DNA from: an uncultured delta proteobacterium
GTDB taxonomy: Bacteria; Desulfobacterota; Binatia; Binatales; Binataceae
Length of the DNA stretch: 64,000 bases
Direction: 5' to 3'
Assembly (NCBI GenBank): GCA_963806485.1
Contig: CAWDXY010000001.1
Coordinates: 192,599 to 256,598 of the forward strand
A program made the translations under genes and the position numbers. This document shows positions 1-64,000 of the stretch, piece after piece (within the stretch, counting starts at the first letter, position 1; each line of letters starts with the position of its first letter). Below the pieces are notes generated by a model. It was not told the origin of the DNA. It did no database searches and saw only the letters and a list, made by a program, of their open reading frames with translations.

Positions 1-134
1 GCTTGCGCGCGACGATCGCAATCGGTGCCGCGGGTTTATGGGTCACGGCGGCGCTGCTCGCCTTTTCCGAAGTCGGTTCGTTGACCGGGATGGCGGAGCA
101 TGCGGCGCCGTCCGCCGCGGGGGCCGACGATTGA
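1..134 (+). CDS. C-terminal fragment of a membrane protein, probably an MFS transporter (5' end outside window)
   Basis: Frame from nt 3 reads LRATIAIGAAGLWVTAALLAFSEVGSLTG...DD* with TGA at 132-134; resembles the last helix of an MFS transporter. Confidence 0.5.
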   Translation, partial: LRATIAIGAAGLWVTAALLAFSEVGSLTGMAEHAAPSAAGADD

Positions 135-210
135 TCCGAAGGAAGACGGGAATATGCGTAGCTAGCGGGCGTTGGCGCCTTCCTTCTGGTAGGATTCGGG
201 GCGAGATAGC

Positions 211-1137
211 GTGATTCGCAAACCGATCAAACCCAACGCGCTTAGACCCGGCGATACAGTTGCGGTCGTCGCGCCCGCCGCGGCGATCGAACGGGCGCAT
301 CTCGAGCGCGGCGTCAACATGCTCGGCTCGATGGGCTATCGGGTTAAAGTCTCGGAGCGTGCGCTGGCGCGTTCGGGGATCCTTGCGGGAGACGATCGCG
401 AGCGGGCAAACGAGCTTCGAGAATATTTCGCGGACCCCGAGGTCAAGGCGATTTTTTCCGCGCGCGGCGGTTACGGATGCGGCCGGCTGCTGCCCCTATT
501 GGACTTCAAGGCGATGGCAGGCACACCCAAAATCTTCGTCGGCTTTTCGGATGCAACATTCCTGCTCAACGCGCTGGTGGATTTGGCGGGGATAGTATCG
601 TTTCACGGGCCGATGGTCGCGATGGATTTTGCGCGAGGGCTGAGTCCGCGCGCGCTCGAGCACATGCAGGGCCTGCTCAGCGGCAAGCTCGAAGGCTTCG
701 AGCTCGAAGCGCGCGAGGCGATGCATCCGGGGCGCGCGGAGGGCGAGGTGATCGGCGGATGCCTGTCGGTGCTGGTCGCGACGATAGGCACGCCGTTCGA
801 GCCTCGCTTCGACGGGCGAATCCTGTTCCTCGAAGACACGGGCGAGAAGGCCTACCGGATAGACCGGATGCTCGTGCAATTGCGTCAGAGCGGCGCGCTC
901 AAACGTTTGGCGGGAATCGTCTTCGGCGCGATTCGCGCGATCGACGGAGATGAGCAGGAGACGCGGATGATTGCGCGTTTTGCGGCCGAGCAGACGGCGG
1001 GGCTTGGATGCCCGGTGCTGTACGGCATCGAGGCGGGGCATGGCACCGAGAATTTTACGATTCCGTTCGGCGTGGCGGCGCGAATCGAATCCGGTGCGCG
1101 CCGAATTATCTTTCCTGAGCCGGCCGTGACGCGGTAG
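211..1137 (+). CDS. ldcA: LD-carboxypeptidase (peptidase S66, muramoyltetrapeptide carboxypeptidase)
   Basis: Motifs ARGGYG, GFSDAT (catalytic Ser), ILFLED (Glu), GHG (His); in an operon with mpl. Confidence 0.9.
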   Translation: MIRKPIKPNALRPGDTVAVVAPAAAIERAHLERGVNMLGSMGYRVKVSERALARSGILAGDDRERANELREYFADPEVKAIFSARGGYGCGRLLPLLDFKAMAGTPKIFVGFSDATFLLNALVDLAGIVSFHGPMVAMDFARGLSPRALEHMQGLLSGKLEGFELEAREAMHPGRAEGEVIGGCLSVLVATIGTPFEPRFDGRILFLEDTGEKAYRIDRMLVQLRQSGALKRLAGIVFGAIRAIDGDEQETRMIARFAAEQTAGLGCPVLYGIEAGHGTENFTIPFGVAARIESGARRIIFPEPAVTR

Positions 1138-1163
1138 CGGCTTTACTTTCGGAGGATTGGGCG

Positions 1164-2294
1164 TTGGGATGGAGTGAGGTCGAGCAGGCGTTCAACGACG
1201 CGGTCGAGCAGGGGGTGATTCCCGGCGCGACGGTGGTCGTGCGGCGCGGCACGGAGGTCGCTTTCGAAGGCGCATTCGGGTTCAGATCGCTCGAGCCGAC
1301 CCGCTCGCCGGTCAAAATGGAAACCGTCTACGACCTGTCGTCGCTCACCAAGGCGCTGGCGACGACGGTGGCGCTGATGATCCTGGCGCGCGACGGCAAG
1401 TTTCGCATCGACGATCGGGTGACGCGTTTTTTTCCGAACTTCGGCGTGCATGGCAAGACTGTCATCACGTTTCGCCATCTGCTGGCGCATTGCTCGGGCC
1501 TGGCGGCGTGGCGGCCGCTCTATCAGCGGATCGCGGATATCGAAAAAGGCGGGCGGGTCAACTTCATGGCTAGCTACGGCGCCAAGGAGTTCGCCTACGA
1601 GGAGATACATCGCGAGAAGCCCGAGGTCACGCCCGCGACCAAAACGATCTACTCGGATCTCGGGTTCATCATGCTCGGCGAGACGATCGAACGGGTTTCC
1701 AGCCTTGCGCTCAACCGCTACTGCCGCGAGAAAATATTTCGGCCGCTCGGCCTGCGCTCGACCGACTATATTGATATCTCGCACGTGCGCTCGCGGCGGC
1801 TGGAGCCGGTCGCCGACATGTTTGCGCCGACCGAACATTGTCCTTCGCGCAAGCGGCTGCTGCTCGGCGAGGTGGACGACGAGAACGCGTTCGCGATGGG
1901 CGGAGTGGCGGGTCATGCGGGGCTGTTCGCGCCGGTGCGCGAGGTCGATCGTATCGCGAGCGAGCTGATGGCGTGTTACGCGGGCCGCTCGGATCTCGTG
2001 CCGCAGAAAATAATTCGCGAGTTCTGGACGCGCGATAAAACCGTCTCCGGTTCGACGTGGGCGCTCGGATGGGACACGCCGTCGGCGGAGCATTCCAGCT
2101 CGGGGCATCGCTTCTCGCCGGCCGCAGTGGGCCATCTTGGCTTCACCGGCACTTCGATCTGGATCGAGCCTGAGAGCGAAATTGCGATCTCGATGATGAC
2201 GAATCGGGTCCATCCGCGGCGCGACAATCAGAAGATTCGCGACTTCCGCCCGAAGATTCACGATTTGATCATGGATGCGCTCGGCGGTGGCTGA
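1164..2294 (+). CDS. Beta-lactamase-family serine hydrolase
   Basis: SxxK (SLTK), LLAHCSGL, YSDLGF, AGHAGLF and GHLGFTG motifs; no signal peptide. Confidence 0.88.
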   Translation: MGWSEVEQAFNDAVEQGVIPGATVVVRRGTEVAFEGAFGFRSLEPTRSPVKMETVYDLSSLTKALATTVALMILARDGKFRIDDRVTRFFPNFGVHGKTVITFRHLLAHCSGLAAWRPLYQRIADIEKGGRVNFMASYGAKEFAYEEIHREKPEVTPATKTIYSDLGFIMLGETIERVSSLALNRYCREKIFRPLGLRSTDYIDISHVRSRRLEPVADMFAPTEHCPSRKRLLLGEVDDENAFAMGGVAGHAGLFAPVREVDRIASELMACYAGRSDLVPQKIIREFWTRDKTVSGSTWALGWDTPSAEHSSSGHRFSPAAVGHLGFTGTSIWIEPESEIAISMMTNRVHPRRDNQKIRDFRPKIHDLIMDALGGG

Positions 2295-3738
2295 TTCGGG
2301 CAGTGCGGCGCGCCTCGCGCGCATTCCGGTCGCGGTTCGGCGCGTGCATCTGATCGGAGTCGGCGGCACCGCGATGGCTGCGCTGGCCGGGATGCTGGTC
2401 GAGCGTGGGATGTCGGTCACCGGCTCCGACAATCAGCTCTACGAACCGACGGCGTCGCTGCTGAGAAATTCGCGGGTCGGAGTAAGGACAGGATTCTCAC
2501 CGGCGAACCTCTCGCCCGCGCCCGACCTGGTGGTGATGGGCAATGTGATCGTGCCGACGAATCCCGAAGCCGTGGCGCTGCTCGCTTCACCGATTCCGTA
2601 CGTCTCGATGCCCGAGGCGCTGTGGCATTTTTTTCTGAACGGGCGGCGCGTGCTGATGGTCGCGGGGACGCATGGCAAGACCACGTCGACCGCGATGATG
2701 GCGCACGTGCTCGAAGCGGCGGGGCGCGATCCCTCGATGCTGGTGGGAGGCGTGGCGAGCGATTTCGGATCCAACTACCGGCTTGGCAGCGGTGCCGACT
2801 TCGTAATCGAAGGCGACGAGTACGACACGGCGTTTTTCGATAAGGGGCCGAAGTTTCTGCACTACCGGGCCAACGGCGCGATTATCACGGCGGTGGAATT
2901 CGATCACGCCGATATCTATCGCGACCTCGAGCATGTGAAGTCGAGCTTTCGGGCGCTCGTCGAGCAGATGGACTCGTCGCGAGTGCTCGCGGTATGCGCC
3001 GACTTTCCGCACGCGCTCGAGGTCAGCGCTGGCGCGCACGCGCGGCGGCTGACGTATGGGCTGCGCGAGGGCGAATATCGCGCTACGGAAATCACGGTGG
3101 GCGCGGACGGCGCGAGATTTTCGGTGACACGCGACGGCGCTCGAATCCACGAGTCGATCCATCTGCCGATCGGCGGCCGTATGAACGTCGCCAACGCGCT
3201 CGGCGTTTTCGTGCTGCTGAACGCGTTTGGGGTCTCCGGCGATGAAATTGCCGCAGGACTGCGCACCTTCAAGGGCGTCGTGCGCCGGCAGCAGGTGATA
3301 GGAGAGGCGGCGGGCGTGACCGTAGTCGACGACTTCGCGCACCATCCGACGGCGATTGGCGTCACGCTGGAAGCGATCGCCGAGCGGTTCCCGGGCAGGA
3401 GGATACTCGCGGCGTTCGAGCCGCGCTCGAATACTGCCCGGCGCAACGTTTTTCAGGAAGCGTTCGCGGCCGCATTCGACAAAGCGTCGCGCGTTTACCT
3501 GGGACCCGTCTATTTCAAGGAGAACGATCCGATCGCGCCGAACGAGCGGCTCGAGACCGGTGCGCTCGCGAGTGCGATCAGTGCGCGCGGAGCGCATGCG
3601 GTCGCATGCGCGTCGAACGATGAGATCCTCGAGCGGATGATCGCCGACGCGCGCGCAGGCGACGTCGCGCTGTTCATGTCTAACGGGCCATTCGAGGGAT
3701 TGAAGGAGAGATTCCTCGCGGCGTTGAGGAGTCGGTAA
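2287..3738 (+). CDS. mpl: UDP-N-acetylmuramate:L-alanyl-gamma-D-glutamyl-meso-DAP ligase (murein peptide ligase)
   Basis: IGVGGTAM, GTHGKTT P-loop, EGDEYDTAFFDKGPKF, DDFAHHPTAI and FEPRSNT motifs typical of Mpl; GTG start overlaps the upstream gene end. Confidence 0.92.
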   Translation: MADSGSAARLARIPVAVRRVHLIGVGGTAMAALAGMLVERGMSVTGSDNQLYEPTASLLRNSRVGVRTGFSPANLSPAPDLVVMGNVIVPTNPEAVALLASPIPYVSMPEALWHFFLNGRRVLMVAGTHGKTTSTAMMAHVLEAAGRDPSMLVGGVASDFGSNYRLGSGADFVIEGDEYDTAFFDKGPKFLHYRANGAIITAVEFDHADIYRDLEHVKSSFRALVEQMDSSRVLAVCADFPHALEVSAGAHARRLTYGLREGEYRATEITVGADGARFSVTRDGARIHESIHLPIGGRMNVANALGVFVLLNAFGVSGDEIAAGLRTFKGVVRRQQVIGEAAGVTVVDDFAHHPTAIGVTLEAIAERFPGRRILAAFEPRSNTARRNVFQEAFAAAFDKASRVYLGPVYFKENDPIAPNERLETGALASAISARGAHAVACASNDEILERMIADARAGDVALFMSNGPFEGLKERFLAALRSR

Positions 3739-3768
3739 GAGTAGGGAAGGGGAAATCACTTTATTTAA

Positions 3769-3825
3769 TGCGGAACCCACCGTGGGTTCCGCACCTCCTT
3801 GGGCAGGGGTGACCCCTGCACCCAG
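3769..3825. repeat. Double-hairpin palindromic repeat (family A), copy 1
   Basis: tgcggaacccaccgtgggttccgca followed by gcaggggtgacccctgc; an inverted second copy lies at 25205-25261. Confidence 0.8.
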
Positions 3826-3937
3826 TACCAAGAAAAGATGCGGGCGGAGTTTACCCTGAGTACTCGTAGGGTCCAAGTTAGAACTTTTTTTGTGTCATTC
3901 TTGAGCAAAGCGAAGAATCCCGGCTCGTTTCTGAATA

Positions 3938-4291
3938 CTAACCTCTCCTTGTCCGAGGAGAGGTCGGCGCGAGCCGTAGGTGAGCGACGGGTGAGGTGCG
4001 ACGCCGGCCGTCGTCGTTGTCCGTAGTGCTGCTGTCAGGAGGCAGCCCCAACTTCTATGAATTGCGATTCGGGTTCCCCCTTTCCAACTTGGAAAGGGGG
4101 TTAGGGGGATAGGACAGCGCGATTCGGGCAACTAAAATTCCCCTTCCCCATTCCTGGGGAAGGGGCCAGGGGTTAGGGTCCTGGCGATTAGACGAGTAGG
4201 CGAGCGTGCGGTGTCCGGCGTTGCACCTCACCCGGCGACACCGCTTTTCAAGCGGCTTACGCCGACCTCTCCTCGGACAAGGAGAGGTTAG
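3938..4291. repeat. REPIN/MITE-like non-autonomous element bounded by 32-bp perfect inverted repeats, with nested REP hairpins
   Basis: 3938-3969 ctaacctctccttgtccgaggagaggtcggcg is the exact reverse complement of 4260-4291; second IR pair 3988-4007 / 4215-4234 matches 19/20; internal hairpins at 4076-4100 and 4140-4165. Confidence 0.85.
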
Positions 4292-4316
4292 GACTTCGGC
4301 ATTCTCGGTCGCGGCG

Positions 4317-5324
4317 TTAGTAGCCGAGGCTTGGATCTACCAGGTTCAGTAGGGGGCGGTTTGCGGCGAAGCGTTTTAGATTTTCGACGAATAGTTCGCA
4401 GGCCTTGTCCATGTAGTCGCGGCTGTCGCCCGAGATATGCGGCGTCAGAATCACGTTCTCCATGTCCCACAGAGGACTGGTTGCTTCGAGCGGCTCGTGC
4501 TCGAACACGTCGAGCCCGGCGCCGCCGATTTTGCCCGCTTTCAACGCGGCGGCCATCGCGGCCTCATCGATCACCGGACCGCGCCCGATGTTGACGAGGT
4601 AGGCGCCGGGTTTCATGGCGGCGATTTCTCGCGCGCCGATGAATTTGTGCGTATGCGAGCTGAGCGGCAGCGTGACCGACACGTAGTCGCTCTCGCGGAG
4701 GATCGACTCGCGTTGCTCGGGACCGAAGAAGTGCGTGGGGATAACGCCTTCCGGATCGCCCAGCCCCGCCGGACACCATCCCGGGTCGCGCCGCTGCGCG
4801 GGGTCGCGCTTCAACGCCAGCACCGTCATCCCGAATGCCTGCGCGAGCCGCGCCGTTTCCCTGCCAATCGATCCGTAGCCAACGATTCCAATCGTGCGCC
4901 CGCGGATCTCGTCGCTGTTTTCGCTCAAATTGCGCGAGCGCGACCACTCGTGGCGAATCTGCGCGCGAATCGCCAGATGGATCCGATGCGCATACGCGAG
5001 CATCGAGCCCATCGTGTATTCCGCGATCGGCGTCGCATGAATCCCGCTGGCGGTCGTGAGCGGAATAGAGCTGCCCTTGAGCGGGCCGTCGAGCATGCGG
5101 TCCGCGCCGGCGCTGAGCAGTTGAATCCATTTGAGCCCTGGTGCTCGCTTCGTGGCGTCTTGGGGCAGCCGGAACGTCATCAGCACATCGCATCCGCCGT
5201 TCACCAACTCGCTGAATTCCTCGGGCGATCGGATTTGCCGGTCGAGCACTTCCGCCCCCGGCACCGCGGCGGCGATTGCCGCGCGCTGGGTTGGTTGTAG
5301 CGCAACTGTGGAAATTATTTTCAT
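4317..5324 (-). CDS. D-2-hydroxyacid dehydrogenase
   Basis: GIVGYGSIG Rossmann motif, NIGRG, LDVFEHEPL, ILTPHISG. Confidence 0.92.
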   Translation of the reverse strand: MKIISTVALQPTQRAAIAAAVPGAEVLDRQIRSPEEFSELVNGGCDVLMTFRLPQDATKRAPGLKWIQLLSAGADRMLDGPLKGSSIPLTTASGIHATPIAEYTMGSMLAYAHRIHLAIRAQIRHEWSRSRNLSENSDEIRGRTIGIVGYGSIGRETARLAQAFGMTVLALKRDPAQRRDPGWCPAGLGDPEGVIPTHFFGPEQRESILRESDYVSVTLPLSSHTHKFIGAREIAAMKPGAYLVNIGRGPVIDEAAMAAALKAGKIGGAGLDVFEHEPLEATSPLWDMENVILTPHISGDSRDYMDKACELFVENLKRFAANRPLLNLVDPSLGY

Positions 5325-5454
5325 CGGACGCATCAAAACTTTCGCACGGCTTCGCGCGGCCTTCAAGGAGAAATCGTCCGGCTTGAGGAGATCGCGCGGC
5401 GAGCCTATATTTGGTGAGCTACGCGATCATCTGGCCGATCGCGAGCGCGATTAG

Positions 5455-6276
5455 ATGAAGCTGCAAAAAGTATTCACGCTGGGAGTGGCGACGGCCGCGC
5501 TGTTCGCGCTGTCTCATCTTGCGGTCGCGCAGACCCAGGACTCGCAGAGTGGCTCGCAGGGCAGCGATTCATCGGCGACGACTCACGGACCTGCGGGGCA
5601 GGGCGGCAGCGACGACGCGACGCTCGAGATAGCGCCGCAGCCCGGTTTGGCTGCGCCGAAGCCCGCAGTCAGGGAAATCCCCAGCGACCGGAATTTTAAT
5701 CAGGACGAGGACAACGCGTCGATCGAACCTAATTTCCGCCAGGGCACCGAGAACGGCACCGGCGATGCTAACGGCAACGGTAACGGCAACAGTTATCAGC
5801 CGCACGCGCGGCCGTACCTGGGTATCACGGTGCAATACACGACGATGTGTTACCTCGGGGGCGAGGAGCATGGGCTCGAAGTGCTGACCGTCGATCCCAA
5901 CAGTCCGGCGGCGCAGGCCGGCATGCAGGCACGCTCCGGAGTTACCGCAGTCGGCGCGGCGCTCTCGACGCTCAGTGGAATAATTCCGGGCGGCTCGATT
6001 CTCGCGACCAAGGCGCTCGGGAGTTCGGGAGCGATGGGACAGGGAGGAGACCTGATCGTCGCGGTTGACGACAAGCGCGTGCGCGATCAGAGCGACCTGG
6101 AAAACGCGATGGCGCGGCTCAAGCCGGGCGACACGATGTATCTCACGGTAATCAGGCCGGACGGATCGGGTGACCGCGTGCCGCACAGGACGATCAAGAT
6201 CGCGGTGCACGTCGGCGCGGCGGGCGAGCCAATCGCGAATGCGGCGCCGGGGACCGGCGACAGCTACACGCACTAG
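5455..6276 (+). CDS. Secreted PDZ-domain protein (paralog 1)
   Basis: Signal peptide, low-complexity linker, RPYLGI...V.PNSPAAQAG...GDLIVAVD...LKPGDT (DegP-type PDZ); no protease domain. Confidence 0.8.
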   Translation: MKLQKVFTLGVATAALFALSHLAVAQTQDSQSGSQGSDSSATTHGPAGQGGSDDATLEIAPQPGLAAPKPAVREIPSDRNFNQDEDNASIEPNFRQGTENGTGDANGNGNGNSYQPHARPYLGITVQYTTMCYLGGEEHGLEVLTVDPNSPAAQAGMQARSGVTAVGAALSTLSGIIPGGSILATKALGSSGAMGQGGDLIVAVDDKRVRDQSDLENAMARLKPGDTMYLTVIRPDGSGDRVPHRTIKIAVHVGAAGEPIANAAPGTGDSYTH

Positions 6277-6407
6277 CGCGATTTCATTTCACCATTGTTC
6301 CTTCGATACGGCGGTCGCGCGCCGACGCGTCATTTTCCGCCTTGAGCCTGATTCAAATCGGACTTAGTATCGGGACCGAGCGCAAAATTGTATTGAGGTG
6401 ATCGGTC

Positions 6408-7262
6408 ATGCGAAGTCCGAGCGTCCTCATCGGCTGGCCGCTGCTGGTCGTGCTGCTATCTCCATCCGCATCACTCGCGGCGGACATTTCCAACGGCAGC
6501 GCTTCGCCGTCGATAGTGGCGCAACCGAACAACCGCGGAACTCAGCAGGTCCCGGCGCCACAGCCGAGTGATAGCGCGACTCGGATCATTCCGGGGGAAC
6601 AGCCGGGCGAGCCGACGACGTTGGAGATAGGGCGGCAACCGTCGGCCAAGGTTCCGGCGCCCGACGGGAGCGAGACGGCCGAGCAGCGCGCGTTTCGCCA
6701 GTCGAAAGAAAACGAGGTCGCGAGGCTCAATCGCAATTTCCATCCGCACGATTTGGACGGCGAGCATCACCGGCCGTATTTGGGAGTCGATCTGGAATAT
6801 ACAACGCAGTGCTACCTCGGCATGGAGGAGCACGGACTGGAGGTCGTGAACGTGTACCCGGACAGTCCTGCCGCGCGTGCGGGCCTGGTCGCGAGAACGG
6901 GAAGCACCCCGATGGGCGATCTAAGTGCGCTCGGAAGTGTACTGCTCGGACCGGTCGCGTTGGTCACGTTTCCGATTCTGCGGAAGTCGGGCGCGCTGGG
7001 AACCGGCGGCGACCTGATCGTCGCGGTGGACGATATGAGAGTGCGAAATAGGAGTGAACTGCTCAGCGCGCTCGACCATGTCAAACCGGGTGACACGACT
7101 TACATCACGGTGATCCGGCCGTTGCACGGCGGATACCATCGCACGATGCGGATCGCGCTGCATATCGATTACGAAACCGACGCGGCGGGCAACAAAATCC
7201 CGCCACCGGGAGCGTCGCCGGCCGCGGCGCCGTCAGTGCCGACCGAAAGCGCGGTCAATTGA
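6408..7262 (+). CDS. Secreted PDZ-domain protein (paralog 2)
   Basis: Signal peptide; RPYLGV...YTTQCYLGMEEHGLEV...PDSPAARAG...GDLIVAVD...VKPGDT; clear paralog of 5455-6276. Confidence 0.8.
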   Translation: MRSPSVLIGWPLLVVLLSPSASLAADISNGSASPSIVAQPNNRGTQQVPAPQPSDSATRIIPGEQPGEPTTLEIGRQPSAKVPAPDGSETAEQRAFRQSKENEVARLNRNFHPHDLDGEHHRPYLGVDLEYTTQCYLGMEEHGLEVVNVYPDSPAARAGLVARTGSTPMGDLSALGSVLLGPVALVTFPILRKSGALGTGGDLIVAVDDMRVRNRSELLSALDHVKPGDTTYITVIRPLHGGYHRTMRIALHIDYETDAAGNKIPPPGASPAAAPSVPTESAVN

Positions 7263-7400
7263 GCCGACCCGGGCGCGCGGCACGCGTTCGCGGTTCGCGC
7301 GCGATTTTCTGCTAATATTTTTCTGACGCCAGCGGCGTGTGCGCTCCTCGCGCGCATCGCCGCAGGGCGAATTTGCGTATTTTTTGCGGATCGAAAAAAG

Positions 7401-10400
7401 TTGCAACGCAGCCTGAAAGAAGCAGCCGGCGAACTCGAAGCGCGGCTCGCGGCAAATCAAGAACGTCGGTTCCCGGTGATGGGACTGCGTGGCGTGGCCG
7501 GCGCGCTGATGATTCGCGAGATGCGGATGCGGCTGACGCGTCCGATCGTCGCGGTCACGTCGACGGCGTTGGAAGCCGAGGCGCTGGCGGGAGAGGTCGC
7601 GTTTTTCCTCGATGAGGCGGCGGACGCGGACGCCGCCACGCGCCGGGTGCATCTGATCCGCTCGTGGGAAGTAAAGCCGATGGCGCAATTGTCGCCGCCG
7701 ACCGACGCGCAGGCGTCGCAACTGGCGGCGCTGTTCGCGATGCTTCGGCATGAGTCGCCGCTGGTCGTCACGTCGGCCGAAGCGCTGATGACGCGCACGA
7801 TTCCGCGCACGGTGTTCAACGAATCGATCGTCAAGGTCGCGATTGGCGATCGGCTGGATCTCGAGGCGCTGGTCGAGGCGCTCGCGGCGTGCGGCTATCA
7901 GCGGGTCCCGCAGACCGAAGAGGCGGGCGACTTCAGCGTGCGCGGCGGTATCGTCGATGCGTTCTCGCCGTTGTACCGCGACCCGCTTCGCATCGAGCTG
8001 GAAGACGATCTGATCACGTCGATACGGCACTTCAACGCCGACGATCAGCGCTCGGGCGCCGAGTTGGTTGAGGCGACGATCACGCGCACCCGCTACGTGC
8101 CGCCGTCTGCGCTGAAGGACCCGAAGCTGCGTGAGCAGGTCGTGTTGCGGGCTGCGGAAATCGGGATGGTGCGCAAAGAGGCCGCGGAATTGTCCGAGGC
8201 GCTCGAGAACGGGCTGCTGTTTCCGGGCGCGGAACTGCTGATGCCGTATGCGTACGGGCGCGCGCTCGACAGCGTGTTCGATTACATGCCGGCGGGCACG
8301 CTGCTGTGGCTGGTCGATCCGGGGCGCGTCCTGGCCGAGGCAAATCGCTTTGCAGAAACCGTAAACAATGAGACCGCGGCGGCGGCGCACAAGCCTGCGT
8401 TTCATCCCGCGCCGGACTCGCTGTTCCTCGGTGCGGACGCCTTCGAGCGCGCGCTTGGAAATTTCACCGCGGTCGAGGTCGGCTCGCTGGTGACGATGGT
8501 AACGCCGCGCGAGGGATGGGCTGCGCCGGTCGAGGTCAAGTCGCAGGCGAGTCTGCGGCTCGGATCGAACCAACTGAGCGGAGTGCGGACGCCGCCGAGC
8601 TTCGAGCCGCTGGCGACGGAACTGCGCGAAGTCCAGCGCGGGCAGGGTCGCTCGTTGATGATCGTCGAGGGTCCCCATCAGGTCGCGCGCCTGCGCCGTC
8701 ACCTGGAGGCGTGGGACCTCGAGGTCAACGTCGAATGCAAGAGCCTGGCGGCGCTGATGGAATGGCCGGATTACCGGCCCGCGATCATGGAGGGCGAGAT
8801 TTCGGCCGGCGTCGTTCTGCAGGACGACGGTCTCTACATCTACAGCGAGGAGGAAATTTTTGGCGAGCCGCGAGTGCGGCGGCGCCGGCGTCCGACCGCG
8901 AAGGGCGCGCTGCTCAATCTCGAGGAGCTGAAGCCCGACGATTTCGTCGTGCATATCGATCACGGCATCGCGAAGTACCGCGGCCTGCGCCATATGAAGG
9001 TCGCCGACGTCGAGGGCGACTTTCTGAATCTCGAATACGCCGGCAACGACACGATGTACGTGCCGGTCGAGCGGATAAATCTCGTTCAACGATATATCGG
9101 CGGCGACAATGCGGAACCCAAGCTCGACAAGCTCGGCAGCGGCTCGTGGGAAAAGGTAAAGCGGCGCACGCGGCAGGCGGTGCTCGCGATGGCGGCCGAG
9201 CTGCTCGACATTTACGCGGCGCGCGAGGTGATGGAAGGGCACGCATACCCGGCGCCGGGCGCTGACTACGAGGAGTTCGCGTCGCGCTTCGAGTTCGAGG
9301 AGACTCCCGACCAGCAGTCGGCGATCGATGACGTTATTCGCGACCTGACGCGCGCCAAGCCGATGGACCGCCTGATCTGCGGCGACGCGGGCTTCGGCAA
9401 AACCGAAGTCGCGCTGCGCGCGGCGTTCATCGCGGTGATGGATGGCCGGCAAGTCGCCGTGCTGGTGCCGACGACGATCCTCGCCGAGCAGCATTGGAAC
9501 ACGTTCCGCGAGCGCTTCAAGGATTACCCGGTGCGCGTCGAGATGGTCTCGCGGTTCCGCAGCCACAAGGAAAATCGCGCGGTGATCGAGGAGGCCGGGC
9601 GCGGCAAGGTCGATATCGTCATCGGGACGCATCGCCTGCTGTCGAGCGACGTGCAGTTCCCGCGGCTGGGCTTGCTGGTGATCGACGAGGAGCATCGATT
9701 CGGCGTGGTGGATAAGGAGCGAATCAAGAAGCTCAAGAAGCTGGTGCCGGTGTTGACGATGACGGCGACGCCGATTCCGCGCACGCTGCACATGGCGATG
9801 CTCGGTATCCGCGATCTCTCGGTCATCCAGACGCCGCCGCCGGACCGCCAGGCGATTCGCACCTTCGTCGCGCATTTCGACGACGCCACCATCCGCGATT
9901 CCATCCTGCGCGAGCTCAACCGCGGCGGCCAGGTGTTCTTTGTTCACAATCGCGTCGAGAATATCGACTACATGGCCAGTCATCTGCGCTCGCTGGTGCC
10001 CGAGGCCAGGACCGCGATCGCGCACGGCCAGATGAAGGAACGCCAGCTCGAGGACGTGATGCGCGATTTTATCGAGAAGCGGGTCAACGTGCTGGTCTGC
10101 AGCGCGATCATCGAGTCGGGCCTCGATATTCCCAACGCGAACACGATGATCATAAATCGCGCAGATCACTTCGGTCTCGCGCAGCTGTACCAGTTGCGCG
10201 GCCGCGTCGGGCGTTCGCGCCAAAAGGCGTACGCGTACCTGCTGATTCCCGGCGAGCACATCATCACGCGCGACGCCAAGCGGCGAATCGATGCGCTGCG
10301 CGAGCTGGTCGAGTCGGAGAGCGGCGGCGGCTTCAAGCTCGCGATGGCCGACCTCGAGCATCGCGGCGCCGGCAACCTGCTCGGCCATGAGCAACACGGA

Positions 10401-10976
10401 GAGATCGCGGCGGTCGGGTTCGAGCTCTACACCGAGATGATGGAAGAGGCGATCGCCGAGCTGCGCGGCCAGCCGAGTCGCCCTGACTTCGAGCCCGAGC
10501 TGCGAATCGCGGTGCCCGCATACATTCCCGAGGCTTACGTTTCCGACGAGAACGAGCGGCTGGTACTCTATCGGCGGCTCGCGCGGGCGCAGCGTGAGGA
10601 GGATCTCGGCGAGATTCGCGACGAGATGCGCGATCGGTTCGGCCCGGTGCCGACGCTCATCGAAAATCTGATCGCCGCGATGAACGTGCGGCGCCAGATG
10701 AAGCAGCTTATGATCCTGAGCGCGATTCTCAAGGGCTCGCAGCTGGAGATCAGATTTCATCCCGACGCGCCGGTGGACACCGCGCGGCTGGTGAAGCTGG
10801 CGGACCAGAATCGGCGCACGATGCGGCTGACGCCGTCGTACCAGGTGATCGCGCGGATCGAGCCCGCCGAATACCAGCAACTGTTCGCGCAGCTCGACGG
10901 TGTCTTGCAGGCACTGGCGGGCTGTGAAAAGTTGGAAAACTGGCCGGCCGTGAAAGTCGGGCCGGCCGTCAACTAG
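7401..10976 (+). CDS. mfd: Transcription-repair coupling factor
   Basis: UvrB-like N-terminus (RGGIVD), CarD-like VVHIDHGIAKY, GDAGFGKTEV, DEEHRFG, QLRGRVGRS, C-terminal TRCF domain. Confidence 0.97.
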   Translation: MQRSLKEAAGELEARLAANQERRFPVMGLRGVAGALMIREMRMRLTRPIVAVTSTALEAEALAGEVAFFLDEAADADAATRRVHLIRSWEVKPMAQLSPPTDAQASQLAALFAMLRHESPLVVTSAEALMTRTIPRTVFNESIVKVAIGDRLDLEALVEALAACGYQRVPQTEEAGDFSVRGGIVDAFSPLYRDPLRIELEDDLITSIRHFNADDQRSGAELVEATITRTRYVPPSALKDPKLREQVVLRAAEIGMVRKEAAELSEALENGLLFPGAELLMPYAYGRALDSVFDYMPAGTLLWLVDPGRVLAEANRFAETVNNETAAAAHKPAFHPAPDSLFLGADAFERALGNFTAVEVGSLVTMVTPREGWAAPVEVKSQASLRLGSNQLSGVRTPPSFEPLATELREVQRGQGRSLMIVEGPHQVARLRRHLEAWDLEVNVECKSLAALMEWPDYRPAIMEGEISAGVVLQDDGLYIYSEEEIFGEPRVRRRRRPTAKGALLNLEELKPDDFVVHIDHGIAKYRGLRHMKVADVEGDFLNLEYAGNDTMYVPVERINLVQRYIGGDNAEPKLDKLGSGSWEKVKRRTRQAVLAMAAELLDIYAAREVMEGHAYPAPGADYEEFASRFEFEETPDQQSAIDDVIRDLTRAKPMDRLICGDAGFGKTEVALRAAFIAVMDGRQVAVLVPTTILAEQHWNTFRERFKDYPVRVEMVSRFRSHKENRAVIEEAGRGKVDIVIGTHRLLSSDVQFPRLGLLVIDEEHRFGVVDKERIKKLKKLVPVLTMTATPIPRTLHMAMLGIRDLSVIQTPPPDRQAIRTFVAHFDDATIRDSILRELNRGGQVFFVHNRVENIDYMASHLRSLVPEARTAIAHGQMKERQLEDVMRDFIEKRVNVLVCSAIIESGLDIPNANTMIINRADHFGLAQLYQLRGRVGRSRQKAYAYLLIPGEHIITRDAKRRIDALRELVESESGGGFKLAMADLEHRGAGNLLGHEQHGEIAAVGFELYTEMMEEAIAELRGQPSRPDFEPELRIAVPAYIPEAYVSDENERLVLYRRLARAQREEDLGEIRDEMRDRFGPVPTLIENLIAAMNVRRQMKQLMILSAILKGSQLEIRFHPDAPVDTARLVKLADQNRRTMRLTPSYQVIARIEPAEYQQLFAQLDGVLQALAGCEKLENWPAVKVGPAVN

Positions 10977-10980
10977 ATTG

Positions 10981-12285
10981 ATGCATAACAGAAGATTGTC
11001 CCGGCGTGCCGGCGCGCGATGCGTCTGCGGCGGTGCCGACTGCGGCGGTGCCGACTGCGGCGGTGCCGACCGCGGCGGCGCCGGCGTGGCGGCGGCGTTG
11101 TCGGTGTCGCTGGCGTTGGTCCTTGCCTGCGCGGTTTCCGGCTGCTCGATAGATTTTCTCAAACCCGATTCTTTCGGTTACTCGCTTCTGAAGCAGGCAA
11201 CCTCTTCCGCCGTCAACCCGCCGCAGGCGCCAACGGTGCCGCGGGAGGAGGAGGGAGCGTCCAACCCCACGCGGACGGCGAAGATAGTTCCGGCTTCGGG
11301 TGAGAGTGACCTCGCGGATGCGAAAAATGACGAACCGCCGCCGCCGCCCGCGGTAGAACCGGCGCCCGATGCCGATGAGGACACGGAGGCGAGCGCGCCG
11401 GCGGTGGATCGAGTCGTCGCCAGCGTTGACGGCGATCCGATCACGATGCGGGAGGTCAAGGATTTCGCGTCGCAGCATGGCCAGCCGATCGAGACCGACG
11501 ATTTCGCTTCTTCGGACACCGCCAAGACCGCAGTGAAGGCGTTGATCGGCGAGAAATTGCTCGAACAGGAAGTGAAGAAGTACGATGACAAGGTCGACGA
11601 AGAGCAGGTCGACAAGTACATCACGCAGTTGCGGATGGACAAGCACTTGAGCGATGCGGAATTTCGCGCGCAACTCCAGGCGAGCGGGATGAGCTACGAT
11701 GAATTGCGCAAACGGGCGCGGCTGGATCTCGAAAAGGCGATGATGATCGAGTCCGAAGTGCGCGCGAAGATCAACGTGCCCGACGCCGACATCAAGACCT
11801 TCTACGACGCCCACAAGGAAGACTTCACCGTCGCCAAGGAACGGCTCAAGCTCGCGCAGGTTCTGATCGCGCTGCCGCCCGACCCGACGCCGGCGCAAGT
11901 GTCCGTCGCGCGGAAGAAGGCCGACATGGTTCGTGCGCGCGCCGTCAAGGGCGATGACTTCGGCGATCTGGCGCGCGTGTACTCGGATGACGACTCGAAG
12001 TCCAGCGGCGGCGAACTCGGATGGTTCGCGCCGGCCGACATCAATGATCAGATCCTGGCGGCGGTGAAGCCGCTCAAGCCCGGCGAAGTCTCGGCGCCGG
12101 TCCGCACCAGCCACGGCGTTCATATCGTCAAGCTCGAAGAACACGAAGTGCCGGGCCTCGTGCCGCTCAACGACGTCAAGGCGCAGATTCGTGCTGAGCT
12201 GGTCGATCAGCAATCCAGCGCGCAGCTCGAGAAGTGGATTGAGTCGGATCTCGTCAAGCAGCACTACGTCGAGACCATGTACTAG
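10981..12285 (+). CDS. surA: SurA-like parvulin peptidyl-prolyl isomerase / chaperone (probable lipoprotein)
   Basis: VSGC lipobox, DRVVASVDGDPIT SurA N-domain, GDDFGDLARVYSDD...GGELGWF...GVHIVK; directly upstream of pdxA. Confidence 0.85.
   Translation: MHNRRLSRRAGARCVCGGADCGGADCGGADRGGAGVAAALSVSLALVLACAVSGCSIDFLKPDSFGYSLLKQATSSAVNPPQAPTVPREEEGASNPTRTAKIVPASGESDLADAKNDEPPPPPAVEPAPDADEDTEASAPAVDRVVASVDGDPITMREVKDFASQHGQPIETDDFASSDTAKTAVKALIGEKLLEQEVKKYDDKVDEEQVDKYITQLRMDKHLSDAEFRAQLQASGMSYDELRKRARLDLEKAMMIESEVRAKINVPDADIKTFYDAHKEDFTVAKERLKLAQVLIALPPDPTPAQVSVARKKADMVRARAVKGDDFGDLARVYSDDDSKSSGGELGWFAPADINDQILAAVKPLKPGEVSAPVRTSHGVHIVKLEEHEVPGLVPLNDVKAQIRAELVDQQSSAQLEKWIESDLVKQHYVETMY
11026..11085 (+). 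repeat. In-frame 15-bp tandem repeat (tgcggcggtgccgac x3 plus one degenerate copy)
   Basis: Perfect copies at 11026, 11041 and 11056; degenerate cgcggcggcgccggc at 11071; encodes CGGAD repeats. Confidence 0.9.
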
Positions 12286-13335
12286 ATGATGGCCGCGCTC
12301 AGACGAAAGACGCCGCCCCTGTTGGCTGTCAGCATGGGCGATCCGGCGGGCGTCGGGCCCGAGGTGATCCTCAAGGCGGCGGCCGCGCTTGCGAGCCGCC
12401 GCGGCGCGCCTTCGATAGTAGTAGTCGGCGACCTGTCCGCGATGCGCGCGGCGGCGTCCCGCCTGCGCGGCGTGCCAGCGCCCTTACCGTGGCGCCGGGG
12501 TGAGCCGCCGGTTCGCCTGACGAAGGGACTCGGCGTACTTTCGATCTCGAATTTGTCGGCGAGCGCAATTCGCCCGGGCCATCCCACGGTTGAGGCCGGC
12601 GGCGCGGCCTATGACTACATCGTAACTGGTGCGCGGATGGCGATAAGCGGCGAAGTTGACGCTCTTGTGACCGCGCCTATCAGCAAGGACTGGATGAACC
12701 GCGCGGGGCACCATTTTCCCGGGCATTCGGAACTGCTGGCGCATCTGGCGCGAGTCCGGCTGTGGCGCATGATGTTCGCGGGCGGCGAGCTCACGGTCGC
12801 GCTGGTGACTGCGCACATGGGATTTGCAAAAGTGGCGTCTGCGCTGACGCGGCGCAATGTTTTCGACACGATTCGCTTGCTCGCGACGCATTTGCGCGGC
12901 GCGCTTGGCGTTGCGCGTCCGCGAATAGCGGTGCTCGGGTTGAATCCTCATGCGGGTGAAAGCGGGATGTTCGGTGACGAGGAAATCCGCGTGATCGCGC
13001 CGGCGATTCGGCGCGCAAATCGCGACGGCATCGACGCGTACGGGCCGCTGTCGCCCGACACCGCGTTCATCCGCAAGGCCGGCGCGTTCAATTTTGACGC
13101 GGCGGTTGCGATGTATCACGATCAGGGGTTGATTGCGCTCAAGACGCTGGAGTTCGACCGCGCGGTGAACGTGACGCTCGGCTTGCCGTTCGTGCGCACC
13201 TCGCCCGATCACGGCACGGCGTTCGATATTTCAGGCAAGGGAATTGCAAATCCTTCGAGCATGATTGCCGCGATCGAATATGCGTGGCGGGCCGGATTGA
13301 GCCGCGAAAAGGCCGCGCGGCGGGCGGCGGCGTAG
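12286..13335 (+). CDS. pdxA: 4-hydroxythreonine-4-phosphate dehydrogenase
   Basis: [42 protein letters not shown]. Confidence 0.96.
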
Positions 13336-13341
13336 GCAACG

Positions 13342-16176
<2,835 letters not shown>

Positions 16177-16193
16177 CAAGAAACCATTTCGTG

Positions 16194-16230
16194 TTGAAGG
16201 ATAGAGGTACGTGGTATATGATGCCACGTA
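16194..16230 (+). promoter_or_regulatory. Sigma70 promoter with an overlapping palindromic operator for the TA pair
   Basis: TTGAAG (16194-16199), 17-nt spacer, TATGAT (16217-16222); inverted repeat tacgtgg-N9-ccacgta (16208-16230) straddles the -10. Confidence 0.7.
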
Positions 16231-16242
16231 GAAGGACTCAGG

Positions 16243-16539
16243 GTGGAGTCGGCCAAACTGATCGTGCGGCGAAAGTGGACCGACGAACCAGGCAATTTCT
16301 ACGAGATGGTACTGTGGAAGGTCGAGCGCAATACTCGCCATCCGGAAGGTGTTCGGTATCGGCTCGCGTTCATTCGTGCCGGCGAGGAGGCGCCCGCGAT
16401 TCTTTTTGACAATCATCACCCGAAGGGCCACCACCGGCACATTAGCGGCCGCGAAGTGCCATACGCTTTTGTGACAGCAAGGCGGCTAGTGGCCGACTTC
16501 CTCGCTGACGCGCGCGCATTGGCAGGAGGAGTGAAATGA
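16243..16539 (+). CDS. DUF6516 / TumE-like putative toxin
   Basis: EMVLWKV...HPEGVRYRL...FDNHHPKGHHRH...Y.F....L..DF pattern; ATGA overlap with the next gene. Confidence 0.75.
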   Translation: MESAKLIVRRKWTDEPGNFYEMVLWKVERNTRHPEGVRYRLAFIRAGEEAPAILFDNHHPKGHHRHISGREVPYAFVTARRLVADFLADARALAGGVK

Positions 16540-16913
16540 AGACAGTAACGTTTTCGATCAGGCCGCTGCGTGAAGTCGCCGACGATTTCGCCAAAACCTT
16601 CGACGCGATTCGGACCCGGCGGCGCGTCCCAAGCAAGCCGCACGACGAGGTTGGTTTCACCAGCATTGAGGCAGCCCGTAATTTCATGACGCGCGAGCGC
16701 CTCGCGCTGATGCATACGATTCGAACGCGCCATCCCGGCTCGCTCTATGAGCTGGCAAAAATGATCAACCGCGATTTCAAGAACGTTCAGGAGGACATCC
16801 GGATTCTGGAACGGCACGGTCTCGTGCGGATCGCCAGGGAGCGACGCGGCAAACGAAGAGTTAAAGTTCCGCAAGTTCTCTTCGAGGAGATTGCACTCCG
16901 GATCGCAATCTGA
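16536..16913 (+). CDS. Winged-HTH putative antitoxin / transcriptional regulator (HVO_A0114/TumA-like)
   Basis: F.SIE......T.ER..L...I....PGSLYELAK...RDFKNVQ.DI..LE..GLV; coupled to the upstream gene. Confidence 0.75.
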   Translation: MKTVTFSIRPLREVADDFAKTFDAIRTRRRVPSKPHDEVGFTSIEAARNFMTRERLALMHTIRTRHPGSLYELAKMINRDFKNVQEDIRILERHGLVRIARERRGKRRVKVPQVLFEEIALRIAI

Positions 16914-16929
16914 ACCGTCAGACGGTCGA

Positions 16930-17463
16930 TCAGTCAGACTCCTTCCGACCACTACCGTCGTAGATAATTCGTCCGTCGACGATGCGCGCGAACGGCGCGA
17001 GCACGTGCGTCGACAATTTACCGGTCGGCATGATGTGCTCGACCGTCCAATCGCGAATCACCAGGTTGTCCGAGATAATTCGCCGATGGCATCGCCACCA
17101 CAGGCCCTCCGAACACATGTACGCGGTGCGCGAGCCCTCGGCGGCTTGCGTCAGTTCGCGCAGGCCGTCTTCGAAATCCGCACTCTCCGTATAGTCAGCG
17201 TACGATCGGAACGCGGGAAGCTGCCATGCGGTGTGCGGAGAGTCGTCGCGCTTCGAACTGCGCCGGCCGCCGAGTCGTTTGATCCATCGATACTCGATTC
17301 CCGCGCGCTCGAGCGACGCCGAGAGTTCCGCCTGGTTGAACTGCGGCCATCGCTTCGAGCTGGGGAACGATCGCACATCGGCGACGATGGCGATGCGGTG
17401 CTCGCCGAGCAATTCGAGGAAACGCTCGATCGGATGCGTCGAGTGCCCGATCGTGAAGATCAG
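16930..17463 (-). CDS. DUF488 family protein
   Basis: IFTIGHST, DVRSFPSS, LGGRR, MCSEGLWWRCHRRIISD; conserved N-terminus extends upstream of the ORF-track start, so the start is uncertain (possible CTG at 17463). Confidence 0.8.
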   Translation of the reverse strand: MIFTIGHSTHPIERFLELLGEHRIAIVADVRSFPSSKRWPQFNQAELSASLERAGIEYRWIKRLGGRRSSKRDDSPHTAWQLPAFRSYADYTESADFEDGLRELTQAAEGSRTAYMCSEGLWWRCHRRIISDNLVIRDWTVEHIMPTGKLSTHVLAPFARIVDGRIIYDGSGRKESD

Positions 17464-17470
17464 CGCGGCG

Positions 17471-18853
17471 CTATTGCGCGCTCGGGGCGTCGGCCGCCTT
17501 CTCCATTTCCGAGGTTTTGATCTTCGCGTCGCTCTGGTTCGCGACCGCGACCACGATCATCGCATCGGGATGCAGATATTTTTTCGCAACCGCCAGCACG
17601 TCGTCCTTCGTGACCGATCCGATCAGCTTCGGATACTGCTCCGCGTAGTCGAGCCCGAGCCCATAGAACTCGATCTGGATCATGAAGCTGGCAATCGCGC
17701 TCTGCCGCTCGATGTTCAGTGGGAAGCTGCCGATCAGATATTGTTTCGCGCCATCCAGCTCGGCGTCGCTGACCGGCTTTTCCTGGATCTCGCGAAGCTG
17801 CTGCAGGATCAAATCGATCGCTTCGGTCGAACTCTGGTTTTTGGTTTGAAGGCCGATGGTGAACGCGCCCTGGAACTTGCCGGGCTCGAAACCGCTGTTG
17901 ACCGAGTAGGCGAGCCCGTGCGCGCTTCGAACCACCTTCACCAGCCGCGAGGAAAATCCACCACCGCCAAGGATGTAGTTCATCACCTTGAGCCGGTAAA
18001 AGTCGGGATTCGAACGCGTCACTCCGCCGGAACCCATGATGATGTTGGCTTGCACGACGCTTCGATCGATCAGCTTCACGTGCAGACCCGGCGCAACGTT
18101 GATTGGCGGCGGGTCGGCTTGCGGCGTGACGGTTCCGGAGAGGCCTGCCAGCGTTTTTTCAAGTGATACTTTAACTTCGTCCGCGCTCACATCGCCGGCC
18201 ACCGCGATGATCGATCCGCCCAGCTTGTAGTAGTCGTGATAAAATCCGCGCACGTCGTCATTCGTCAGCTTGGCGACCGAGTCCGACGAGCCCGCGCCGG
18301 GATGCCCGTATGGTGAGTCGCCGAACAGGTCCTTCACGAACTCCACATCTGCGGTGTAGCCCGGCTGCTCTTCCGCCGATTTGATTTCCGCGACCTGCTC
18401 GGCGCGTTTGCGCTCGATATCGGCGTCGCGCAGTCCGGGCTGTATCAGGATGCCCGCCAGCAAATCGAGCGTCTCGCCCTGGTACTTTTTCAGCGTCGTC
18501 ATCGAGGCGGTCGAATAGTCGCGCCCGGCCGACACGTCGACCGAGCTGCCCATGAAATCGACTTTCTGATCGAACTCCGGCGCGGTGAGATCCTTGGTGC
18601 CTTGCGAAAGGCATCGCCCCGTCAACTCGGCCAATCCCTCCTTGCCCTTGGGATCGCGACGCGTGCCGGCGTCGAACTCGATCATCATCGTGACCATCGG
18701 CAACTGATGCTCTTCCGAAACCAGCAGGGTAGCGCCGTTGCTGAGCGTCATCTTCTTGATATCGAGCGCGTGCGACGGCGTGGCCGCGAGCACCACCGCC
18801 GCGATTGCCGCGACGCCCGCAAACATTTTCAGTCGATTCTTCGTGCCGCTCAT
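17471..18853 (-). CDS. M16 family peptidase, non-catalytic subunit
   Basis: Signal peptide; lacks HxxEH (ELTGR instead); ILGGGGFSSRL...VR..HGLAY C-domain. Confidence 0.88.
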   Translation of the reverse strand: MSGTKNRLKMFAGVAAIAAVVLAATPSHALDIKKMTLSNGATLLVSEEHQLPMVTMMIEFDAGTRRDPKGKEGLAELTGRCLSQGTKDLTAPEFDQKVDFMGSSVDVSAGRDYSTASMTTLKKYQGETLDLLAGILIQPGLRDADIERKRAEQVAEIKSAEEQPGYTADVEFVKDLFGDSPYGHPGAGSSDSVAKLTNDDVRGFYHDYYKLGGSIIAVAGDVSADEVKVSLEKTLAGLSGTVTPQADPPPINVAPGLHVKLIDRSVVQANIIMGSGGVTRSNPDFYRLKVMNYILGGGGFSSRLVKVVRSAHGLAYSVNSGFEPGKFQGAFTIGLQTKNQSSTEAIDLILQQLREIQEKPVSDAELDGAKQYLIGSFPLNIERQSAIASFMIQIEFYGLGLDYAEQYPKLIGSVTKDDVLAVAKKYLHPDAMIVVAVANQSDAKIKTSEMEKAADAPSAQ

Positions 18854-20235
18854 CGCAATTCTCCGCCGCTCAGCCCGGCGCCTCCATGCGGCAGGACGCC
18901 GGTCGGCACCAGCACGCCTTCGGTCATGTTGGACGCGACCAGGTAAGTCTTCGCGACCCGCTGCACATCGGCTGCGGTCACCTTGTCGATTCCGTCGATA
19001 TACTTATCGACCAAATGGTAGTCGCCGAGCATTTCGTACATTCCGAGCATCTCGGCCTCGCGCATAACCGAGTCCTGCCCGAACACGAACTGCGCCTGCT
19101 CGAGATTCTTGGCCTTCTGCAATTCCTCCGCGCCCACCGGAGCATCGCGCATCGCGGCGAGTTCCTTCTCGACTTCGGCCTGGGTGTCCGCCGCCTTGAT
19201 GCCGGGCCGCATCTGCGCCGACACGATGAACAATCCGGGATCGAACGAGCTCATCTCGTAGCCGGCGCCGATGTCGACCACCATCTGCTTTTCCACGACC
19301 ATCTTTTGGTACAGCCGCGAGCTCTGCCCGTCGCTAAGAATTTCCGACGCCACTTCGAGCGCGTAACTGTCGGGGCTGAAGATATTCGGCACGTGATACG
19401 CCTCTTCGAACGCCGGCAGATTCGCCGCGTGCTGCAGTTCGACGCGCCGGGTCCCTGTTTGCGGCGGTTCCAGGTCCGTCATCGGCGGCGGCTTGGGGCC
19501 GTTCTTGATTCCCGCGAATGCCTCGCTGATTTGCTTGAGCACCTGGTCGCCGTTGAAATCGCCGACCGCCACGATCAGCGCGTTTTGCGGCGAGTAATAA
19601 ATCTTGTGATACGCCATCGCGTCGGCCAGCGTCAGCCCGTCGACGTCGTGGAACCATCCGATCACCGGCCAGTGGTACGGATGCGCCACGTAGGCCTGCG
19701 CGCGCACCATCTCGTCGAGCGCGTCCTCCGGATTGTCGTCGGTGCGCAGGCGCCGCTCCTCGAGCACGACGTGCTTCTCCTTGTCGAACTCCTTGGGCTC
19801 GAAGTTGGCCATCCGATCGGCTTCGAGCGAAATGGGCACGTCGAGTTTATCCTTGCTGATCGTCTCGAAATAATCCGTGAAGTCCTCCTCGGTGAACGCG
19901 TTATCCTCGCCGCCGTGCTGCTGGATTATTTGCGAGAACTCTTCGGGGCCCAGCTTCTTGGTGCCCTTGAACATCAGATGCTCGCACAGATGCGACAGTC
20001 CGGTCTTGCCGAATTGCTCGTTGCGCGAGCCGACGCGATAGAAGACGTTGAAGGTCGCCAGCGGCGCCTTGTGATTTTCCAGCACCAGCACTCTGAGCCC
20101 GTTGGGCAGCGTTTGAGCCTTGACCGCGTCCGCCATTCCCGCGCGCGCGGGAGCCGAAACGGCCAGGCATAGAAGGGTACCGAGCGCCGCCACAGGGACG
20201 AGACGGCGATGATTGCCAAAAATCGCGATGCGCAT
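18850..20235 (-). CDS. M16 family zinc peptidase, catalytic subunit
   Basis: VGSRNE...GLSHLCEHLMFKGT (HxxEH), NAFT, VLEERR; signal peptide. Confidence 0.92.
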   Translation of the reverse strand: MRIAIFGNHRRLVPVAALGTLLCLAVSAPARAGMADAVKAQTLPNGLRVLVLENHKAPLATFNVFYRVGSRNEQFGKTGLSHLCEHLMFKGTKKLGPEEFSQIIQQHGGEDNAFTEEDFTDYFETISKDKLDVPISLEADRMANFEPKEFDKEKHVVLEERRLRTDDNPEDALDEMVRAQAYVAHPYHWPVIGWFHDVDGLTLADAMAYHKIYYSPQNALIVAVGDFNGDQVLKQISEAFAGIKNGPKPPPMTDLEPPQTGTRRVELQHAANLPAFEEAYHVPNIFSPDSYALEVASEILSDGQSSRLYQKMVVEKQMVVDIGAGYEMSSFDPGLFIVSAQMRPGIKAADTQAEVEKELAAMRDAPVGAEELQKAKNLEQAQFVFGQDSVMREAEMLGMYEMLGDYHLVDKYIDGIDKVTAADVQRVAKTYLVASNMTEGVLVPTGVLPHGGAGLSGGELR

Positions 20236-20318
20236 AGTTATGAGATCATCTAAATCTGCCGCTCACCAGCAAGTCAAGGAATTAAAAACGGAGCAGCCGC
20301 TTGCGCGGCGTCCTCTAT

Positions 20319-20672
20319 GTCATCCTGACTGAAGCGAGCAACGGGCGTCTCGCAGAACTCCCTTAAACCGGTCCCCCTTCCCTCGAGGGAGTTCTTTAAT
20401 CCGGTCCCCCTTCCCGCGCGGGAAGGGGTTAGGGGTTAGGTTCCGCGCGCGCCGCTATGTTCGGCTGCGGTACCAAATTACCATCGCCCGCTCTGCGGGA
20501 GAGGGAACGGCGTCCGCGCCTGGGGTGAGGGAAAGGGGGTGAGGGGGATAGGACAGCAAGGTTCCTACAACCGGTAATTCCCCTTCCCTCGAGGGAAGGG
20601 GTTAGGGGTTAGGTTCCGCGCGCCGCGCGCCCTCCGTCATCCCGACGACCCGAGCAACAAGACGGGATCTGG
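20319..20672. repeat. Mosaic REP-like repeat cluster
   Basis: ccccttccc-N-gggaaggggttaggggttaggttcc at ~20407 and ~20580 (partial copy ~20373); gggggtgagggggataggacagc at ~20535; gtcatcc...-type palindromes at 20319 and 20636. Confidence 0.8.
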
Positions 20673-20688
20673 CCTCCGGACAGCTCGC

Positions 20689-20847
20689 GCGAACCAGAAC
20701 GTTCGTCCGTCATCTGCGCGACTATGTTTCGGCCGCGACCGCCTCGTCCATTTCCATGATGCTCCTGCGCGGACCCTTGTAAGGGATGCAGCCGATGATC
20801 GATTGCCAAGTCTGCACGCCGCCGCTTTTTGGTTTAAGCAAGATGCC
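20689..20847 (-). pseudogene. Relic of an AbrB/MazE-type antitoxin C-terminus plus the first codons of a VapC-like PIN toxin
   Basis: 20847-20722 reads GILLKPKSGGVQTWQSIIGCIPYKGPRRSIMEMDEAVAAET*, lacking the N-terminal AbrB region; 20706-20689 reads TNVLVR (cf. VapC DTNVLVR). Confidence 0.55.
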
Positions 20848-20855
20848 CTAACACT

Positions 20856-21755
20856 TTAGGCCTGCAGGGCCGCCAGTATCTGATTTCCGAACTGCGCCGC
20901 TCCCTGGACGTTTGGATGTCCCGCCGACGCGCGGTAGCAGATTTCGCGATCGAGGATTTGTAAGGGATCGGGGTGAGCGATATCGCACAGCGGATGCCGC
21001 GCGGCGGCGACGGGATCCTGCGGGCTCATGTCGTCGTCGAGAGTTACACCCCAGAGCAGTGATGTGCCTGGAACAAACGCGGAGTTGGCGTCCGTAAATC
21101 CCGATGAAACGAAAGCGATTCTCGGGTCATTCGCATCCACGATGGCCCGTTCGAGTTGTTGTGTGGAATCGGTGAAAAATGCCTCGCACCGATCCAGCAC
21201 CGGGTTGATGAAGTCGAGATCTTCGGCGAGAAACGGGGGCACAGCGATTCCGAAAAGGCTGATCAGCTTGATCACTCCGAGCGGATCGCTCTCTGCACTT
21301 AGAATTGGGTAGTAGCCCGTGACCAGAATTTTGCAAGTCGGCTTTGAGAATTTCGCGATAACTTTCTTAAGCAATACCAACATTCCATCGTGGCACGCAT
21401 GTATAACCCTGGCGTCGAGCGGCGGAATCATGGCGAACGGATTGAGGATTGATGCGACGCCGACATCATTGATCCCACCGTCCATAAGCACGAGGTCCAC
21501 CGTATCTGGAGAATTGGCATAGCTGTCGCACTGTTCAATGATGGAAAGACGCGAAGCAGGCACCTCCCCCACTTGCGGAGTTCCGCTGACGCCGGTCGCG
21601 CCGATGACCGCACCCGAGTGAGCCAGGGATTCAAGCGTAGCTCCGGGATGCGTGGGCAAAAGCGCCTGTTGCACCAGCCAATCGAACTTCTCGTTTGGGA
21701 GCAGACCCTGGCCCCAGATAATCGAATCACCAATTGAAACAATTCTGAAAGCCAC
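20856..21755 (-). CDS. SGNH/GDSL hydrolase
   Basis: GDSIIWGQG (block I), AHSGA, GGINDV (block III), GHPN (block V). Confidence 0.85.
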   Translation of the reverse strand: MAFRIVSIGDSIIWGQGLLPNEKFDWLVQQALLPTHPGATLESLAHSGAVIGATGVSGTPQVGEVPASRLSIIEQCDSYANSPDTVDLVLMDGGINDVGVASILNPFAMIPPLDARVIHACHDGMLVLLKKVIAKFSKPTCKILVTGYYPILSAESDPLGVIKLISLFGIAVPPFLAEDLDFINPVLDRCEAFFTDSTQQLERAIVDANDPRIAFVSSGFTDANSAFVPGTSLLWGVTLDDDMSPQDPVAAARHPLCDIAHPDPLQILDREICYRASAGHPNVQGAAQFGNQILAALQA

Positions 21756-22058
21756 GGTCCCTCCTCATCTCGCCGCGACTATACTCATTGCGCGCAACGA
21801 CGTTGTCGCCGGTGCAAAACTGACCAGGGTCGCCGATTGAAAAGTCATCCCCAGCGCGGAAAGCTTTGCCCGTTGATCCTGTAGTCGAGCAAATAATCCG
21901 CCGGCGACGCACGAACCTGGTTTCGCTGATCTTTCTGGTCCTGTTCATAACTGTCGTCGTCCATCCACTTGTTCTGCCCATACGTGGTCTCAGGCCCGGC
22001 AGTCAAGAACATCGCGAACGCCCGCTATCGTCGTGAGCTGGTTGCTCTGCCTTCTGTT

Positions 22059-22145
22059 CCCCCTTTCTACTGTGGAAAGGGGTGAGGGGGATAGGACAGC
22101 GACGCGCCCGGATGACTTCTTCTGGTTCCCCTTCCCGCTCGGGAA
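22059..22145. repeat. Bipartite REP-like unit interrupted by the IS; continues at 25110-25137
   Basis: ccccctttctactgtggaaaggggtgagggggataggacagc, spacer, ttccccttcccgctcgggaa, [IS], ctcgggaaggggttaggggttaggttcc. Confidence 0.85.
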
Positions 22146-22161
22146 GGGGATTATGTTGGGC

Positions 22162-22190
22162 TTGACACTCAGCCTCAGAAAGCTTATATT
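22162..22190 (+). promoter_or_regulatory. Sigma70 promoter of the transposase, with the -35 inside the left TIR
   Basis: TTGACA (22162-22167), 17-nt spacer, TATATT (22185-22190); ATG follows after 6 nt with no Shine-Dalgarno. Confidence 0.75.
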
Positions 22191-22196
22191 GTACGC

Positions 22197-23117
22197 ATGA
22201 ACAAGAAAGTTGAAGCTGGCAAGCCGCTGACCACTCAACCCTCGATCACCCTCGCTCAACTGATGAAACAGTTCAGCGATGAAACCGCGTGCAAAACGCT
22301 GTTGCGCGATCTTCGCTGGCCGGATGGCGTCCAGTGTCCGCGTTGCAAGAACAAGCAGGTTTACACGCTCAAGTCGCGTCCGTTCCATTGGGTCTGCAAG
22401 GTCTGCGGCGGGCGCAACGGCTACCGATTCAGCGTCATCACCAAGACGATTTTCGAGAATACGAACTATCCGCTTTCGACTTGGTTTCAGGTCATCTACC
22501 TGATGACTCAAAGCAAGAAGGGAATCAGCGCCCTTCAAATCCATCGGCAGATTGGATCGGGCGACTACCGCACGGCGTGGTACATGGTGATGCGTATTCG
22601 CGCCGCGATGAAGGATGACGGACTGGCTAAGCTGCTCGGCACGGTCGAGATTGACGAAACCTACGTTGGCGGGAAAGAGAAAAATCGTCATTGGGATAAA
22701 AAGCAGGGCGGACGCGGCACCGCTGGCAAGATTCCGGTTATCGGTGCGATCTCCCGCAAGGGCAACGTAGTCTGCAAAATGATTGAACAGACCGATACCG
22801 AAACACTGACTCGATTCGTCCGCGATACCGTGAGCGACAAAGTGAATTTGGTCGCGACCGATGAGCACTCCGGCTATCGCTATCTCAAGTGGGCGATGCC
22901 GCATGAAGTGGTCAAGCACAGCGAGAATCAGTACGTTCGCGGTGAGGTCCATACGAACAACATCGAATCGTTCTGGTCGCTCTTGAAGCGTGGCGTGGTC
23001 GGCACCTACCACAACGTGAGCAAGAAATATCTGCCGCTGTATCTCGCGGAGTTTCAGTATCGGTTCAACAATCGCGACAACAAGAATATTTTCTTCGACG
23101 TGATAGCAGGATGCTGA
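22197..23117 (+). CDS. IS1595 family (ISXO2-like) DDE transposase
   Basis: RWPDGVQCPRC...CKVC zinc ribbon, KKGISALQI HTH, VEIDETYVGG, ATDE..GY, HTNNIESFWS.LKR, YLAEFQYRFNNR. Confidence 0.96.
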   Translation: MNKKVEAGKPLTTQPSITLAQLMKQFSDETACKTLLRDLRWPDGVQCPRCKNKQVYTLKSRPFHWVCKVCGGRNGYRFSVITKTIFENTNYPLSTWFQVIYLMTQSKKGISALQIHRQIGSGDYRTAWYMVMRIRAAMKDDGLAKLLGTVEIDETYVGGKEKNRHWDKKQGGRGTAGKIPVIGAISRKGNVVCKMIEQTDTETLTRFVRDTVSDKVNLVATDEHSGYRYLKWAMPHEVVKHSENQYVRGEVHTNNIESFWSLLKRGVVGTYHNVSKKYLPLYLAEFQYRFNNRDNKNIFFDVIAGC

Positions 23118-23217
23118 GGTCAGCCCGCTGGCGGAAGCCTCAGCCAGATAAGGCCAGTCACCTGATTGTGGACAGGGGCGGACAATTCCGATTGCCGTTC
23201 CCGCGAAGGGTAGTACT

Positions 23218-23367
23218 ATGCCGAAAGCGAAGCCCATTTCACTCCATCCGCTAACTTTCCATGAAGCGCTCAAGCACCTGGTTCGCGTTGATCCTGATAG
23301 CGTCGGCATTACTTCTAAGCGGCGTAAAAAGCCCAAGCGCAGCATCAAATCAAACAAGGAACGATGA
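23218..23367 (+). CDS. Small basic protein (49 aa) downstream of the transposase, below the ORF-track cutoff
   Basis: MPKAKPISLHPLTFHEALKHLVRVDPDSVGITSKRRKKPKRSIKSNKER*; recalled as resembling short ORFs that follow IS1595 transposases (not verified). Confidence 0.5.
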   Translation: MPKAKPISLHPLTFHEALKHLVRVDPDSVGITSKRRKKPKRSIKSNKER

Positions 23368-24211
23368 ACATCAACGCCAGCCCGCAGAACAAAAAGACAA
23401 AACCCAAGAGCAACAGATCGTACTCGTACCATCCCCTGCGTACCAAGCCGCAATTCTCGAAGCGCTCCGCGCCATAGTGAACGAAGAGGTTTCCCGCCAA
23501 AAACAAGAGCACGCCGACTATAAACGCTGGAATACTCCAACCTTCTGGTTCGGCACGATCGGACTTCTCGTAGTCGGCGCTCTCTATACGTTCTTCGCTG
23601 GTTGGCAGTTGGTCGTAATCCGTCGCCAACACAAAATGTTCATGCTCAGCCAGCGGGCGCAAGTAATTCTCGGACGCACAGATGGGAAGCTGATGGAGTT
23701 GATTCCACCAAAAGTGGGCGAACGATTGATGGTTAAAATGCTCTTCCTGAACAGCGGTGGCGTAGCCGCCGAACAATTCTTCGTTCACAGCATGATTACT
23801 GTTCTCGCTGGAATGCCAGCGGGTATGACACAGGGCAAATCTATGCAACCACAACCTTGGCGTCAGTGGGTCGAGCACGGACTTTCCCGTTGGGGCGCGG
23901 CTCCAATTGCCGCCAATGCGCTGCGAATAGAAATTGCGTATTCGCAGAACCAATTGACGCACGACGACATCATGTACAACTTTGAGGCCGGACGACACGT
24001 AGCGGTTAGTGGCAAGTTCCAATATTTTGATGGTTTCGGACAGCCTGAATATCGGACGTTTAGTGCTCACTACTCCCCTGAGTTGGGCGATTTTGTCGAG
24101 GCCACCGAAGTCTGGGAACAAGGTGGCTATTCGCTCAACCCGAAGAAGCTGGGGTTCGGGATGACCTCCATCGCGCCCAAAGAAACCAACGAGGCCAAGC
24201 AGCGCAAATAG
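23261..24211 (+). CDS. IS passenger: hypothetical membrane protein
   Basis: Signal-like N-terminus and TM segment WFGTIGLLVVGALYTFFAGWQL; lies within the TIRs. Confidence 0.65.
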   Translation: MKRSSTWFALILIASALLLSGVKSPSAASNQTRNDEHQRQPAEQKDKTQEQQIVLVPSPAYQAAILEALRAIVNEEVSRQKQEHADYKRWNTPTFWFGTIGLLVVGALYTFFAGWQLVVIRRQHKMFMLSQRAQVILGRTDGKLMELIPPKVGERLMVKMLFLNSGGVAAEQFFVHSMITVLAGMPAGMTQGKSMQPQPWRQWVEHGLSRWGAAPIAANALRIEIAYSQNQLTHDDIMYNFEAGRHVAVSGKFQYFDGFGQPEYRTFSAHYSPELGDFVEATEVWEQGGYSLNPKKLGFGMTSIAPKETNEAKQRK

Positions 24212-24234
24212 AAGTGCGAACGACCCAGAAAACA

Positions 24235-24906
24235 TTAAAGACGCTCCTTACCGCAGAGTCGTAAAAATAGATTGTCTAAGCTGGCCTTTGCGTCTTGCTG
24301 TACTAGTTGAGCCCGACCGACATCGTCATACGCCATCTTTTGGTCGTTTGAGTTGTATGGCGAACGAGGTATAGCCTTACCCGGATCGTTCGGAGCTGGT
24401 TGTGTCACTAGATAGTACCTGTCCCATGCGGCAGATAACAAAACGTTGGCGTTGTCTAATATTTCCTGCGCTTTTGCGATGTCGATAAAGTCTTGTTCGC
24501 GAAGTGGCTGAGGTTCTACCGGTGTGGAAATCGGTGTAGCAGCAGGGGCGCGTAATCGAGTGTTTTCAGCCCTGAGCCGTGAGTTGTCGTGTTTTAGCGA
24601 TTCGTTCTGTCGTTGCAAAGCCAGATCGATAGCTGATGGCGTAGATTTAGAAACTGGCGATGCTGCCACTAACATCGGGGCTGACACATCTGGAGACCGA
24701 AAAACAATTGGCGAACGCCATTCCACAGGTGCGAAGAAAATCAGCGATGCTACACCGCTGATGAACAGCAATGCAGCAACGCCGCCCCAAGCACCTTTCG
24801 CGCGTTTAGTTTGAGGTGGCCACACCGTAATGAAAATCCCGACAGCCAGACCGATAGCCGTAGCTGCAAATCCCGCAACGAGTGTGAACATAGGCAATGA
24901 CCTCAA
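24235..24906 (-). CDS. IS passenger: hypothetical two-TM protein with a coiled coil
   Basis: Two hydrophobic helices, then LQRQNESLKHDNSRLRAENTRLR; convergent with 23261-24211. Confidence 0.6.
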   Translation of the reverse strand: MRSLPMFTLVAGFAATAIGLAVGIFITVWPPQTKRAKGAWGGVAALLFISGVASLIFFAPVEWRSPIVFRSPDVSAPMLVAASPVSKSTPSAIDLALQRQNESLKHDNSRLRAENTRLRAPAATPISTPVEPQPLREQDFIDIAKAQEILDNANVLLSAAWDRYYLVTQPAPNDPGKAIPRSPYNSNDQKMAYDDVGRAQLVQQDAKASLDNLFLRLCGKERL

Positions 24907-25204
24907 TGTGCGCGCTGACCGGAGGCTTGAGCAGGTCGTCGCTGCCCCCCGCCAGCGACACTGATCCCCTTGTTTCCCCTGTAAATAGAGTAGCGCCAGC
25001 GACGCGGAAAGAGGACCGATCCGTGCGCTGGCGCTGGACTTTAGAACACCGGCCTGTCACCCATAACGTGCCCGCAGGCAGGTCGGGTGTCAAGCCCAAC
25101 ATAATCCCCCTCGGGAAGGGGTTAGGGGTTAGGTTCCTCTCCTCACCCAAACTTCTAACAGGGACGAAGTCCCGCATCCCGCGGCGGTGCCGATTCTCTT
25201 TTCA

Positions 25205-25261
25205 CTGGGTGCAGGGGTCACCCCTGCCCAAGGAAGCGTGAAACCCACGGCGGGTTTCACA
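25205..25261. repeat. Double-hairpin palindromic repeat (family A), copy 2 (inverted)
   Basis: First 30 nt identical to the reverse complement of 3796-3825; second hairpin shows compensatory changes. Confidence 0.8.
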
Positions 25262-25271
25262 TACAATCAAG

Positions 25272-25307
25272 TTCCTCCGCGCGGGAAGGGATTAGGGGTT
25301 AGGTTCC
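25272..25307. repeat. Degenerate REP copy
   Basis: ttcctccgcgcgggaagggattaggggttaggttcc; same family as 20407 and 20580. Confidence 0.7.
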
Positions 25308-25367
25308 CCGCACCGCCGCAGTCAAATTTGCTCGATGCACCCGTTCTTGCCAGAATCGATTACCACG

Positions 25368-27449
25368 ATGCCCGAAATCCCCGAGAAACCTCAGGACCTC
25401 TTCGAAATCAAGGGCGTGCTGACCAAGTTCATGCGGATGCTGTTTCCGCTTGAGTTCCGCATCGACTCGCTCGCGAACAGCGGCCCGATGCTGCCGTTTC
25501 ACTACCCGCTGCTGCCCGGCGAAATGATCTATCTACCCGAGAAGCTCGAGCCGTTCGGCACTCGCGGCGACGCCTACATTTATTATTTCGTGACCACCGC
25601 CCATCTGGCGGCGCGCCACGACTTCGGCACCTTCAAGCTCAAGCTAGCCGACATCGCGGGTTTCGAAGAGCGCGGCGAGACCGGCGTCGAGGCGATCGAC
25701 AGCTTCGTCGCGTCGTTCGACGACCCCGGTCTCGCCGGCGCCCTGATGCGGCTGGCGGAGTCGGCGCGCATCGACGCCGAACTTGCACGGCGTTATCGTG
25801 GACTCGCGCCGCGCATCGCGGGACTCAATCGCTCGCTCCTTGCGCGGCTCCATCCCGAGTCGCTCAGCACGATGCTGGTGCGGGCGGCGCTCGATCTCGA
25901 GGCGACCGGCGAAGCGCTCGACTCCCCGTTGGTGCTGATGGCGGCGCATCATTTCGCGCCCGTTCGTGAGCGCGGCGCCGACGTGATGACCAGCGTCCGC
26001 CAGGTCGGCGCGCTCTACAATTGGCTCCAGGAGCTGATTCGGCAGGCGCGCGAACGCGGCGAAGGCGATCCGCTCACCGAAGAAGAAGCGGAGCGCATGC
26101 GCAACGACCTGATCAAAGGAATGAAAGGCTCTGAATCGCAGACCGCGAGCGAAGGCGAAGACGGCGAGAATGGCGACGGCGGCGGCGAGCCCGATCAGAA
26201 CGTGCAGATGGACGTCTCGGGCAAGCAATCCAAGGGCGGACAGGGCCGGGCGCTCTCGCCCGAGGAATTGCGCAAGCTCATCGAGCAGGGCGCCGAGATC
26301 AAACCCTCGCAAGGCGACGGCAGCGCCGAGGGCGACGGCATGTACCTGACCCAGCTGACCAACAAGCAGCTAAGCGAGCTCGAGCAGATGCGCGAGCAGC
26401 TCGGCGAAGTCGGCTCCGTCACCGGGCAGGGACGCCTGATGATCGGCCGTGGGCGCCAGGACTCGTACTATGCGTACGACGAATGGGATTACGTGCTGAA
26501 CGACTACCGCCGCAACTGGTGCCGGCTGCGCGAAATTCCGCTGACCGGCGACGAGGGCGATTTCTACGAGAACACGCTGCTCCGTTACGCCGAGATGCTG
26601 CCCGGCGTGCGCCGCAACTTCCAGCGCATCCGGCCAGCCTCATATCGAATGGTCCGCGGGCTCGAGGACGGCGAGGAAATCGACCTCGACCGCACTATCG
26701 AGGCGCGAGTGGCGCGCCTGATGGGCGAGACCCCCGACGGCCGCTTCTACAAGGCTCGCAAGAAAGAAGCGCGCGACGTCGCCACTCTGTTCCTGCTCGA
26801 CATGTCGGCCTCGACCGACGAGCCCGTGCATCGCGAGCCGCGCAAGCATACCGATGACGACGACGCCGACGATTGGATGAAGGCATGGCAGCGCCGCCCG
26901 CAAACCGCCAATCGTCCGCGCCGCATCATCGACGTGAACAAGGAAGCGCTGGTCATCATGGCGCAGGCGCTCGAGGAAATCGGCGACGCCTACGCAATCA
27001 TGGGCTTCTCCGGACACGGCCGCGACAACGTCGAGTTCTACGTCATCAAGGAATTCGATCAGGAATTGAGCGACGAGGTGAAAGCGCGCATCGGTTCGGT
27101 CGAGCCCAAGCGCTCAACCCGGATGGGCGCGGCGATTCGCCACGTGCGCGAGAAATTCAAGGACGTCTCCTCGCGCGCCAAGCACATGATCCTGCTGAGC
27201 GACGGCTTCCCGCAGGATTTCGACTACGGCCACGACCGCCGCTCGAACGCCTACGGCATCCAGGACACGATGGTCGCGCTCAAGGAACTCGAGCTCGCCG
27301 GCGTCCTGCCATTCTGCATAACGGTGGACAAAACCGGCCACGACTACCTGCGCCAGATGTGCCAGTCCTCGCGCTACCTGGTAATCGAGGACATAGCCTC
27401 CCTACCGCGCCAGCTACCAAAAATCTACGAGCAAGTAATCCGCTGGTAA
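25368..27449 (+). CDS. NorD/CbbO-like von Willebrand factor A protein
   Basis: YDEWDY...YR.NWC, DGEEIDLD, MIDAS DMSAS, TRMGAAIRH, LLSDGFPQD, PFCITVD, LP.IY; alternative start at 25335. Confidence 0.88.
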   Translation: MPEIPEKPQDLFEIKGVLTKFMRMLFPLEFRIDSLANSGPMLPFHYPLLPGEMIYLPEKLEPFGTRGDAYIYYFVTTAHLAARHDFGTFKLKLADIAGFEERGETGVEAIDSFVASFDDPGLAGALMRLAESARIDAELARRYRGLAPRIAGLNRSLLARLHPESLSTMLVRAALDLEATGEALDSPLVLMAAHHFAPVRERGADVMTSVRQVGALYNWLQELIRQARERGEGDPLTEEEAERMRNDLIKGMKGSESQTASEGEDGENGDGGGEPDQNVQMDVSGKQSKGGQGRALSPEELRKLIEQGAEIKPSQGDGSAEGDGMYLTQLTNKQLSELEQMREQLGEVGSVTGQGRLMIGRGRQDSYYAYDEWDYVLNDYRRNWCRLREIPLTGDEGDFYENTLLRYAEMLPGVRRNFQRIRPASYRMVRGLEDGEEIDLDRTIEARVARLMGETPDGRFYKARKKEARDVATLFLLDMSASTDEPVHREPRKHTDDDDADDWMKAWQRRPQTANRPRRIIDVNKEALVIMAQALEEIGDAYAIMGFSGHGRDNVEFYVIKEFDQELSDEVKARIGSVEPKRSTRMGAAIRHVREKFKDVSSRAKHMILLSDGFPQDFDYGHDRRSNAYGIQDTMVALKELELAGVLPFCITVDKTGHDYLRQMCQSSRYLVIEDIASLPRQLPKIYEQVIRW

Positions 27450-27457
27450 TTTCTGTC

Positions 27458-27493
27458 TCCTCTCCCTGTAAGGGAGAGGATGAAGGTGAGGGT
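27458..27493. repeat. REP-like palindrome between convergent genes
   Basis: tcctctccctgtaagggagaggatgaaggtgagggt. Confidence 0.7.
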
Positions 27494-27775
27494 CCGATTA
27501 CAGCGCACATTTTTCGCGCGCGATTCAAGATTCTGCTCTTTGCGGCTCTCTTGTCGACGACTCCTCACCTGACAACCGTTGTCACCAGCATCTGCCACAA
27601 TACAAGGTATGAACGCTTCCAGCACTCCTTCGATCGAATCGCTTTGCCAATGTGTTCCCTCGAGCGTGCGCACTCACCGAACGGAAGAGCGAGGAGAAAG
27701 TGCAGGAGAAGACGGAATTCGACAAACTGTCAAAATTTCTCGGTTTAGAACAATGTTACCGTTCCACGAGTCCAG

Positions 27776-31342
<3,567 letters not shown>

Positions 31343-31346
31343 GCGC

Positions 31347-31682
31347 TTATCTCTTGAGGGGCTGCTCGATCTCAAACGTCAGAGCTCCCGGCCCTTTGAC
31401 GTAAGCGGCGCGCGAGCCGTACGGCTTGTCTTCGGGCGCGCTCACGGTCTCCGCGCCACGCGCGACGACACGATCATAGTCGCGATTGCAATCGTCGCTG
31501 ACAAATCCGACCGTTGCGCGAGAGTCGTGTTGCTCCGCGTCCACGAACAGCTCGAATTGGCCGACTGTGAAAATCGCCATCTGAGGAATCTGGAAGACCG
31601 GCTTGAGCTCCCACACCCGCTCGAGCCAGCCGACGGCCGCCGGCAGATCGCGAACGCCCACATGAACGTGATTTGCTTTCAT
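31347..31682 (-). CDS. VOC/glyoxalase family protein
   Basis: HVHVGVRD...PEDKPYGSRAAYVKGPG..FEI. Confidence 0.85.
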   Translation of the reverse strand: MKANHVHVGVRDLPAAVGWLERVWELKPVFQIPQMAIFTVGQFELFVDAEQHDSRATVGFVSDDCNRDYDRVVARGAETVSAPEDKPYGSRAAYVKGPGALTFEIEQPLKR

Positions 31683-31709
31683 ACCGTGAACCTCCCTTGG
31701 CATCTGATA

Positions 31710-32414
31710 TCAGCCGAGGTACCGCACTGGAAGCGCTCTTTCGACTACCGCGCCCTTGATGAGCTCGACGCGCATCGCGCGCGCCTTCCGACGCGAAGAA
31801 ACGACTTCCTCGAGCCGCCTTCCGGCGAAATGCGCCGCCGCGCCGTCATCGAGCGCGAGCGTCGGCGGAAAGCCGCGCTTGATCAATCGCATCAAGGCCG
31901 GTCGCCGCTCCTTTTCGCCGTCGTAATGCGGACAGCACGCACCGCGCACGAATCCGAGACCATCGTTGAGGCCGCGAAACGGCATGCCGAACGAATCCGT
32001 CAGGCCGTCTTCGAACCAGCAAATCGCGCCCGCGCTGATTCCCGCCATCACGACGCCCGCGTTCCACGCCGCGCGCAGGGCCCTGTCGAGTCCATGCAAG
32101 CGCCACACTGCGAGCAGGTTCGCGGTGCTGCCGCCGCCCACATAGATAACGTCCTGATCAATCGCGAACGATTTGAGGTCGCGGACTGTTCGGTCGAAGA
32201 ACGTAAGATGAGTCGCGGCCGCGCGCGACGGCGGAAATGCTTCGTGGAAGCGCCGGATGTAGTAATCGCTGTCGCCGCTCGCGGTTCCGACGAAGCATAC
32301 GCGCGGACGGCGCCTGCGCCGCGCCAGGCTCAACACAAAATCGTCGAGCTTTGGATTGCGCGGCTCCATCGAGAATCCGCCGCCGCCCATCGCAACGATA
32401 TGCCGCTCCGCCAT
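31710..32414 (-). CDS. Peptidase E (S51 family)
   Basis: FVGTASGD, YVGGGSTANLL, GISAGAICWF, CPHYD. Confidence 0.9.
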   Translation of the reverse strand: MAERHIVAMGGGGFSMEPRNPKLDDFVLSLARRRRRPRVCFVGTASGDSDYYIRRFHEAFPPSRAAATHLTFFDRTVRDLKSFAIDQDVIYVGGGSTANLLAVWRLHGLDRALRAAWNAGVVMAGISAGAICWFEDGLTDSFGMPFRGLNDGLGFVRGACCPHYDGEKERRPALMRLIKRGFPPTLALDDGAAAHFAGRRLEEVVSSRRKARAMRVELIKGAVVERALPVRYLG

Positions 32415-32559
32415 GCGCAATTCAGTACTCGATCAACTTTGCACTCGCGATCGCGCGCGAGTTTGAATTACTATGCAACATGGAAGTGAGAGTTATATTA
32501 AAGTAGTTTGGCGCGAACGGCTGATCCAGAACGTGCTTTCTGTCGGGGGAGGCAGAATC

Positions 32560-34035
32560 ATGAGGATCATAAAATGCGGGGTGGTTGCGTCACTACTAGT
32601 CAGCGTCATTGCTGTGGGTCTGGCCGGCGCTGCGGAACACAAGCTGGGAATCGCGCCAAAGTCTCTGTCCTTTGGCAAGGTTCAGGTAGGCACGGTCTCC
32701 GACCCCAAGTCCGTCACGATATCCAACCCTAACAGCACTTCGGTCAACATCACGTCGATCACTCCGAGCGGCCCCTACGCGGTCAGCGGCAATACCTGCG
32801 TCTCGCCGCTTGCAGCGAAGCCGGCAAACTGTACGGTATCGGTGACATTCAATCCAACCAGCGCTTCCAAATCCAAGGGGACTAAAGAAGCCGGCAAACT
32901 CTCCATCACGGATGAAGCCGACAAAAGTCCGCAAGTGGTGAAGCTGATGGGGATTGCATTTGGCAGCGCCGCGTCGCCAACACCAACCGCGACGCCGACA
33001 GCAACCGCCACGCCGACGATGACCGCGACGCCGACCGCAACCCCGACCCCATCGCAGGGAGGGCTGCCGGTCGCGATTTTCACGACCAATGAAAGTGACG
33101 AAGTGGTCTCATACCCGGCGGGCGGCAAGGGCAACGTTGCGCCCTCCACCACCATCGGCGGTGCAAATACCGGCCTCGAGGTGCCAGTCCAGCTCGCACT
33201 GGATTCAAGCGGAAACATCTATGTGGCGAACTCGGTTGGCGGGCCGGTGCTCGGAGAGCTTGGGAACGGCAGCATGACGGTCTATCCGGCCGGCAGCAAC
33301 GGCGATATCGATGCCAGCGCGACGATCGCCGGCGCCAGCACGGGCCTGAAGGACTCGATCGGCATCGCAGTGGATTCCACCGGACAGATTTACGTGACGA
33401 ACTACGGCGGAGGTCCCGAAGGCATCGGCAGCCTTACCGTCTATGCCGCCGGCAGCAACAACGACGCTGCGCCAACCGCGATCATTACCGGCAGCACCGT
33501 TGGCGACGGCAACGCCGGACTTAAGCTGCCCAGTGCCGTTGCGGTGGATTCGCACGGGAAGATTTATGTGGCGAACGAGAGCGGCGGACCCAGCGGCAAT
33601 GGCAGCGTCACTGTCTATGCCGCCGGCAGCAGCGGCAAAGCCACGCCAATCGCCACTATCACGGGCAGCACCGATGGCGACAACAACGCCGGACTTGAGA
33701 CCCCGCTCGGCATCGTAGTGGATTCGAGCGGGACGATTTATGTGGCGAACCAGAGCAACAGCGTTACCATCTATGCGGCCGGCAGCGACGGCAACGTCAC
33801 GCCAACCACGACCATTGCCGGCGCCAATACATTGCTCGATGTCCCCAACGGCATCGCGGTGGATTCAAAGGGAAACATCTATGTGACGAATGCCGAAGAC
33901 GATCAAACGGACTTCCCGACCGGCGTAATCACGGTCTATCCGCCCGGCAGCAATGGCGATGTCGCTCCCATCGTTACCATAGGCGGCGACTCGGACAATG
34001 TGAACTTCCCGATCGGTATCGCGGTCAAGCCGTAG
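32560..34035 (+). CDS. Secreted protein: Ig-like (choice-of-anchor D-like) domain, PT-rich linker, NHL-like repeats
   Basis: Signal peptide; SLSFGKVQVG...CTVSVTFNP; (TPTA)n linker; about five repeats of GIAVDS.G.IYV.N...SVTVYAAGS.G...P..TI.G. Confidence 0.82.
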   Translation: MRIIKCGVVASLLVSVIAVGLAGAAEHKLGIAPKSLSFGKVQVGTVSDPKSVTISNPNSTSVNITSITPSGPYAVSGNTCVSPLAAKPANCTVSVTFNPTSASKSKGTKEAGKLSITDEADKSPQVVKLMGIAFGSAASPTPTATPTATATPTMTATPTATPTPSQGGLPVAIFTTNESDEVVSYPAGGKGNVAPSTTIGGANTGLEVPVQLALDSSGNIYVANSVGGPVLGELGNGSMTVYPAGSNGDIDASATIAGASTGLKDSIGIAVDSTGQIYVTNYGGGPEGIGSLTVYAAGSNNDAAPTAIITGSTVGDGNAGLKLPSAVAVDSHGKIYVANESGGPSGNGSVTVYAAGSSGKATPIATITGSTDGDNNAGLETPLGIVVDSSGTIYVANQSNSVTIYAAGSDGNVTPTTTIAGANTLLDVPNGIAVDSKGNIYVTNAEDDQTDFPTGVITVYPPGSNGDVAPIVTIGGDSDNVNFPIGIAVKP

Positions 34036-34036
34036 C

Positions 34037-34984
34037 GTGCCGGCGATTGAAATGTTCTCAACGAATCGTATTTTCACTTGTGCGATGATTTCGGCGTTGC
34101 TGCTCGGCGGAGTCTTTATCCTCTACGCGATCGGCAGCGCCGCGACGGGCGAGGAGCCGGATGCGAAGTCGACCTATGGAGTTTTCACCAATCCCCAGCC
34201 CGTGACGATTGTTGGCTACAGCCAGGACGCGATGGAACCGTTCATCAGTCCCGACGGCAACTATCTCTTCTTCAACAATTCGAACAGCTTGCCGACCGTC
34301 AACCTTTACTACGCGACGCGGATCGACGACGTCACGTTCCAGTTCCAGGGCGAGATAGGCGGCGTCAACATGCCGGAGACGCTCGCCGCAGTCCCCTCGA
34401 TGGACATGAACAACAATTTCTATTTCGTCTCGAATCGAAGCTACATGACGACTCTTTCAACCATCTACACGTGCACCTTTTCCAACGGCAGCTGCTCGAA
34501 CGTCGCGCTAGTGCCGGGAGTTTCAAAGCTCACGCCGGGCGACGTAAATTTCGACCAATGCATCAGCCCGGACGGCAGCACGCTCTACTTTGATGACGGG
34601 GTCTACACCGGCGGCAGGGTCGTCCCGGACAGCGCGAGCATCGCGATCGCCACGCGCGATGGCGCTCAGTTTGTGCGTCTCAAGGACAGCAGCAAGATCA
34701 TGCGCCAAATCAACAAGCACGGACTCAACTATGCACCCGACATCTCGAAGTCGGGGCTCGAATTTTTCTTCACCCGCATCGAGGGTGAGCCGCCGATGCC
34801 GCCGCCTGTGATCTATACAGCGACGCGGGCAACGACGTCGGAGCCGTTTGGCGAACCTCGCAGGATCGAGGCGATTACCGGATTCGTGGAAGCGCCCGCC
34901 CTGTCGCCGGACGAGAAATCACTCTATTACCACTTCCAGAATGCAAGCGGGGTGTTCGTCATCTACCGAGTGACGCGGCCGTGA
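34037..34984 (+). CDS. Secreted TolB/PD40-like beta-propeller protein
   Basis: Repeated EPFISPDGNYLFF, ISPDGSTLYF, PDISKSGLEFFF, PALSPDEKSLYY. Confidence 0.78.
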   Translation: MPAIEMFSTNRIFTCAMISALLLGGVFILYAIGSAATGEEPDAKSTYGVFTNPQPVTIVGYSQDAMEPFISPDGNYLFFNNSNSLPTVNLYYATRIDDVTFQFQGEIGGVNMPETLAAVPSMDMNNNFYFVSNRSYMTTLSTIYTCTFSNGSCSNVALVPGVSKLTPGDVNFDQCISPDGSTLYFDDGVYTGGRVVPDSASIAIATRDGAQFVRLKDSSKIMRQINKHGLNYAPDISKSGLEFFFTRIEGEPPMPPPVIYTATRATTSEPFGEPRRIEAITGFVEAPALSPDEKSLYYHFQNASGVFVIYRVTRP

Positions 34985-34998
34985 CCTGAATCCGCGCG

Positions 34999-36210
34999 CT
35001 ACACGGCGCCGCTGTCGCGCAGCGCGGCGATCTCTTCCCACGAGTAGCCGAGCTCGAGCAGCACTTCCTCGGTATGCTGCCCGTGTTCGGGCGCTGCCTC
35101 CGCCGCGGTCGTAACTTCGCCGTTGATAGTTATCGGCGTGCCCGACACCAGCACCTTGCCCGCCACCGGATGATCAAGTTCGAGCAGGTATCCGTTGACG
35201 CGCGCCTGCTCGCTCTTGAGCATCGTGCGGTAATCGACGACCTCGGTCGCCAGGATGTCGGCGTCGGTAAGTTCCTTGAGCCATTCCTTGCTGGTCTTCT
35301 TCGGGAAAATCTCGTCGAGCACTTTCTGAATCTTGTCGCCATGAAAATTGCGAATGACATTGTCCGAATACTCGGGATCCTTCTCCAGGTGCTGAATTCC
35401 AACGATTCGGCAGAACGACGGCCAGCGCTTCTCGTCCACGCCCGCAATACAAATGTGCCCGTCGCTCGTCGGGAACGCGCCCCACACGCCGCGCAGGAAC
35501 TGATGCCCGCGGCCGGCGCGCTCGGGCTCGACGCCGGTGATCGACGTGTAATTTATCTCCATTCCCTGCATCGCGATCATCGTGCCGTAAATCGACGCGT
35601 CGACCTTTTGCCCCTTGCCGGTGCGCTCGCGCGCGAACAGGGCTGCCAGCACTCCGCTCGCGAGGCTGAGCGCGCCTGAATGATCGGCGACGAACATCCC
35701 GGCCGCGAGCGGCGGATCCGCCGGCATCCCGGTTTTCGCCATCACGCCGCTCGCCGCTTGTGCGAGCGTGTCGCGGCTCGGTCGTGTCACCCACGGCCCG
35801 CGCGGTCCCCACGAGCTGCCTTGCGCGTACACGATCCGCGGATTTATTTTGCGCGCGTCCTCGTAGCCGAGTCCGAGCCGGTCGAGCACGCCCGGCCGAT
35901 AGTTGGTGACGAGCACGTCGTACGATTTCACCATCCGGCGCACCATCTCGATCGCGTCGGGCTTTTTCAAATCTGCGGTGATACTCCGCTTGCCGCGATT
36001 CATCGCGATGAAGTAATGCGACACGGTCGCGTTCTTCACGTCCGGGCCGCCAATTAGCGCGGCGAGCATCCAGCGGCTCAGATCTCCGGTTTCCTTGTTC
36101 TCGACCTTGACGACGTCGGCGCCCATGTCGGCCAGGATCAGCGACGCAAACGGCCCCTGGATTTCCTGCGCGATCTCGACGACCTTGATTCCCTCGAGCG
36201 GCTTGCTCAT
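34999..36210 (-). CDS. CoA-transferase family III (CaiB/BaiF)
   Basis: PLEGIKVVE, LADMGADVVKVE, NRGKRSI, NYRPG, APEHGQHTEEVL. Confidence 0.93.
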   Translation of the reverse strand: MSKPLEGIKVVEIAQEIQGPFASLILADMGADVVKVENKETGDLSRWMLAALIGGPDVKNATVSHYFIAMNRGKRSITADLKKPDAIEMVRRMVKSYDVLVTNYRPGVLDRLGLGYEDARKINPRIVYAQGSSWGPRGPWVTRPSRDTLAQAASGVMAKTGMPADPPLAAGMFVADHSGALSLASGVLAALFARERTGKGQKVDASIYGTMIAMQGMEINYTSITGVEPERAGRGHQFLRGVWGAFPTSDGHICIAGVDEKRWPSFCRIVGIQHLEKDPEYSDNVIRNFHGDKIQKVLDEIFPKKTSKEWLKELTDADILATEVVDYRTMLKSEQARVNGYLLELDHPVAGKVLVSGTPITINGEVTTAAEAAPEHGQHTEEVLLELGYSWEEIAALRDSGAV

Positions 36211-36326
36211 CGTGGCTTTCCCCTAAACGGTCGTTCAGGAACTCGGACGCGCGGGCATTATCCCGCCGTTCGCCGCGAAATCTCAAGCGTCGATTCCAGC
36301 GCGCGACGCTTGTACGCTCATCGCCG

Positions 36327-37115
36327 ATGGAACCGAGCATCTACGAATATCCCGACGTTTTCCGCCGCGCGCATTTGGAGAGTCCCGGCGAAATTCCGGC
36401 CGAAGTGGTTTTCCTGCAACAGGTCTGGAGTCGCCATCGCAAAAGTCCGACACGCCGCATCCTTGACATCGCGTGCGGCGATTCGCCTCACGGCCGCCTG
36501 CTGGCCGGCAACGGCAACGGATTCGAGGTCGTCGGAATCGATCGCTCGCCCACGATGATCGCCGCGGGCCGCCGCAAAGCGAACGAACTTGCGAATCTTC
36601 GATTTTATCGCCGGCCAATCGAGAGGTTCACTCTTCCGGAGCGACTCTTCGACGCCGCAATTTTCATGTCCGAAACATTTCCGGTGATCGTCGAGAACGC
36701 TGACCTGCTGTCACATCTGAAATCTGTTGGTCGCGCGCTCAAGCGCGGCGGTTTGTACTGCATCGACATCGATCGCCAGGATCCGATTCCTCGCGTGTCG
36801 CGGCGGACGATGTGGCGCGAGCGCACCGCCAATGCCGGCGGCGTCGCACTCGACATCCGCGAGTTCCATCGACCAATCGCGTGGCATTCGCCGCTGCATT
36901 CCATCTACGAGCTCGAATGCAGCATCAAATTTACCGACGGTGCTGTGACGACTCGCGATTTGATTCCCGTGCGCTACACGATTCCCGCCACTCTGGAGCT
37001 TGCGGCACTAGCGTCGGGGATGTTCAAAATGATCGCCGCCTACTGCGACCTGTCGTTCACCAAGCCGCTCGACAGGTGCCGCTACCGATGGACGGGAGTG
37101 CTGCGCCGCGTGTGA
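36327..37115 (+). CDS. Class I SAM-dependent methyltransferase
   Basis: RILDIACG, VVGIDRSPTMI, FDAA, ALKRGGLY. Confidence 0.8.
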   Translation: MEPSIYEYPDVFRRAHLESPGEIPAEVVFLQQVWSRHRKSPTRRILDIACGDSPHGRLLAGNGNGFEVVGIDRSPTMIAAGRRKANELANLRFYRRPIERFTLPERLFDAAIFMSETFPVIVENADLLSHLKSVGRALKRGGLYCIDIDRQDPIPRVSRRTMWRERTANAGGVALDIREFHRPIAWHSPLHSIYELECSIKFTDGAVTTRDLIPVRYTIPATLELAALASGMFKMIAAYCDLSFTKPLDRCRYRWTGVLRRV

Positions 37116-37117
37116 GT

Positions 37118-37738
37118 TCAGGTGTCGCTGAGATGATCGATCAGGTCGAGCATCTCGGCATGCCAGCTGCCATCGAAGCGCAGTATGTGAATCGATCCCA
37201 GCTCGACGACTGGATCCTGACGCGTGAGCGTTCGCACGATTGTGCGAATCACGCCGCGATGCGCAACCAGCAGCGCGTTGTCAGCGCGCGGCGTCCATAG
37301 AGCGAGCATGCGTTCCAGGCCGCGCTCGACGCGATTGGTAAACGCGGCGCGGCTCTCACCCGCGGGAAACGCGTAGTCCGGCGCGAGCCGATCCGCGTTC
37401 CATCGCGCGAACTCGTCGGGATAGCGCTCGCGAATCTCATCCGCAGTGAGTCCTTCGAACAGTCCGAAGTGTACTTCGGCGAATTCATCGATCGTGATCA
37501 GCGGCGCCGAGTTGCCGGCCACGATTCGCGCGCCTTCGGTCGCACGAACGAGCGGGCTCGAAAATATGTGCGCGAAACTTATGCCGCCATGACGGGTCTC
37601 GATCGCGCGGCGCACAAGCCGCATCTGCGCGCGCCCAAGTTCCGACAGCGCCACGTCGGTGCGGCCGTGATACCTGATGCTCGACTCGCCCACGGTCTCG
37701 CCGTGGCGAATCAGGATCAACCGCGACCCGCGAATCAT
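37118..37738 (-). CDS. Histidine phosphatase family protein
   Basis: LILIRHGET, SSPLVRA, EVHFGLFEGL, GES, VAHRGVI. Confidence 0.9.
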   Translation of the reverse strand: MIRGSRLILIRHGETVGESSIRYHGRTDVALSELGRAQMRLVRRAIETRHGGISFAHIFSSPLVRATEGARIVAGNSAPLITIDEFAEVHFGLFEGLTADEIRERYPDEFARWNADRLAPDYAFPAGESRAAFTNRVERGLERMLALWTPRADNALLVAHRGVIRTIVRTLTRQDPVVELGSIHILRFDGSWHAEMLDLIDHLSDT

Positions 37739-39030
37739 TTTCCGTCGAACAGCGGATTCATCACCAGGCCGGTCAGTAGCTTGGGATGAAAGTAAGTCGA
37801 CTTTTCGGGCATCGTCGCGCCCGCGTCGCTCACCCGCTCGACGTCCTGGATCGACGGCGGGTTCATCAGGAACGCGCCGTCGGCGCGTCCCTGCGCGACT
37901 GCGCCGAGCGCACCGCCAATTTCGACCGTGTATTCGATATTTCCGCCTTTGCGAATCTCGTCGGCGCGCAGCCCGAATATTCGATCGAACACCAGCGCGT
38001 GCAGAACCGACACGTCGAGGCACCGAACTTCGACCGGCGCGTCGGGCATCGCGGTCTCCATCGCGCTTTGGCTGTGCAGCCGCAGAATCAAGTAGCTGGG
38101 GCTATCCTTCAGCGTCACGCCAATCGCGCCACAGCCCAAGTCGTTCAGGCGCGCGCGAAATTCGTCGCGATGCGCGATCTCCTCCACCTTGAACACCTCG
38201 CGCGCCCGTTGCGTGAACGACGCGATCGCTTTGGCCGGCAGTGACTTCACCACACGATGCGTCGGCAGAATCACCAGCCCCGGATCGTCGCACGCCACCA
38301 GCGTCATCATCGTATAGTCGTAAGGCTGCGGCTCGCTCGACGCGTTCTCGTGTCGGCGCGCGCGCCGATAGTTCAGCGCGGTTTCGTAACGATGGTGTCC
38401 GTCGGCGATCAAAATGCGCGGCCCTTCGAGCTCGCGCTGAATGATCGCGATTTCCTGGGTCGCCTCGATGGGCCTCAGCTCGTTGCGGATTCCCAGGTCA
38501 TCGACGAGATCGATCAGCGGCTCGCGCGTAGCCACCTGGTCGCGCAATCGGTCGAGCTCCGGATGCGCGCCCGAGTACAGTCCGAAGATCGAGCTCGTGT
38601 TGACCTGCAGCGCGGTCAGCAGCCGCAGGCGGTCCTCCTTTGCGGCTGGAAACGTTCGCTCGTGCGGCACTATGCGCCCGCGATCGAATTCCTCAAGCCG
38701 CACGCGCGCGATAAATCCCGTGCGATGCAACAGCCGCCCCTCGACGTCGAAGGTTTGCGTGTACTGAAAAATGGCGGGACGCGCGGACCGCTCGACGACG
38801 CCCGCCGCGAGCCACTCAGCGAGCGTTCTTTCCGCCGCGCCGTAACGATCTGCGTCGCGCCCGAGTTCGAGTCGCACGACGTTGTAGGGACTGCGTTCGT
38901 ACAGTTGATTCTGTCGCGCGGCGCCGATCAAATCGTACGGCGGCGCCACCACGCGCGCGGGTTCGCCGGCAATTTGACGGTTGTACATCAACGCGCGAAA
39001 CGGCTCGATTCGTTTGCTGAGTCCGCTCAT
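37735..39030 (-). CDS. DUF1015 family protein
   Basis: PFRA, VAPPYD, PHERT, IADGHHRYETA, ILPTHR, MPEKSTYFHPKLLTGL. Confidence 0.9.
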   Translation of the reverse strand: MSGLSKRIEPFRALMYNRQIAGEPARVVAPPYDLIGAARQNQLYERSPYNVVRLELGRDADRYGAAERTLAEWLAAGVVERSARPAIFQYTQTFDVEGRLLHRTGFIARVRLEEFDRGRIVPHERTFPAAKEDRLRLLTALQVNTSSIFGLYSGAHPELDRLRDQVATREPLIDLVDDLGIRNELRPIEATQEIAIIQRELEGPRILIADGHHRYETALNYRRARRHENASSEPQPYDYTMMTLVACDDPGLVILPTHRVVKSLPAKAIASFTQRAREVFKVEEIAHRDEFRARLNDLGCGAIGVTLKDSPSYLILRLHSQSAMETAMPDAPVEVRCLDVSVLHALVFDRIFGLRADEIRKGGNIEYTVEIGGALGAVAQGRADGAFLMNPPSIQDVERVSDAGATMPEKSTYFHPKLLTGLVMNPLFDGK

Positions 39031-39632
39031 TTCCGCGCGTCTGCCGCGAGCGCCGCCGCGATCCGATCTTCTGAAATCGCTCCCACTCTCACCATTTTCC
39101 ACCCGCTAATACCCACCGCGACGACCGTGCTCGGTGCCGACGCGGTCATTTTCCCACCTTCAAGGTAAACTTTAACTTTTTCGCCGAGCCCGGCGCGCGC
39201 TTCGGCGAGCGTGCTTGCGGGCGCCGCACCGCTCAGGTTCGCGCTGGTGGCAGTGATCGGCCGCCCGAGTCCCGCGCTGAGTGCGCGTGCGACGGGATTT
39301 GGCGATACTCGCACGCCGACGCCGTCTGGTCCCGCGAGCTCGGTCGCAATATCTTCGCGAGCCGGCAGAACGATCGTCAGCGGTCCCGGCCAGAACGTCT
39401 GCGCGAGCCGCCGCGCATCGTACGGTATTTCGCGCGCGACCGAAAACGCCATCGCGGCGTCCGCCGCAATCAAACCCACCGGACGTCCCGGATCCCGCCC
39501 CTTCACGCGAAATAGACGCCGCAGCGCCGTCGACGAAAACGCATCCGCGCCGATCGCATAGAACGTCTCGGTCGGATAAACGACCAGCTCTCCGGCTTTC
39601 AACGCCGCTATTCCGTCCTCGAGCGAAAACAT
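39027..39632 (-). CDS. tsaC: L-threonylcarbamoyladenylate synthase (YrdC/Sua5)
   Basis: YPTETFY, K.R, FWPGPLT, TSANLSG, PSTVV. Confidence 0.92.
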   Translation of the reverse strand: MFSLEDGIAALKAGELVVYPTETFYAIGADAFSSTALRRLFRVKGRDPGRPVGLIAADAAMAFSVAREIPYDARRLAQTFWPGPLTIVLPAREDIATELAGPDGVGVRVSPNPVARALSAGLGRPITATSANLSGAAPASTLAEARAGLGEKVKVYLEGGKMTASAPSTVVAVGISGWKMVRVGAISEDRIAAALAADARK

Positions 39633-39637
39633 CGCGA

Positions 39638-40945
39638 CTATCCGAGCGCGCGCCGCGCGATGTCGCGCCGGAAATGACGTCCCTCGAACTCGATCATTTC
39701 CGCCGCCTCGTATGCCGCGTCGACCGCCGTCGCGAGCTCCGGCGCCATCGCCGTGACCGTCAGCACGCGCCCGCCGTCGGTGACCAATTGCCCGTCGCGC
39801 ATCGCGGTTCCCGCATGGAAAACTTTCATGCGGATTTTTTTCATCGCCCATTTGATCTTGATGTCGGACGGGACGTTGCCTTCAAGCCGGTCCAGTCCGC
39901 CGATCGCAATTCCTTTTTTGTAGTCGCCGGGATACCCGCCCGACGCGAGCACGACCGCCGCCGCGCTGCGCGGCGAGAGCCTGATCGACGCATTTGCGAC
40001 TTTGCCTTCGGTGGCGGCTAGCAGGTTTTCCGCCAGGTCGCTCTCCAGCCGCATCATCATCGCTTGGCATTCTGGATCGCCGAAGCGAACATTGAACTCG
40101 AGCACGTTAATTCGGTCGCCGTCGATCATCAGCCCGACGAACAACACACCGCGAAACGGTATCCCGCGCGCGTTCATCGCCGCGAGCGTCGGCGCGACCA
40201 CCTCGCGCATCGCGCGCGCTTCGAGTTCGGGGCCGAACTGCGGCACTGGCGAATACGCGCCCATCCCGCCGGTGTTGGGTCCGCGATCGTTGTCGAAAAT
40301 CGTCTTGTGATCCTGAAACGTGCCGAGCGGGATCGCGTTTTCGCCGTCGCACAGCGCGAAGAATGAAACTTCCTCGCCAGTCAGAAACTCCTCGACGACT
40401 ATCCGATTCCCCGCCGCTCCGAAGCGCCGCCGCTCCATCGCATCTGCGACCGCTTCCAGAGCCGTTGCCGTGTCGTGGCAGATGACGACGCCTTTTCCAA
40501 GCGCGAGCCCGTCCGCCTTGACCACCATCGAGCCGGTGCGCGACTTCACGTAGCGGCGCGCGGAGTCAGCGTCGTCGAAGGCGGCGAAGTCGGCGGTTGG
40601 CACGCCCGCCTGGCGCATGATCGTCTTTGCAAACGACTTGCTGGTTTCAAGCTGCGCTGCAGCGGCGGTCGGGCCGAATATTTTCAAGCCCGCGCGCGTG
40701 AACTCATCGACGATTCCCGCACCGAGCGGATCGTCCGGGCCGACGATCGTCAGATCGACCGACTTTGATTTCGCGAACTCCACCAAGGCGGCGACATCGG
40801 TCGGCGCGATTGGTACTGCTTCCGCGATCTGATCGATGCCCGGATTTCCGCTCGCGCAAAAAATCTTCCACACCGTCTCGCTCTGATGGAGCCGCCAGAC
40901 CAAAGCATGCTCGCGCCCGCCTTTGCCTATGACCAGAACTTTCAT
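39638..40945 (-). CDS. purD: Phosphoribosylamine-glycine ligase
   Basis: G.GGREHAL, KADGLA.GKGV, QDHK, GPNTGGMGAY, EFNVRFGDPE, VFHAGT. Confidence 0.97.
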   Translation of the reverse strand: MKVLVIGKGGREHALVWRLHQSETVWKIFCASGNPGIDQIAEAVPIAPTDVAALVEFAKSKSVDLTIVGPDDPLGAGIVDEFTRAGLKIFGPTAAAAQLETSKSFAKTIMRQAGVPTADFAAFDDADSARRYVKSRTGSMVVKADGLALGKGVVICHDTATALEAVADAMERRRFGAAGNRIVVEEFLTGEEVSFFALCDGENAIPLGTFQDHKTIFDNDRGPNTGGMGAYSPVPQFGPELEARAMREVVAPTLAAMNARGIPFRGVLFVGLMIDGDRINVLEFNVRFGDPECQAMMMRLESDLAENLLAATEGKVANASIRLSPRSAAAVVLASGGYPGDYKKGIAIGGLDRLEGNVPSDIKIKWAMKKIRMKVFHAGTAMRDGQLVTDGGRVLTVTAMAPELATAVDAAYEAAEMIEFEGRHFRRDIARRALG

Positions 40946-40956
40946 CGCGCCGCCTG

Positions 40957-42531
40957 TTAGTGCCTGAAGTGGCGCACCCCCGTGAAGACCATGGCGAGCC
41001 CGAACTTGTCGGCCGCCTCGATAACTTTATCGTCGCGCAGCGAGCCGCCGGGCTGTGCGATTGCGGTCGCGCCCGCTTCGGCTGCGAGCGTCGGGCCGTC
41101 CGGGAAAGGAAACAGCGCCTCCGACACGAGCACGGAGCCCTCGAGCGAAACTTTGAGCCGCGCCGCCTTCTCGCGCGCCGCGTAGACCGGATCGATTCGC
41201 GACGTTGCACCGCCGCCGACCGCCAGCGTGCGATCCTCGGCGACGAACGCGATCGCGTTGGACTTGATGTGCTTGCAGACCTTGACTCCGAAGCTGAGCG
41301 CGCGCATCTCGGCGTCGGTGGGCGCGCGACGCGTCACCACCTTGCCTTTGCGCGGATCTTCGATCGCCAGGTCCGGCGTCTGCACCAGCAATCCGCCGAG
41401 CACCTTTTTGACATCGAGCTCGTTGCGATTGACCGCCTTCGAATTGAAGGTCATCACGCGACGATTCTTGTTTTTTCGCAGGAATGCGATCACGTCGTCG
41501 GGAAATGCGGGACCGATCAGCACCTCGGTGAACAATTCGTTGACCGCGCGCGCGAACTCCATGTCCCACGGCCGATTTGCGATGATGATGCCGCCGAATG
41601 GCGAGTCGGGGTCGGTCGCGAACGCCTTGTCCCACGCAGCTTTGAGCGTGTCCGCGACGCCGACGCCGCACGGCGTGTTGTGTTTGAGAATCGCGACTAC
41701 AGCGCGACGCTCGTCCTCGAACTCGAGCATCAGGTTCATCGCCGAGCTGATATCGACTACATTGTTGAACGACAGTTCTTTGCCGTGAAGCTGGCGCGCG
41801 ATCTCGAGGAAGCGGCCGTACAGCGCGCCGGTCTGATGCGGATTCTCGCCGTAGCGCAGCGCCTGCTCGCGCTCGAGCGCGAGGCTGAAGGTCTCGCCGA
41901 GTGCGGACTCGTCGCCGGCTCTGGCATGCGTGCCGAGATGGTTCGAGATGGCGGCATCGTACGCGGTCACGCGGGCGAACGCCTTGCGCGCGAGGCGCCA
42001 TCGCGTGTCCGCGGTTATCGCGCCCTGGTTCGCGTCGAGTTCCGTGGCAAGGGCGTTGTAGTCCGCGGCATCGACGACGACCGCGACGTCGCCATGATTC
42101 TTCGCCGCCGCGCGCACGAGAGTGGGTCCGCCGATGTCGATATTTTCGATCGCTTCGTCAAGACTCACGCCCGGCTTCGCGACCGTTTGTTCGAATGGAT
42201 AAAAATTCACGACCACCAGGTCGATCGGCTCGATGCGGTGCTGCAGCATCTGCCGCTGATGGCTCTCGTCGGCGCGCCGCGCCAGGATTCCGCCGTGAAT
42301 CTTCGGATGCAGCGTCTTGACGCGGCCGTCGAGCATTTCGGGCGAGCCGGTGAAACTCTCGACCGATCTTACTTTGATACCGGCCGCTTCCAGAGCCGCC
42401 ATCGTGCCTCCGGTCGAAACGATCTCGACGCCGTGCCGCACCAGCGCCTTGGCAAAATCCGCCACGCCCGACTTGTGCGCGACGCCGATCAGCGCGCGCC
42501 TGATCACGATCCTGTCGATTCCCATCGCCAT
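40957..42531 (-). CDS. purH: Bifunctional AICAR transformylase / IMP cyclohydrolase
   Basis: STGGT, GRVKTLHPKIHGGIL, IDIGGP, LRYGENPHQ, KSNAI, QPGGS.RD, RHFRH. Confidence 0.97.
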   Translation of the reverse strand: MAMGIDRIVIRRALIGVAHKSGVADFAKALVRHGVEIVSTGGTMAALEAAGIKVRSVESFTGSPEMLDGRVKTLHPKIHGGILARRADESHQRQMLQHRIEPIDLVVVNFYPFEQTVAKPGVSLDEAIENIDIGGPTLVRAAAKNHGDVAVVVDAADYNALATELDANQGAITADTRWRLARKAFARVTAYDAAISNHLGTHARAGDESALGETFSLALEREQALRYGENPHQTGALYGRFLEIARQLHGKELSFNNVVDISSAMNLMLEFEDERRAVVAILKHNTPCGVGVADTLKAAWDKAFATDPDSPFGGIIIANRPWDMEFARAVNELFTEVLIGPAFPDDVIAFLRKNKNRRVMTFNSKAVNRNELDVKKVLGGLLVQTPDLAIEDPRKGKVVTRRAPTDAEMRALSFGVKVCKHIKSNAIAFVAEDRTLAVGGGATSRIDPVYAAREKAARLKVSLEGSVLVSEALFPFPDGPTLAAEAGATAIAQPGGSLRDDKVIEAADKFGLAMVFTGVRHFRH

Positions 42532-43659
42532 CTAGTTCCGAATCACCCGCGGCACCCGTTTGCCGACCGTGCAAAGCATCTCGTACGAAATTGTCTGCGC
42601 CAGCCGCGCGACGTCGTTGACGCTGATAACCTCACCGCCCGATTCACCCCACAAGATTACCTCATCGCCGACCGATGCGCCCGCAATGTCGGTGAGGTCG
42701 ATAGTCGTCAGGTCCATCGAGACCGCGCCGACGACCGGCGCGCGAGCACCGCGCACGATCACCTCGCCGCCGTGTTGCAGGCCTCTGCGGTAGCCGTCGG
42801 CGTACCCTACCGGCAGCACGCCGATCAGGCTTTCGCGCGGCGTGATGAAGGTATGCCCGTAGCCGACGCCGCTTCCAGCCGGCGCGCGCTTGATTTGCAT
42901 CAGCCGGGTCTTGAACGTCATGACCGGCCGCAGCTCGACGCGCTCGCGCACCGCGGCCACCGGTGGCAGGCCGTAAATCGCCAAGCCCGGCCGCGCGAGG
43001 CTGAAGTGCGAATCGTAGCGCAGCACCAGCGCCGCGGAATTCGCGACGTGAAAAATCGACGGTCGCATCCCGGCAGCATTCAGCGTGTCGATGGCCCGGT
43101 GAAAAACACCGAGCTGCGCGTCAGTGATCGGACTCTTGGGGTCGCCGGCGTTGGCGAGTAACGTGCAAACACCCTCCAGCCGCACGGCAGACGCGCTCCG
43201 CACCGCCTCGATGACATCGGGAATATCGGCGGGCATCACGCCAAGGCGCGTCGCGCCGCTGTCGATCTTGACGTGAATCGGGAAATCGGTCCGGCCCGCG
43301 GACGCGGCCGCGCGATCGAGATGTCCGATCATTGCGGCGTCGAAGACGAATGGGGTCACGTCGAGCGCAACAATCTCGCCTGCTTGTTCGGCGAAGAAGC
43401 CCGCCTGCAGGTACACCCGCGTGCAGACCCCCGCCTCTCGCAGCTCGCGCGCCTCGTCGAGCGTGGCGACTCCGAAGTGACGGCATCCTTCGTCGATCAA
43501 CGCGCGCGCGACCGTCACCGCGCCATGCCCATAAGCGTCGGCCTTGACCACCACCATCAATTCGCCGTGCGCGGCCACGCCACGCAGTGCGCGGAAGTTC
43601 GAGCGCAGCGCGCCGAGATCGATCTCGGCGACAGTCGGGCGTTGCGTTTCAATAGTCAT
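42532..43659 (-). CDS. alr: Alanine racemase
   Basis: VVKADAYGHG (PLP Lys), HVKIDSG..RLG, RPG..IYG, GYADG, TISYE. Confidence 0.95.
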   Translation of the reverse strand: MTIETQRPTVAEIDLGALRSNFRALRGVAAHGELMVVVKADAYGHGAVTVARALIDEGCRHFGVATLDEARELREAGVCTRVYLQAGFFAEQAGEIVALDVTPFVFDAAMIGHLDRAAASAGRTDFPIHVKIDSGATRLGVMPADIPDVIEAVRSASAVRLEGVCTLLANAGDPKSPITDAQLGVFHRAIDTLNAAGMRPSIFHVANSAALVLRYDSHFSLARPGLAIYGLPPVAAVRERVELRPVMTFKTRLMQIKRAPAGSGVGYGHTFITPRESLIGVLPVGYADGYRRGLQHGGEVIVRGARAPVVGAVSMDLTTIDLTDIAGASVGDEVILWGESGGEVISVNDVARLAQTISYEMLCTVGKRVPRVIRN

Positions 43660-43805
43660 CGAACGCTGAATTTCCAACTTCGCGCGCGCGGACGCAAGCC
43701 GCCGGCTTTTCGCGGTAGCGGGTCAGTTTGATCCAAACGAGCGTCTCCCCGTGATACTCTGCCATTCGCGAGCGCCAGACCTGGCCGGATTTGGAGGAGG
43801 AAGAG

Positions 43806-44195
43806 ATGAAGCAGATTCCGAGCGGAACAGAACTCGCCCGGCCATTCATGCCCGCGAAAGACTTTGATCTCTCCAAGAACTTCTATGAGACGCTGGGTTT
43901 CGAAAAACTTCTTGACGGAGATGTGGCGATCTTCAGGGCCGGTTCCAGTGGTTTCATACTTCAACGCTACTATCAGAAGGACTGGGCTGAAAACTTTATG
44001 ATGCAGCTCATGGTCGATGATCTTGACGCCTGGTGGACGCACATTGAAGGGCTTGATCTGCCCGGAAAATTCAAGGTTCAGCCGCCGCGCGCGCCGGCCA
44101 TGCAACCATGGGGCCTTCGGATCGCGTATGTCGTGGATCCATCCGGAGTGCTTTGGCACATCGGCGAACGGCGCAGGGGCGCAATACAAGACTGA
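43806..44195 (+). CDS. VOC/glyoxalase family protein
   Basis: RPFMPAKDF..S..FY..LGF, QPWGLR...VVDPSGVLWHI; GGAGG RBS. Confidence 0.88.
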   Translation: MKQIPSGTELARPFMPAKDFDLSKNFYETLGFEKLLDGDVAIFRAGSSGFILQRYYQKDWAENFMMQLMVDDLDAWWTHIEGLDLPGKFKVQPPRAPAMQPWGLRIAYVVDPSGVLWHIGERRRGAIQD

Positions 44196-44238
44196 CGGCA
44201 CTCCGCTCAACTGTTCGAGAATGCGATGATCGTCGAAC

Positions 44239-44316
44239 ATGAACGCCGCCATCGTGACGGGCGCTAACACCGGATTGGGCTTCGAATGCGCCCGAGCGCT
44301 CGCTGAGCGCCGCGAT
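44239..44316 (+). pseudogene. 5' remnant of a short-chain dehydrogenase/reductase
   Basis: MNAAIVTGANTGLGFECARALA (TGxxxGxG) followed by unrelated AT-rich sequence. Confidence 0.7.
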
Positions 44317-44593
44317 GTTGAAGCTGAGACCCGACGAAACAGTTCTAAGGCCAGGATCGGCTCCGTCGGCAGCATAACGGTGCTTCCTAATACATATCTA
44401 GTAGTATTCTCAGTTGATTATATTTCCTCTGACTTGACACTAGTAAATTACTAGTTCAAGCTACATAGAGCCGGAATCGATATAAGAGTCGAGTCCCGAC
44501 CTGATCCAGCCTGACAGTGGCCGTTCCGCTCGCCTTTGACCACGTTCCGCTAGACCAACCTCATTAGTACGATCGCAAGGCTTGAGGAGGCCC

Positions 44594-44998
44594 ATGATGG
44601 CACCACCTCGTCGCCACCCTTTCCGCGCCAATCTGTCCGCCGGGGCCGAAAAACTGAGCTTGCTCGCGGGGCTGACCGCCGGCCTCGCATACTCGACCTT
44701 TGCGAGCTTCTTTGCCAATGCTCTCACTCCCGTCAGCGCGCATCTCGTCGAAGCGGATTCATTTCGCCGCATGGTCTCGGGCCACTATCGGGAAGTTCTG
44801 AGCCTCGACGGCGCGACTTCGACCGTGCTGGTGTCGCTGATCGTTTTTGTCCTGGTCTGGTGGTCTACGCGCGTGATTCTGGAGAACTGGAATCGCGAAG
44901 ATTGGGGACGCCTCGATTCAATAGACCGAAGCCTGTCCGGTGGGCCGTTGCTCATACCAGTGACAGTCGCACCGCTGGCATCGGCGGTGAGTAAGTAA
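44594..44998 (+). CDS. Hypothetical two-TM membrane protein
   Basis: GAGGAGG RBS; two hydrophobic segments. Confidence 0.6.
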   Translation: MMAPPRRHPFRANLSAGAEKLSLLAGLTAGLAYSTFASFFANALTPVSAHLVEADSFRRMVSGHYREVLSLDGATSTVLVSLIVFVLVWWSTRVILENWNREDWGRLDSIDRSLSGGPLLIPVTVAPLASAVSK

Positions 44999-45042
44999 AT
45001 TCGCACAAACCAAATCTCAATTCACTCACAGGAGAATGACTC

Positions 45043-45222
45043 ATGAATGGAACAACTGACAAAGTTAAAGGGCGCGTCGAAGAAGCGGCCGGCGTACTGA
45101 CTAATGACAAGAAGCTGAAAAATCGCGGCAAGATGGATCAGGCCGCCGGCAACGTCAAGGATGCGATCGGGAAGACGATCGACAAGGCGGTTGCGGCTGT
45201 CAATCACGACAAGAAGCACTAG
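45043..45222 (+). CDS. CsbD family stress protein (59 aa, missed by the ORF track)
   Basis: MNGTTDKVKGRVEEAAGVLTNDKKLKNRGKMDQAAGNVKDAIGKTIDKAVAAVNHDKKH*; AGGAG RBS. Confidence 0.88.
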   Translation: MNGTTDKVKGRVEEAAGVLTNDKKLKNRGKMDQAAGNVKDAIGKTIDKAVAAVNHDKKH

Positions 45223-45291
45223 TAGTTCCTGACTCCGCCGCCAATTTCTTCCTCAATATCGGCCATGCGCCGAGCCGAAATAAGATTTGGA

Positions 45292-45320
45292 GCCCCCGCC
45301 CATCCAGGATGAGCGGGGGC
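45292..45320. terminator. GC-rich hairpin between convergent genes
   Basis: gcccccgcccatcc-a-ggatgagcgggggc; lacks a strong U-tract. Confidence 0.45.
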
Positions 45321-45341
45321 ATGCCATAACAATAAGCCGGA

Positions 45342-46556
45342 TCAATTGAACAGGTTGAGCTGATTCTCGGAATCGTCGACGAAGTAGATGCCGCTTCCGT
45401 CCGGCACTACCGCGAGTCCAAACAGAGCACCCGCTCCGGCCGGCGCTATCGTAGCCGCCGTTTGAGTGCCATGCGGAGTTGTCTCGACGATATTTCCGTC
45501 GCTGGCGTTAACGGTGAGGATGTCGCCGTTGGGCGCAAGCGTGAGTCCGAGCGGCATCTTCAGCGAACCGCCGGTACTAACAGTGTCTCCGATTCCGGCG
45601 CTGGAGCCGCGGTGCGACGCGCCGTCAATTCTTGCAATGCGGCTGTTGACCGTATCGGCGACATAGAGTGTGTTGCCGTTGTCACCGTGCGAACGGCCGA
45701 CGCCCGCATCACCCGAGAGGCCGACGCCGGTCGGTCCAATGATCAGTGCCAACGGGTCGTTCTCTTCGGCGAACCCCGAACCGATGACCTGCGTTTCCAG
45801 GACGGCCGGCTTTCCAGATCCTTGCGGCGGATTGGACAACGTCATCCTGGCTACCGTCCCCGCGTTAACCGGGGTATCAGCAGGGGCGCTCGCGACAGTG
45901 CCATTCAGCACGTTGGTGAAGAACAGCTGCGCTTTGTTTCCATCCTCACTGGCAGTCATGTCCCATGGCCCATCAATGACGCCGCCCGAAAAAGTCTCGA
46001 CCGGATTGCCGTTCGCGTCGAGCACGATAAGGCATCCCGCGCCCGCCGTGGCGATAGTTCCATCGGTAGTCGGCAAGCTGCCTACAATTACCCATCCGGT
46101 TTTCAGCACGACCAGCGCCGTCGTCAGTCCCACGCCTCCAGGGCAGCCGCCGGGAAGTGTGCTCGCATCGATCTCAGCGAAGGTGGACTGGGTCTGAACG
46201 TTAGGTGCGTACTGCACAATCGAGCTGCCGGTCCCCTGTAGATTACCTGACGGCGGCGCGCCAGCATTGTTGAAGTTGCTGACCAGGATGTTGCCCTCGG
46301 CAAGGCTGCCAACCGTTTGAGGGATGACTGCCACTCCATAAGGATTCTGGTCACCAACTTCGAACCCGGCCGCAGGCGTGGACGTCGTACCCTGCGTGAC
46401 TGTACTGAAGTTGTTGATGAACGGCTCAGACCCATGCCCGTGGCCTTGCTTGGGGCCGTGCGCTAATGCCGCCGACGCGACAAGGCCGACTAGCGCCCCC
46501 GCTGTCATCATTGACACTGCTACTCTTCCGAGGCTCTTGCGGTTTTGTGTGTTCAT
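45342..46556 (-). CDS. Secreted beta-propeller-like (NHL-like) hypothetical protein
   Basis: Signal peptide, His-rich mature N-terminus, repeats NPYGVAV / GPWDMT / GPTGVGL / PLGLTLAPNG / LFGLAV; AGGAGG RBS. Confidence 0.75.
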   Translation of the reverse strand: MNTQNRKSLGRVAVSMMTAGALVGLVASAALAHGPKQGHGHGSEPFINNFSTVTQGTTSTPAAGFEVGDQNPYGVAVIPQTVGSLAEGNILVSNFNNAGAPPSGNLQGTGSSIVQYAPNVQTQSTFAEIDASTLPGGCPGGVGLTTALVVLKTGWVIVGSLPTTDGTIATAGAGCLIVLDANGNPVETFSGGVIDGPWDMTASEDGNKAQLFFTNVLNGTVASAPADTPVNAGTVARMTLSNPPQGSGKPAVLETQVIGSGFAEENDPLALIIGPTGVGLSGDAGVGRSHGDNGNTLYVADTVNSRIARIDGASHRGSSAGIGDTVSTGGSLKMPLGLTLAPNGDILTVNASDGNIVETTPHGTQTAATIAPAGAGALFGLAVVPDGSGIYFVDDSENQLNLFN

Positions 46557-46691
46557 AGCACTTCGGTTCCTCCTTGAATTTCCGGCAAAGTGCGTTTATG
46601 AGACCCCCCAGGTCTCGTGGGCATTAAAAAGGCTACCCGCCTTCCAAACCGAGTCAAGTTGAACTCTGAAAGTAACCATCGTTAAGACCGC

Positions 46692-47126
46692 TTACTTCAC
46701 TACCACTTCACCTGTCATTCCGGACGTTTCATGGGGCGCGCATATGTACTTGTAGGTCCCCGGCTGGGTGAAGGTATAAGTGAAGCTCTGGCCCGGCTGC
46801 ATGAAGCCCGAGTCGAACGGCTTGACGCCCGCGGGATTGCTCACGTCGGCAGGATTCACCGCGGCGGACGGATCGCTGGAAGCGTGATGCACCGAGTTGC
46901 CGACGTTTTTCCACTCAACGGTCTCACCGACTCTTATCGTGAGTTTTGCCGGCTCATAAGTCGCTGGCATATCGATCATCTTTACGACTATTGGGGGCGT
47001 GGACGCGGCCGCGCTTGTGAGATGCACTCCCACAAATGCGGCGATAGCTAGTACGGCGCCAATGCCCAGCACTCCCAGGCCGACCAGGTAACGCGGTACC
47101 CTTCTGCTTACGACTCTGTATTGCAT
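46692..47126 (-). CDS. Plastocyanin/azurin-family blue copper protein
   Basis: N-terminal TM/signal; GETVEW.N....H and Y.CAPHETSGM.G.V.V give the type-1 Cu ligands H, C, H, M; GAGGAG RBS. Confidence 0.92.
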   Translation of the reverse strand: MQYRVVSRRVPRYLVGLGVLGIGAVLAIAAFVGVHLTSAAASTPPIVVKMIDMPATYEPAKLTIRVGETVEWKNVGNSVHHASSDPSAAVNPADVSNPAGVKPFDSGFMQPGQSFTYTFTQPGTYKYICAPHETSGMTGEVVVK

Positions 47127-47158
47127 ACTCCTCGCTCCTTCGCATTTGCGCGTTAGTA

Positions 47159-47443
47159 TCAACGCGCTTGCTTTAGAAATTCCGTAATGGCCCTGATGTC
47201 TTTGGCCGGCATGATCGACTGTGTGCGCATATGCATCGTTATCGCATCCCACTGGGCAGGCGAAAACTGGGATCCAGGCCGCGCGTTGTGGCACTGAGCG
47301 CAGTAGACCGGCCACAGCTTGGCGCCCGTGACAAATAGCTCTCGCTGCTCTTTGCTCTGTTCTTCCGAGGCGATACCTATGCCTGGTTTCATTGTGGCTA
47401 TAGCCAGTGCGAACACGAGCAAAGCACCTTTCCTCTTCCACAC
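47159..47443 (-). CDS. Small periplasmic monoheme cytochrome c
   Basis: Signal peptide; GAKLW..YCAQCH, W.....HM (distal Met), I.EFL. Confidence 0.9.
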   Translation of the reverse strand: MWKRKGALLVFALAIATMKPGIGIASEEQSKEQRELFVTGAKLWPVYCAQCHNARPGSQFSPAQWDAITMHMRTQSIMPAKDIRAITEFLKQAR

Positions 47444-47454
47444 GCCTTAAAGCC

Positions 47455-48975
47455 TCAAAATCCAATCGACAATTGTGTCAGCAGCGCCTTATCGTTAGCA
47501 GTCGCGTCGATCGCGCTTACCTTGGGAGTGCTGGCTCCGTTGAACGAAACCAGCGAACCACCGGTCCGTGGCAGCTCCAGGTCGAACTCGGTCTGCCAGA
47601 CAATCGACGGCTCAATCCAATAGTCAATTCCGAAAGCCACTTCTCGCGCATGCGGACTGAATATCGACGGCGAGCCGCTGAACCCTACTGCTGGAGCCGT
47701 AGTTACTTCGTCCGCCACAATCGCGCGTTGATTGACGCCCGAATAACGCGCCAGCAGCTCGAGCCGTCGAAGCGCGTTGTCAAGGTCATCGCTGATACGC
47801 GTCGAGGGCAGATGCTGCAGGAAGTACCCGGCCTGTACGTACCACCCTTGCCGGTTATCGGGGCCTGAACCTGCCGGCATCTGCCGATAACTCTCTGCAT
47901 ACTCGGCGCGCGCCTGTAAGTCCTTATATAGGTACGCGGCGCTCACTCCCCACGAGTAAAACCAGTTGGAGTCGAGCCATTTTCCGTCGTAGGTCGAAGC
48001 GCCCACTTCCAGACGGCCTAGCCCTGAATCAAGTGGAAACGGATAGAAGCGGAATCGTCCGCCGAAAGCTCGCCCGTTGGTATTCAGCGCAATGTTGTTT
48101 TCTGGATTGAGAGTCTGGCCGACGACTGGCTTTGGCAAAGTGGGGTCATAACTCGGCCCATTAGCTATCCAGGTTGTATAGTCAACGTCCTGCCCAAGCG
48201 CGCCCCACTGCACCGAACCCCGTAGCTGCACTCCTATGTCGGTTGGCGGAACGATCGGCTCGGCGCCATATAGGAGCGGGGCCGTTATGAAACGATTTAC
48301 CCACAATGGGCTTTGATCTTCGTACCAATCGCCAAAAGGCTCGTCGAATATCCCCGCGTTAACCTCCAGGTAATCGTTCAGAAATATCTGCGCGGTCGCG
48401 ACGGGCAGAGTAAAACTCGCTCCCGAACCCGGTGGCAGCGAAGCCTGGATCGTACCCTCGAATAGAATCCAGTCGTTGAGCCGATATAGGATGAGGGGCT
48501 CGAACTGGAGCGAGAAGGTGTTCTGCGCGGTCTGTTTATCGTAGATGAAGGTGCCTGCCGCCGCGCCGGTGAGTGTGAACTGATGCGCGCCGAGGTACTG
48601 GCTCATTTCTGATTGGAAATCTGCCTGCGAAGTCTTCGCAGCGACTTGAGTCTGCAGTTCCTGCAATTTTTGATCGGTGTCGCTCATGAATTTAGTATCG
48701 TTGATTTCCAATGTGTTCGCGGTTTTCCCGATCTTCTGATTTTGTGTTTCGAGGCCTTTTAGCTGCTTCTCCAGCTCCTCGATGCGCCTTTCGTCTTGCT
48801 CGACGCGCTTGCGTTCAGCCGCCTCAGAGCCTTTGAGCGTGGTGATTTCCTGTCGAAACTGAACGAGATCGTTGGCCTTGCTGCCATCTTCCTCCTCAAG
48901 GGCGATGCGAGGCGCGATGAACAGCATCATCGCGATCGCAAGCGTGGTCGCTACTCGATGTCCCCCGAATGCCAA
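47455..48975 (-). CDS. Outer-membrane beta-barrel (porin-like) with an N-terminal coiled coil
   Basis: Signal peptide, ~90-aa coiled coil, amphipathic beta-strands (G.FD.PFG, GWYVQAGY, LELLARYS, GIDYW), C-terminal Phe (LSIGF). Confidence 0.8.
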   Translation of the reverse strand: MAFGGHRVATTLAIAMMLFIAPRIALEEEDGSKANDLVQFRQEITTLKGSEAAERKRVEQDERRIEELEKQLKGLETQNQKIGKTANTLEINDTKFMSDTDQKLQELQTQVAAKTSQADFQSEMSQYLGAHQFTLTGAAAGTFIYDKQTAQNTFSLQFEPLILYRLNDWILFEGTIQASLPPGSGASFTLPVATAQIFLNDYLEVNAGIFDEPFGDWYEDQSPLWVNRFITAPLLYGAEPIVPPTDIGVQLRGSVQWGALGQDVDYTTWIANGPSYDPTLPKPVVGQTLNPENNIALNTNGRAFGGRFRFYPFPLDSGLGRLEVGASTYDGKWLDSNWFYSWGVSAAYLYKDLQARAEYAESYRQMPAGSGPDNRQGWYVQAGYFLQHLPSTRISDDLDNALRRLELLARYSGVNQRAIVADEVTTAPAVGFSGSPSIFSPHAREVAFGIDYWIEPSIVWQTEFDLELPRTGGSLVSFNGASTPKVSAIDATANDKALLTQLSIGF

Positions 48976-49255
48976 TCCCGAATTCTCCTTCCAGTAAAAA
49001 ATACAGGATCGGCGATCATCGAATTCACGATCCGGCTCCCTGCTGAACTCACGCGCGTGAGATTTGGTTCCCGCGATTCAAAAGCCGAACGGCGAGTCCC
49101 AAAAAATATCGCGACGACTTCGATCGACCATCGACTTTTCATACCTTTCCGGCTTTCGAAGTCTGGCCACAAATGATAAGAGTGCGCCGTTGGTTTTGTT
49201 GACGCGTGATATGAGGGCAAACCGTACGGGGATTACGATCGCCGGGAGAAAAATC

Positions 49256-49519
49256 ATGCCGCAAAAGATACGCAGCACTCTCTGGACCTCAACCGCATCG
49301 GGGCTGTTGATCACGGTCTTGACATTCTCAGGGTGTTCGATGTTTTCCGCGTCGAATGTACCTGTCGATTGCGACGTTGTGAAAACCCAGGTCGCGGCCG
49401 GACAGACCGACGCTCAGATCGCATCTAACTTGAATGCCCAGGTGGATCAGGTTGCGGCCTGCCACGGTCCTGAGACCGGAGGCAACAAGAACACAGTAAT
49501 CCCCGAGAAAGGCTACTGA
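49256..49519 (+). CDS. Small hypothetical lipoprotein
   Basis: Hydrophobic stretch plus FSGC lipobox, two further Cys; GGAG RBS. Confidence 0.65.
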   Translation: MPQKIRSTLWTSTASGLLITVLTFSGCSMFSASNVPVDCDVVKTQVAAGQTDAQIASNLNAQVDQVAACHGPETGGNKNTVIPEKGY

Positions 49520-49620
49520 CCCCTGATACCGCCATCTGCGTAAGAACGCTTCGCGATCGACGGGCTGGGCGGCCGTCCTGGAAGATTCTGGTCTCGCTCG
49601 CGACGGCGGTCTTTCTGTGC

Positions 49621-51834
49621 ATGAGCGCGGCCTTCGGCGCGCCGGCCCCGCCCTCTCCCAACGAGTCCACGCTCGAGCGCAGTTTCGACGCGCTCATTCA
49701 CCCGGACGATCTGCGCGACTGGATGAAGCTGCTCGCCGCCCAGCCGAACCATGTCTCCTCGCCGCACGACAAGACTAACGCCGACCAAATCCTCGCCTGG
49801 TTCAAGAGCTGGGGCTGGGATGCGCACATCGAGACTTTCTGGGTGCTGTACCCCACTCCTATCACGGAGACTCTCGAGCTGGTCGCCCCACAAAAGTTCA
49901 GCGCCACGCTGCAGGAGCCACCCATTCCCGGCGACTCCAGCGCGACGGCAACCGATCCCGCGCTTCCCGCCTACGTCGACTACCAGCGCGACGGCGACGT
50001 CACCGCCGGCCTCGTATACGTCAATTTTGGGATGCTCGACGACTATAAGACTCTCGAGCGACTCGGTGTAAGCGTCAAGGGCAAAATCGTCATCGCCCGC
50101 TACGGCGCCGGATGGCGCGGGTTGAAGCCCAAGCTCGCACAGGATCACGGCGCGATTGGCTGCATCATATACTCTGACCCGGCCCAGGACGGTTATTCCG
50201 TCGACGAGACTTATCCTAACGGTCCTATGCGTCCGCCCCACGGTGTGCAGCGCGGATCCGTGCTCGACATGAGTCTCTATCCTGGCGATCCCTTGACGCC
50301 CGGGATCGGTGCGACTAAGGATGCGAAGCGCCTGAAGACGTCCGACGCGCCTACCATAATAAAGATTCCCACTATACCTATTTCCTATGCCGACGCTCAG
50401 GTCTTTCTGGCGGCCATCGCAGGCCCCGTAGCTCCGCAAGCATGGCGCGGGGCGCTGCCTATAACCTATCGAGTAGGACCGGGGCCCGCGTTAGTCCATC
50501 TGGCAGTGAAGTCCGATTGGCAGCAACAACCTATCTATGACGTCATTGCGAGCATGAAAGGTTCGACCTGGCCGGACCAGTGGGTAGTGCGCGGCAATCA
50601 TCACGACGGCTGGGTGTTCGGCGCCACCGACCCTTTGTCGGGCCAGGTCGCGCTGCTTGCCGAGGCCAAGGCTTTTGGCGGTCTCGCCAGGCAGGGTTGG
50701 CAGCCCAAACGCACGATCGTTTACACCAGTTGGGACGCCGAGGAGCCGATGATTCTGGGATCGACCGAATGGGCGGAGGATCACGCCGCCGAACTTAAAA
50801 AGAAGGTTGTCCTGTACATCAACTCGGACTCGAACGGACGCGGCTTTTTGGAGGTGGGTGGAAGCCAGGACTTCCAGCACCTGGTGAACGAAGTCGCCGC
50901 CGACGTAATCGATCCTGAGACCGGTGTTTCTATTGGCCAGCGGCTGCGCGCGAAAGTGCGTGTAGCTGCGCTCGCACCTGGTGCCAGCGAGCACCTGAGG
51001 GCTGTGGCGAAGATCGCGGCGGACCCGGATAAGGACTTTCCGATCGAGGCGCTGGGGTCGGGCTCCGACTTTTCAGCATTTCTCGATCACTTGGGTCTGC
51101 CGGTGCTGGATGTCGGCTTCGGCGAAGAGGGACAGTCCGGCGGCGTCTACCACTCTCGCTATGACACTTTCGAGCATCACAGCCGCTTCGTCGATCCGGG
51201 CTTCGTGTACGATGCGATGCTGGCTAAAACGGTCGGCCGAATAGTGCTGCGTGCAGCCGATTCCGATCTCCCTCTCCAGGATGCAACCGCTTTCGCGAAT
51301 GCTGTCTCGGACTATCTGGATCAAGTTAAGAAGCTCGCCGATGACGAGCGCGAGGAGGCCGAGACTCAGTCTAAGCTCCTACACGACCGCGCGTTCCAGC
51401 TGGCCGCCGACCCCACCAAGTCGAGCGGCCTGCCCACGGCGCTCGACCGCGTCCCCCATCTAGAGTTCGCGGCACTGGAAGACGCCGTCGATCGCCTGAA
51501 GCGCACCGCCAAAGCCTATGACGATGCGCTGGCGAAAAACGCCTCACACCTATCCAGCTCCCAGATAGCACAAGTGCAGGCCCTTATGATCAACATAGAC
51601 CAGACCTTGGCGCCCGAAAATGTAGGCTTGCCTGGTCGGGACTGGTACAAGAATTTGATCTATGCCCCCGGTCGCTACACCGGCTACGAAGCTAAAACCT
51701 TACCCGGAGTCCGCGAGGCAATCGAAGACCGCCGCTGGTCCGACGCCAACCGCTACGCCAAACTAACCGCCGACGCGCTAAATGCATACAGCGACCGCCT
51801 GAACCAGGCCACAACCGTACTCAACGGCAGCTAA
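49621..51834 (+). CDS. M28 peptidase, glutamate carboxypeptidase II / transferrin-receptor-like
   Basis: PA domain (GKIVIARYG, YSDP), GNHHDGW, GATDP.SG, WDAEE, GSGSD, YHS.YD, C-terminal dimerisation domain; true start probably further upstream. Confidence 0.9.
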   Translation: MSAAFGAPAPPSPNESTLERSFDALIHPDDLRDWMKLLAAQPNHVSSPHDKTNADQILAWFKSWGWDAHIETFWVLYPTPITETLELVAPQKFSATLQEPPIPGDSSATATDPALPAYVDYQRDGDVTAGLVYVNFGMLDDYKTLERLGVSVKGKIVIARYGAGWRGLKPKLAQDHGAIGCIIYSDPAQDGYSVDETYPNGPMRPPHGVQRGSVLDMSLYPGDPLTPGIGATKDAKRLKTSDAPTIIKIPTIPISYADAQVFLAAIAGPVAPQAWRGALPITYRVGPGPALVHLAVKSDWQQQPIYDVIASMKGSTWPDQWVVRGNHHDGWVFGATDPLSGQVALLAEAKAFGGLARQGWQPKRTIVYTSWDAEEPMILGSTEWAEDHAAELKKKVVLYINSDSNGRGFLEVGGSQDFQHLVNEVAADVIDPETGVSIGQRLRAKVRVAALAPGASEHLRAVAKIAADPDKDFPIEALGSGSDFSAFLDHLGLPVLDVGFGEEGQSGGVYHSRYDTFEHHSRFVDPGFVYDAMLAKTVGRIVLRAADSDLPLQDATAFANAVSDYLDQVKKLADDEREEAETQSKLLHDRAFQLAADPTKSSGLPTALDRVPHLEFAALEDAVDRLKRTAKAYDDALAKNASHLSSSQIAQVQALMINIDQTLAPENVGLPGRDWYKNLIYAPGRYTGYEAKTLPGVREAIEDRRWSDANRYAKLTADALNAYSDRLNQATTVLNGS

Positions 51835-51859
51835 GCGGAAGGCTATCAAGCTCTTCGCA

Positions 51860-53161
51860 CTACCAGTAGCGCAGGTCCGTATAGGGGCGCGTGATCGATG
51901 GCTCCTTCAGGCCCCATCGCAAGGCGCGAGTGTCGGGCTCGGGACGCGATTTCTCCATCATCGCGGCAAGCTTCGGGAGATGCTCGATCGGAATCGCCAG
52001 GTACTCGCGGCCTAACTCATGTGCGCGCCCGATCATCCATCGGAGCAGGCGCGCCATGCACTCCTCGGATCCGTCTTCGTAGCCGAAGTCCAGCACGCAC
52101 GCGATCGCGATCAATCGATGCTCATCGCCGCCAATCCTGCGCCACTGCTCGCGCATATCGCGGCCGCGATCCCACAAGCCGCCGCACGCGCGGATGCGTC
52201 CCGCCTCTTCGAGCACGAAGTAATCGGTCCATCCGTAGACGCTCTTCCACCAGTCCATCATGGGATTGCCGGTCGGCTTCGGACGCTCGCCCCAGAAGCC
52301 TTCGTCGAGCACGTCTTCGAGAAACTCGGCGGTGTAGGGCCGGAACAGGTCCATCCCTGCATGAGTGCGATTGATGAGCGCGACGCACGCCGCCAGATCC
52401 TCGCGCCGGACCGGGCGGATCGCGCGATCGTCGTCGCCTTGCGCGTCGGCGGGAAATTGCGCGACGGAAATCGGCAGACCCGGCACCGAGCCTTCGCGCG
52501 TGGGCGTGTTTTCGAAAAATTGCGGGCTGTACTTCTGCCACCAGTTCACCACCGCAAAATTCTGCGAGCGCATGATGTCGTATTGGCCGACCGACGGGCG
52601 CGCCATTCCGGGCGGCATCGCGAGCCGGCGCACCTGGTCCCCATAGCCGAGCCGGCGATAGGCGCGCCGCACCCGCAGCGCCTGTCCGTATTGCACCGAA
52701 AAGGGGCGCCCGCCGATCAGCACCTTGCGCCGCGAAAACGCGCAGCACGCTACGATTTCAGGGCCGATCAACAGGATTGGGATTTGAACATTCTGCTGCA
52801 GCCTGAATTGCGCGAATGCGTCGGGTCCGCGCTCGACGATAATTTCCCAGCCGGCGATCTCCTCGGGCGAATCGGACCACAGCGCGGAGAATTCCTCGTT
52901 GTCGGCATAGGTCGCGTCGCGCGCGCGCAAGTCGCCGGTCGTCATCCGCTCGTACCACTTGAGTTGCGCGGCCGTCTGCTCCGGCGAAAGGCCAAACCAG
53001 GTCCACGAATAGAGCGACGAGAGCGGCACGCGTGCGTTGGCGATACGGCGCGTCAGCTCGGCCGACCATCCACGCTCCTTCGCGATCTTCGCCAGCGCCT
53101 CCGGGATCGCAGGCTCGCCGCCGGCATCGTTATCGCGAGAGTCGTCGCCTGATTTCGTCAT
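51860..53161 (-). CDS. Hypothetical protein with probable GNAT-like domains
   Basis: LRVRRAYRRLGYG (acetyl-CoA-binding-like motif A), IRPVRREDL..C..LIN. Confidence 0.55.
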   Translation of the reverse strand: MTKSGDDSRDNDAGGEPAIPEALAKIAKERGWSAELTRRIANARVPLSSLYSWTWFGLSPEQTAAQLKWYERMTTGDLRARDATYADNEEFSALWSDSPEEIAGWEIIVERGPDAFAQFRLQQNVQIPILLIGPEIVACCAFSRRKVLIGGRPFSVQYGQALRVRRAYRRLGYGDQVRRLAMPPGMARPSVGQYDIMRSQNFAVVNWWQKYSPQFFENTPTREGSVPGLPISVAQFPADAQGDDDRAIRPVRREDLAACVALINRTHAGMDLFRPYTAEFLEDVLDEGFWGERPKPTGNPMMDWWKSVYGWTDYFVLEEAGRIRACGGLWDRGRDMREQWRRIGGDEHRLIAIACVLDFGYEDGSEECMARLLRWMIGRAHELGREYLAIPIEHLPKLAAMMEKSRPEPDTRALRWGLKEPSITRPYTDLRYW

Positions 53162-53304
53162 TGTAGTAGCGACATATAGAGACGAGCCACGCCCAGCGCA
53201 AGTTCAGAATGGAACCGTCCAGTTGGAGACGATGAATTGACTAGTCACGGTGGCGCATACTAACGATGAGATTCGCGATCGTCGGCCCGAAAAATGAGGA
53301 TGCT

Positions 53305-53685
53305 ATGATCAAACTTGTCTACGTAGTCCGAAAGCGTGCTGACATCTCGGAAAAAGACTTCCACGAGTACTGGCTGAAGAAGCATGGACCGCTGGTGCGC
53401 AGTTTCGCGAAATCGATGCGCGCAAAAAAATACGTCCAGAGCCACACCGTCTTCGAAGACGCGGGCCGGCAGATCAGAAACACCCGCCCCAAAATGAAAG
53501 AGACCTGCGACGGAATCACAGAAGTATGGTGGGACACGCTGGAAGACTTCACTGGCGCCGCCGAACCCAAAGGAAGCGCAGAAGCGGCCCGCGCACTCCT
53601 GGAAGACGAATCAAAATTCATAGACTTCGAACGTTCCTCAATCTTCCTGACCGAAGAACACGAAATCTTCGATTACACCAAGTAA
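53305..53685 (+). CDS. EthD-domain protein
   Basis: MIKLVY..RKR...S..DF..YW...H.PL, YVQSH, DGITEVWWD, LLEDE.KFID. Confidence 0.88.
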   Translation: MIKLVYVVRKRADISEKDFHEYWLKKHGPLVRSFAKSMRAKKYVQSHTVFEDAGRQIRNTRPKMKETCDGITEVWWDTLEDFTGAAEPKGSAEAARALLEDESKFIDFERSSIFLTEEHEIFDYTK

Positions 53686-53702
53686 TTCTCAGCGCGCGTT
53701 TT

Positions 53703-53731
53703 TTGACACTTCGCCGCCGTAGTCGTATAGT
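53703..53731 (+). promoter_or_regulatory. Sigma70 promoter of the thi operon
   Basis: TTGACA, 17-nt spacer, TATAGT immediately upstream of the riboswitch. Confidence 0.8.
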
Positions 53732-53737
53732 CAAACC

Positions 53738-53824
53738 AGGCTGGGGGTGTGCGTAACACGCACTGAGAGCTCCTGCGGGAGAACCCCTCGAACCTGATCC
53801 GGGTAATGCCGGCGTAGGGAAGCC
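53738..53824 (+). ncRNA. TPP riboswitch
   Basis: GGGGTG...CTGAGA...ACCC.CGAACCTGATCCGGGTAATGCCGGCGTAGGGA consensus, upstream of thiS. Confidence 0.95.
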
Positions 53825-53886
53825 AACGGCGCAACGTTCGCGGCTGCGCCTGGGCCGCTTCCCCACACCAGGGAAGCGGCTCAATA

Positions 53887-54105
53887 ATGCCGGACTCCAT
53901 CGCAACTTCAATCACACTCAACGGCGACCCATACCCGCTCCACGCCGACACTCCGCTAACCGCACTGCTTGAGCGCCTCAACATGCGCCGCGGCCGCGTG
54001 GCCGTCGAGATCAACCGCGAGATCGTGCCCAGGGCAAATTACGACGCGACGATCGTGAAGGCGGGCGACCACGTCGAGATAATCAACTTCGTCGGCGGCG
54101 GCTGA
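53887..54105 (+). CDS. thiS: Sulfur carrier protein ThiS
   Basis: VAVEIN.EIVPR, GD.VEII.FVGGG C-terminus. Confidence 0.95.
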
Positions 54106-54122
54106 GTGCCGTTACTAAGGGC

Positions 54123-54914
54123 ATGGACACTAAAAATATGCAGGACACTTCATTTGAGTTGGGCGGAAAGAAATTCAAGTCGCGGCTCATCGTCGGCACC
54201 GGCAAGTATCGCGATTTCGCCGAGACCAGGGCGGCGGTCGAGGAAAGCGGCGCCGAGATCGTGACGGTCGCCGTGCGGCGCGTGAACATCACCGACCGCG
54301 GCGAGGAAAATCTGCTCGACTATCTCGATCCCAAGCGCTACCAGATTCTTCCCAACACCGCCGGATGCTTCACCGCCGACGAGGCGATTCGCACTTGCCG
54401 CCTCGCGCGCGAGGTCGGAGTCGGCGAGTTGGTCAAGCTCGAGGTGATCGGCGACAAGCAGACGCTTTTCCCCGACGTCGCCGCAACGCTCGAAGCGGCC
54501 CGCGTCCTCGTCAAGGAAGGATTCAAGGTGATGCCGTATGTCACTGACGATCCCGTTACCTGCCTGCGGCTCCAGGAGCTCGGATGCGTCGCAGTGATGC
54601 CGCTGGCGGCGCCGATTGGCTCAGGCCTTGGAATCCGCAATCCATTCAATCTCGCGATCATCATCGAGCAGGCCAAGGTGCCGGTGATCGTCGATGCGGG
54701 CGTCGGCACCGCGTCCGACGCCGCCGAGGCGATGGAGCTCGGATGCGACGGTGTGCTGATGAATACCGCTATCGCGGGCGCGAAAGATCCAATCGCGATG
54801 GCGCGCGCGATGAAGCTCGCCGTCGAGGCCGGCCGCCTCGCGTATCGCGCCGGCCGAATCGAGCGCAAGCTCTACGCGACCGCGTCGAGCCCGCTCACCG
54901 GCCTCATAGGGTAG
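54123..54914 (+). CDS. thiG: Thiazole synthase
   Basis: [46 protein letters not shown]. Confidence 0.97.
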
Positions 54915-54920
54915 CCGAAG

Positions 54921-55598
54921 TTGTCGTCGCGGCCGCGCGTCAGCTTTCGGCTCTATCTCATCACCGATCGCCGCGTCGTCAGGAATGGCGATCTCGTCGC
55001 GGCGTGCGAGGCCGCGCTAACTGCGGCGCCGCCCGGCGTGGTCGCGTTGCAACTCCGCGAAAAAGATTTACCCGCGCGCGAGCTCTACGAACTGGCGCTC
55101 CGCCTTCGGGAAATCTGCACGCGTGCCGGCGCGCCGCTGATCGTGAACGATCGCGTCGACGTGGCAATCGCATCGAATGCCGACGGCGTCCATCTTCCAT
55201 TCGATTCCATCGGCGTGAGCATGGCGCGCAAGCTGCTCGAGCCCACTCGACTGATAGGAGTATCGAGTCACTCGCCTCCCGACGTTGCCGGCGCCGCGCG
55301 CGAGGGCGCCGACTTCGCGGTCTTCGGCCCTATCTTCGACCCGCTATCCAAGCCCGCCGCCCGGCCGGCGTGGGGTGCGAGCGGCCTCAAGGCGGCCTGC
55401 GGCGCGGGCGCGATTCCGGTCTACGCACTCGGCGGCATCACGCCCGATCGCGCGCGCGAGTTGTTCGCATCAGCGGATCTGACGGCACGGCCCGCCGGAG
55501 TCGCGTCGATCGGCGCGATATTTGCCGCCGATTCTCCTGCGCTGACTACTGCGGCGATGCTGTCTGCCCTGAACGCGTCGTCGACTCGCCGGCAATGA
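54921..55598 (+). CDS. thiE: Thiamine phosphate synthase
   Basis: LYLITD, QLREK, IVNDRVDVA, GVHL, GVSSH, ALGGI. Confidence 0.88.
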   Translation: MSSRPRVSFRLYLITDRRVVRNGDLVAACEAALTAAPPGVVALQLREKDLPARELYELALRLREICTRAGAPLIVNDRVDVAIASNADGVHLPFDSIGVSMARKLLEPTRLIGVSSHSPPDVAGAAREGADFAVFGPIFDPLSKPAARPAWGASGLKAACGAGAIPVYALGGITPDRARELFASADLTARPAGVASIGAIFAADSPALTTAAMLSALNASSTRRQ

Positions 55599-56451
55599 CC
55601 GATTTTGCCGCGTCGAGCAGAGTATCGGCCCTCGGCAGTTCGCGATAGTACGGCGACGTAAAGATCCATCGCACGACTCCATCTCGATCGACGACAAAAA
55701 ACGCCGGTATCGCGTTGTCGGGCTCGCCGTTGCGATGATGTTGCACGAGGCCGAGCGGGGCGAGGATCGATTCGCCGTTGTCACTCAGCAGCGGGATTTT
55801 CGTGCGAAGAAAACCCGCGAGCATTTTCGATCGTTCGAGCTGATCAGTGCTGATGGCATACACGTCGACGCCGGCGCGCTGAAAATCGTCCGCGTGTGCG
55901 GTTAATTCGGCGAGCTCGAAGCGCGCGAACGGATCGAAGTCTCCGCGATATACATAGATCAACGTGGCCGGCGCATCGACGGGTCCAATGCGAACCGAGT
56001 CGGTCTGATCGGGGAGTTTGAAGCCGGGGAACTGCTGTCCGACCGCGATCTTCAGCGTGAACGGCGGATTCACCGTTACGCGCATCGCGTAGCTGACGAA
56101 TCGCCCGCCGCCCGCGCCAACGACGATGCATGCCAGGAATGCGAACAGGCCGAAGCCGAGCTTGGAGTGCGGCGAAGCGAGCCCCAGCGCGAGCCGCAGT
56201 GCCGCGATCGAGAGCACAATCGCGGAGGCCAGTATCGCGAACGCGGGCCACGGAATTCGTTCGTGAATGCCCATCCACGGCACCGACCAGAACGACACCA
56301 GCACGTATTCGTAGAGCGCGAAGCCGCACGCGATCAGGACGACCGAGCCGATCGCCCGGAGCGGCTGAAATGGTGGCGTGACCCAGGGCTCGTCGTAGAA
56401 CTCCGGCGCGGCCTCTTCGATGTGCGGCTCGACCGGTTCCGATGGAGCCAT
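55546..56451 (-). CDS. Membrane-anchored AhpC/TSA-like redoxin lacking active-site cysteines
   Basis: Three TM helices, then VGQ.FP.FKLPDQ...YRGDFDPFA...AISTD...LLSD...PAFFVVD.DG.VRW; start overlaps the upstream stop (TGATG). Confidence 0.75.
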   Translation of the reverse strand: MAPSEPVEPHIEEAAPEFYDEPWVTPPFQPLRAIGSVVLIACGFALYEYVLVSFWSVPWMGIHERIPWPAFAILASAIVLSIAALRLALGLASPHSKLGFGLFAFLACIVVGAGGGRFVSYAMRVTVNPPFTLKIAVGQQFPGFKLPDQTDSVRIGPVDAPATLIYVYRGDFDPFARFELAELTAHADDFQRAGVDVYAISTDQLERSKMLAGFLRTKIPLLSDNGESILAPLGLVQHHRNGEPDNAIPAFFVVDRDGVVRWIFTSPYYRELPRADTLLDAAKSVIAGESTTRSGQTASPQ

Positions 56452-57086
56452 CAGTTGAGCATCTGCAGCTTCAACTCGCCGAAAGAAATCAGCTCGACGC
56501 CTTCCTGCTGCAATTTCTCGTTGAAGGTCGGGGATTCGCCGCCGATGACTGCGATCGCGTCGCGTACCAGGTGGAGTTTCGGGCCGACACCGATGAGCGC
56601 GGTGATCCCGCGCTCGACGCACGCCTCGGTGTACACGCCGTACATCACGATGTCCTGGTAGGGGCGCAGGACGAGCCGCAGGATCGCGCTCAAGTGCGGA
56701 CTGCCGGCAAGCTTCTCGAACTCCTGGCGGCGAAAGACGATCTCCCCTGTGTGATCGAGGATCTTTTGAATTTCGTCGGTGGAGTATTCCTTGTTTTCCA
56801 GCATGAGCGGATTGAGCGGCTGGGTCTCGTCGATCTTTTGCTGGCCGGGCGTACCCGCCATGCAGTGATCGGGATACTGTCCGCCCCAACTCTTCAGCTG
56901 CGGGTCGCCGGGGACGTGGCAATCGACCGAGCAGACGATGCGCACATTCTGATCGCGAGCGAGATCGGTAATCGCCTTCCACACCGGCACGAGCTTCTCC
57001 GCGCCCTCAATGTGGAACTTGCCGTCGTGCAGGATGAAGTCGCGCTGCGTGTTGATGTCGTAGAAAATTGTCTTTTCGGTATTCAT
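56451..57086 (-). CDS. Isochorismatase / nicotinamidase-like cysteine hydrolase
   Basis: DINTQRDF, D.H, YPDHCMAGT.G, GVYTEACV. Confidence 0.82.
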   Translation of the reverse strand: MNTEKTIFYDINTQRDFILHDGKFHIEGAEKLVPVWKAITDLARDQNVRIVCSVDCHVPGDPQLKSWGGQYPDHCMAGTPGQQKIDETQPLNPLMLENKEYSTDEIQKILDHTGEIVFRRQEFEKLAGSPHLSAILRLVLRPYQDIVMYGVYTEACVERGITALIGVGPKLHLVRDAIAVIGGESPTFNEKLQQEGVELISFGELKLQMLN

Positions 57087-57090
57087 GCGA

Positions 57091-58008
57091 TCAGAAATGT
57101 TCTGGTTCGTGCTGGCGGCGATTGTCGCATTCGAGCTGCAGAGTCAGATGGTGGATGTCGAACTTGGTTTGCAGCAGACTGCACATCTCGGCGAGCACTC
57201 GATCGCGATCCGCGTCGGCCGCGACCACCGCATGCGCCGAAAGCGCGATCTGGCGGGTCGTCAGGCACCAGACGTGCAGGTCGTGAACTTCCCTGGTGCC
57301 GGTGACAGCGAGCAGGTCCGTGCGCATTTCGTCGAGGTCGATGTGCCGCGGCACCGATTCCATCAGGATGTCCACGCCCTCGCGCACCAGGCCCCACGAA
57401 CCATAGAGCACCAGCACTCCGATCAATATGCTCACGGCGGGGTCGGCCTGCATCCATCCGGTGAAATAGGTGAGCGCGCCGGCGGCCAGCACGCCAACCG
57501 ATCCAACGAGGTCGGAAATGACGTGAACGAATACCGCGCGCATCGCCATCCCAGTCTTGTGCCCGCCGTGCGGGTCGGTCGAGGTCATCCACGCGGAGAA
57601 GGTGTTTACGCCGATTCCGATGAGTGCGATTGCCATCACACCCAAGCCTGAAACCGGGCGCGGGTCTCGCAGACGGCCGAACGCTTCGATCCAGATGAAG
57701 ACCACGAGCACCCACAGGAACAGGCCGTTGAGCAGAGCGCCGAGGATTTCCGCGCGGAGATAGCCGTAGCTTTTCGCCGACGACGCCGGCCGCCTCGAGA
57801 TCCATAGCGTCAGCAGGCCGAGGCAAAGCGCCGCGATGTCCGTGAGCATGTGGACCGCGTCGGAAAGCAGGGCCAGGCTGCCCGTCAGATAACCGCCGAT
57901 GAGCTCGGTGAGGAAATAAACCGACGCGACGCCGAGAACGATCAGAAGGCGGCGCTGATCCGAATCCGGATTCGCATGCGGCGCGTGATTGTCCGTCGAG
58001 GTCGGCAT
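57091..58008 (-). CDS. Cation diffusion facilitator (CzcD/ZitB-like)
   Basis: SLALLSDAVHMLTD, YGY.RAE, HVISD, VHDLHVW, H.TLQLE. Confidence 0.93.
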   Translation of the reverse strand: MPTSTDNHAPHANPDSDQRRLLIVLGVASVYFLTELIGGYLTGSLALLSDAVHMLTDIAALCLGLLTLWISRRPASSAKSYGYLRAEILGALLNGLFLWVLVVFIWIEAFGRLRDPRPVSGLGVMAIALIGIGVNTFSAWMTSTDPHGGHKTGMAMRAVFVHVISDLVGSVGVLAAGALTYFTGWMQADPAVSILIGVLVLYGSWGLVREGVDILMESVPRHIDLDEMRTDLLAVTGTREVHDLHVWCLTTRQIALSAHAVVAADADRDRVLAEMCSLLQTKFDIHHLTLQLECDNRRQHEPEHF

Positions 58009-58011
58009 CGC

Positions 58012-58533
58012 TCAATCATAGTGTATCAGCGAGAAGCAGTTGACCGGCGCGAGGCGCTCGCGTCCCTTGAGCGCGTCGAGCTCGACCACGAACGCGCATC
58101 CGATCACGTTTCCACCGATCTTCTTGACCAGTTGCAGCGCCGCGGCCGCCGTGCCCCCCGTCGCCAGCAGGTCGTCCACCAGCAGCACGCGACCCGAGCC
58201 TTTGAGCGCGTCCTGATGGATCTGCAGCGACGCGCTGCCGTACTCGAGATCGTACGCCTGGTCGTAGGTGTGGAACGGGAGCTTGCCCGGTTTGCGTGCG
58301 ATCGTCAGGCCCACGCCCAGTCGATACGCGACCGGTGCGCCGACGATAAAGCCGCGCGACTCGATTCCGAGCACGGCGTCGACTTTCCCGAGGTAAGGCT
58401 GTGCCAACTGATCGACCACCGCGGCGAAACCGCGCGCATCGGCGATCAGCGGCGTAAAGTCCCTGAACATTATCCCCGGCTTGGGGAAGTCCGGAATGTT
58501 ACGAATCAGTTTTTTGATTTCTTCTACGGTCAT
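58012..58533 (-). CDS. apt: Adenine phosphoribosyltransferase
   Basis: IPDFPKPGI.FRD, ESRGF, RKPGKLP, LEYG, VDDLLATGGT. Confidence 0.97.
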   Translation of the reverse strand: MTVEEIKKLIRNIPDFPKPGIMFRDFTPLIADARGFAAVVDQLAQPYLGKVDAVLGIESRGFIVGAPVAYRLGVGLTIARKPGKLPFHTYDQAYDLEYGSASLQIHQDALKGSGRVLLVDDLLATGGTAAAALQLVKKIGGNVIGCAFVVELDALKGRERLAPVNCFSLIHYD

Positions 58534-58587
58534 CGTTGATTTCCATCGCACTGCTCTCAGGATTCTCGCGTGCGGTGGTCAACGATA

Positions 58588-59340
58588 CTAGCTGCCGCCG
58601 GCCGCGGCAAAGCTGATGCCGCCGGAAGTTGCGGGCTCGGGCAGAAAGGCGAGCGGATCTCTGGCGACGTTGTCGCGGCGCACCTCGAAGTGGAGATTGG
58701 CGCCGGTCGTGCGCCCGGAGCGTCCGATCTCGCCGATCTGCTGTCCACACGCGACCCGCGCGCCCTCGCTGACGAGGTTGCGCTCGTTGTGAGCGTAGAC
58801 CGTCGCGTAACTATCGTCGTGGCGAATGATCACGGTGTTGCCGTAGCCGTGCAGGGTGCCAGAAAAAATCACCACGCCGCTATCGGCGGCGAGCACTGGC
58901 GTGCCGGCCGGGGCCGCGATATCAACGCCGGAGTGCATCGCGCCGTTGCGGATTCCAAATCCCGACGACACCACTCCCTGCGCCACAGGCCACTGGAATT
59001 GCCGCGATTCGCGCTCTCCCGTGTACGGATGCACCCCGCGCGACGCGAACCCCATCGACGCGGCCCGATACGCACCCGGAATCGTCAGGACCTGGCCGAC
59101 GCGCAATTCGCGCGGATCGCTGAGCCCGTTGGCCGCCATCAAGCGTCCGACGCCGACGCCAAATTCGTTTGCGATACGGTAAAGGGTGTCGCCCGCGACG
59201 ACGACGTGAGTGACAGGGCGCTGCGAAACGGCGGGAATAGAGGTCGAAGGCGGCGAGCTGTCACCGCATCCCGCCAGCGCGATCAACGATGCCAGCGCAA
59301 GCGCCACGCTCGCGCGCAGAATCCACTGTGTCCCTGTCAT
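58588..59340 (-). CDS. nlpD: LysM + M23 lipoprotein (NlpD-like)
   Basis: LAGC lipobox, LysM (GDTLYRIA), HSGVD, YAH, HLHFE; downstream of pcm. Confidence 0.85.
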   Translation of the reverse strand: MTGTQWILRASVALALASLIALAGCGDSSPPSTSIPAVSQRPVTHVVVAGDTLYRIANEFGVGVGRLMAANGLSDPRELRVGQVLTIPGAYRAASMGFASRGVHPYTGERESRQFQWPVAQGVVSSGFGIRNGAMHSGVDIAAPAGTPVLAADSGVVIFSGTLHGYGNTVIIRHDDSYATVYAHNERNLVSEGARVACGQQIGEIGRSGRTTGANLHFEVRRDNVARDPLAFLPEPATSGGISFAAAGGS

Positions 59341-59415
59341 CCCCCGCTCGATCACATCATCCGCCGTCCGTCACCGCCTCGCACCGCATCCTGCGGGCCG
59401 CGAATTATCAGTGCG

Positions 59416-60063
59416 CTAATGCTGAAAGCCGAGCTTGCCGGTCATCTTCACGAAGCGGCACTCGCCGAAATATTCCTCGCTCCAATGACCCGTCTTGTGG
59501 CTGATGCGCACCAGGGTCTGGAGGTCGTCTTCGCCGATCGGCGCGATCAAGCTTCCCTGCGGAGTCAATTGATTCAGCAGCGGGAGCGCGATTCCCGGCA
59601 TCGCCGCCGTCACCATCACGACGTCGAAGGGCGCCTCCTCGGGCCATCCGTCCGAGCCGTCGGCGCATCGGAGACTGATGTTGCTGAAGCCCATCGAGTT
59701 GAGAATCACGCCGGCGCGATCGTTGAGATGTGGATTGAGCTCGACGGAATAGACGGTGCGCGCGAGGCGCGCGAGCACCGCGGTCTGATAGCCCGACCCG
59801 GTGCCGACTTCGAGAACTTTCTCGGCACCCGTGAGCTCGGCGACCTCGCTCATCAGAGCGACCATGTACGGTTGCGAAATAGTCTGCGAGTCGCCGATCG
59901 GCAGCGGGCCGTCATCGTAGGCGTGCTCGTGAAGTTCGGCGGGAAGGAATCGATGGCGGGCGACGGTGCGCATCGCGGCGAGCACGCGCGGATCTTTTAT
60001 CCCGCGGCGTTCGAGTTGCTCGAGCACCATCCGCGCGCGCGCGTTTTCCAGGTCTGTCGCCAT
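59416..60063 (-). CDS. pcm: Protein-L-isoaspartate O-methyltransferase
   Basis: QTISQPYMVA, VLEVGTGSGYQ.A, APFD, CRFV. Confidence 0.95.
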   Translation of the reverse strand: MATDLENARARMVLEQLERRGIKDPRVLAAMRTVARHRFLPAELHEHAYDDGPLPIGDSQTISQPYMVALMSEVAELTGAEKVLEVGTGSGYQTAVLARLARTVYSVELNPHLNDRAGVILNSMGFSNISLRCADGSDGWPEEAPFDVVMVTAAMPGIALPLLNQLTPQGSLIAPIGEDDLQTLVRISHKTGHWSEEYFGECRFVKMTGKLGFQH

Positions 60064-60165
60064 CGCTAGCGCCATTATACAGATACGCCCGCCAACGATT
60101 AAGGTATCACGAGAGGTCGCCGCGGCGGCGGATTCCGTCACTTTTGGTACGTGGGAGACACCACA

Positions 60166-60921
60166 ATGCCGTTTTTCGATTCAGCGGGCGTCCGGATTCA
60201 CTACCATGACGCCGGCGCCGGCGAGGCCGTCATCCTGGTGCACGGCTTTGCTTCCATGGCGGACCACAACTGGGGCGGCACCGGGTGGATTGCGATGCTG
60301 TCGGCGAAATATCGCGTGATCGCGCCCGACGTGCGCGGGCACGGGCTCAGCGACAAGCCGCTCGCGCGCGAGGCGTACGGCTACGCGAGCATGGGAGCCG
60401 ACGTGACGCGCCTGATGGACCATCTTGGCATCGCGCGCGCGCTCCTGATGGGCTACTCGATGGGCGCGAGCATCGCGATCGAGCTGATGTTGTCGCATCC
60501 GGACCGCTTCCGCGCAATCGTCCTGGGCGGAATCGCGTACGACGACGGTTTGGAAGACAAAGCCGATCGCGATGCGATCGCCGAGGCATATCGCGCCGAC
60601 GATCCGGCAACGATTAAGAGTGCCGTAGCGAAGGCGTACCGGCGATTCGCCGAGTCGATGCCCAACGACCTGAAGGCGCTGGCCGCGCTGATCGACGCCG
60701 AGCGGTCGCCGTTCGATCCCGCCAAACTCGCGGCAGTGCGGCTGCCGGTGCTGATCGTAGTAGGAGCCAACGACAACGCGATCGGCGATCCGAAGCCGCT
60801 CGCGAAGATGATCCCGGCAGCGCGCCTGTTGATGCTCGAAGGCCGCGACCATATGACCGCCCCGGCAGACCAGCGGTTCAAGGAGGTCGTCCTCGAGTTC
60901 CTCAGCGCCGCGCCGCGCTAG
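60166..60921 (+). CDS. Alpha/beta hydrolase
   Basis: LVHGF, D.RGHG.S, GYSMG nucleophile elbow, GRDH. Confidence 0.92.
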   Translation: MPFFDSAGVRIHYHDAGAGEAVILVHGFASMADHNWGGTGWIAMLSAKYRVIAPDVRGHGLSDKPLAREAYGYASMGADVTRLMDHLGIARALLMGYSMGASIAIELMLSHPDRFRAIVLGGIAYDDGLEDKADRDAIAEAYRADDPATIKSAVAKAYRRFAESMPNDLKALAALIDAERSPFDPAKLAAVRLPVLIVVGANDNAIGDPKPLAKMIPAARLLMLEGRDHMTAPADQRFKEVVLEFLSAAPR

Positions 60922-61197
60922 TGCAGCGGTGGAGCGCCTCTTCATTTGGCATTGCACAAAAAACTTGCAGCAAGTATGACTGCGAGTCGACGTCGGATAA
61001 CCGTCTCAGAACAATTCGGAAACTGCCGGCTCCTTTTAGTATGTTGCAGAAAGAAATCCATCATCTTGTATGATGCATTGTCGATGAACGGACCATAGTT
61101 CGTATAAGACTCGCTGGCATTTCATTTTGTAATGCTATCAACACCTCGCTGCTAGCCCACCTTTCTCGCTCTTTTTACCACTCGAACGACCGCTTGG

Positions 61198-61213
61198 TGG
61201 CATAGTTCCTGCT
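61198..61213 (+). promoter_or_regulatory. Putative sigma54 (-24/-12) promoter of the APC permease
   Basis: TGGCATAGTTCCTGCT has GG-N10-GC spacing; NtrC-like box TGCAC-N7-TTGCA upstream at 60953-60969. Confidence 0.5.
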
Positions 61214-61316
61214 GCCGTCCGCGCAAGAGCGATTGGCGATTGCTGATCACTCACATAGAAGCACGCGGGGACTTTAGTGCAACGCGCAATGATGCGCCCA
61301 ACACAAAGGTGTAAGG

Positions 61317-62978
61317 ATGGCCGAATCAACAGAAGCTAAGATGCAACCGACACTGGGACTAACCGGTGTCACTGTCAACGCGATGGCGCTGATCGCGCCG
61401 GGAGCGTTCCTATGGATCACCTTCGTGGTCCAGGCCGGGTACTCCTACCCCTCGGGAATGTCGATGTGGGCAGGGATTCTGGCCGCATTGGCGCTCGCCT
61501 TCGCGACTGCGGTCTCATACTCGGAGCTGGCGAAGCTCTACCCCGGCGCCGGAAGCTCCTACCTGTTCGCCGAGCAGGCGTTCCTCAACCATTCGAAGAA
61601 CTTCAGGTTCGCGCGAATGGCTAAATTCGTTCTCGGATGGGGTTCGCATCTCTATTACTGGGTCTATCCGGGCGCGATGGCCGCCACCATCGGCATCATG
61701 ATCGGCTACATCGTTGGCGTCTTTTTCCCTGACAGCATCAACTCCGGGACTCCCGGTCCGGTCTTCATGGCGCTGGTCGCGATTATCTCCGCTTTTGCGA
61801 TCTCCTACATCGCGTACAGCGGAGTCCAGGCGTCGACGGTGACAAACCTCGCGATCAACGCCATCCAGATCCTGGCGCTGCTTTTCTTCAGTGTGATGGC
61901 GATCTCGTATCGCTTCGGGCATCCGGAAGGCTCGACGGGAATGGCGCTCGACGGCACCAAGAAGGTGTTGCACTATGCTTTCAGCGGAGACGCGCCAGCG
62001 CATCCCTCCGCTTGGTCGGTCGTAGCACCGCATGGCTTTAACAGCGTGATGCTGCAGGCGACGATCGCAATCTTCCTGCTATGCGGATTTGAATCCATTA
62101 CCTCATTGGGCGAAGAGGCGAAAAATCCGAAGAAGGACATCGCCCGCGGCGTGCTGCTCTCCCTGCTCATCCAGGGCCTGATCATGTACATGTTCGAATA
62201 TTTTGCCGCGAACTACTTTATGAGCAGCGCCTACAGCCTGAACGACGCGAAGGGATCGGCAGCGCCCATCGGCGACATGATGGTGATAATCGGGAACTCG
62301 ATGCTGGGCGGCCATGGACAGGCCTTCATGGTTCTCGAAGCCATCACTGTGTTCCTGGCCCTGATCGGCACAACGTTGGCCTGTATCAACACCGGCGCGC
62401 GCGTGACCTACGCGATGGGCCGTGACAAAGAGGTGCCGGAACACTTCGGTCTGCTGCACGGCGAAAACCTCACGCCACATCGCACCATCTGGACGCTCGC
62501 AGTCGTCTCCGCGATATTCGGGGCAATCGGCGCCCTCTATTACTTCGCCGGCGGCTCAGCTCCCGACGATAAAACTATCGCCACCCTTCCGCACAACATA
62601 TGGTACGCAGCCGGGATGAGCTCCAACGCGTACCTGGCAGCACTGCCCAACGGCCTCGCGCTGGTCACGCTGATATCCAACTTCGGCATCTTCATCACTT
62701 ATGGCCTGACCAACGTGATTTGCATGATCGCCTATCAGGAACGCCACGAATTCCACGGCCTCAAACACATGGCGATTCCCCTGTTTGGCGCGGTCGCGAA
62801 TCTCGCCTGCATGGCATTCTACATCATCGGTCCGATTGAGGGCCTGGGCAGTGCCAAGGAACCGCTGATGGCGGTTGCGCTCGCCGTTGTATGGGGAGTG
62901 TACGGGGCAATCTATTTCGCGCGGAACTCCAAAAAGCTCGGAAGGGATACGCTCTCGGCCAAAGCCAATCCCGCCTGA
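61317..62978 (+). CDS. APC family amino acid/amine permease
   Basis: About 12 TM helices; SYSELA..YP.AGSSY, GFES...LGEEAKNP..DI.R, RV.YAMGRD...P. Confidence 0.92.
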   Translation: MAESTEAKMQPTLGLTGVTVNAMALIAPGAFLWITFVVQAGYSYPSGMSMWAGILAALALAFATAVSYSELAKLYPGAGSSYLFAEQAFLNHSKNFRFARMAKFVLGWGSHLYYWVYPGAMAATIGIMIGYIVGVFFPDSINSGTPGPVFMALVAIISAFAISYIAYSGVQASTVTNLAINAIQILALLFFSVMAISYRFGHPEGSTGMALDGTKKVLHYAFSGDAPAHPSAWSVVAPHGFNSVMLQATIAIFLLCGFESITSLGEEAKNPKKDIARGVLLSLLIQGLIMYMFEYFAANYFMSSAYSLNDAKGSAAPIGDMMVIIGNSMLGGHGQAFMVLEAITVFLALIGTTLACINTGARVTYAMGRDKEVPEHFGLLHGENLTPHRTIWTLAVVSAIFGAIGALYYFAGGSAPDDKTIATLPHNIWYAAGMSSNAYLAALPNGLALVTLISNFGIFITYGLTNVICMIAYQERHEFHGLKHMAIPLFGAVANLACMAFYIIGPIEGLGSAKEPLMAVALAVVWGVYGAIYFARNSKKLGRDTLSAKANPA

Positions 62979-62995
62979 CCAAATCTGTGCCTCCG

Positions 62996-63064
62996 CCGTG
63001 CGAGTCGGCCTCACCACTAAAGGTTTTACGGGAACCGGTGGGACGACTCGCACGGTCTTTTTTT
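62996..63064 (+). terminator. Intrinsic terminator after the APC permease
   Basis: 12-bp stem ccgtgcgagtcg / cgactcgcacgg with a long structured loop, followed by tcttttttt. Confidence 0.6.
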
Positions 63065-63195
63065 CGTCCCTGAAATCAAGCCACTGTAGCTCTGGAACCA
63101 GAAGGGCGCTGCCATCTGCCTTTGTGTGAGTTTCTTGAGCGCGAAGCACTTTGAGCTTACAGTCGGTCGAGGCTCGAACCCGAGGTTTTTTTGTG

Positions 63196-63597
63196 ATGGC
63201 AAAATCCAAAGTCATGACTCTCTCCGACGTTCACGTTCACCTCCGTCCTCGCGGCTCGGCGGAGTTCCTCCCCAAAGATTTCAGCAACGTCACGAGGCTT
63301 GCCCACACGATGGTCTGGGATCCCGCGGTGGACGGCCTCCTTTGGGGCGAGAGCCGGCAAGACCAGAGCGGCGATCATGGCGGCGAACGCCATCTCGACG
63401 CCGACGAGGTTCTCTACCTCATCTCCGGCGCCTTTCGGCTGTCGCTGGAGCTTGACGACGGCCCGGCGGAGGTCCCGGTCAAGGCTGGCCAGGTGGTCAT
63501 CGTGCCGCAGGGAATCTGGCATCGCCTGCTCGTCGACGAGCCCTGCCACTATCTATACTTCGGCGGCGGCCGCACCGAGATACGCCGTCCCGCCTGA
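63196..63597 (+). CDS. Cupin domain protein
   Basis: ERHLDADEVLYLISG and AGQVVIVPQGIWHR cupin motifs. Confidence 0.88.
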   Translation: MAKSKVMTLSDVHVHLRPRGSAEFLPKDFSNVTRLAHTMVWDPAVDGLLWGESRQDQSGDHGGERHLDADEVLYLISGAFRLSLELDDGPAEVPVKAGQVVIVPQGIWHRLLVDEPCHYLYFGGGRTEIRRPA

Positions 63598-64000
63598 CCT
63601 TTGGCGACTTGGCCGGAGCCGCGAGCAGAAAACCTGCTGCGTTCCCGGCGAGGGCCAGGCTCACCTGAGTCGATTCCTGATCGGTCGCGGATCTTTTGAC
63701 CGGTCAATTTAAGACATCCTCGATTCCGACACACTCTTTTGCCTTCTGTTATCCGTCCCTGCGCTGCTCATTTTGCTTGCGGTAGGCCCGCTAACTCACG
63801 GCCCCCGGCACGAGTTTTGGAGTAGGAGAGTCGGCGGAAGTTGAAAGTCCATTCAGTCGCCAGGCATCTCTGAATATTGCCGAAATGCTGGACGGCTGGG
63901 CGTGCGCGCACACAACTGCGCGCAGGGGGCGGCGGATGCATAAGCACCCGAACGGATCTGAACCGCATCACATCGCCTGCATGAGAACCGCATCCGATCG

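Follow-up and report, generated by a model that had tools for sequence, protein, structure and literature searches.

The window, a stretch of 64,000 nucleotides, carries an insertion sequence of the IS1595 family at 22146-25109. The element comprises 2,964 bp, lies in an intergenic site and is flanked by a target duplication of 8 bp (ctcgggaa, 22138-22145 and 25110-25117). Its ends are perfect over 23 bp: the left terminal inverted repeat (22146-22168, plus strand) reads GGGGATTATGTTGGGCTTGACAC, and the right one (25087-25109, minus strand) is its exact reverse complement, with identity at 23 of 23 positions. Based on sequence and fold, the first four G of the left repeat close a hairpin at 22128-22149. 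A consensus scan places a putative promoter (TTGACA-17 nt-TATATT, 11 of 12 consensus matches) at 22162-22190 on the plus strand; its -35 hexamer falls within the left inverted repeat, and it ends 6 nt upstream of the transposase ATG. A terminator-like site is found at the same end of the element.

The transposase gene (22197-23117, plus strand) encodes 306 aa with an N-terminal zinc ribbon (PF12760, 2e-11, residues 28-71) and an IS1595-type DDE domain (PF12762, 2.8e-41, profile positions 1-153 of 153), and scores 220.5 bits against the NCBIfam model NF033547, whose cut-off is 75. The DDE domain, the zinc ribbon and inverted repeats with an 8-bp duplication, all expected of the IS1595 family, are thus present, and the Pfam and NCBIfam matches uphold the family assignment that an earlier sequence-only reading of this DNA had made. 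The tip of the element, GGGGATTAT, fits GGnnATTAT, the end consensus reported for the ISNwi1-type subgroup (ISfinder/TnPedia); tip and internal passenger genes both agree with that subgroup.

About 220-240 nt 3' of the transposase stop are conserved in close relatives, as judged by blastn and tblastn, including a small basic ORF of 49 aa (23218-23367, plus strand). Consequently, this stretch and its ORF were assigned to the core of the element and not to the cargo. A profile search found the 49-aa ORF in 15 of 75 copies, while Pfam and NCBIfam gave no match to it. It was considered as target selector and rejected, since it occurs across the target classes R1, R2, R3, R5, T4, T6 and other. The cargo itself spans about 1.75 kb with two ORFs and is unique to the present copy among the copies compared. 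The first ORF (23261-24211, plus strand) encodes up to 316 aa, its start being uncertain, with a hydrophobic N-terminus and one more hydrophobic segment; its similarity to the ORFs that occupy this place in two relatives, L122 and L124, is weak (28-33% over 123-194 aa). The second (24235-24906, minus strand), which has no relative among the loci compared, encodes up to 223 aa and contains two hydrophobic segments. Neither passenger ORF matched Pfam or NCBIfam. In relatives the cargo is variable and includes restriction-type genes.

The interrupted repeat

The element splits a repeat, here called R1, which consists of a C-rich arm, a loop of 2-5 nt, GGGAAGGGG and a TTAGGGGTTAGG tail. Its left part (22124-22145, plus strand) extends from the C-rich arm through the loop to the sixth base of the G-rich arm, while 25110-25137 (plus strand) holds the right copy of the duplication (25110-25117) and the remainder of the repeat, GGGG, the TTAGGGGTTAGG tail and ttcc. 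The sequence-only reading had proposed that removing 22146-25109 and one copy of the duplication restores a repeat, and this was borne out: the restored 40-mer (22126-22145 joined to 25118-25137) occurs exactly 13 times in the 5.03-Mb host genome (G000), 28 times at up to one mismatch and 56 times at up to three. The two neighbouring copies named in that reading, at about 20407 and 20580, indeed belong to the family; a sequence search delimits them as intact copies at 20406-20444 and 20578-20617 (both plus strand). A degenerate copy at 25277-25307 (plus strand) has kept its tail, while its palindrome is poor (-0.8 kcal/mol). Reading of the sequence further revealed a hairpin repeat of a second type, R2, at 22057-22095 (plus strand; CCCCCTTTC-loop-GGAAAGGGG with a TGAGGGGGATAGG tail). 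Together with a spacer, R2 and R1 form a composite unit of about 90 nt that recurs in the host genome and its relatives: if 21300-22137 is used as query, its bases 746-838 match many places in both.

All repeat copies in the window lie between genes. The 12-base R1 tail has 141 matches in the host genome at up to one mismatch, nearly all of them with a hairpin, and thus exceeds the 100 copies of a short imperfect palindrome per genome that are asked of a REP. However, a REP in the strict sense requires a REP-associated tyrosine transposase, and a search for PF01797 (Y1_Tnp) gave no match in the host genome, which is 97% complete; of 14 control genomes, 6 were positive. Consequently, we term the repeats REP-like.

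The left junction of the element (22128-22149) is a perfect palindrome with a 10-bp stem. Its single-stranded form reaches -10.9 kcal/mol on folding, a stability attained by none of 200 shuffles, whereas the intact neighbour copy folds at -9.8 kcal/mol. The right junction folds weakly, at -4.3 kcal/mol, which 45 of 200 shuffles equalled. Hence the proposal that the end of the element rebuilds the hairpin holds for the left junction and fails for the right one. The rebuilding follows from the tips of the element being the same bases that flank the duplication (CCCN / NGGG).

The locus was further compared with that of relatives. Among 40 other genomes of the genus, the left flank (21300-22137) was matched only by its last 90 or so bases, which belong to the repeats. 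Synteny was inspected in the five closest genomes: the M16-peptidase gene adjoins the VWA gene directly in three of them (G009, G003 and G016), and at this locus the flanks of the element are absent from all five, hence it offers no empty site. A segment of about 4.9 kb that contains the element and is bounded by two repeat copies is missing in relatives. In the four best runs of public reads on 21500-25700, the shorter side of every joint across the element comprised 25 bases or fewer, and in most joints other letters stood between the two sides, meaning that the joints stem from other repeat copies and not from the present locus.

Targets of related copies

To place the insertion in context, 41 genomes were searched, of which 26 gave matches; 71 loci were fetched and 76 copies with a transposase at least 51% identical were examined. 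Four of these reside in the host genome; the other 72 come from relatives, almost all of which belong to the same genus, Candidatus Binatus. Both junctions were delimited for 64 copies and at most one for the other 12, among them L093, which was classed from candidate ends only. Copy ends were determined by a tip-pattern search, and for 22 loci they were set by hand from the search output. Matches with less than 200 aligned residues were excluded, such as a split gene in G021 (locus L130), while the decayed copy of the host genome was reinstated manually. The counts exclude three copies from a clade with 36-39% identity. Apart from the class defined by the motif rule, target classes were labelled by eye. 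A duplication of 7-10 bp with up to two mismatches flanks 59 of the 64 two-sided copies, most relatives having 8 bp and some 9. As a check of independence, outer flanks were compared, and only six pairs of copies proved similar, two of them in the repeat class.

According to the motif rule, 36 of the 76 copies sit in hairpin repeats with a C-run and a G-run (30 of the 64 two-sided copies and 6 of the other 12). The same rule covers 0.63% of the 8-bp sites in the host genome and 1.2% in the fetched loci. With so small a share of the host genome, a chance hit is unlikely even for the single present copy. For the whole set, the probability of at least 36 hits is 3e-48 at a background of 1.2% and 6e-24 at an assumed 6%, values that overstate significance because the copies are related. 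A broader hairpin rule, covering 4.3% of the genome, applies to 27 of the 64 two-sided copies, and a second collection placed 7 of 11 further Binatus-type copies in such hairpins.

In the host genome all four copies lie in hairpin repeats. Two further elements, whose transposases are 59% and 63% identical to the present one and whose ends differ, occupy the same R1 position, and each of their duplications includes the loop of its own repeat copy; the fourth, decayed copy sits in the second hairpin type. In addition, one solo IS end abuts the same half-repeat, and one copy is flanked by an imperfect repeat of 14 bp rather than 8 bp. A 99%-identical copy in another species, which must be recent given this identity, is likewise found in a repeat.

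The remaining 40 of the 76 copies lie outside these hairpins, mostly in other recurrent short sequences. Even among the eight closest copies (at least 88% identical), two are found in ordinary sequence (L033 and L035), and if the second collection is counted, copies at least 79% identical comprise 12 of 17 in hairpins and 5 of 17 outside. The target class follows the transposase lineage: a quick tree of the transposases requires 36 changes of class against a shuffled mean of 52.2, and none of 200 shuffles was as low, a contrast whose significance is again overstated by the relatedness of the copies. Thus the preference for hairpin repeats is strong but not exclusive. Scattering of other copies over random sites had been set beforehand as the outcome speaking against targeting, and it was not what we found, neither in the survey nor in the second collection. 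The stricter claim that insertion is REP-specific had to be abandoned, since more than half of the copies lie elsewhere and their target class tracks the lineage.

Choice of the insertion point

The insertions share a fixed register: the duplication is flanked by CCCN and NGGG, which are the element's own terminal bases. In the pooled half-sites, the positions -4, -3 and -2 outside the duplication are C in 83, 98 and 90% of cases. The element is inserted in either orientation (8 versus 7). In the main repeat type, 15 insertions fall on the tail side and 2 on the far side, and one could not be assigned (binomial p = 0.002, overstated for related copies); one of the tail-side targets, L031, lacks the G-run of the far arm. 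In the third hairpin type all six insertions are on the side away from the tail (L088 being read by eye), and they are explained by the CCC/GGG rule and not by likeness to the tail.

The sequence-only reading had suggested that mimicry between end and target guides the element. In support of this, the IS tip and the displaced 8-mer are most alike at the true register (mean best 4.6 of 8, compared with 2.1-3.7 at 24 shifted registers). However, the shared stretch is only about 4-5 bases long, or as many as about 10 on the tail-bearing side of the main repeat, and no such peak was found in the other target classes; mimicry thus cannot be a general targeting device. The likeness consists mostly of the G-run, within a repeat that is G-rich already. 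Co-variation of IS tips with target flanks was looked for and not established: GGCG-tipped elements sit in cccg/N8/cggg hairpins in 7 of 8 cases, yet the C is out of line. A linear motif, CCC-N5-6-G[GA]AAGGGG, has 255 sites in the host genome, 220 of them in hairpin repeats, and on sequence grounds it would serve equally well as mimicry or structure.

Direct observations comprise the structure of the element, the enrichment in hairpins, the fixed register, the use of both orientations and the inheritance of the target class along the transposase tree. In our view, a cargo-carrying IS1595 element probably entered one of about 140 REP-like hairpins by DDE transposition, with a choice of site that was not left to chance. 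An 8-bp staggered cut would have opened one R1 copy. Within the genus, the element and its relatives favour hairpins with C-run and G-run arms, and their cuts leave the duplication of 8-9 bp between CCCN and NGGG. Since the element starts with GGGG and ends with CCCC, every new junction again reads CCC-N8-GGG, and where the C-rich arm is left intact the hairpin is restored in full. The transposase may read the duplex target through contacts resembling those on its own tips, and the strand displaced at each cut (...CCC-3') would look like the transposon end that replaces it (...CCCC-3'). In the main type of repeat, the likeness of the repeat tail GGGGTTAGG to the tip GGGGATTAGG or GGGGATTATG might add affinity. 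Landing in repeats would presumably spare genes, and the restored hairpin with the T-rich tip may act as terminator upstream of the transposase promoter. The term landing pads for passenger genes, used in the sequence-only reading, would describe such repeats rather than assign them a function. One might speculate further that IS1595 transposases read the bases of their own tips on both sides of the 8-bp stagger, so that insertions regenerate targets, with a terminator-like stem on hairpins, and lineages retarget via small changes of transposase and tips, with C/G-run hairpins as targets in the present lineage and other, operator-like boxes in its sisters; this broader proposal is possible, albeit doubtful.

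Alternatively, the transposase might recognise DNA structure and not a sequence that resembles its tips. Its target would then be a cruciform extruded from the duplex or a hairpin formed by the lagging-strand template, with C- and G-runs mattering only as stable stems. This tentative idea, which we consider rather unlikely, fits the 27 two-sided sites that are good palindromes, the use of four different hairpin families, a family with a loop of 8 whose duplication is exactly the loop, and the 14-bp flanking repeat, which spans exactly the outer C-run to G-run of its hairpin. However, the R1 duplication is off-centre (the loop plus 5-6 arm bases) and biased 15:2 toward the tail, which is unexpected of a symmetric structure. 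Moreover, L031 was targeted without a G-run in its far arm, in the two non-repeat targets used by the closest relatives nothing more than ...GGAA/(A)GGG or ...AGAA/GG is left, and the linear motif already explains why 220 of 255 sites are in repeats.

A common origin, in which the repeats are footprints or miniature derivatives of IS ends, would turn the association into something other than targeting. The tail with its G-run, GGGGTTAGG, does resemble the element tips GGGGATTAGG, and a PF01797 transposase is missing from the 97% complete host genome while control genomes were positive. Nevertheless, we regard this origin as improbable: each element duplicates the loop of its own repeat copy, excision yields a sequence of which 13 identical solo copies exist, one repeat type hosts elements with four different tips, no inverted copies of IS tips bound the repeats, and the 23-bp end at up to five mismatches finds only six sites in the genome. 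It is very improbable, too, that insertion is random and copies merely survive in harmless repeat DNA. While the repeats are intergenic and presumably neutral and the genome survey shows old copies, survival cannot set the register to the base, with C in 98% of half-sites at -3, nor does it fit three host-genome elements with such divergent transposases (59% and 63% identical to the present one) at the same repeat position. In addition, P is still 6e-24 if a factor of ten is allowed for restriction to intergenic DNA, the short sequences preferred differ between lineages, and the recent, 99%-identical copy in another species is in a repeat as well. Spread among repeats by homologous recombination or gene conversion instead of transposition appears least credible and can practically be dismissed; the repeats offer many short homologies and the 4.9-kb segment is bounded by two repeat copies, but the direct duplications of 8-9 bp, copy-specific and matching the local loop, are a mark of transposition, and nearly all two-sided copies (59 of 64) carry a duplication of 7-10 bp with up to two mismatches.

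Comparison with known systems

Homing to REP hairpins is known in other families and is apparently new for IS1595, whose members often carry passenger genes; REP-homing ISs known so far use another chemistry or another stagger. The case stems from Candidatus Binatus, a little-studied soil genus, and offers a concrete target rule, CCCN/N8-9/NGGG, which equals the element's own tips. If causal, this rule would make available a small DDE transposase whose landing sites can be predicted and spare genes, and would explain how variable cargo, restriction-type genes included, spreads without damage to the host. If not, it is still a well-documented case of repeat-directed insertion. Reading of the own tips, if true, would be a simple and portable basis for site-selective DDE transposition and would explain why cargo is parked in the gene-free repeats of an uncultured soil phylum.

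Within IS1595, the ISNwi1-type group is reportedly described by Siguier, Gagnevin and Chandler in 2009 as carrying passenger genes ("transporter IS"). The present element resembles this group in its zinc-ribbon and DDE transposase of about 300 aa, short inverted repeats, 8-bp duplication and GGnnATTAT tip, as well as in the additional genes located beyond the transposase gene, toward the far end. We know of no preference of the ISNwi1-type group for hairpin repeats as target, and a search of the open-access literature found no report of REP or hairpin targeting for IS1595; databases name the homologues just "IS1595 family transposase". IS30-type elements target sequences resembling their own inverted repeats. 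If our inference is right, the present transposase would be similarly drawn to a target resembling its own end, although it belongs to a different family and the putative likeness spans 4-10 bases. IS1016 is now placed in IS1595 as well.

This last element is weakly REP-associated (2/17 and 1/3) in a table of Tobes and Pareja (2006; PMC1525189). The same source lists REP targeting for IS1397, ISKpn1 and ISPsy8 (IS3 family), for IS621, ISPpu9, ISPpu10 and ISPa11 (IS110 family) and for ISRm22 (IS4 family). It thereby confirms the IS3 and IS110 families that the sequence-only reading had named, whereas that list was incomplete, as five families are on record there (IS3, IS110, IS4, IS5 and IS256) and not two. 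In the "type 1 association" of these authors all copies lie in REP, while here 36 of 76 do. Their demand for the same point of insertion agrees with our observations, given that the duplication is bounded by C-run and G-run and 15 of 17 assignable R1 insertions fall in the same half. The REP-targeting ISs of that survey share with the present group one fixed point in a palindromic intergenic repeat, a point common to several unrelated elements, and occasional copies with non-matching flanking repeats. The present group differs from them by another transposase family and by a duplication of 8-9 bp (the loop and part of an arm) compared with 0-6 bp, and, unlike them, it uses both orientations and four repeat types, with a selectivity that holds for about half of the copies instead of all.

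The element and the repeat it interrupts

The element at window positions 22146-25109 adds a new member to an established IS family. It is 2,964 bp long, carries perfect terminal inverted repeats of 23 bp and is bounded by the 8-bp direct repeat ctcgggaa (22138-22145 and 25110-25117). Its transposase gene (22197-23117, 306 aa) matches the full Pfam profile DDE_Tnp_IS1595 (2.8e-41) as well as Zn_ribbon_IS1595 (2e-11), and scores 220.5 bits against NCBIfam NF033547, whose cut-off is 75. A promoter-like site (22162-22190, 11 of 12 matches) has its -35 hexamer inside the left inverted repeat and ends 6 nt upstream of the transposase ATG. Since a -10-like hexamer precedes the ATG by 6 nt and no ribosome-binding site is visible in 22185-22199, the transposase mRNA may be leaderless. 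A small basic ORF (23218-23367) directly follows the transposase gene, and two larger cargo ORFs (23261-24211, + strand; 24235-24906, - strand), for which Pfam and NCBIfam gave no family match, lie within about 1.75 kb. The source genome G000, to which the window belongs (G000:C1:192599-256598), comprises 5.03 Mb in four contigs with 61% G+C.

The sequence-only reading placed this insertion in a REP hairpin, which is borne out by the perfect ends, by the duplication and by the restored target. Flanks joined by script minus one copy of the duplication gave a 40-mer with 13 exact occurrences in the genome, 28 at up to one mismatch and 56 at up to three. This repeat, R1, consists of a C-rich arm (CCCCTTCCC), a loop of 2-5 nt, GGGAAGGGG and the tail TTAGGGGTTAGG, the tail motif having 141 matches at up to one mismatch; the copies named in that reading lie at 20406-20444 and 20578-20617. 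Further hairpin types in G000 are R2 (CCCCCTTTCC/GGAAAGGGGG), R3 (CCCCTCTCC/GGGAGAGGGG) and R5 (CCTC[GT]CCCG, an 8-nt loop, CGGG[AC]GAGG), while a composite of about 90 nt, made of an R2 copy, a spacer and the R1 copy interrupted here, recurs in G000 and in relatives. Since no Y1 (RAYT) transposase was found, we term these repeats REP-like, as they are without the usual RAYT partner. Beyond the element, 25166-25306 holds the palindrome GTGAAACCCACGGCGGGTTTCAC and a degenerate repeat. In four soil runs its contig depths add up to 449-1,529, compared to single digits for most of the remaining stretch; the communities sampled there thus contain these short repeats in very large numbers.

At the left junction (22128-22149) the first four G of the element stand in for the GGGG of the repeat, which makes the palindrome perfect. 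Single-stranded, this junction has a folding energy of -10.9 kcal/mol, which none of 200 shuffles equalled (intact copy: -9.8), whereas the right junction reaches only -4.3, as 45 of 200 shuffles did. Consequently, the proposal that the IS end rebuilds the hairpin holds for one junction, not both.

Additional copies in G000 were sought by tblastn and with the 23-bp end. Another R1 copy hosts a 2,581-bp element in opposite orientation (transposase 59% identical, tip GGGGATTAGG) with an 8-bp duplication at the same repeat position, and a third hosts a 2,074-bp element (63% identical, tip GGCGATTATG), whose duplication measures 9 bp and is displaced by one base. A solo IS end directly borders an R1 half-repeat, again at the same position, and a decayed 2,400-bp copy of the element itself, its gene frameshifted, occupies an R2-type hairpin inside a 46-bp tandem array. 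Each duplication contains the loop of its own repeat copy, so these are separate transposition events. The decayed copy (C4:1229412-1231811) is flanked by a 14-bp imperfect direct repeat with one mismatch instead of 8 bp, reflecting either an unusual stagger across the whole inner hairpin or a recombination hybrid of two insertions. Elsewhere in G000 there are two more transposase genes, which belong to a distant clade and are 36% identical.

Target classes among related copies

A six-frame search of 41 genomes gave matches in 26, nearly all of the same genus (23 of 24), Candidatus Binatus. For published genomes, 71 stretches around every match with 51% identity or more were fetched and the ends then delimited; two unpublished genomes (G019, G024) support none of the claims. 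There were 78 matches with at least 200 aligned residues, 75 of them in the clade of at least 51% identity, which together with the decayed copy, added by hand, makes 76. Both junctions were delimited in 64 copies and one junction in 11 of the other 12; the copy at locus L093, with none delimited, was classed from candidate ends only.

If one hairpin arm within 12 nt of the duplication is required, 36 of the 76 copies lie in hairpins (30 of the 64 with two junctions and 6 of the other 12), while the same rule applies to 0.63% of 8-bp sites in G000 and to 1.2% in the fetched stretches, junctions included. The probability of at least 36 such copies is 3e-48 at 1.2% and 6e-24 at 6%, a background assumed so as to allow for intergenic-only insertion, though both values are too small because the elements themselves are kin. 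Outer flanks are unrelated save for six pairs, two of these in the repeat class, and the copies are thus separate insertions. A second hairpin rule (stem of 9, up to one mismatch), which covers 4.3% of the genome, is also satisfied by 27 of the 64. Hence the other copies do not sit at random, non-REP sites, the outcome named in advance as speaking against targeting. However, the REP-specific insertion that had been proposed survives as a strong preference and not as exclusivity, since 40 copies lie outside hairpins.

A second collection of 25 loci, nine of which repeated loci already counted and four of which gave no clear placement, added 11 further Binatus-type copies, seven in hairpins (L113, L116, L120, L123, L127, L130, L134) and four outside (L121, L122, L124, L128). 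Two alphaproteobacterial relatives, 54-55% identical, are sited in ordinary sequence. At E <= 1e-30 public data contain some 7,900 homologues at least, including sequences about 70% identical that carry the label Nitrospira. Among the eight copies closest to the element (at least 88% identical), six are in hairpins and two outside; at 79% identity or more, the second collection included, the count is 12 of 17. Locus L123 is a 4.5-kb contig labelled Terriglobales, in which the end of an element with a 79% identical transposase abuts an R5-type, Binatus-like hairpin; it is either a mis-binned contig or a transfer between phyla.

The 40 non-hairpin copies were sorted by eye. Eighteen of the 76 copies sit between TTCTCCTGAAC and a GTTTCACGTGAAAC box (L051, L055, L066, L067, L071, L077, L078, L083, L084, L086, L089, L090, L094, L098, L099 and others), which is a second specific target of the IS group. 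Three further recurrent sequences host 6, 6 and 2 copies, weak CCCC-N8-GGGG sites host two, and six copies are found in unrelated sequence. The target classes cluster on a quick maximum-likelihood transposase tree, where they require 36 changes; shuffling gave a mean of 52.2, and none of 200 shuffles came down to 36. Some clades are wholly of one class. Hairpin targeting is therefore a preference in which lineages differ. The GTTTCACGTGAAAC box is itself a perfect 14-bp palindrome with 20 exact occurrences in G000 (e.g., C1:363629 and C1:1349748), often paired 66 or about 137 nt apart, and looks like an operator or leader motif.

Register, end likeness and target recognition

Where a copy lies in a hairpin, C-runs and G-runs delimit the duplication. 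With the half-sites of 30 sites pooled from both sides, C occupies positions -4 to -2 outside the duplication at 83, 98 and 90%, and T its first two bases at 68 and 67%, so the target reads CCCN/TT....AA/NGGG. Since the elements start with GG(G/C/T)G and their other end is the complement, every junction again reads CCC-N8-GGG. The element's first 8 bases match the displaced 8 at a mean of 4.6 positions (best side) at the true register, compared to 2.1-3.7 at 24 shifted registers. No such peak was found in the other target classes, and the suggested mimicry between element end and target is accordingly confined to the hairpin class.

A bias also exists as to the side of insertion. On R1, 15 insertions are on the tail side, two on the far side and one is unclear (p = 0.002); at the tail side the displaced GGGGTTAGG and the tips GGGGATTAGG and GGGGATTATG are alike across some 10 bases if one gap is allowed, and the far arm of one tail-side target (locus L031) is without the G-run. 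On R3 the tail-distal side received all six insertions (L088 read by eye); in no other register would CCC and GGG flank both sides. Elements lie either way round (8 vs. 7). Taken together, insertion is of the DDE type with a stagger of 8-9 bp, prefers hairpin repeats strongly and in a lineage-specific manner, and keeps to a fixed register, in which the flanking bases are those of the element's own termini, with no orientation bias. At locus L049 the 8-bp duplication directly abuts, in the right flank, a remnant of about 14 bases of another IS tip (GGGGATTGTGTTG...), which suggests that an old IS junction is reusable as target.

We infer that the transposase contacts the target beside each cut much as it does its own tips. 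The displaced ...CCC-3' strand would then mimic the incoming ...CCCC-3' end, and on R1 the IR-like tail might add affinity. Alternatively, recognition of an extruded hairpin could underlie the repeat preference, and our data cannot separate this from reading of the sequence. The preference is explicable by a linear motif: 220 of the 255 CCC-N5-6-G[GA]AAGGGG sites in G000 fall within hairpin repeats, so sequence reading alone would explain it. Whichever is recognized, a putative consequence of landing in repeats is that genes are spared. Transcription might be affected too, for the restored stem, together with the ATTATGTT that follows it, is scored as terminator-like and immediately precedes the transposase promoter. 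As a general design this is excluded, since the repeats hold elements facing either way.

Cargo, neighborhood and known systems

In close relatives, the 220-240 nt or so past the transposase stop and the first 32 codons of the small basic ORF are 70-94% identical, while the remaining cargo is unique to the element described here. A profile search detected the small ORF in 15 of 75 copies, among close relatives and a second clade and in several target classes; it showed no family match and no link to target class. Another species holds, at L031 (G009:C5) and within a different copy of the repeat, an element with a 99% identical transposase. It measures 3,186 bp, compared to 2,964 bp, and differs entirely in cargo past the first 240 nt or so after the gene, which implies that the elements have spread recently and exchange cargo fast. 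Ten large cargo ORFs from relatives, searched against Pfam, comprised a GmrSD_N restriction-type protein (L074:3684-4775, 4.7e-28), two DUF3800 proteins (L070:3184-3999, L057:6582-7379) and seven without match.

On one side the element is flanked by a GDSL-lipase-like gene (20856-21755, - strand), on the other by a VWA-domain gene (25335-27449, + strand). In the close relatives G009, G003 and G016 the VWA gene directly adjoins an M16-peptidase gene (in the window 18850-20235), while in G000 about 4.9 kb (20445-25276) separate the two. This segment, comprising the GDSL-lipase-like gene, repeats and the IS, is bounded by R1 copies (20406-20444 and 25277-25307). Given the direct adjacency in the relatives, it is an island either gained in G000 or lost in the relatives, perhaps by way of the repeats. 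Because the whole segment is missing there, no orthologous empty site was demonstrable by synteny in relatives, nor was one in public short contigs.

IS1016 is now placed in the IS1595 family. No description of hairpin targeting by IS1595 elements came up in our literature search. REP-specific insertion is on record for members of the IS3, IS110, IS4, IS256 and IS5 families, and in the excerpted text of that survey IS1595 is absent from the families with this trait (Tobes and Pareja, PMC1525189). Its table gives 2/17 and 1/3 IS1016 copies near REPs (PMC1525189). While repeat-directed insertion as such is already known, a repeat-directed, tip-matching target choice is apparently new in the IS1595 family.

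Follow-up and report, generated by a model that had tools for sequence, protein, structure and literature searches.

A gene pair for a stalked outer-membrane porin and a small monohaem cytochrome c as a candidate split, Cyc2-like redox port

Among described systems, the gene pair reported here comes closest to Cyc2 and Cyc2PV-1, monohaem fusions of cytochrome and porin that occur in Fe(II) oxidisers. Keffer et al. (2021; PMC8406198) have matched the 16-strand barrel of Cyc2 to the OprO and OprP structures and predict that the Cyc2 cytochrome plugs the periplasmic opening. In the Acidithiobacillus scheme summarised in PMC5566968, periplasmic cytochromes c are combined with a blue copper protein and a bc-type complex. 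The pair shares with Cyc2 the one haem c, the OprO/OprP-type barrel of 16 strands and the predicted periplasmic plug, and the proteins that accompany it are of the same kinds as in that scheme. Separate adjacent genes for a barrel and a c-type cytochrome inside it, as in the pair, are known from MtrAB, MtoAB, PioAB, Pcc, PCC3 and Uet, and the Uet cluster holds NHL-repeat proteins too (PMC10734462). These multihaem conduits have larger barrels (26 strands in MtrB; PMC8406198) and membrane-spanning cytochromes with at least ten haems, in contrast to the 16 strands and one haem found here. Among other porins, a coiled-coil stalk N-terminal to a 16-strand barrel is also present in DcaP (6eus), a channel for dicarboxylates, and in OmpM1 (8byt and related structures). 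OmpM carries an SLH domain and tethers the outer membrane to peptidoglycan; we know of no cytochrome partner for either porin.

The window is the whole stretch of 64,000 nucleotides that was analysed, and positions are counted from its first nucleotide. A first-pass annotation had reported four co-oriented open reading frames with gaps of 11, 32 and 135 nt; recomputation from the coordinates gave the same gaps, with all four genes on the minus strand. The features are as follows.

47455..48975, minus strand: stalked outer-membrane porin (ORF of 506 aa, TTG start, C-terminus ...SIGF)
48895..48975, minus strand: likely signal peptide of the porin, about residues 1-27 (MAFGGHRVATTLAIAMMLFIAPRIAL/EEE, by eye; putative boundary)
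48595..48876, minus strand: helical stalk of the porin, residues 34-127 (helices of the AlphaFold2 model)
47458..48582, minus strand: 16-strand beta-barrel of the porin, residues 132-506 (strands of the AlphaFold2 model)
47159..47443, minus strand: small monohaem c-type cytochrome (ORF of 94 aa, about 68 aa mature, single CAQCH)
47288..47302, minus strand: haem attachment motif CAQCH of the cytochrome, residues 48-52 (sequence and family alignment)
47225..47233, minus strand: H71-M72-R73 motif of the cytochrome (invariant in the alignment of both families)
46692..47126, minus strand: plastocyanin-family cupredoxin (144 aa, counted from an internal ATG inside a longer 257-aa frame; PF00127 match)
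45342..46556, minus strand: exported NHL-type beta-propeller (ORF of 404 aa, NHL match)

The host of this locus is a soil bacterium. No RNA run containing the porin-cytochrome locus was found.

The AlphaFold2 model of the porin, built from an alignment of 111 sequences (pLDDT 86.8, pTM 0.75), consists of helices at residues 34-86, 96-113 and 117-127 followed by 16 strands, and the chain ends in SIGF, in agreement with the beta-barrel with a long N-terminal coiled coil and terminal Phe described earlier. In profile searches the stalk region matched coiled-coil families only; the stalk is presumed to be periplasmic and trimeric. Most of the distant porin relatives are likewise built from a signal peptide, then a coiled coil, then a barrel, and Cyc2 is not described as having a counterpart of this helical stalk of about 95 residues. 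A Pfam search of the window porin gave no family above cut-off and only coiled-coil noise, and PF07396, the family of the phosphate/diphosphate porins OprP and OprO, was found in 14-45% of the members of the nearest Atlas clusters, with weak matches in homologues. OprP (2o4v_A; 313 residues, rmsd 4.5) and OprO (4rjw; 305 residues, rmsd 3.5) are nevertheless the closest solved folds, each with Z 26.6 at about 14% identity and about 3 units above general porins; DcaP is the fourth-best match (Z 23.5) and OmpM1 is among the Foldseek matches. Such a barrel does not refute a Cyc2-like reading, because the Cyc2 barrel, too, is reported to adopt this fold and to match both of these templates (PMC8406198). 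Unlike OprP and OprO, the window porin has the stalk, an obligate cytochrome partner and a net acidic barrel region (39 D+E vs 23 K+R, with only 6 Lys). Residues R252, D265, R307, R309, R321 and E323 are invariant among 48 non-redundant relatives.

The second gene had been described as a 94-aa CAQCH/Met cytochrome c, and this description stands: one CAQCH lies at residues 48-52, and C48, C51, H52, M70, H71 and M72 are invariant in the family alignment. The H71-M72-R73 motif is also invariant across the window-type cytochromes and those of a distant family from soil metagenomes, and Met72 is the likely sixth haem ligand. Profile searches matched the protein to solved class I cytochromes c (best E 7.7e-5); in the Pfam search it stayed below threshold (PF13442, 18.5 bits vs a cut-off of 27). 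The window-type cytochrome, a complete class I-like domain of small size, has the motif LW..C..CHN.RP...W..I..HMR and does not carry the Cyc2 signature AXPXFAR[Q/K][T/Y]. Therefore, by comparison with the published description of Cyc2, we read the candidate redox port as an analogue of Cyc2 and not as a split member of its family.

Conservation of gene order shows that the clustering of porin and cytochrome is not chance. Of 37 genome loci, 36 have the cytochrome gene directly 3' of the porin gene, at porin identities down to about 35%, and in the sole exception (L035) the contig ends inside the porin. When the search starts from the cytochrome, all 34 loci have a porin immediately upstream (33 of 33 if L065, from an unpublished genome, is left out). 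The distant soil-metagenome family, with porins about 26% and cytochromes about 48% identical to those of the window, has the small cytochrome in all 56 loci with room downstream. Thus, to the question of whether porin homologues occur without the cytochrome, the answer for close homologues is that they are always paired. The proposed module of four genes fared less well: only 10 of the 37 loci have the cupredoxin and propeller after the pair, so the obligatory unit is the pair. Porin, small cytochrome, cupredoxin and NHL-type propeller do recur together in the distant metagenome family, with differing gene order and fusions. The cytochrome family was found only next to such porins. A distant porin paralogue in the same genome (contig C2, 23% identical) has no cytochrome homologue, and the genome holds only two copies of the 94-aa-type cytochrome, which indicates that the cytochrome tracks one porin clade specifically. 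In seven of 150 listed distant porin representatives, the porin is extended at its N-terminus by a fused class I cytochrome c, which lies beyond the coiled coil. This domain resembles a 120-aa cytochrome encoded in related operons (32% identity, E 6e-12) and not the 94-aa plug (hhalign probability 4%), so the fusions are themselves no evidence of a plug.

Co-folding of the porin with the cytochrome gave ipSAE values of 0.90, 0.91 and 0.90 in three runs, and the best of three controls gave 0.00. The pLDDT of the partners was at least 88, and at least 76% of the contacts were common to the runs. The score mark used is reached by 58 of 80 solved complexes and by 2 of 110 mismatched pairs, counts that apply only roughly to this co-fold with its self-supplied alignments and included haem. 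The porin was modelled as a monomer, whereas its stalk is presumed trimeric, and the score reflects the confidence of the model, not an experiment. The co-fold puts the cytochrome within the barrel at its periplasmic mouth, with contacts all round at the periplasmic strand ends (porin residues 131-136, 163-173, 194-206, 219-226, 252-267, 309-323, 347-349 and 453-457). Cytochrome residues 70, 71 and 73 are listed among the contacts, and 72 is absent from the list. The cytochrome is thus predicted to be the plug of the barrel, and the periplasmic strand ends with the 212-244 loop are predicted to be its binding surface; we infer that it docks from the periplasmic side.

Separately computed covariation agrees with this placement. 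In 66 paired loci (48 non-redundant; 8510 inter-protein column pairs, APC-corrected), the top four pairs all join predicted interface to predicted interface, as do 7 of the top 20, vs 0.88 expected. Label shuffling, which leaves phylogeny in the signal, reached the top-four result in 0 of 20000 trials once and in a fraction of 0.0001 of 20000 on repeat; the signal comes from few evolutionary events among related sequences. The strongest pair, porin 196 and cytochrome 74, is also a listed co-fold contact, and its states are size-compensating (Q-T in 40 sequences, Y-A in 4, F-G in 2, Y-G and H-S in 1 each). Together with the co-fold, this supports the interaction suggested earlier, and we consider it highly probable that the porin and the 94-aa cytochrome form a docked complex.

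These results bear on two alternatives. The porin could be an ordinary solute porin co-transcribed with electron carriers, the cytochrome a free periplasmic shuttle and the docking a modelling artefact. The 16-strand fold is common, with hundreds of general porins at Z 22-23, homologues carry PF07396, most of the 763 wider porin relatives are apparently plain coiled-coil porins without CXXCH, and a co-fold score states only model confidence. Yet the pairing is strict in both directions while the downstream genes change, the cytochrome family keeps to one porin clade, and the controls and the covariation both favour a true interface; we regard this explanation as very unlikely. The cytochrome could also be a removable lid whose redox-dependent binding adjusts solute uptake to respiratory-chain state. 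Its predicted position in the pore mouth, where flux would be blocked, and the obligate pairing are in line with such gating, which would leave unexplained why the pair is constantly accompanied by other electron carriers and by terminal redox enzymes. We know of no precedent for a redox-gated cytochrome lid on a porin, and hold this to be the most improbable of the readings weighed here.

We consider that the docked complex is an electron port with a chance slightly better than even. That the pair is one outer-membrane device that feeds electrons inward, a two-gene counterpart of the single fused Cyc2 protein, is an evenly balanced proposition. In this scheme the mature cytochrome would carry one haem on Cys48 and Cys51, with His52 and probably Met72 as axial ligands, and would dock from the periplasm into the barrel mouth, touching the inward-folded 212-244 loop. 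A small redox-active solute would enter the pore from outside and give up an electron at the plug haem. Fe2+ would be the most likely solute and Cu+ the second; Fe(II) as substrate is nonetheless less likely than not. One haem cannot span the envelope by itself, and the electron would pass to a periplasmic carrier, in the window the type-1 copper cupredoxin, and from there presumably to one of the three haem-copper oxidases of the organism. We infer which solute is used, which way the electrons flow and that the cupredoxin receives them. The split Cyc2-like conduit first proposed is supported by the strict pairing, the barrel fold and the predicted docking, all of them checks named with that proposal. 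Current gene screens would not recognise such a two-gene counterpart of Cyc2.

The cupredoxin (PF00127, E 1.6e-15) has the complete H/C/H/M site claimed for it, with type-1 copper ligands His80/81, Cys129, His132 and Met137 kept in 10 of 10 aligned relatives. It resembles rusticyanin- and plastocyanin-type carriers in this site, and its gene lies near an outer-membrane cytochrome-porin, as in the rus operon. It differs from them in that both models stay below cut-off (plastocyanin TIGR02656, the closest, 63.2 bits vs 87.85; rusticyanin 23.5 bits vs 146.7) and in a long hydrophobic N-terminal segment that may either act as a signal peptide or anchor the protein in the membrane.

After the pair, the 37 loci carry the cupredoxin (10), a Rieske/cytochrome b set (13), a NirK-like set (8), other genes (5) or a truncated end (1). 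In both the NirK-like and the Rieske type the 120-aa cytochrome c comes next; it is followed by a NirK-like two-domain copper oxidase in the former and by a Rieske/cytochrome b/tetrahaem complex with a GltD-like NAD(P) oxidoreductase in the latter. A second porin-cytochrome pair in this genome (contig C3) heads a Rieske/cytochrome b set. The same port would thus stand at the head of further operons, in relatives and once more in this organism, feeding the 120-aa cytochrome c and, beyond it, either the copper oxidase or the Rieske complex and oxidoreductase. The genome encodes three COX1-type oxidases, and a RuBisCO large subunit was not found in it (97% complete), which argues against CBB-type iron lithoautotrophy.

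A rival reading is a copper-handling module. Its pore would admit or release copper ions, and Cu(I) in the periplasm or the pore would be converted to Cu(II), which is less toxic, by the cytochrome and cupredoxin; alternatively, the cupredoxin would be a CopI-like resistance protein. Such a module would serve copper tolerance or cuproenzyme supply and not energy conservation. On contig C4 of this genome a 51%-identical cupredoxin paralogue and a class I cytochrome c lie directly upstream of a heavy-metal efflux system (OEP, CusB-like adaptor and CusA/CzcA RND pump; TIGR00914, 858 bits vs a cut-off of 701), and the distant-family cluster holds an MMPL transporter and a histidine kinase with response regulator whose best subfamily models are of heavy-metal type. 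The paralogue and these regulators point to copper over iron. CopI matches of the window cupredoxin (E 5.4e-4) and the C4 paralogue (E 6.3e-6) are weak and far below cut-off, the NirK-like partner falls below the NirK cut-off (169.8 vs 296.3 bits) and also matches copper-resistance multicopper oxidases, and the barrel region is net acidic. Every heavy-metal family match of the regulators is however under cut-off, 13 of the 37 loci pair with the Rieske/cytochrome b/NAD(P) oxidoreductase set and no copper protein, and the cupredoxin site is of the plain electron-transfer type, with no extra Met/His-rich copper-binding stretch seen in the alignment. We judge the copper module unlikely.

Electrons could also flow the other way, from quinol via the Rieske/cytochrome b proteins and periplasmic carriers to the plug haem, reducing a small oxidant in the pore (chelated Fe(III) or Mn(III), nitrite or oxygen species). 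The sets linked to the pair in those 13 loci are of a quinol-oxidising type, the organism is apparently an aerobic heterotroph, with three oxidases and no RuBisCO, and the best NCBIfam models for the cytochrome b are ExtP and ExtQ, below cut-off. The names ExtP and ExtQ come from an operon in Geobacter that is linked to extracellular electron transfer. Against this, a single haem behind a narrow 16-strand pore reaches small solutes only, and mineral or chelated Fe(III) would be too large by the argument made for Cyc2 in PMC8406198. The high-potential carriers, cupredoxin and His/Met cytochrome, are better suited to uptake towards oxidases or NirK, and we find reverse flow decidedly unlikely.

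The propeller matched the NHL repeat (21.5 bits vs a cut-off of 20) and, weakly, SGL in the domain search. It had been described as a His-tipped repeat protein; the HGPKQGHGHG tip of the mature protein is real, but it is not conserved in relatives. Window-type propeller relatives occur in 6 of the 10 cupredoxin-type loci and a TIGR03118 propeller in 5, one locus having both.

Four co-oriented genes on the minus strand of the window were read in a first-pass annotation as a porin, a monohaem cytochrome c, a blue copper protein and a secreted propeller. Open reading frames (ORFs) were found exactly at the coordinates claimed for them, with intergenic gaps of 11, 32 and 135 nt:

47455-48975, minus strand: porin, 506 aa; ORF with a TTG start and the C-terminus ...SIGF
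47159-47443, minus strand: small cytochrome, 94 aa; ORF with a single CAQCH
46692-47126, minus strand: cupredoxin, 144 aa; the start is an internal ATG inside a longer frame
45342-46556, minus strand: repeat protein (propeller), 404 aa; ORF

The porin ends in the terminal Phe that had been noted for it. The first two genes, the porin and the small cytochrome, form a pair that is widespread in soil bacteria, unannotated and invisible to current marker screens.

Searches of Pfam and NCBIfam with the 506-aa porin returned coiled-coil noise alone, as did the comparison of its profile with PDB sequences (best E 0.009), and its close relatives, many of them from Candidatus Binataceae, bear only 'hypothetical' names. 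An AlphaFold2 model obtained from a shallow 45-sequence alignment (A2) reached a pLDDT of 56.8; it was discarded and kept out of the fold searches. A barrel-only profile retrieved 763 relatives at E <=1e-3, and 58 at 1e-30, from 1.84 billion representatives, and the model obtained from 111 diverse sequences reached a pLDDT of 86.8 and a pTM of 0.75. The long N-terminal coiled coil and beta-barrel suspected in the first pass agree with this model, which places helices at residues 34-86, 96-113 and 117-127, followed by 16 strands between residues 132 and 505. Foldseek matched the model to general 16-strand porins. The highest VIA-align scores were shared by OprP (2o4v_A; Z 26.6, 313 aligned, rmsd 4.5) and OprO (4rjw; Z 26.6, 305 aligned, rmsd 3.5), about 3 Z units above the other matches, the next being the stalked channel DcaP (Z 23.5). 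An ordinary phosphate porin had been named beforehand as a finding that would speak against an electron conduit. The OprP/OprO fold was indeed found, yet it does not do so, because the 16-strand barrel of Cyc2 has itself been matched to the OprO and OprP structures (Keffer et al. 2021, PMC8406198). Cyc2 is also superimposed on OprO in a figure legend of a 2026 review (PMC13741234), and a 16-strand barrel of the OprO/OprP kind is a predicted feature common to Cyc2 and the window porin. The OprO/OprP family model PF07396 has no match in the window porin at E up to 1; some porin homologues carry it (14-45% of the members in the nearest Atlas clusters). Eight arginines are invariant in the barrel among the porin relatives. 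OprP and OprO have an anion-selective lining with an arginine ladder and a lysine cluster. The barrel region of the window porin is, unlike that of OprP, net acidic (23 D and 16 E, together 39, vs 6 K and 17 R, together 23), and simple alternation along the strands, an estimate too crude to decide selectivity, assigns 18 acidic and 9 basic residues to the lumen.

The small cytochrome carries GAKLWPVY-CAQCH, the residues leading into and forming the haem motif, in 35/35 aligned members. After His52 the sequence continues as N-A-R-P-G-S, in which Pro56 is at least 90% conserved and G-S follows, and H71-M72-R73 is invariant even in the distant family described below. Cytochrome models of Pfam score below their cut-offs (PF13442, 18.5 vs 27; PF00034, 17.2 vs 21.3), and the profile of the protein matches solved class I cytochromes c with an E of 7.7e-5.

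Among 37 loci on one-genome-per-species contigs, with porin identities from 85% down to about 35%, the small cytochrome was found directly 3' of the porin in 36, and in the single exception (locus L035) the sequence ends inside the porin gene. From the cytochrome side, a porin lies directly upstream on the same strand in 34/34 loci, or 33/33 without L065, a locus from an unpublished genome. The association thus holds in both directions, contrary to the concern that the porins might usually occur without the cytochrome. The small cytochrome is present in 114/165 Binataceae genomes and in 25/30 genera (110/161 genomes without four unpublished ones, all of which match), and a phylum sample searched with its profile has it in 3/301 genomes, all of one family. 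The source genome holds exactly two copies, each behind a porin, the second pair being located as follows:

Contig C3 602000-617718 (L038), about 6944-13874, minus strand: second pair, with a porin 47% identical to that of the window

A third, distant porin on contig C2 (L039, about 894405-895754) is 23% identical and is without a cytochrome homologue alongside. In public data the family profile of the small cytochrome retrieves 2272 protein clusters, the best name among which is 'mono/diheme cytochrome c family protein'. Longer forms of the 94-aa cytochrome amounted to only two proteins, of 178 and 203 aa, without a porin fusion, which is weak evidence. The porins of L030 and L035, with 44-50% identity to that of the window, come from a bin labelled Candidatus Acidiferrales, an acidobacterial lineage; their presence there could reflect gene transfer or a binning error.

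Co-folding of the mature porin (residues 28-506, alignment A4) with the mature cytochrome (residues 27-94, alignment A1) and one haem gave ipSAE values of 0.90, 0.91 and 0.90, vs 0.00 for the best of three controls, with a partner pLDDT of at least 88 and at least 76% of the contacts common to the runs. The mark applied to ipSAE is reached by 58/80 solved complexes and by 2/110 mismatched pairs, a calibration that is only rough here as our own alignments were supplied and a ligand was included. No solved complex of a porin with a monohaem cytochrome is known to us, and the score is therefore unlikely to echo a structure on which the predictor was trained. On the porin side the contacts comprise residues 131-136, 163-173, 194-206, 219-226, 252-267, 309-323, 347-349 and 453-457. 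If the N-terminus faces the periplasm, as it does in other porins, they correspond to the periplasmic strand ends all round the barrel and the long 212-244 loop, and the cytochrome is predicted to sit inside the periplasmic mouth of the barrel. His52 contacts porin residue 226. Cytochrome residues 70, 71 and 73 are in contact with the wall, unlike Met72, and this suggests Met72 as the sixth haem ligand. The first-pass idea of a separate cytochrome docking in the barrel is thus matched by prediction, and covariation between the two proteins supports it. The co-fold could not have read this covariation, because the alignments were given separately and with different rows. APC-corrected mutual information was calculated for 230 x 37 = 8510 porin-cytochrome column pairs over 66 paired loci, 48 of them non-redundant at 97% identity. 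The top four pairs (196-74, 349-64, 347-64 and 349-50) all join interface columns of both proteins, and pairs of interface with interface make up 7 of the top 20 vs 0.88 expected. Random labels matched the top-four result in 0/20000 trials, at a frequency of 0.0001 in a repeat and of 0.00075 with the cytochrome labels fixed, values to be read with the relatedness of the sequences, the small number of change events and a phylogenetic signal that label shuffling does not remove. The strongest pair, 196-74, is among the 25 contacts named by the co-fold, and its states compensate in size (Q-T 40, Y-A 4, F-G 2, Y-G 1, H-S 1).

In Cyc2 a signal peptide and a cytochrome domain with a single CXXCH are fused N-terminally to the barrel in one polypeptide, whereas the window porin is without CXXCH and the haem motif lies in a separate ORF 11 nt past its stop. 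The Cyc2 motif AXPXFAR[Q/K][T/Y], five residues before CXXCH, is absent from the small cytochrome, and in all six frames of the complete genome sequence no FAR[QKR][TYF] was found with CXXCH in the 12 residues after it. Absent as well is the PXL motif that Cyc2 carries four residues after CXXCH, Pro56 being followed here by G-S. A plug at the periplasmic opening is shared with Cyc2 by prediction only. The MtrAB, MtoAB and Pcc conduits have a barrel of about 20-26 strands threaded by a many-haem cytochrome, in contrast to the 16 strands and one CXXCH of the pair; separate adjacent genes for porin and cytochrome are common to both. The pair is thus outside the Cyc2 family, as set apart by the published motifs and description, and outside the multihaem conduits; its mode of action appears to be that of Cyc2, and its division over two genes that of the conduits. 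No description of the porin and small-cytochrome pair was found in the main texts of open-access journals, and an unfused form of Cyc2 is not mentioned in the available parts of PMC10654088 and PMC5566968.

Neighbours of the pair were clustered over the 37 loci, and representatives were run against Pfam and NCBIfam. Type A sets, in 10/37 loci including the window, consist of a cupredoxin and then a propeller; 6 loci have the NHL type of the window and 5 the TIGR03118 type, one locus having both. Type B sets (13/37) begin with a 120-aa class I cytochrome c and continue with four more proteins, namely a 636-aa GltD-like FAD/NAD(P) and iron-sulfur oxidoreductase, a Rieske protein, a cytochrome b of 433 aa and a 313-aa protein in which CXXCH occurs four times. 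The second pair of the source genome, on C3, heads a set of this type (131-aa cytochrome c, 639-aa GltD-like NAD(P)/FeS oxidoreductase, Rieske protein, 433-aa cytochrome b and 314-aa tetrahaem cytochrome). This combination of a Rieske/cytochrome b complex and an NAD(P) oxidoreductase subunit is unusual. The best NCBIfam models for the type B cytochrome b (L030: 4338-5639) are ExtP, at 252 bits vs a cut-off of 290, and ExtQ, both of which take their names from a selenite/tellurite-reduction operon. In type C sets (8/37) the 120-aa cytochrome c precedes a two-domain multicopper protein of 325 aa, the best match of which, copper nitrite reductase, is below the cut-off (169.8 vs 296.3 bits). Five of the remaining loci have other neighbours and one is truncated. 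The three different downstream architectures indicate that the obligatory unit is the porin with the small cytochrome, and the pair always heads periplasmic or inner-membrane electron-transfer genes.

In the window these genes are the cupredoxin and the propeller. The cupredoxin matches PF00127 (E 1.6e-15, 57.8 bits vs a cut-off of 21.2), and the complete H/C/H/M type-1 site reported for it in the first pass is all there (His80/81, Cys129, His132 and Met137), its ligands being kept in 10/10 aligned relatives. The rusticyanin model TIGR03095 reached 23.5 bits vs a cut-off of 146.7, through the C-terminal loop only. The propeller has a marginal match to the NHL model PF01436 (21.5 bits vs a cut-off of 20, one repeat recognised), and its family aligns with the TIGR03118 propellers of sister loci at an hhalign probability of 29%. 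It had been described as His-tipped; the mature protein does have a His-rich tip, which is not conserved in the relatives.

The same parts are found also in more distant relatives. Among the best 150 of the 763 porin relatives, the layout of most full-length proteins is signal peptide, coiled coil and barrel, without CXXCH, and in seven (P0181, P0211, P0246, P0262, P0263, P0267 and P0272; 491-597 aa) the coiled coil is preceded at the N-terminus by a class I cytochrome c (PF13442). One of these seven is named 'mono/diheme cytochrome c family protein' and the rest are nameless. Such fusions occur also in loci L088 and L090. Related metagenome loci encode this cytochrome by a gene of its own upstream of the porin, so that fused and split forms both exist. 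Membership of the fused cytochrome in the plug family was ruled out, as alignment A1 of the small cytochrome matches P0267 at an hhalign probability of 4%; the fused domain resembles the 120-aa cytochrome instead. Located at the distal end of the stalk, this domain may hold a second haem out into the periplasm. Metagenome contigs queried with P0181 yielded at least 423 confirmed relatives among at least 595 matched stretches, and the cluster in this distant form is common in metagenomes from soil. Across the 80 loci taken, all 47 with room for it have the class I cytochrome c either within the porin polypeptide or encoded immediately upstream, and the small cytochrome lies 3' of the porin in 56/56 loci with room. 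The latter is homologous to that of the window (best 48% identity, E 4e-17). It is followed in 17/24 loci by an NHL-type propeller of TIGR03118, and upstream of the porin 22/31 loci encode a fusion of a cupredoxin with an FG-GAP propeller, the cupredoxin part having 31% identity to that of the window (E 2e-10). The four component types grouped as a module in the first pass are therefore again found together where the porins share about 26% identity, although their order and fusions differ, which argues for a functional module. One such cluster is:

L105: 10-15518: conserved soil-metagenome cluster, with about 20 similar loci among L075-L131

Its order is an MMPL transporter, a CarboxypepD_reg-domain protein, a histidine kinase, a 405-aa protein of no family and an OmpR-type regulator, then the cupredoxin-FG-GAP fusion, cytochrome c, porin, small cytochrome and TIGR03118 propeller, with a TPR protein on the opposite strand.

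Taken as a whole, the analysis makes a split, Cyc2-like redox port the most likely reading, in which a small reduced metal ion would be oxidised at the haem of the plug and the port would then feed the cupredoxin in the window. The pairing supports this first-pass proposal, as do the modelled barrel fold and the predicted docking. The arrangement agrees with the model put forward for Cyc2 (PMC8406198), in which one haem lies behind a narrow 16-strand pore that admits small solutes only, and electrons pass to periplasmic carriers. In Acidithiobacillus, electrons are described in PMC5566968 as passing from an outer-membrane cytochrome to rusticyanin and on to an oxidase, or uphill via a bc complex to NADH. 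Type A resembles the oxidase branch of this scheme and type B, with its NAD(P) oxidoreductase, the uphill NADH branch, and in type C the port would be linked to the reduction of nitrite, provided that the copper protein is a nitrite reductase. The genome (97% complete) has three haem-copper oxidases, and no RuBisCO was found in it, which makes a classical iron lithoautotroph unlikely; a supplementary or protective role is more plausible.

Copper, in place of another metal, is a serious alternative as the substrate of the port. It is favoured by the following locus of the source genome:

Contig C4 220000-233000 (L040), 37-6825, minus strand: cupredoxin paralogue locus, a metal-efflux operon

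Here the genes for a 152-aa cupredoxin, 51% identical to that of the window, and for a class I cytochrome c of 178 aa immediately precede efflux genes, which encode an OEP, a CusB-like adaptor and a heavy-metal RND pump of the CusA/CzcA kind (TIGR00914, 858 bits). The best models for the regulators of the distant metagenome cluster, which are heavy-metal sensors at sub-threshold scores, point the same way. Redox carriers inside a metal-efflux operon are unusual.

The split redox port can also be extended to a proposal that we regard as rather improbable, namely a widespread, unrecognised class of outer-membrane redox ports in soil bacteria, in which each barrel of a trimeric stalked porin would be plugged by a monohaem cytochrome dedicated to it. 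A second cytochrome c, free or fused at the tip of a coiled coil as long as the periplasm, would hand electrons on to a Rieske/cytochrome b complex of the inner membrane equipped with an NAD(P) oxidoreductase. If this were true, a two-haem, protein-scaffolded bridge would lead from the cell surface to NAD(P)H, and the abundant, nominally heterotrophic Binataceae and other soil lineages would gain energy and reducing power from dissolved Fe(II) or other reduced metals. Oxidation of iron and other metals in soil is tracked mostly through Cyc2 and multihaem porin-cytochrome genes, and if the port works as proposed, marker screens keyed to these genes miss a common system. From the modular wiring, with a cupredoxin, a NirK-like protein or a Rieske/cytochrome b/NAD(P) set, it could be learned how a single point of entry serves several respiratory ends. 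Porin and cytochrome are open to separate production, unlike the fused cytochrome domain of Cyc2, for which expression on its own did not succeed (PMC8406198), and the predicted interface offers a covarying residue pair for mutation.

The genes flanking the cluster are unrelated housekeeping or miscellaneous ones. Frames on one flank read as purD, purH and alr, together with a glyoxalase-fold protein, and those on the other are divergent from the cluster:

49064-49519, plus strand: small ORF, divergent; a later Met gives a lipoprotein-like start (…LTFSGC), judged by eye
49621-51834, plus strand: 737-aa protein, divergent; PA, peptidase M28 and transferrin-receptor-like dimerisation domains

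A promoter and terminator scan of 44000-49700 gave three promoter-like sites vs 2.5 expected and nine terminator-like sites vs 5.5, numbers not above chance. The G+C content is 0.57-0.58 over 44-50 kb (44001-50000, the cluster with its flanks) vs 0.60-0.64 on either side, and this low value may be a sign of acquired DNA. A second dip, to 0.54-0.59, occurs at 20-26 kb of the window.
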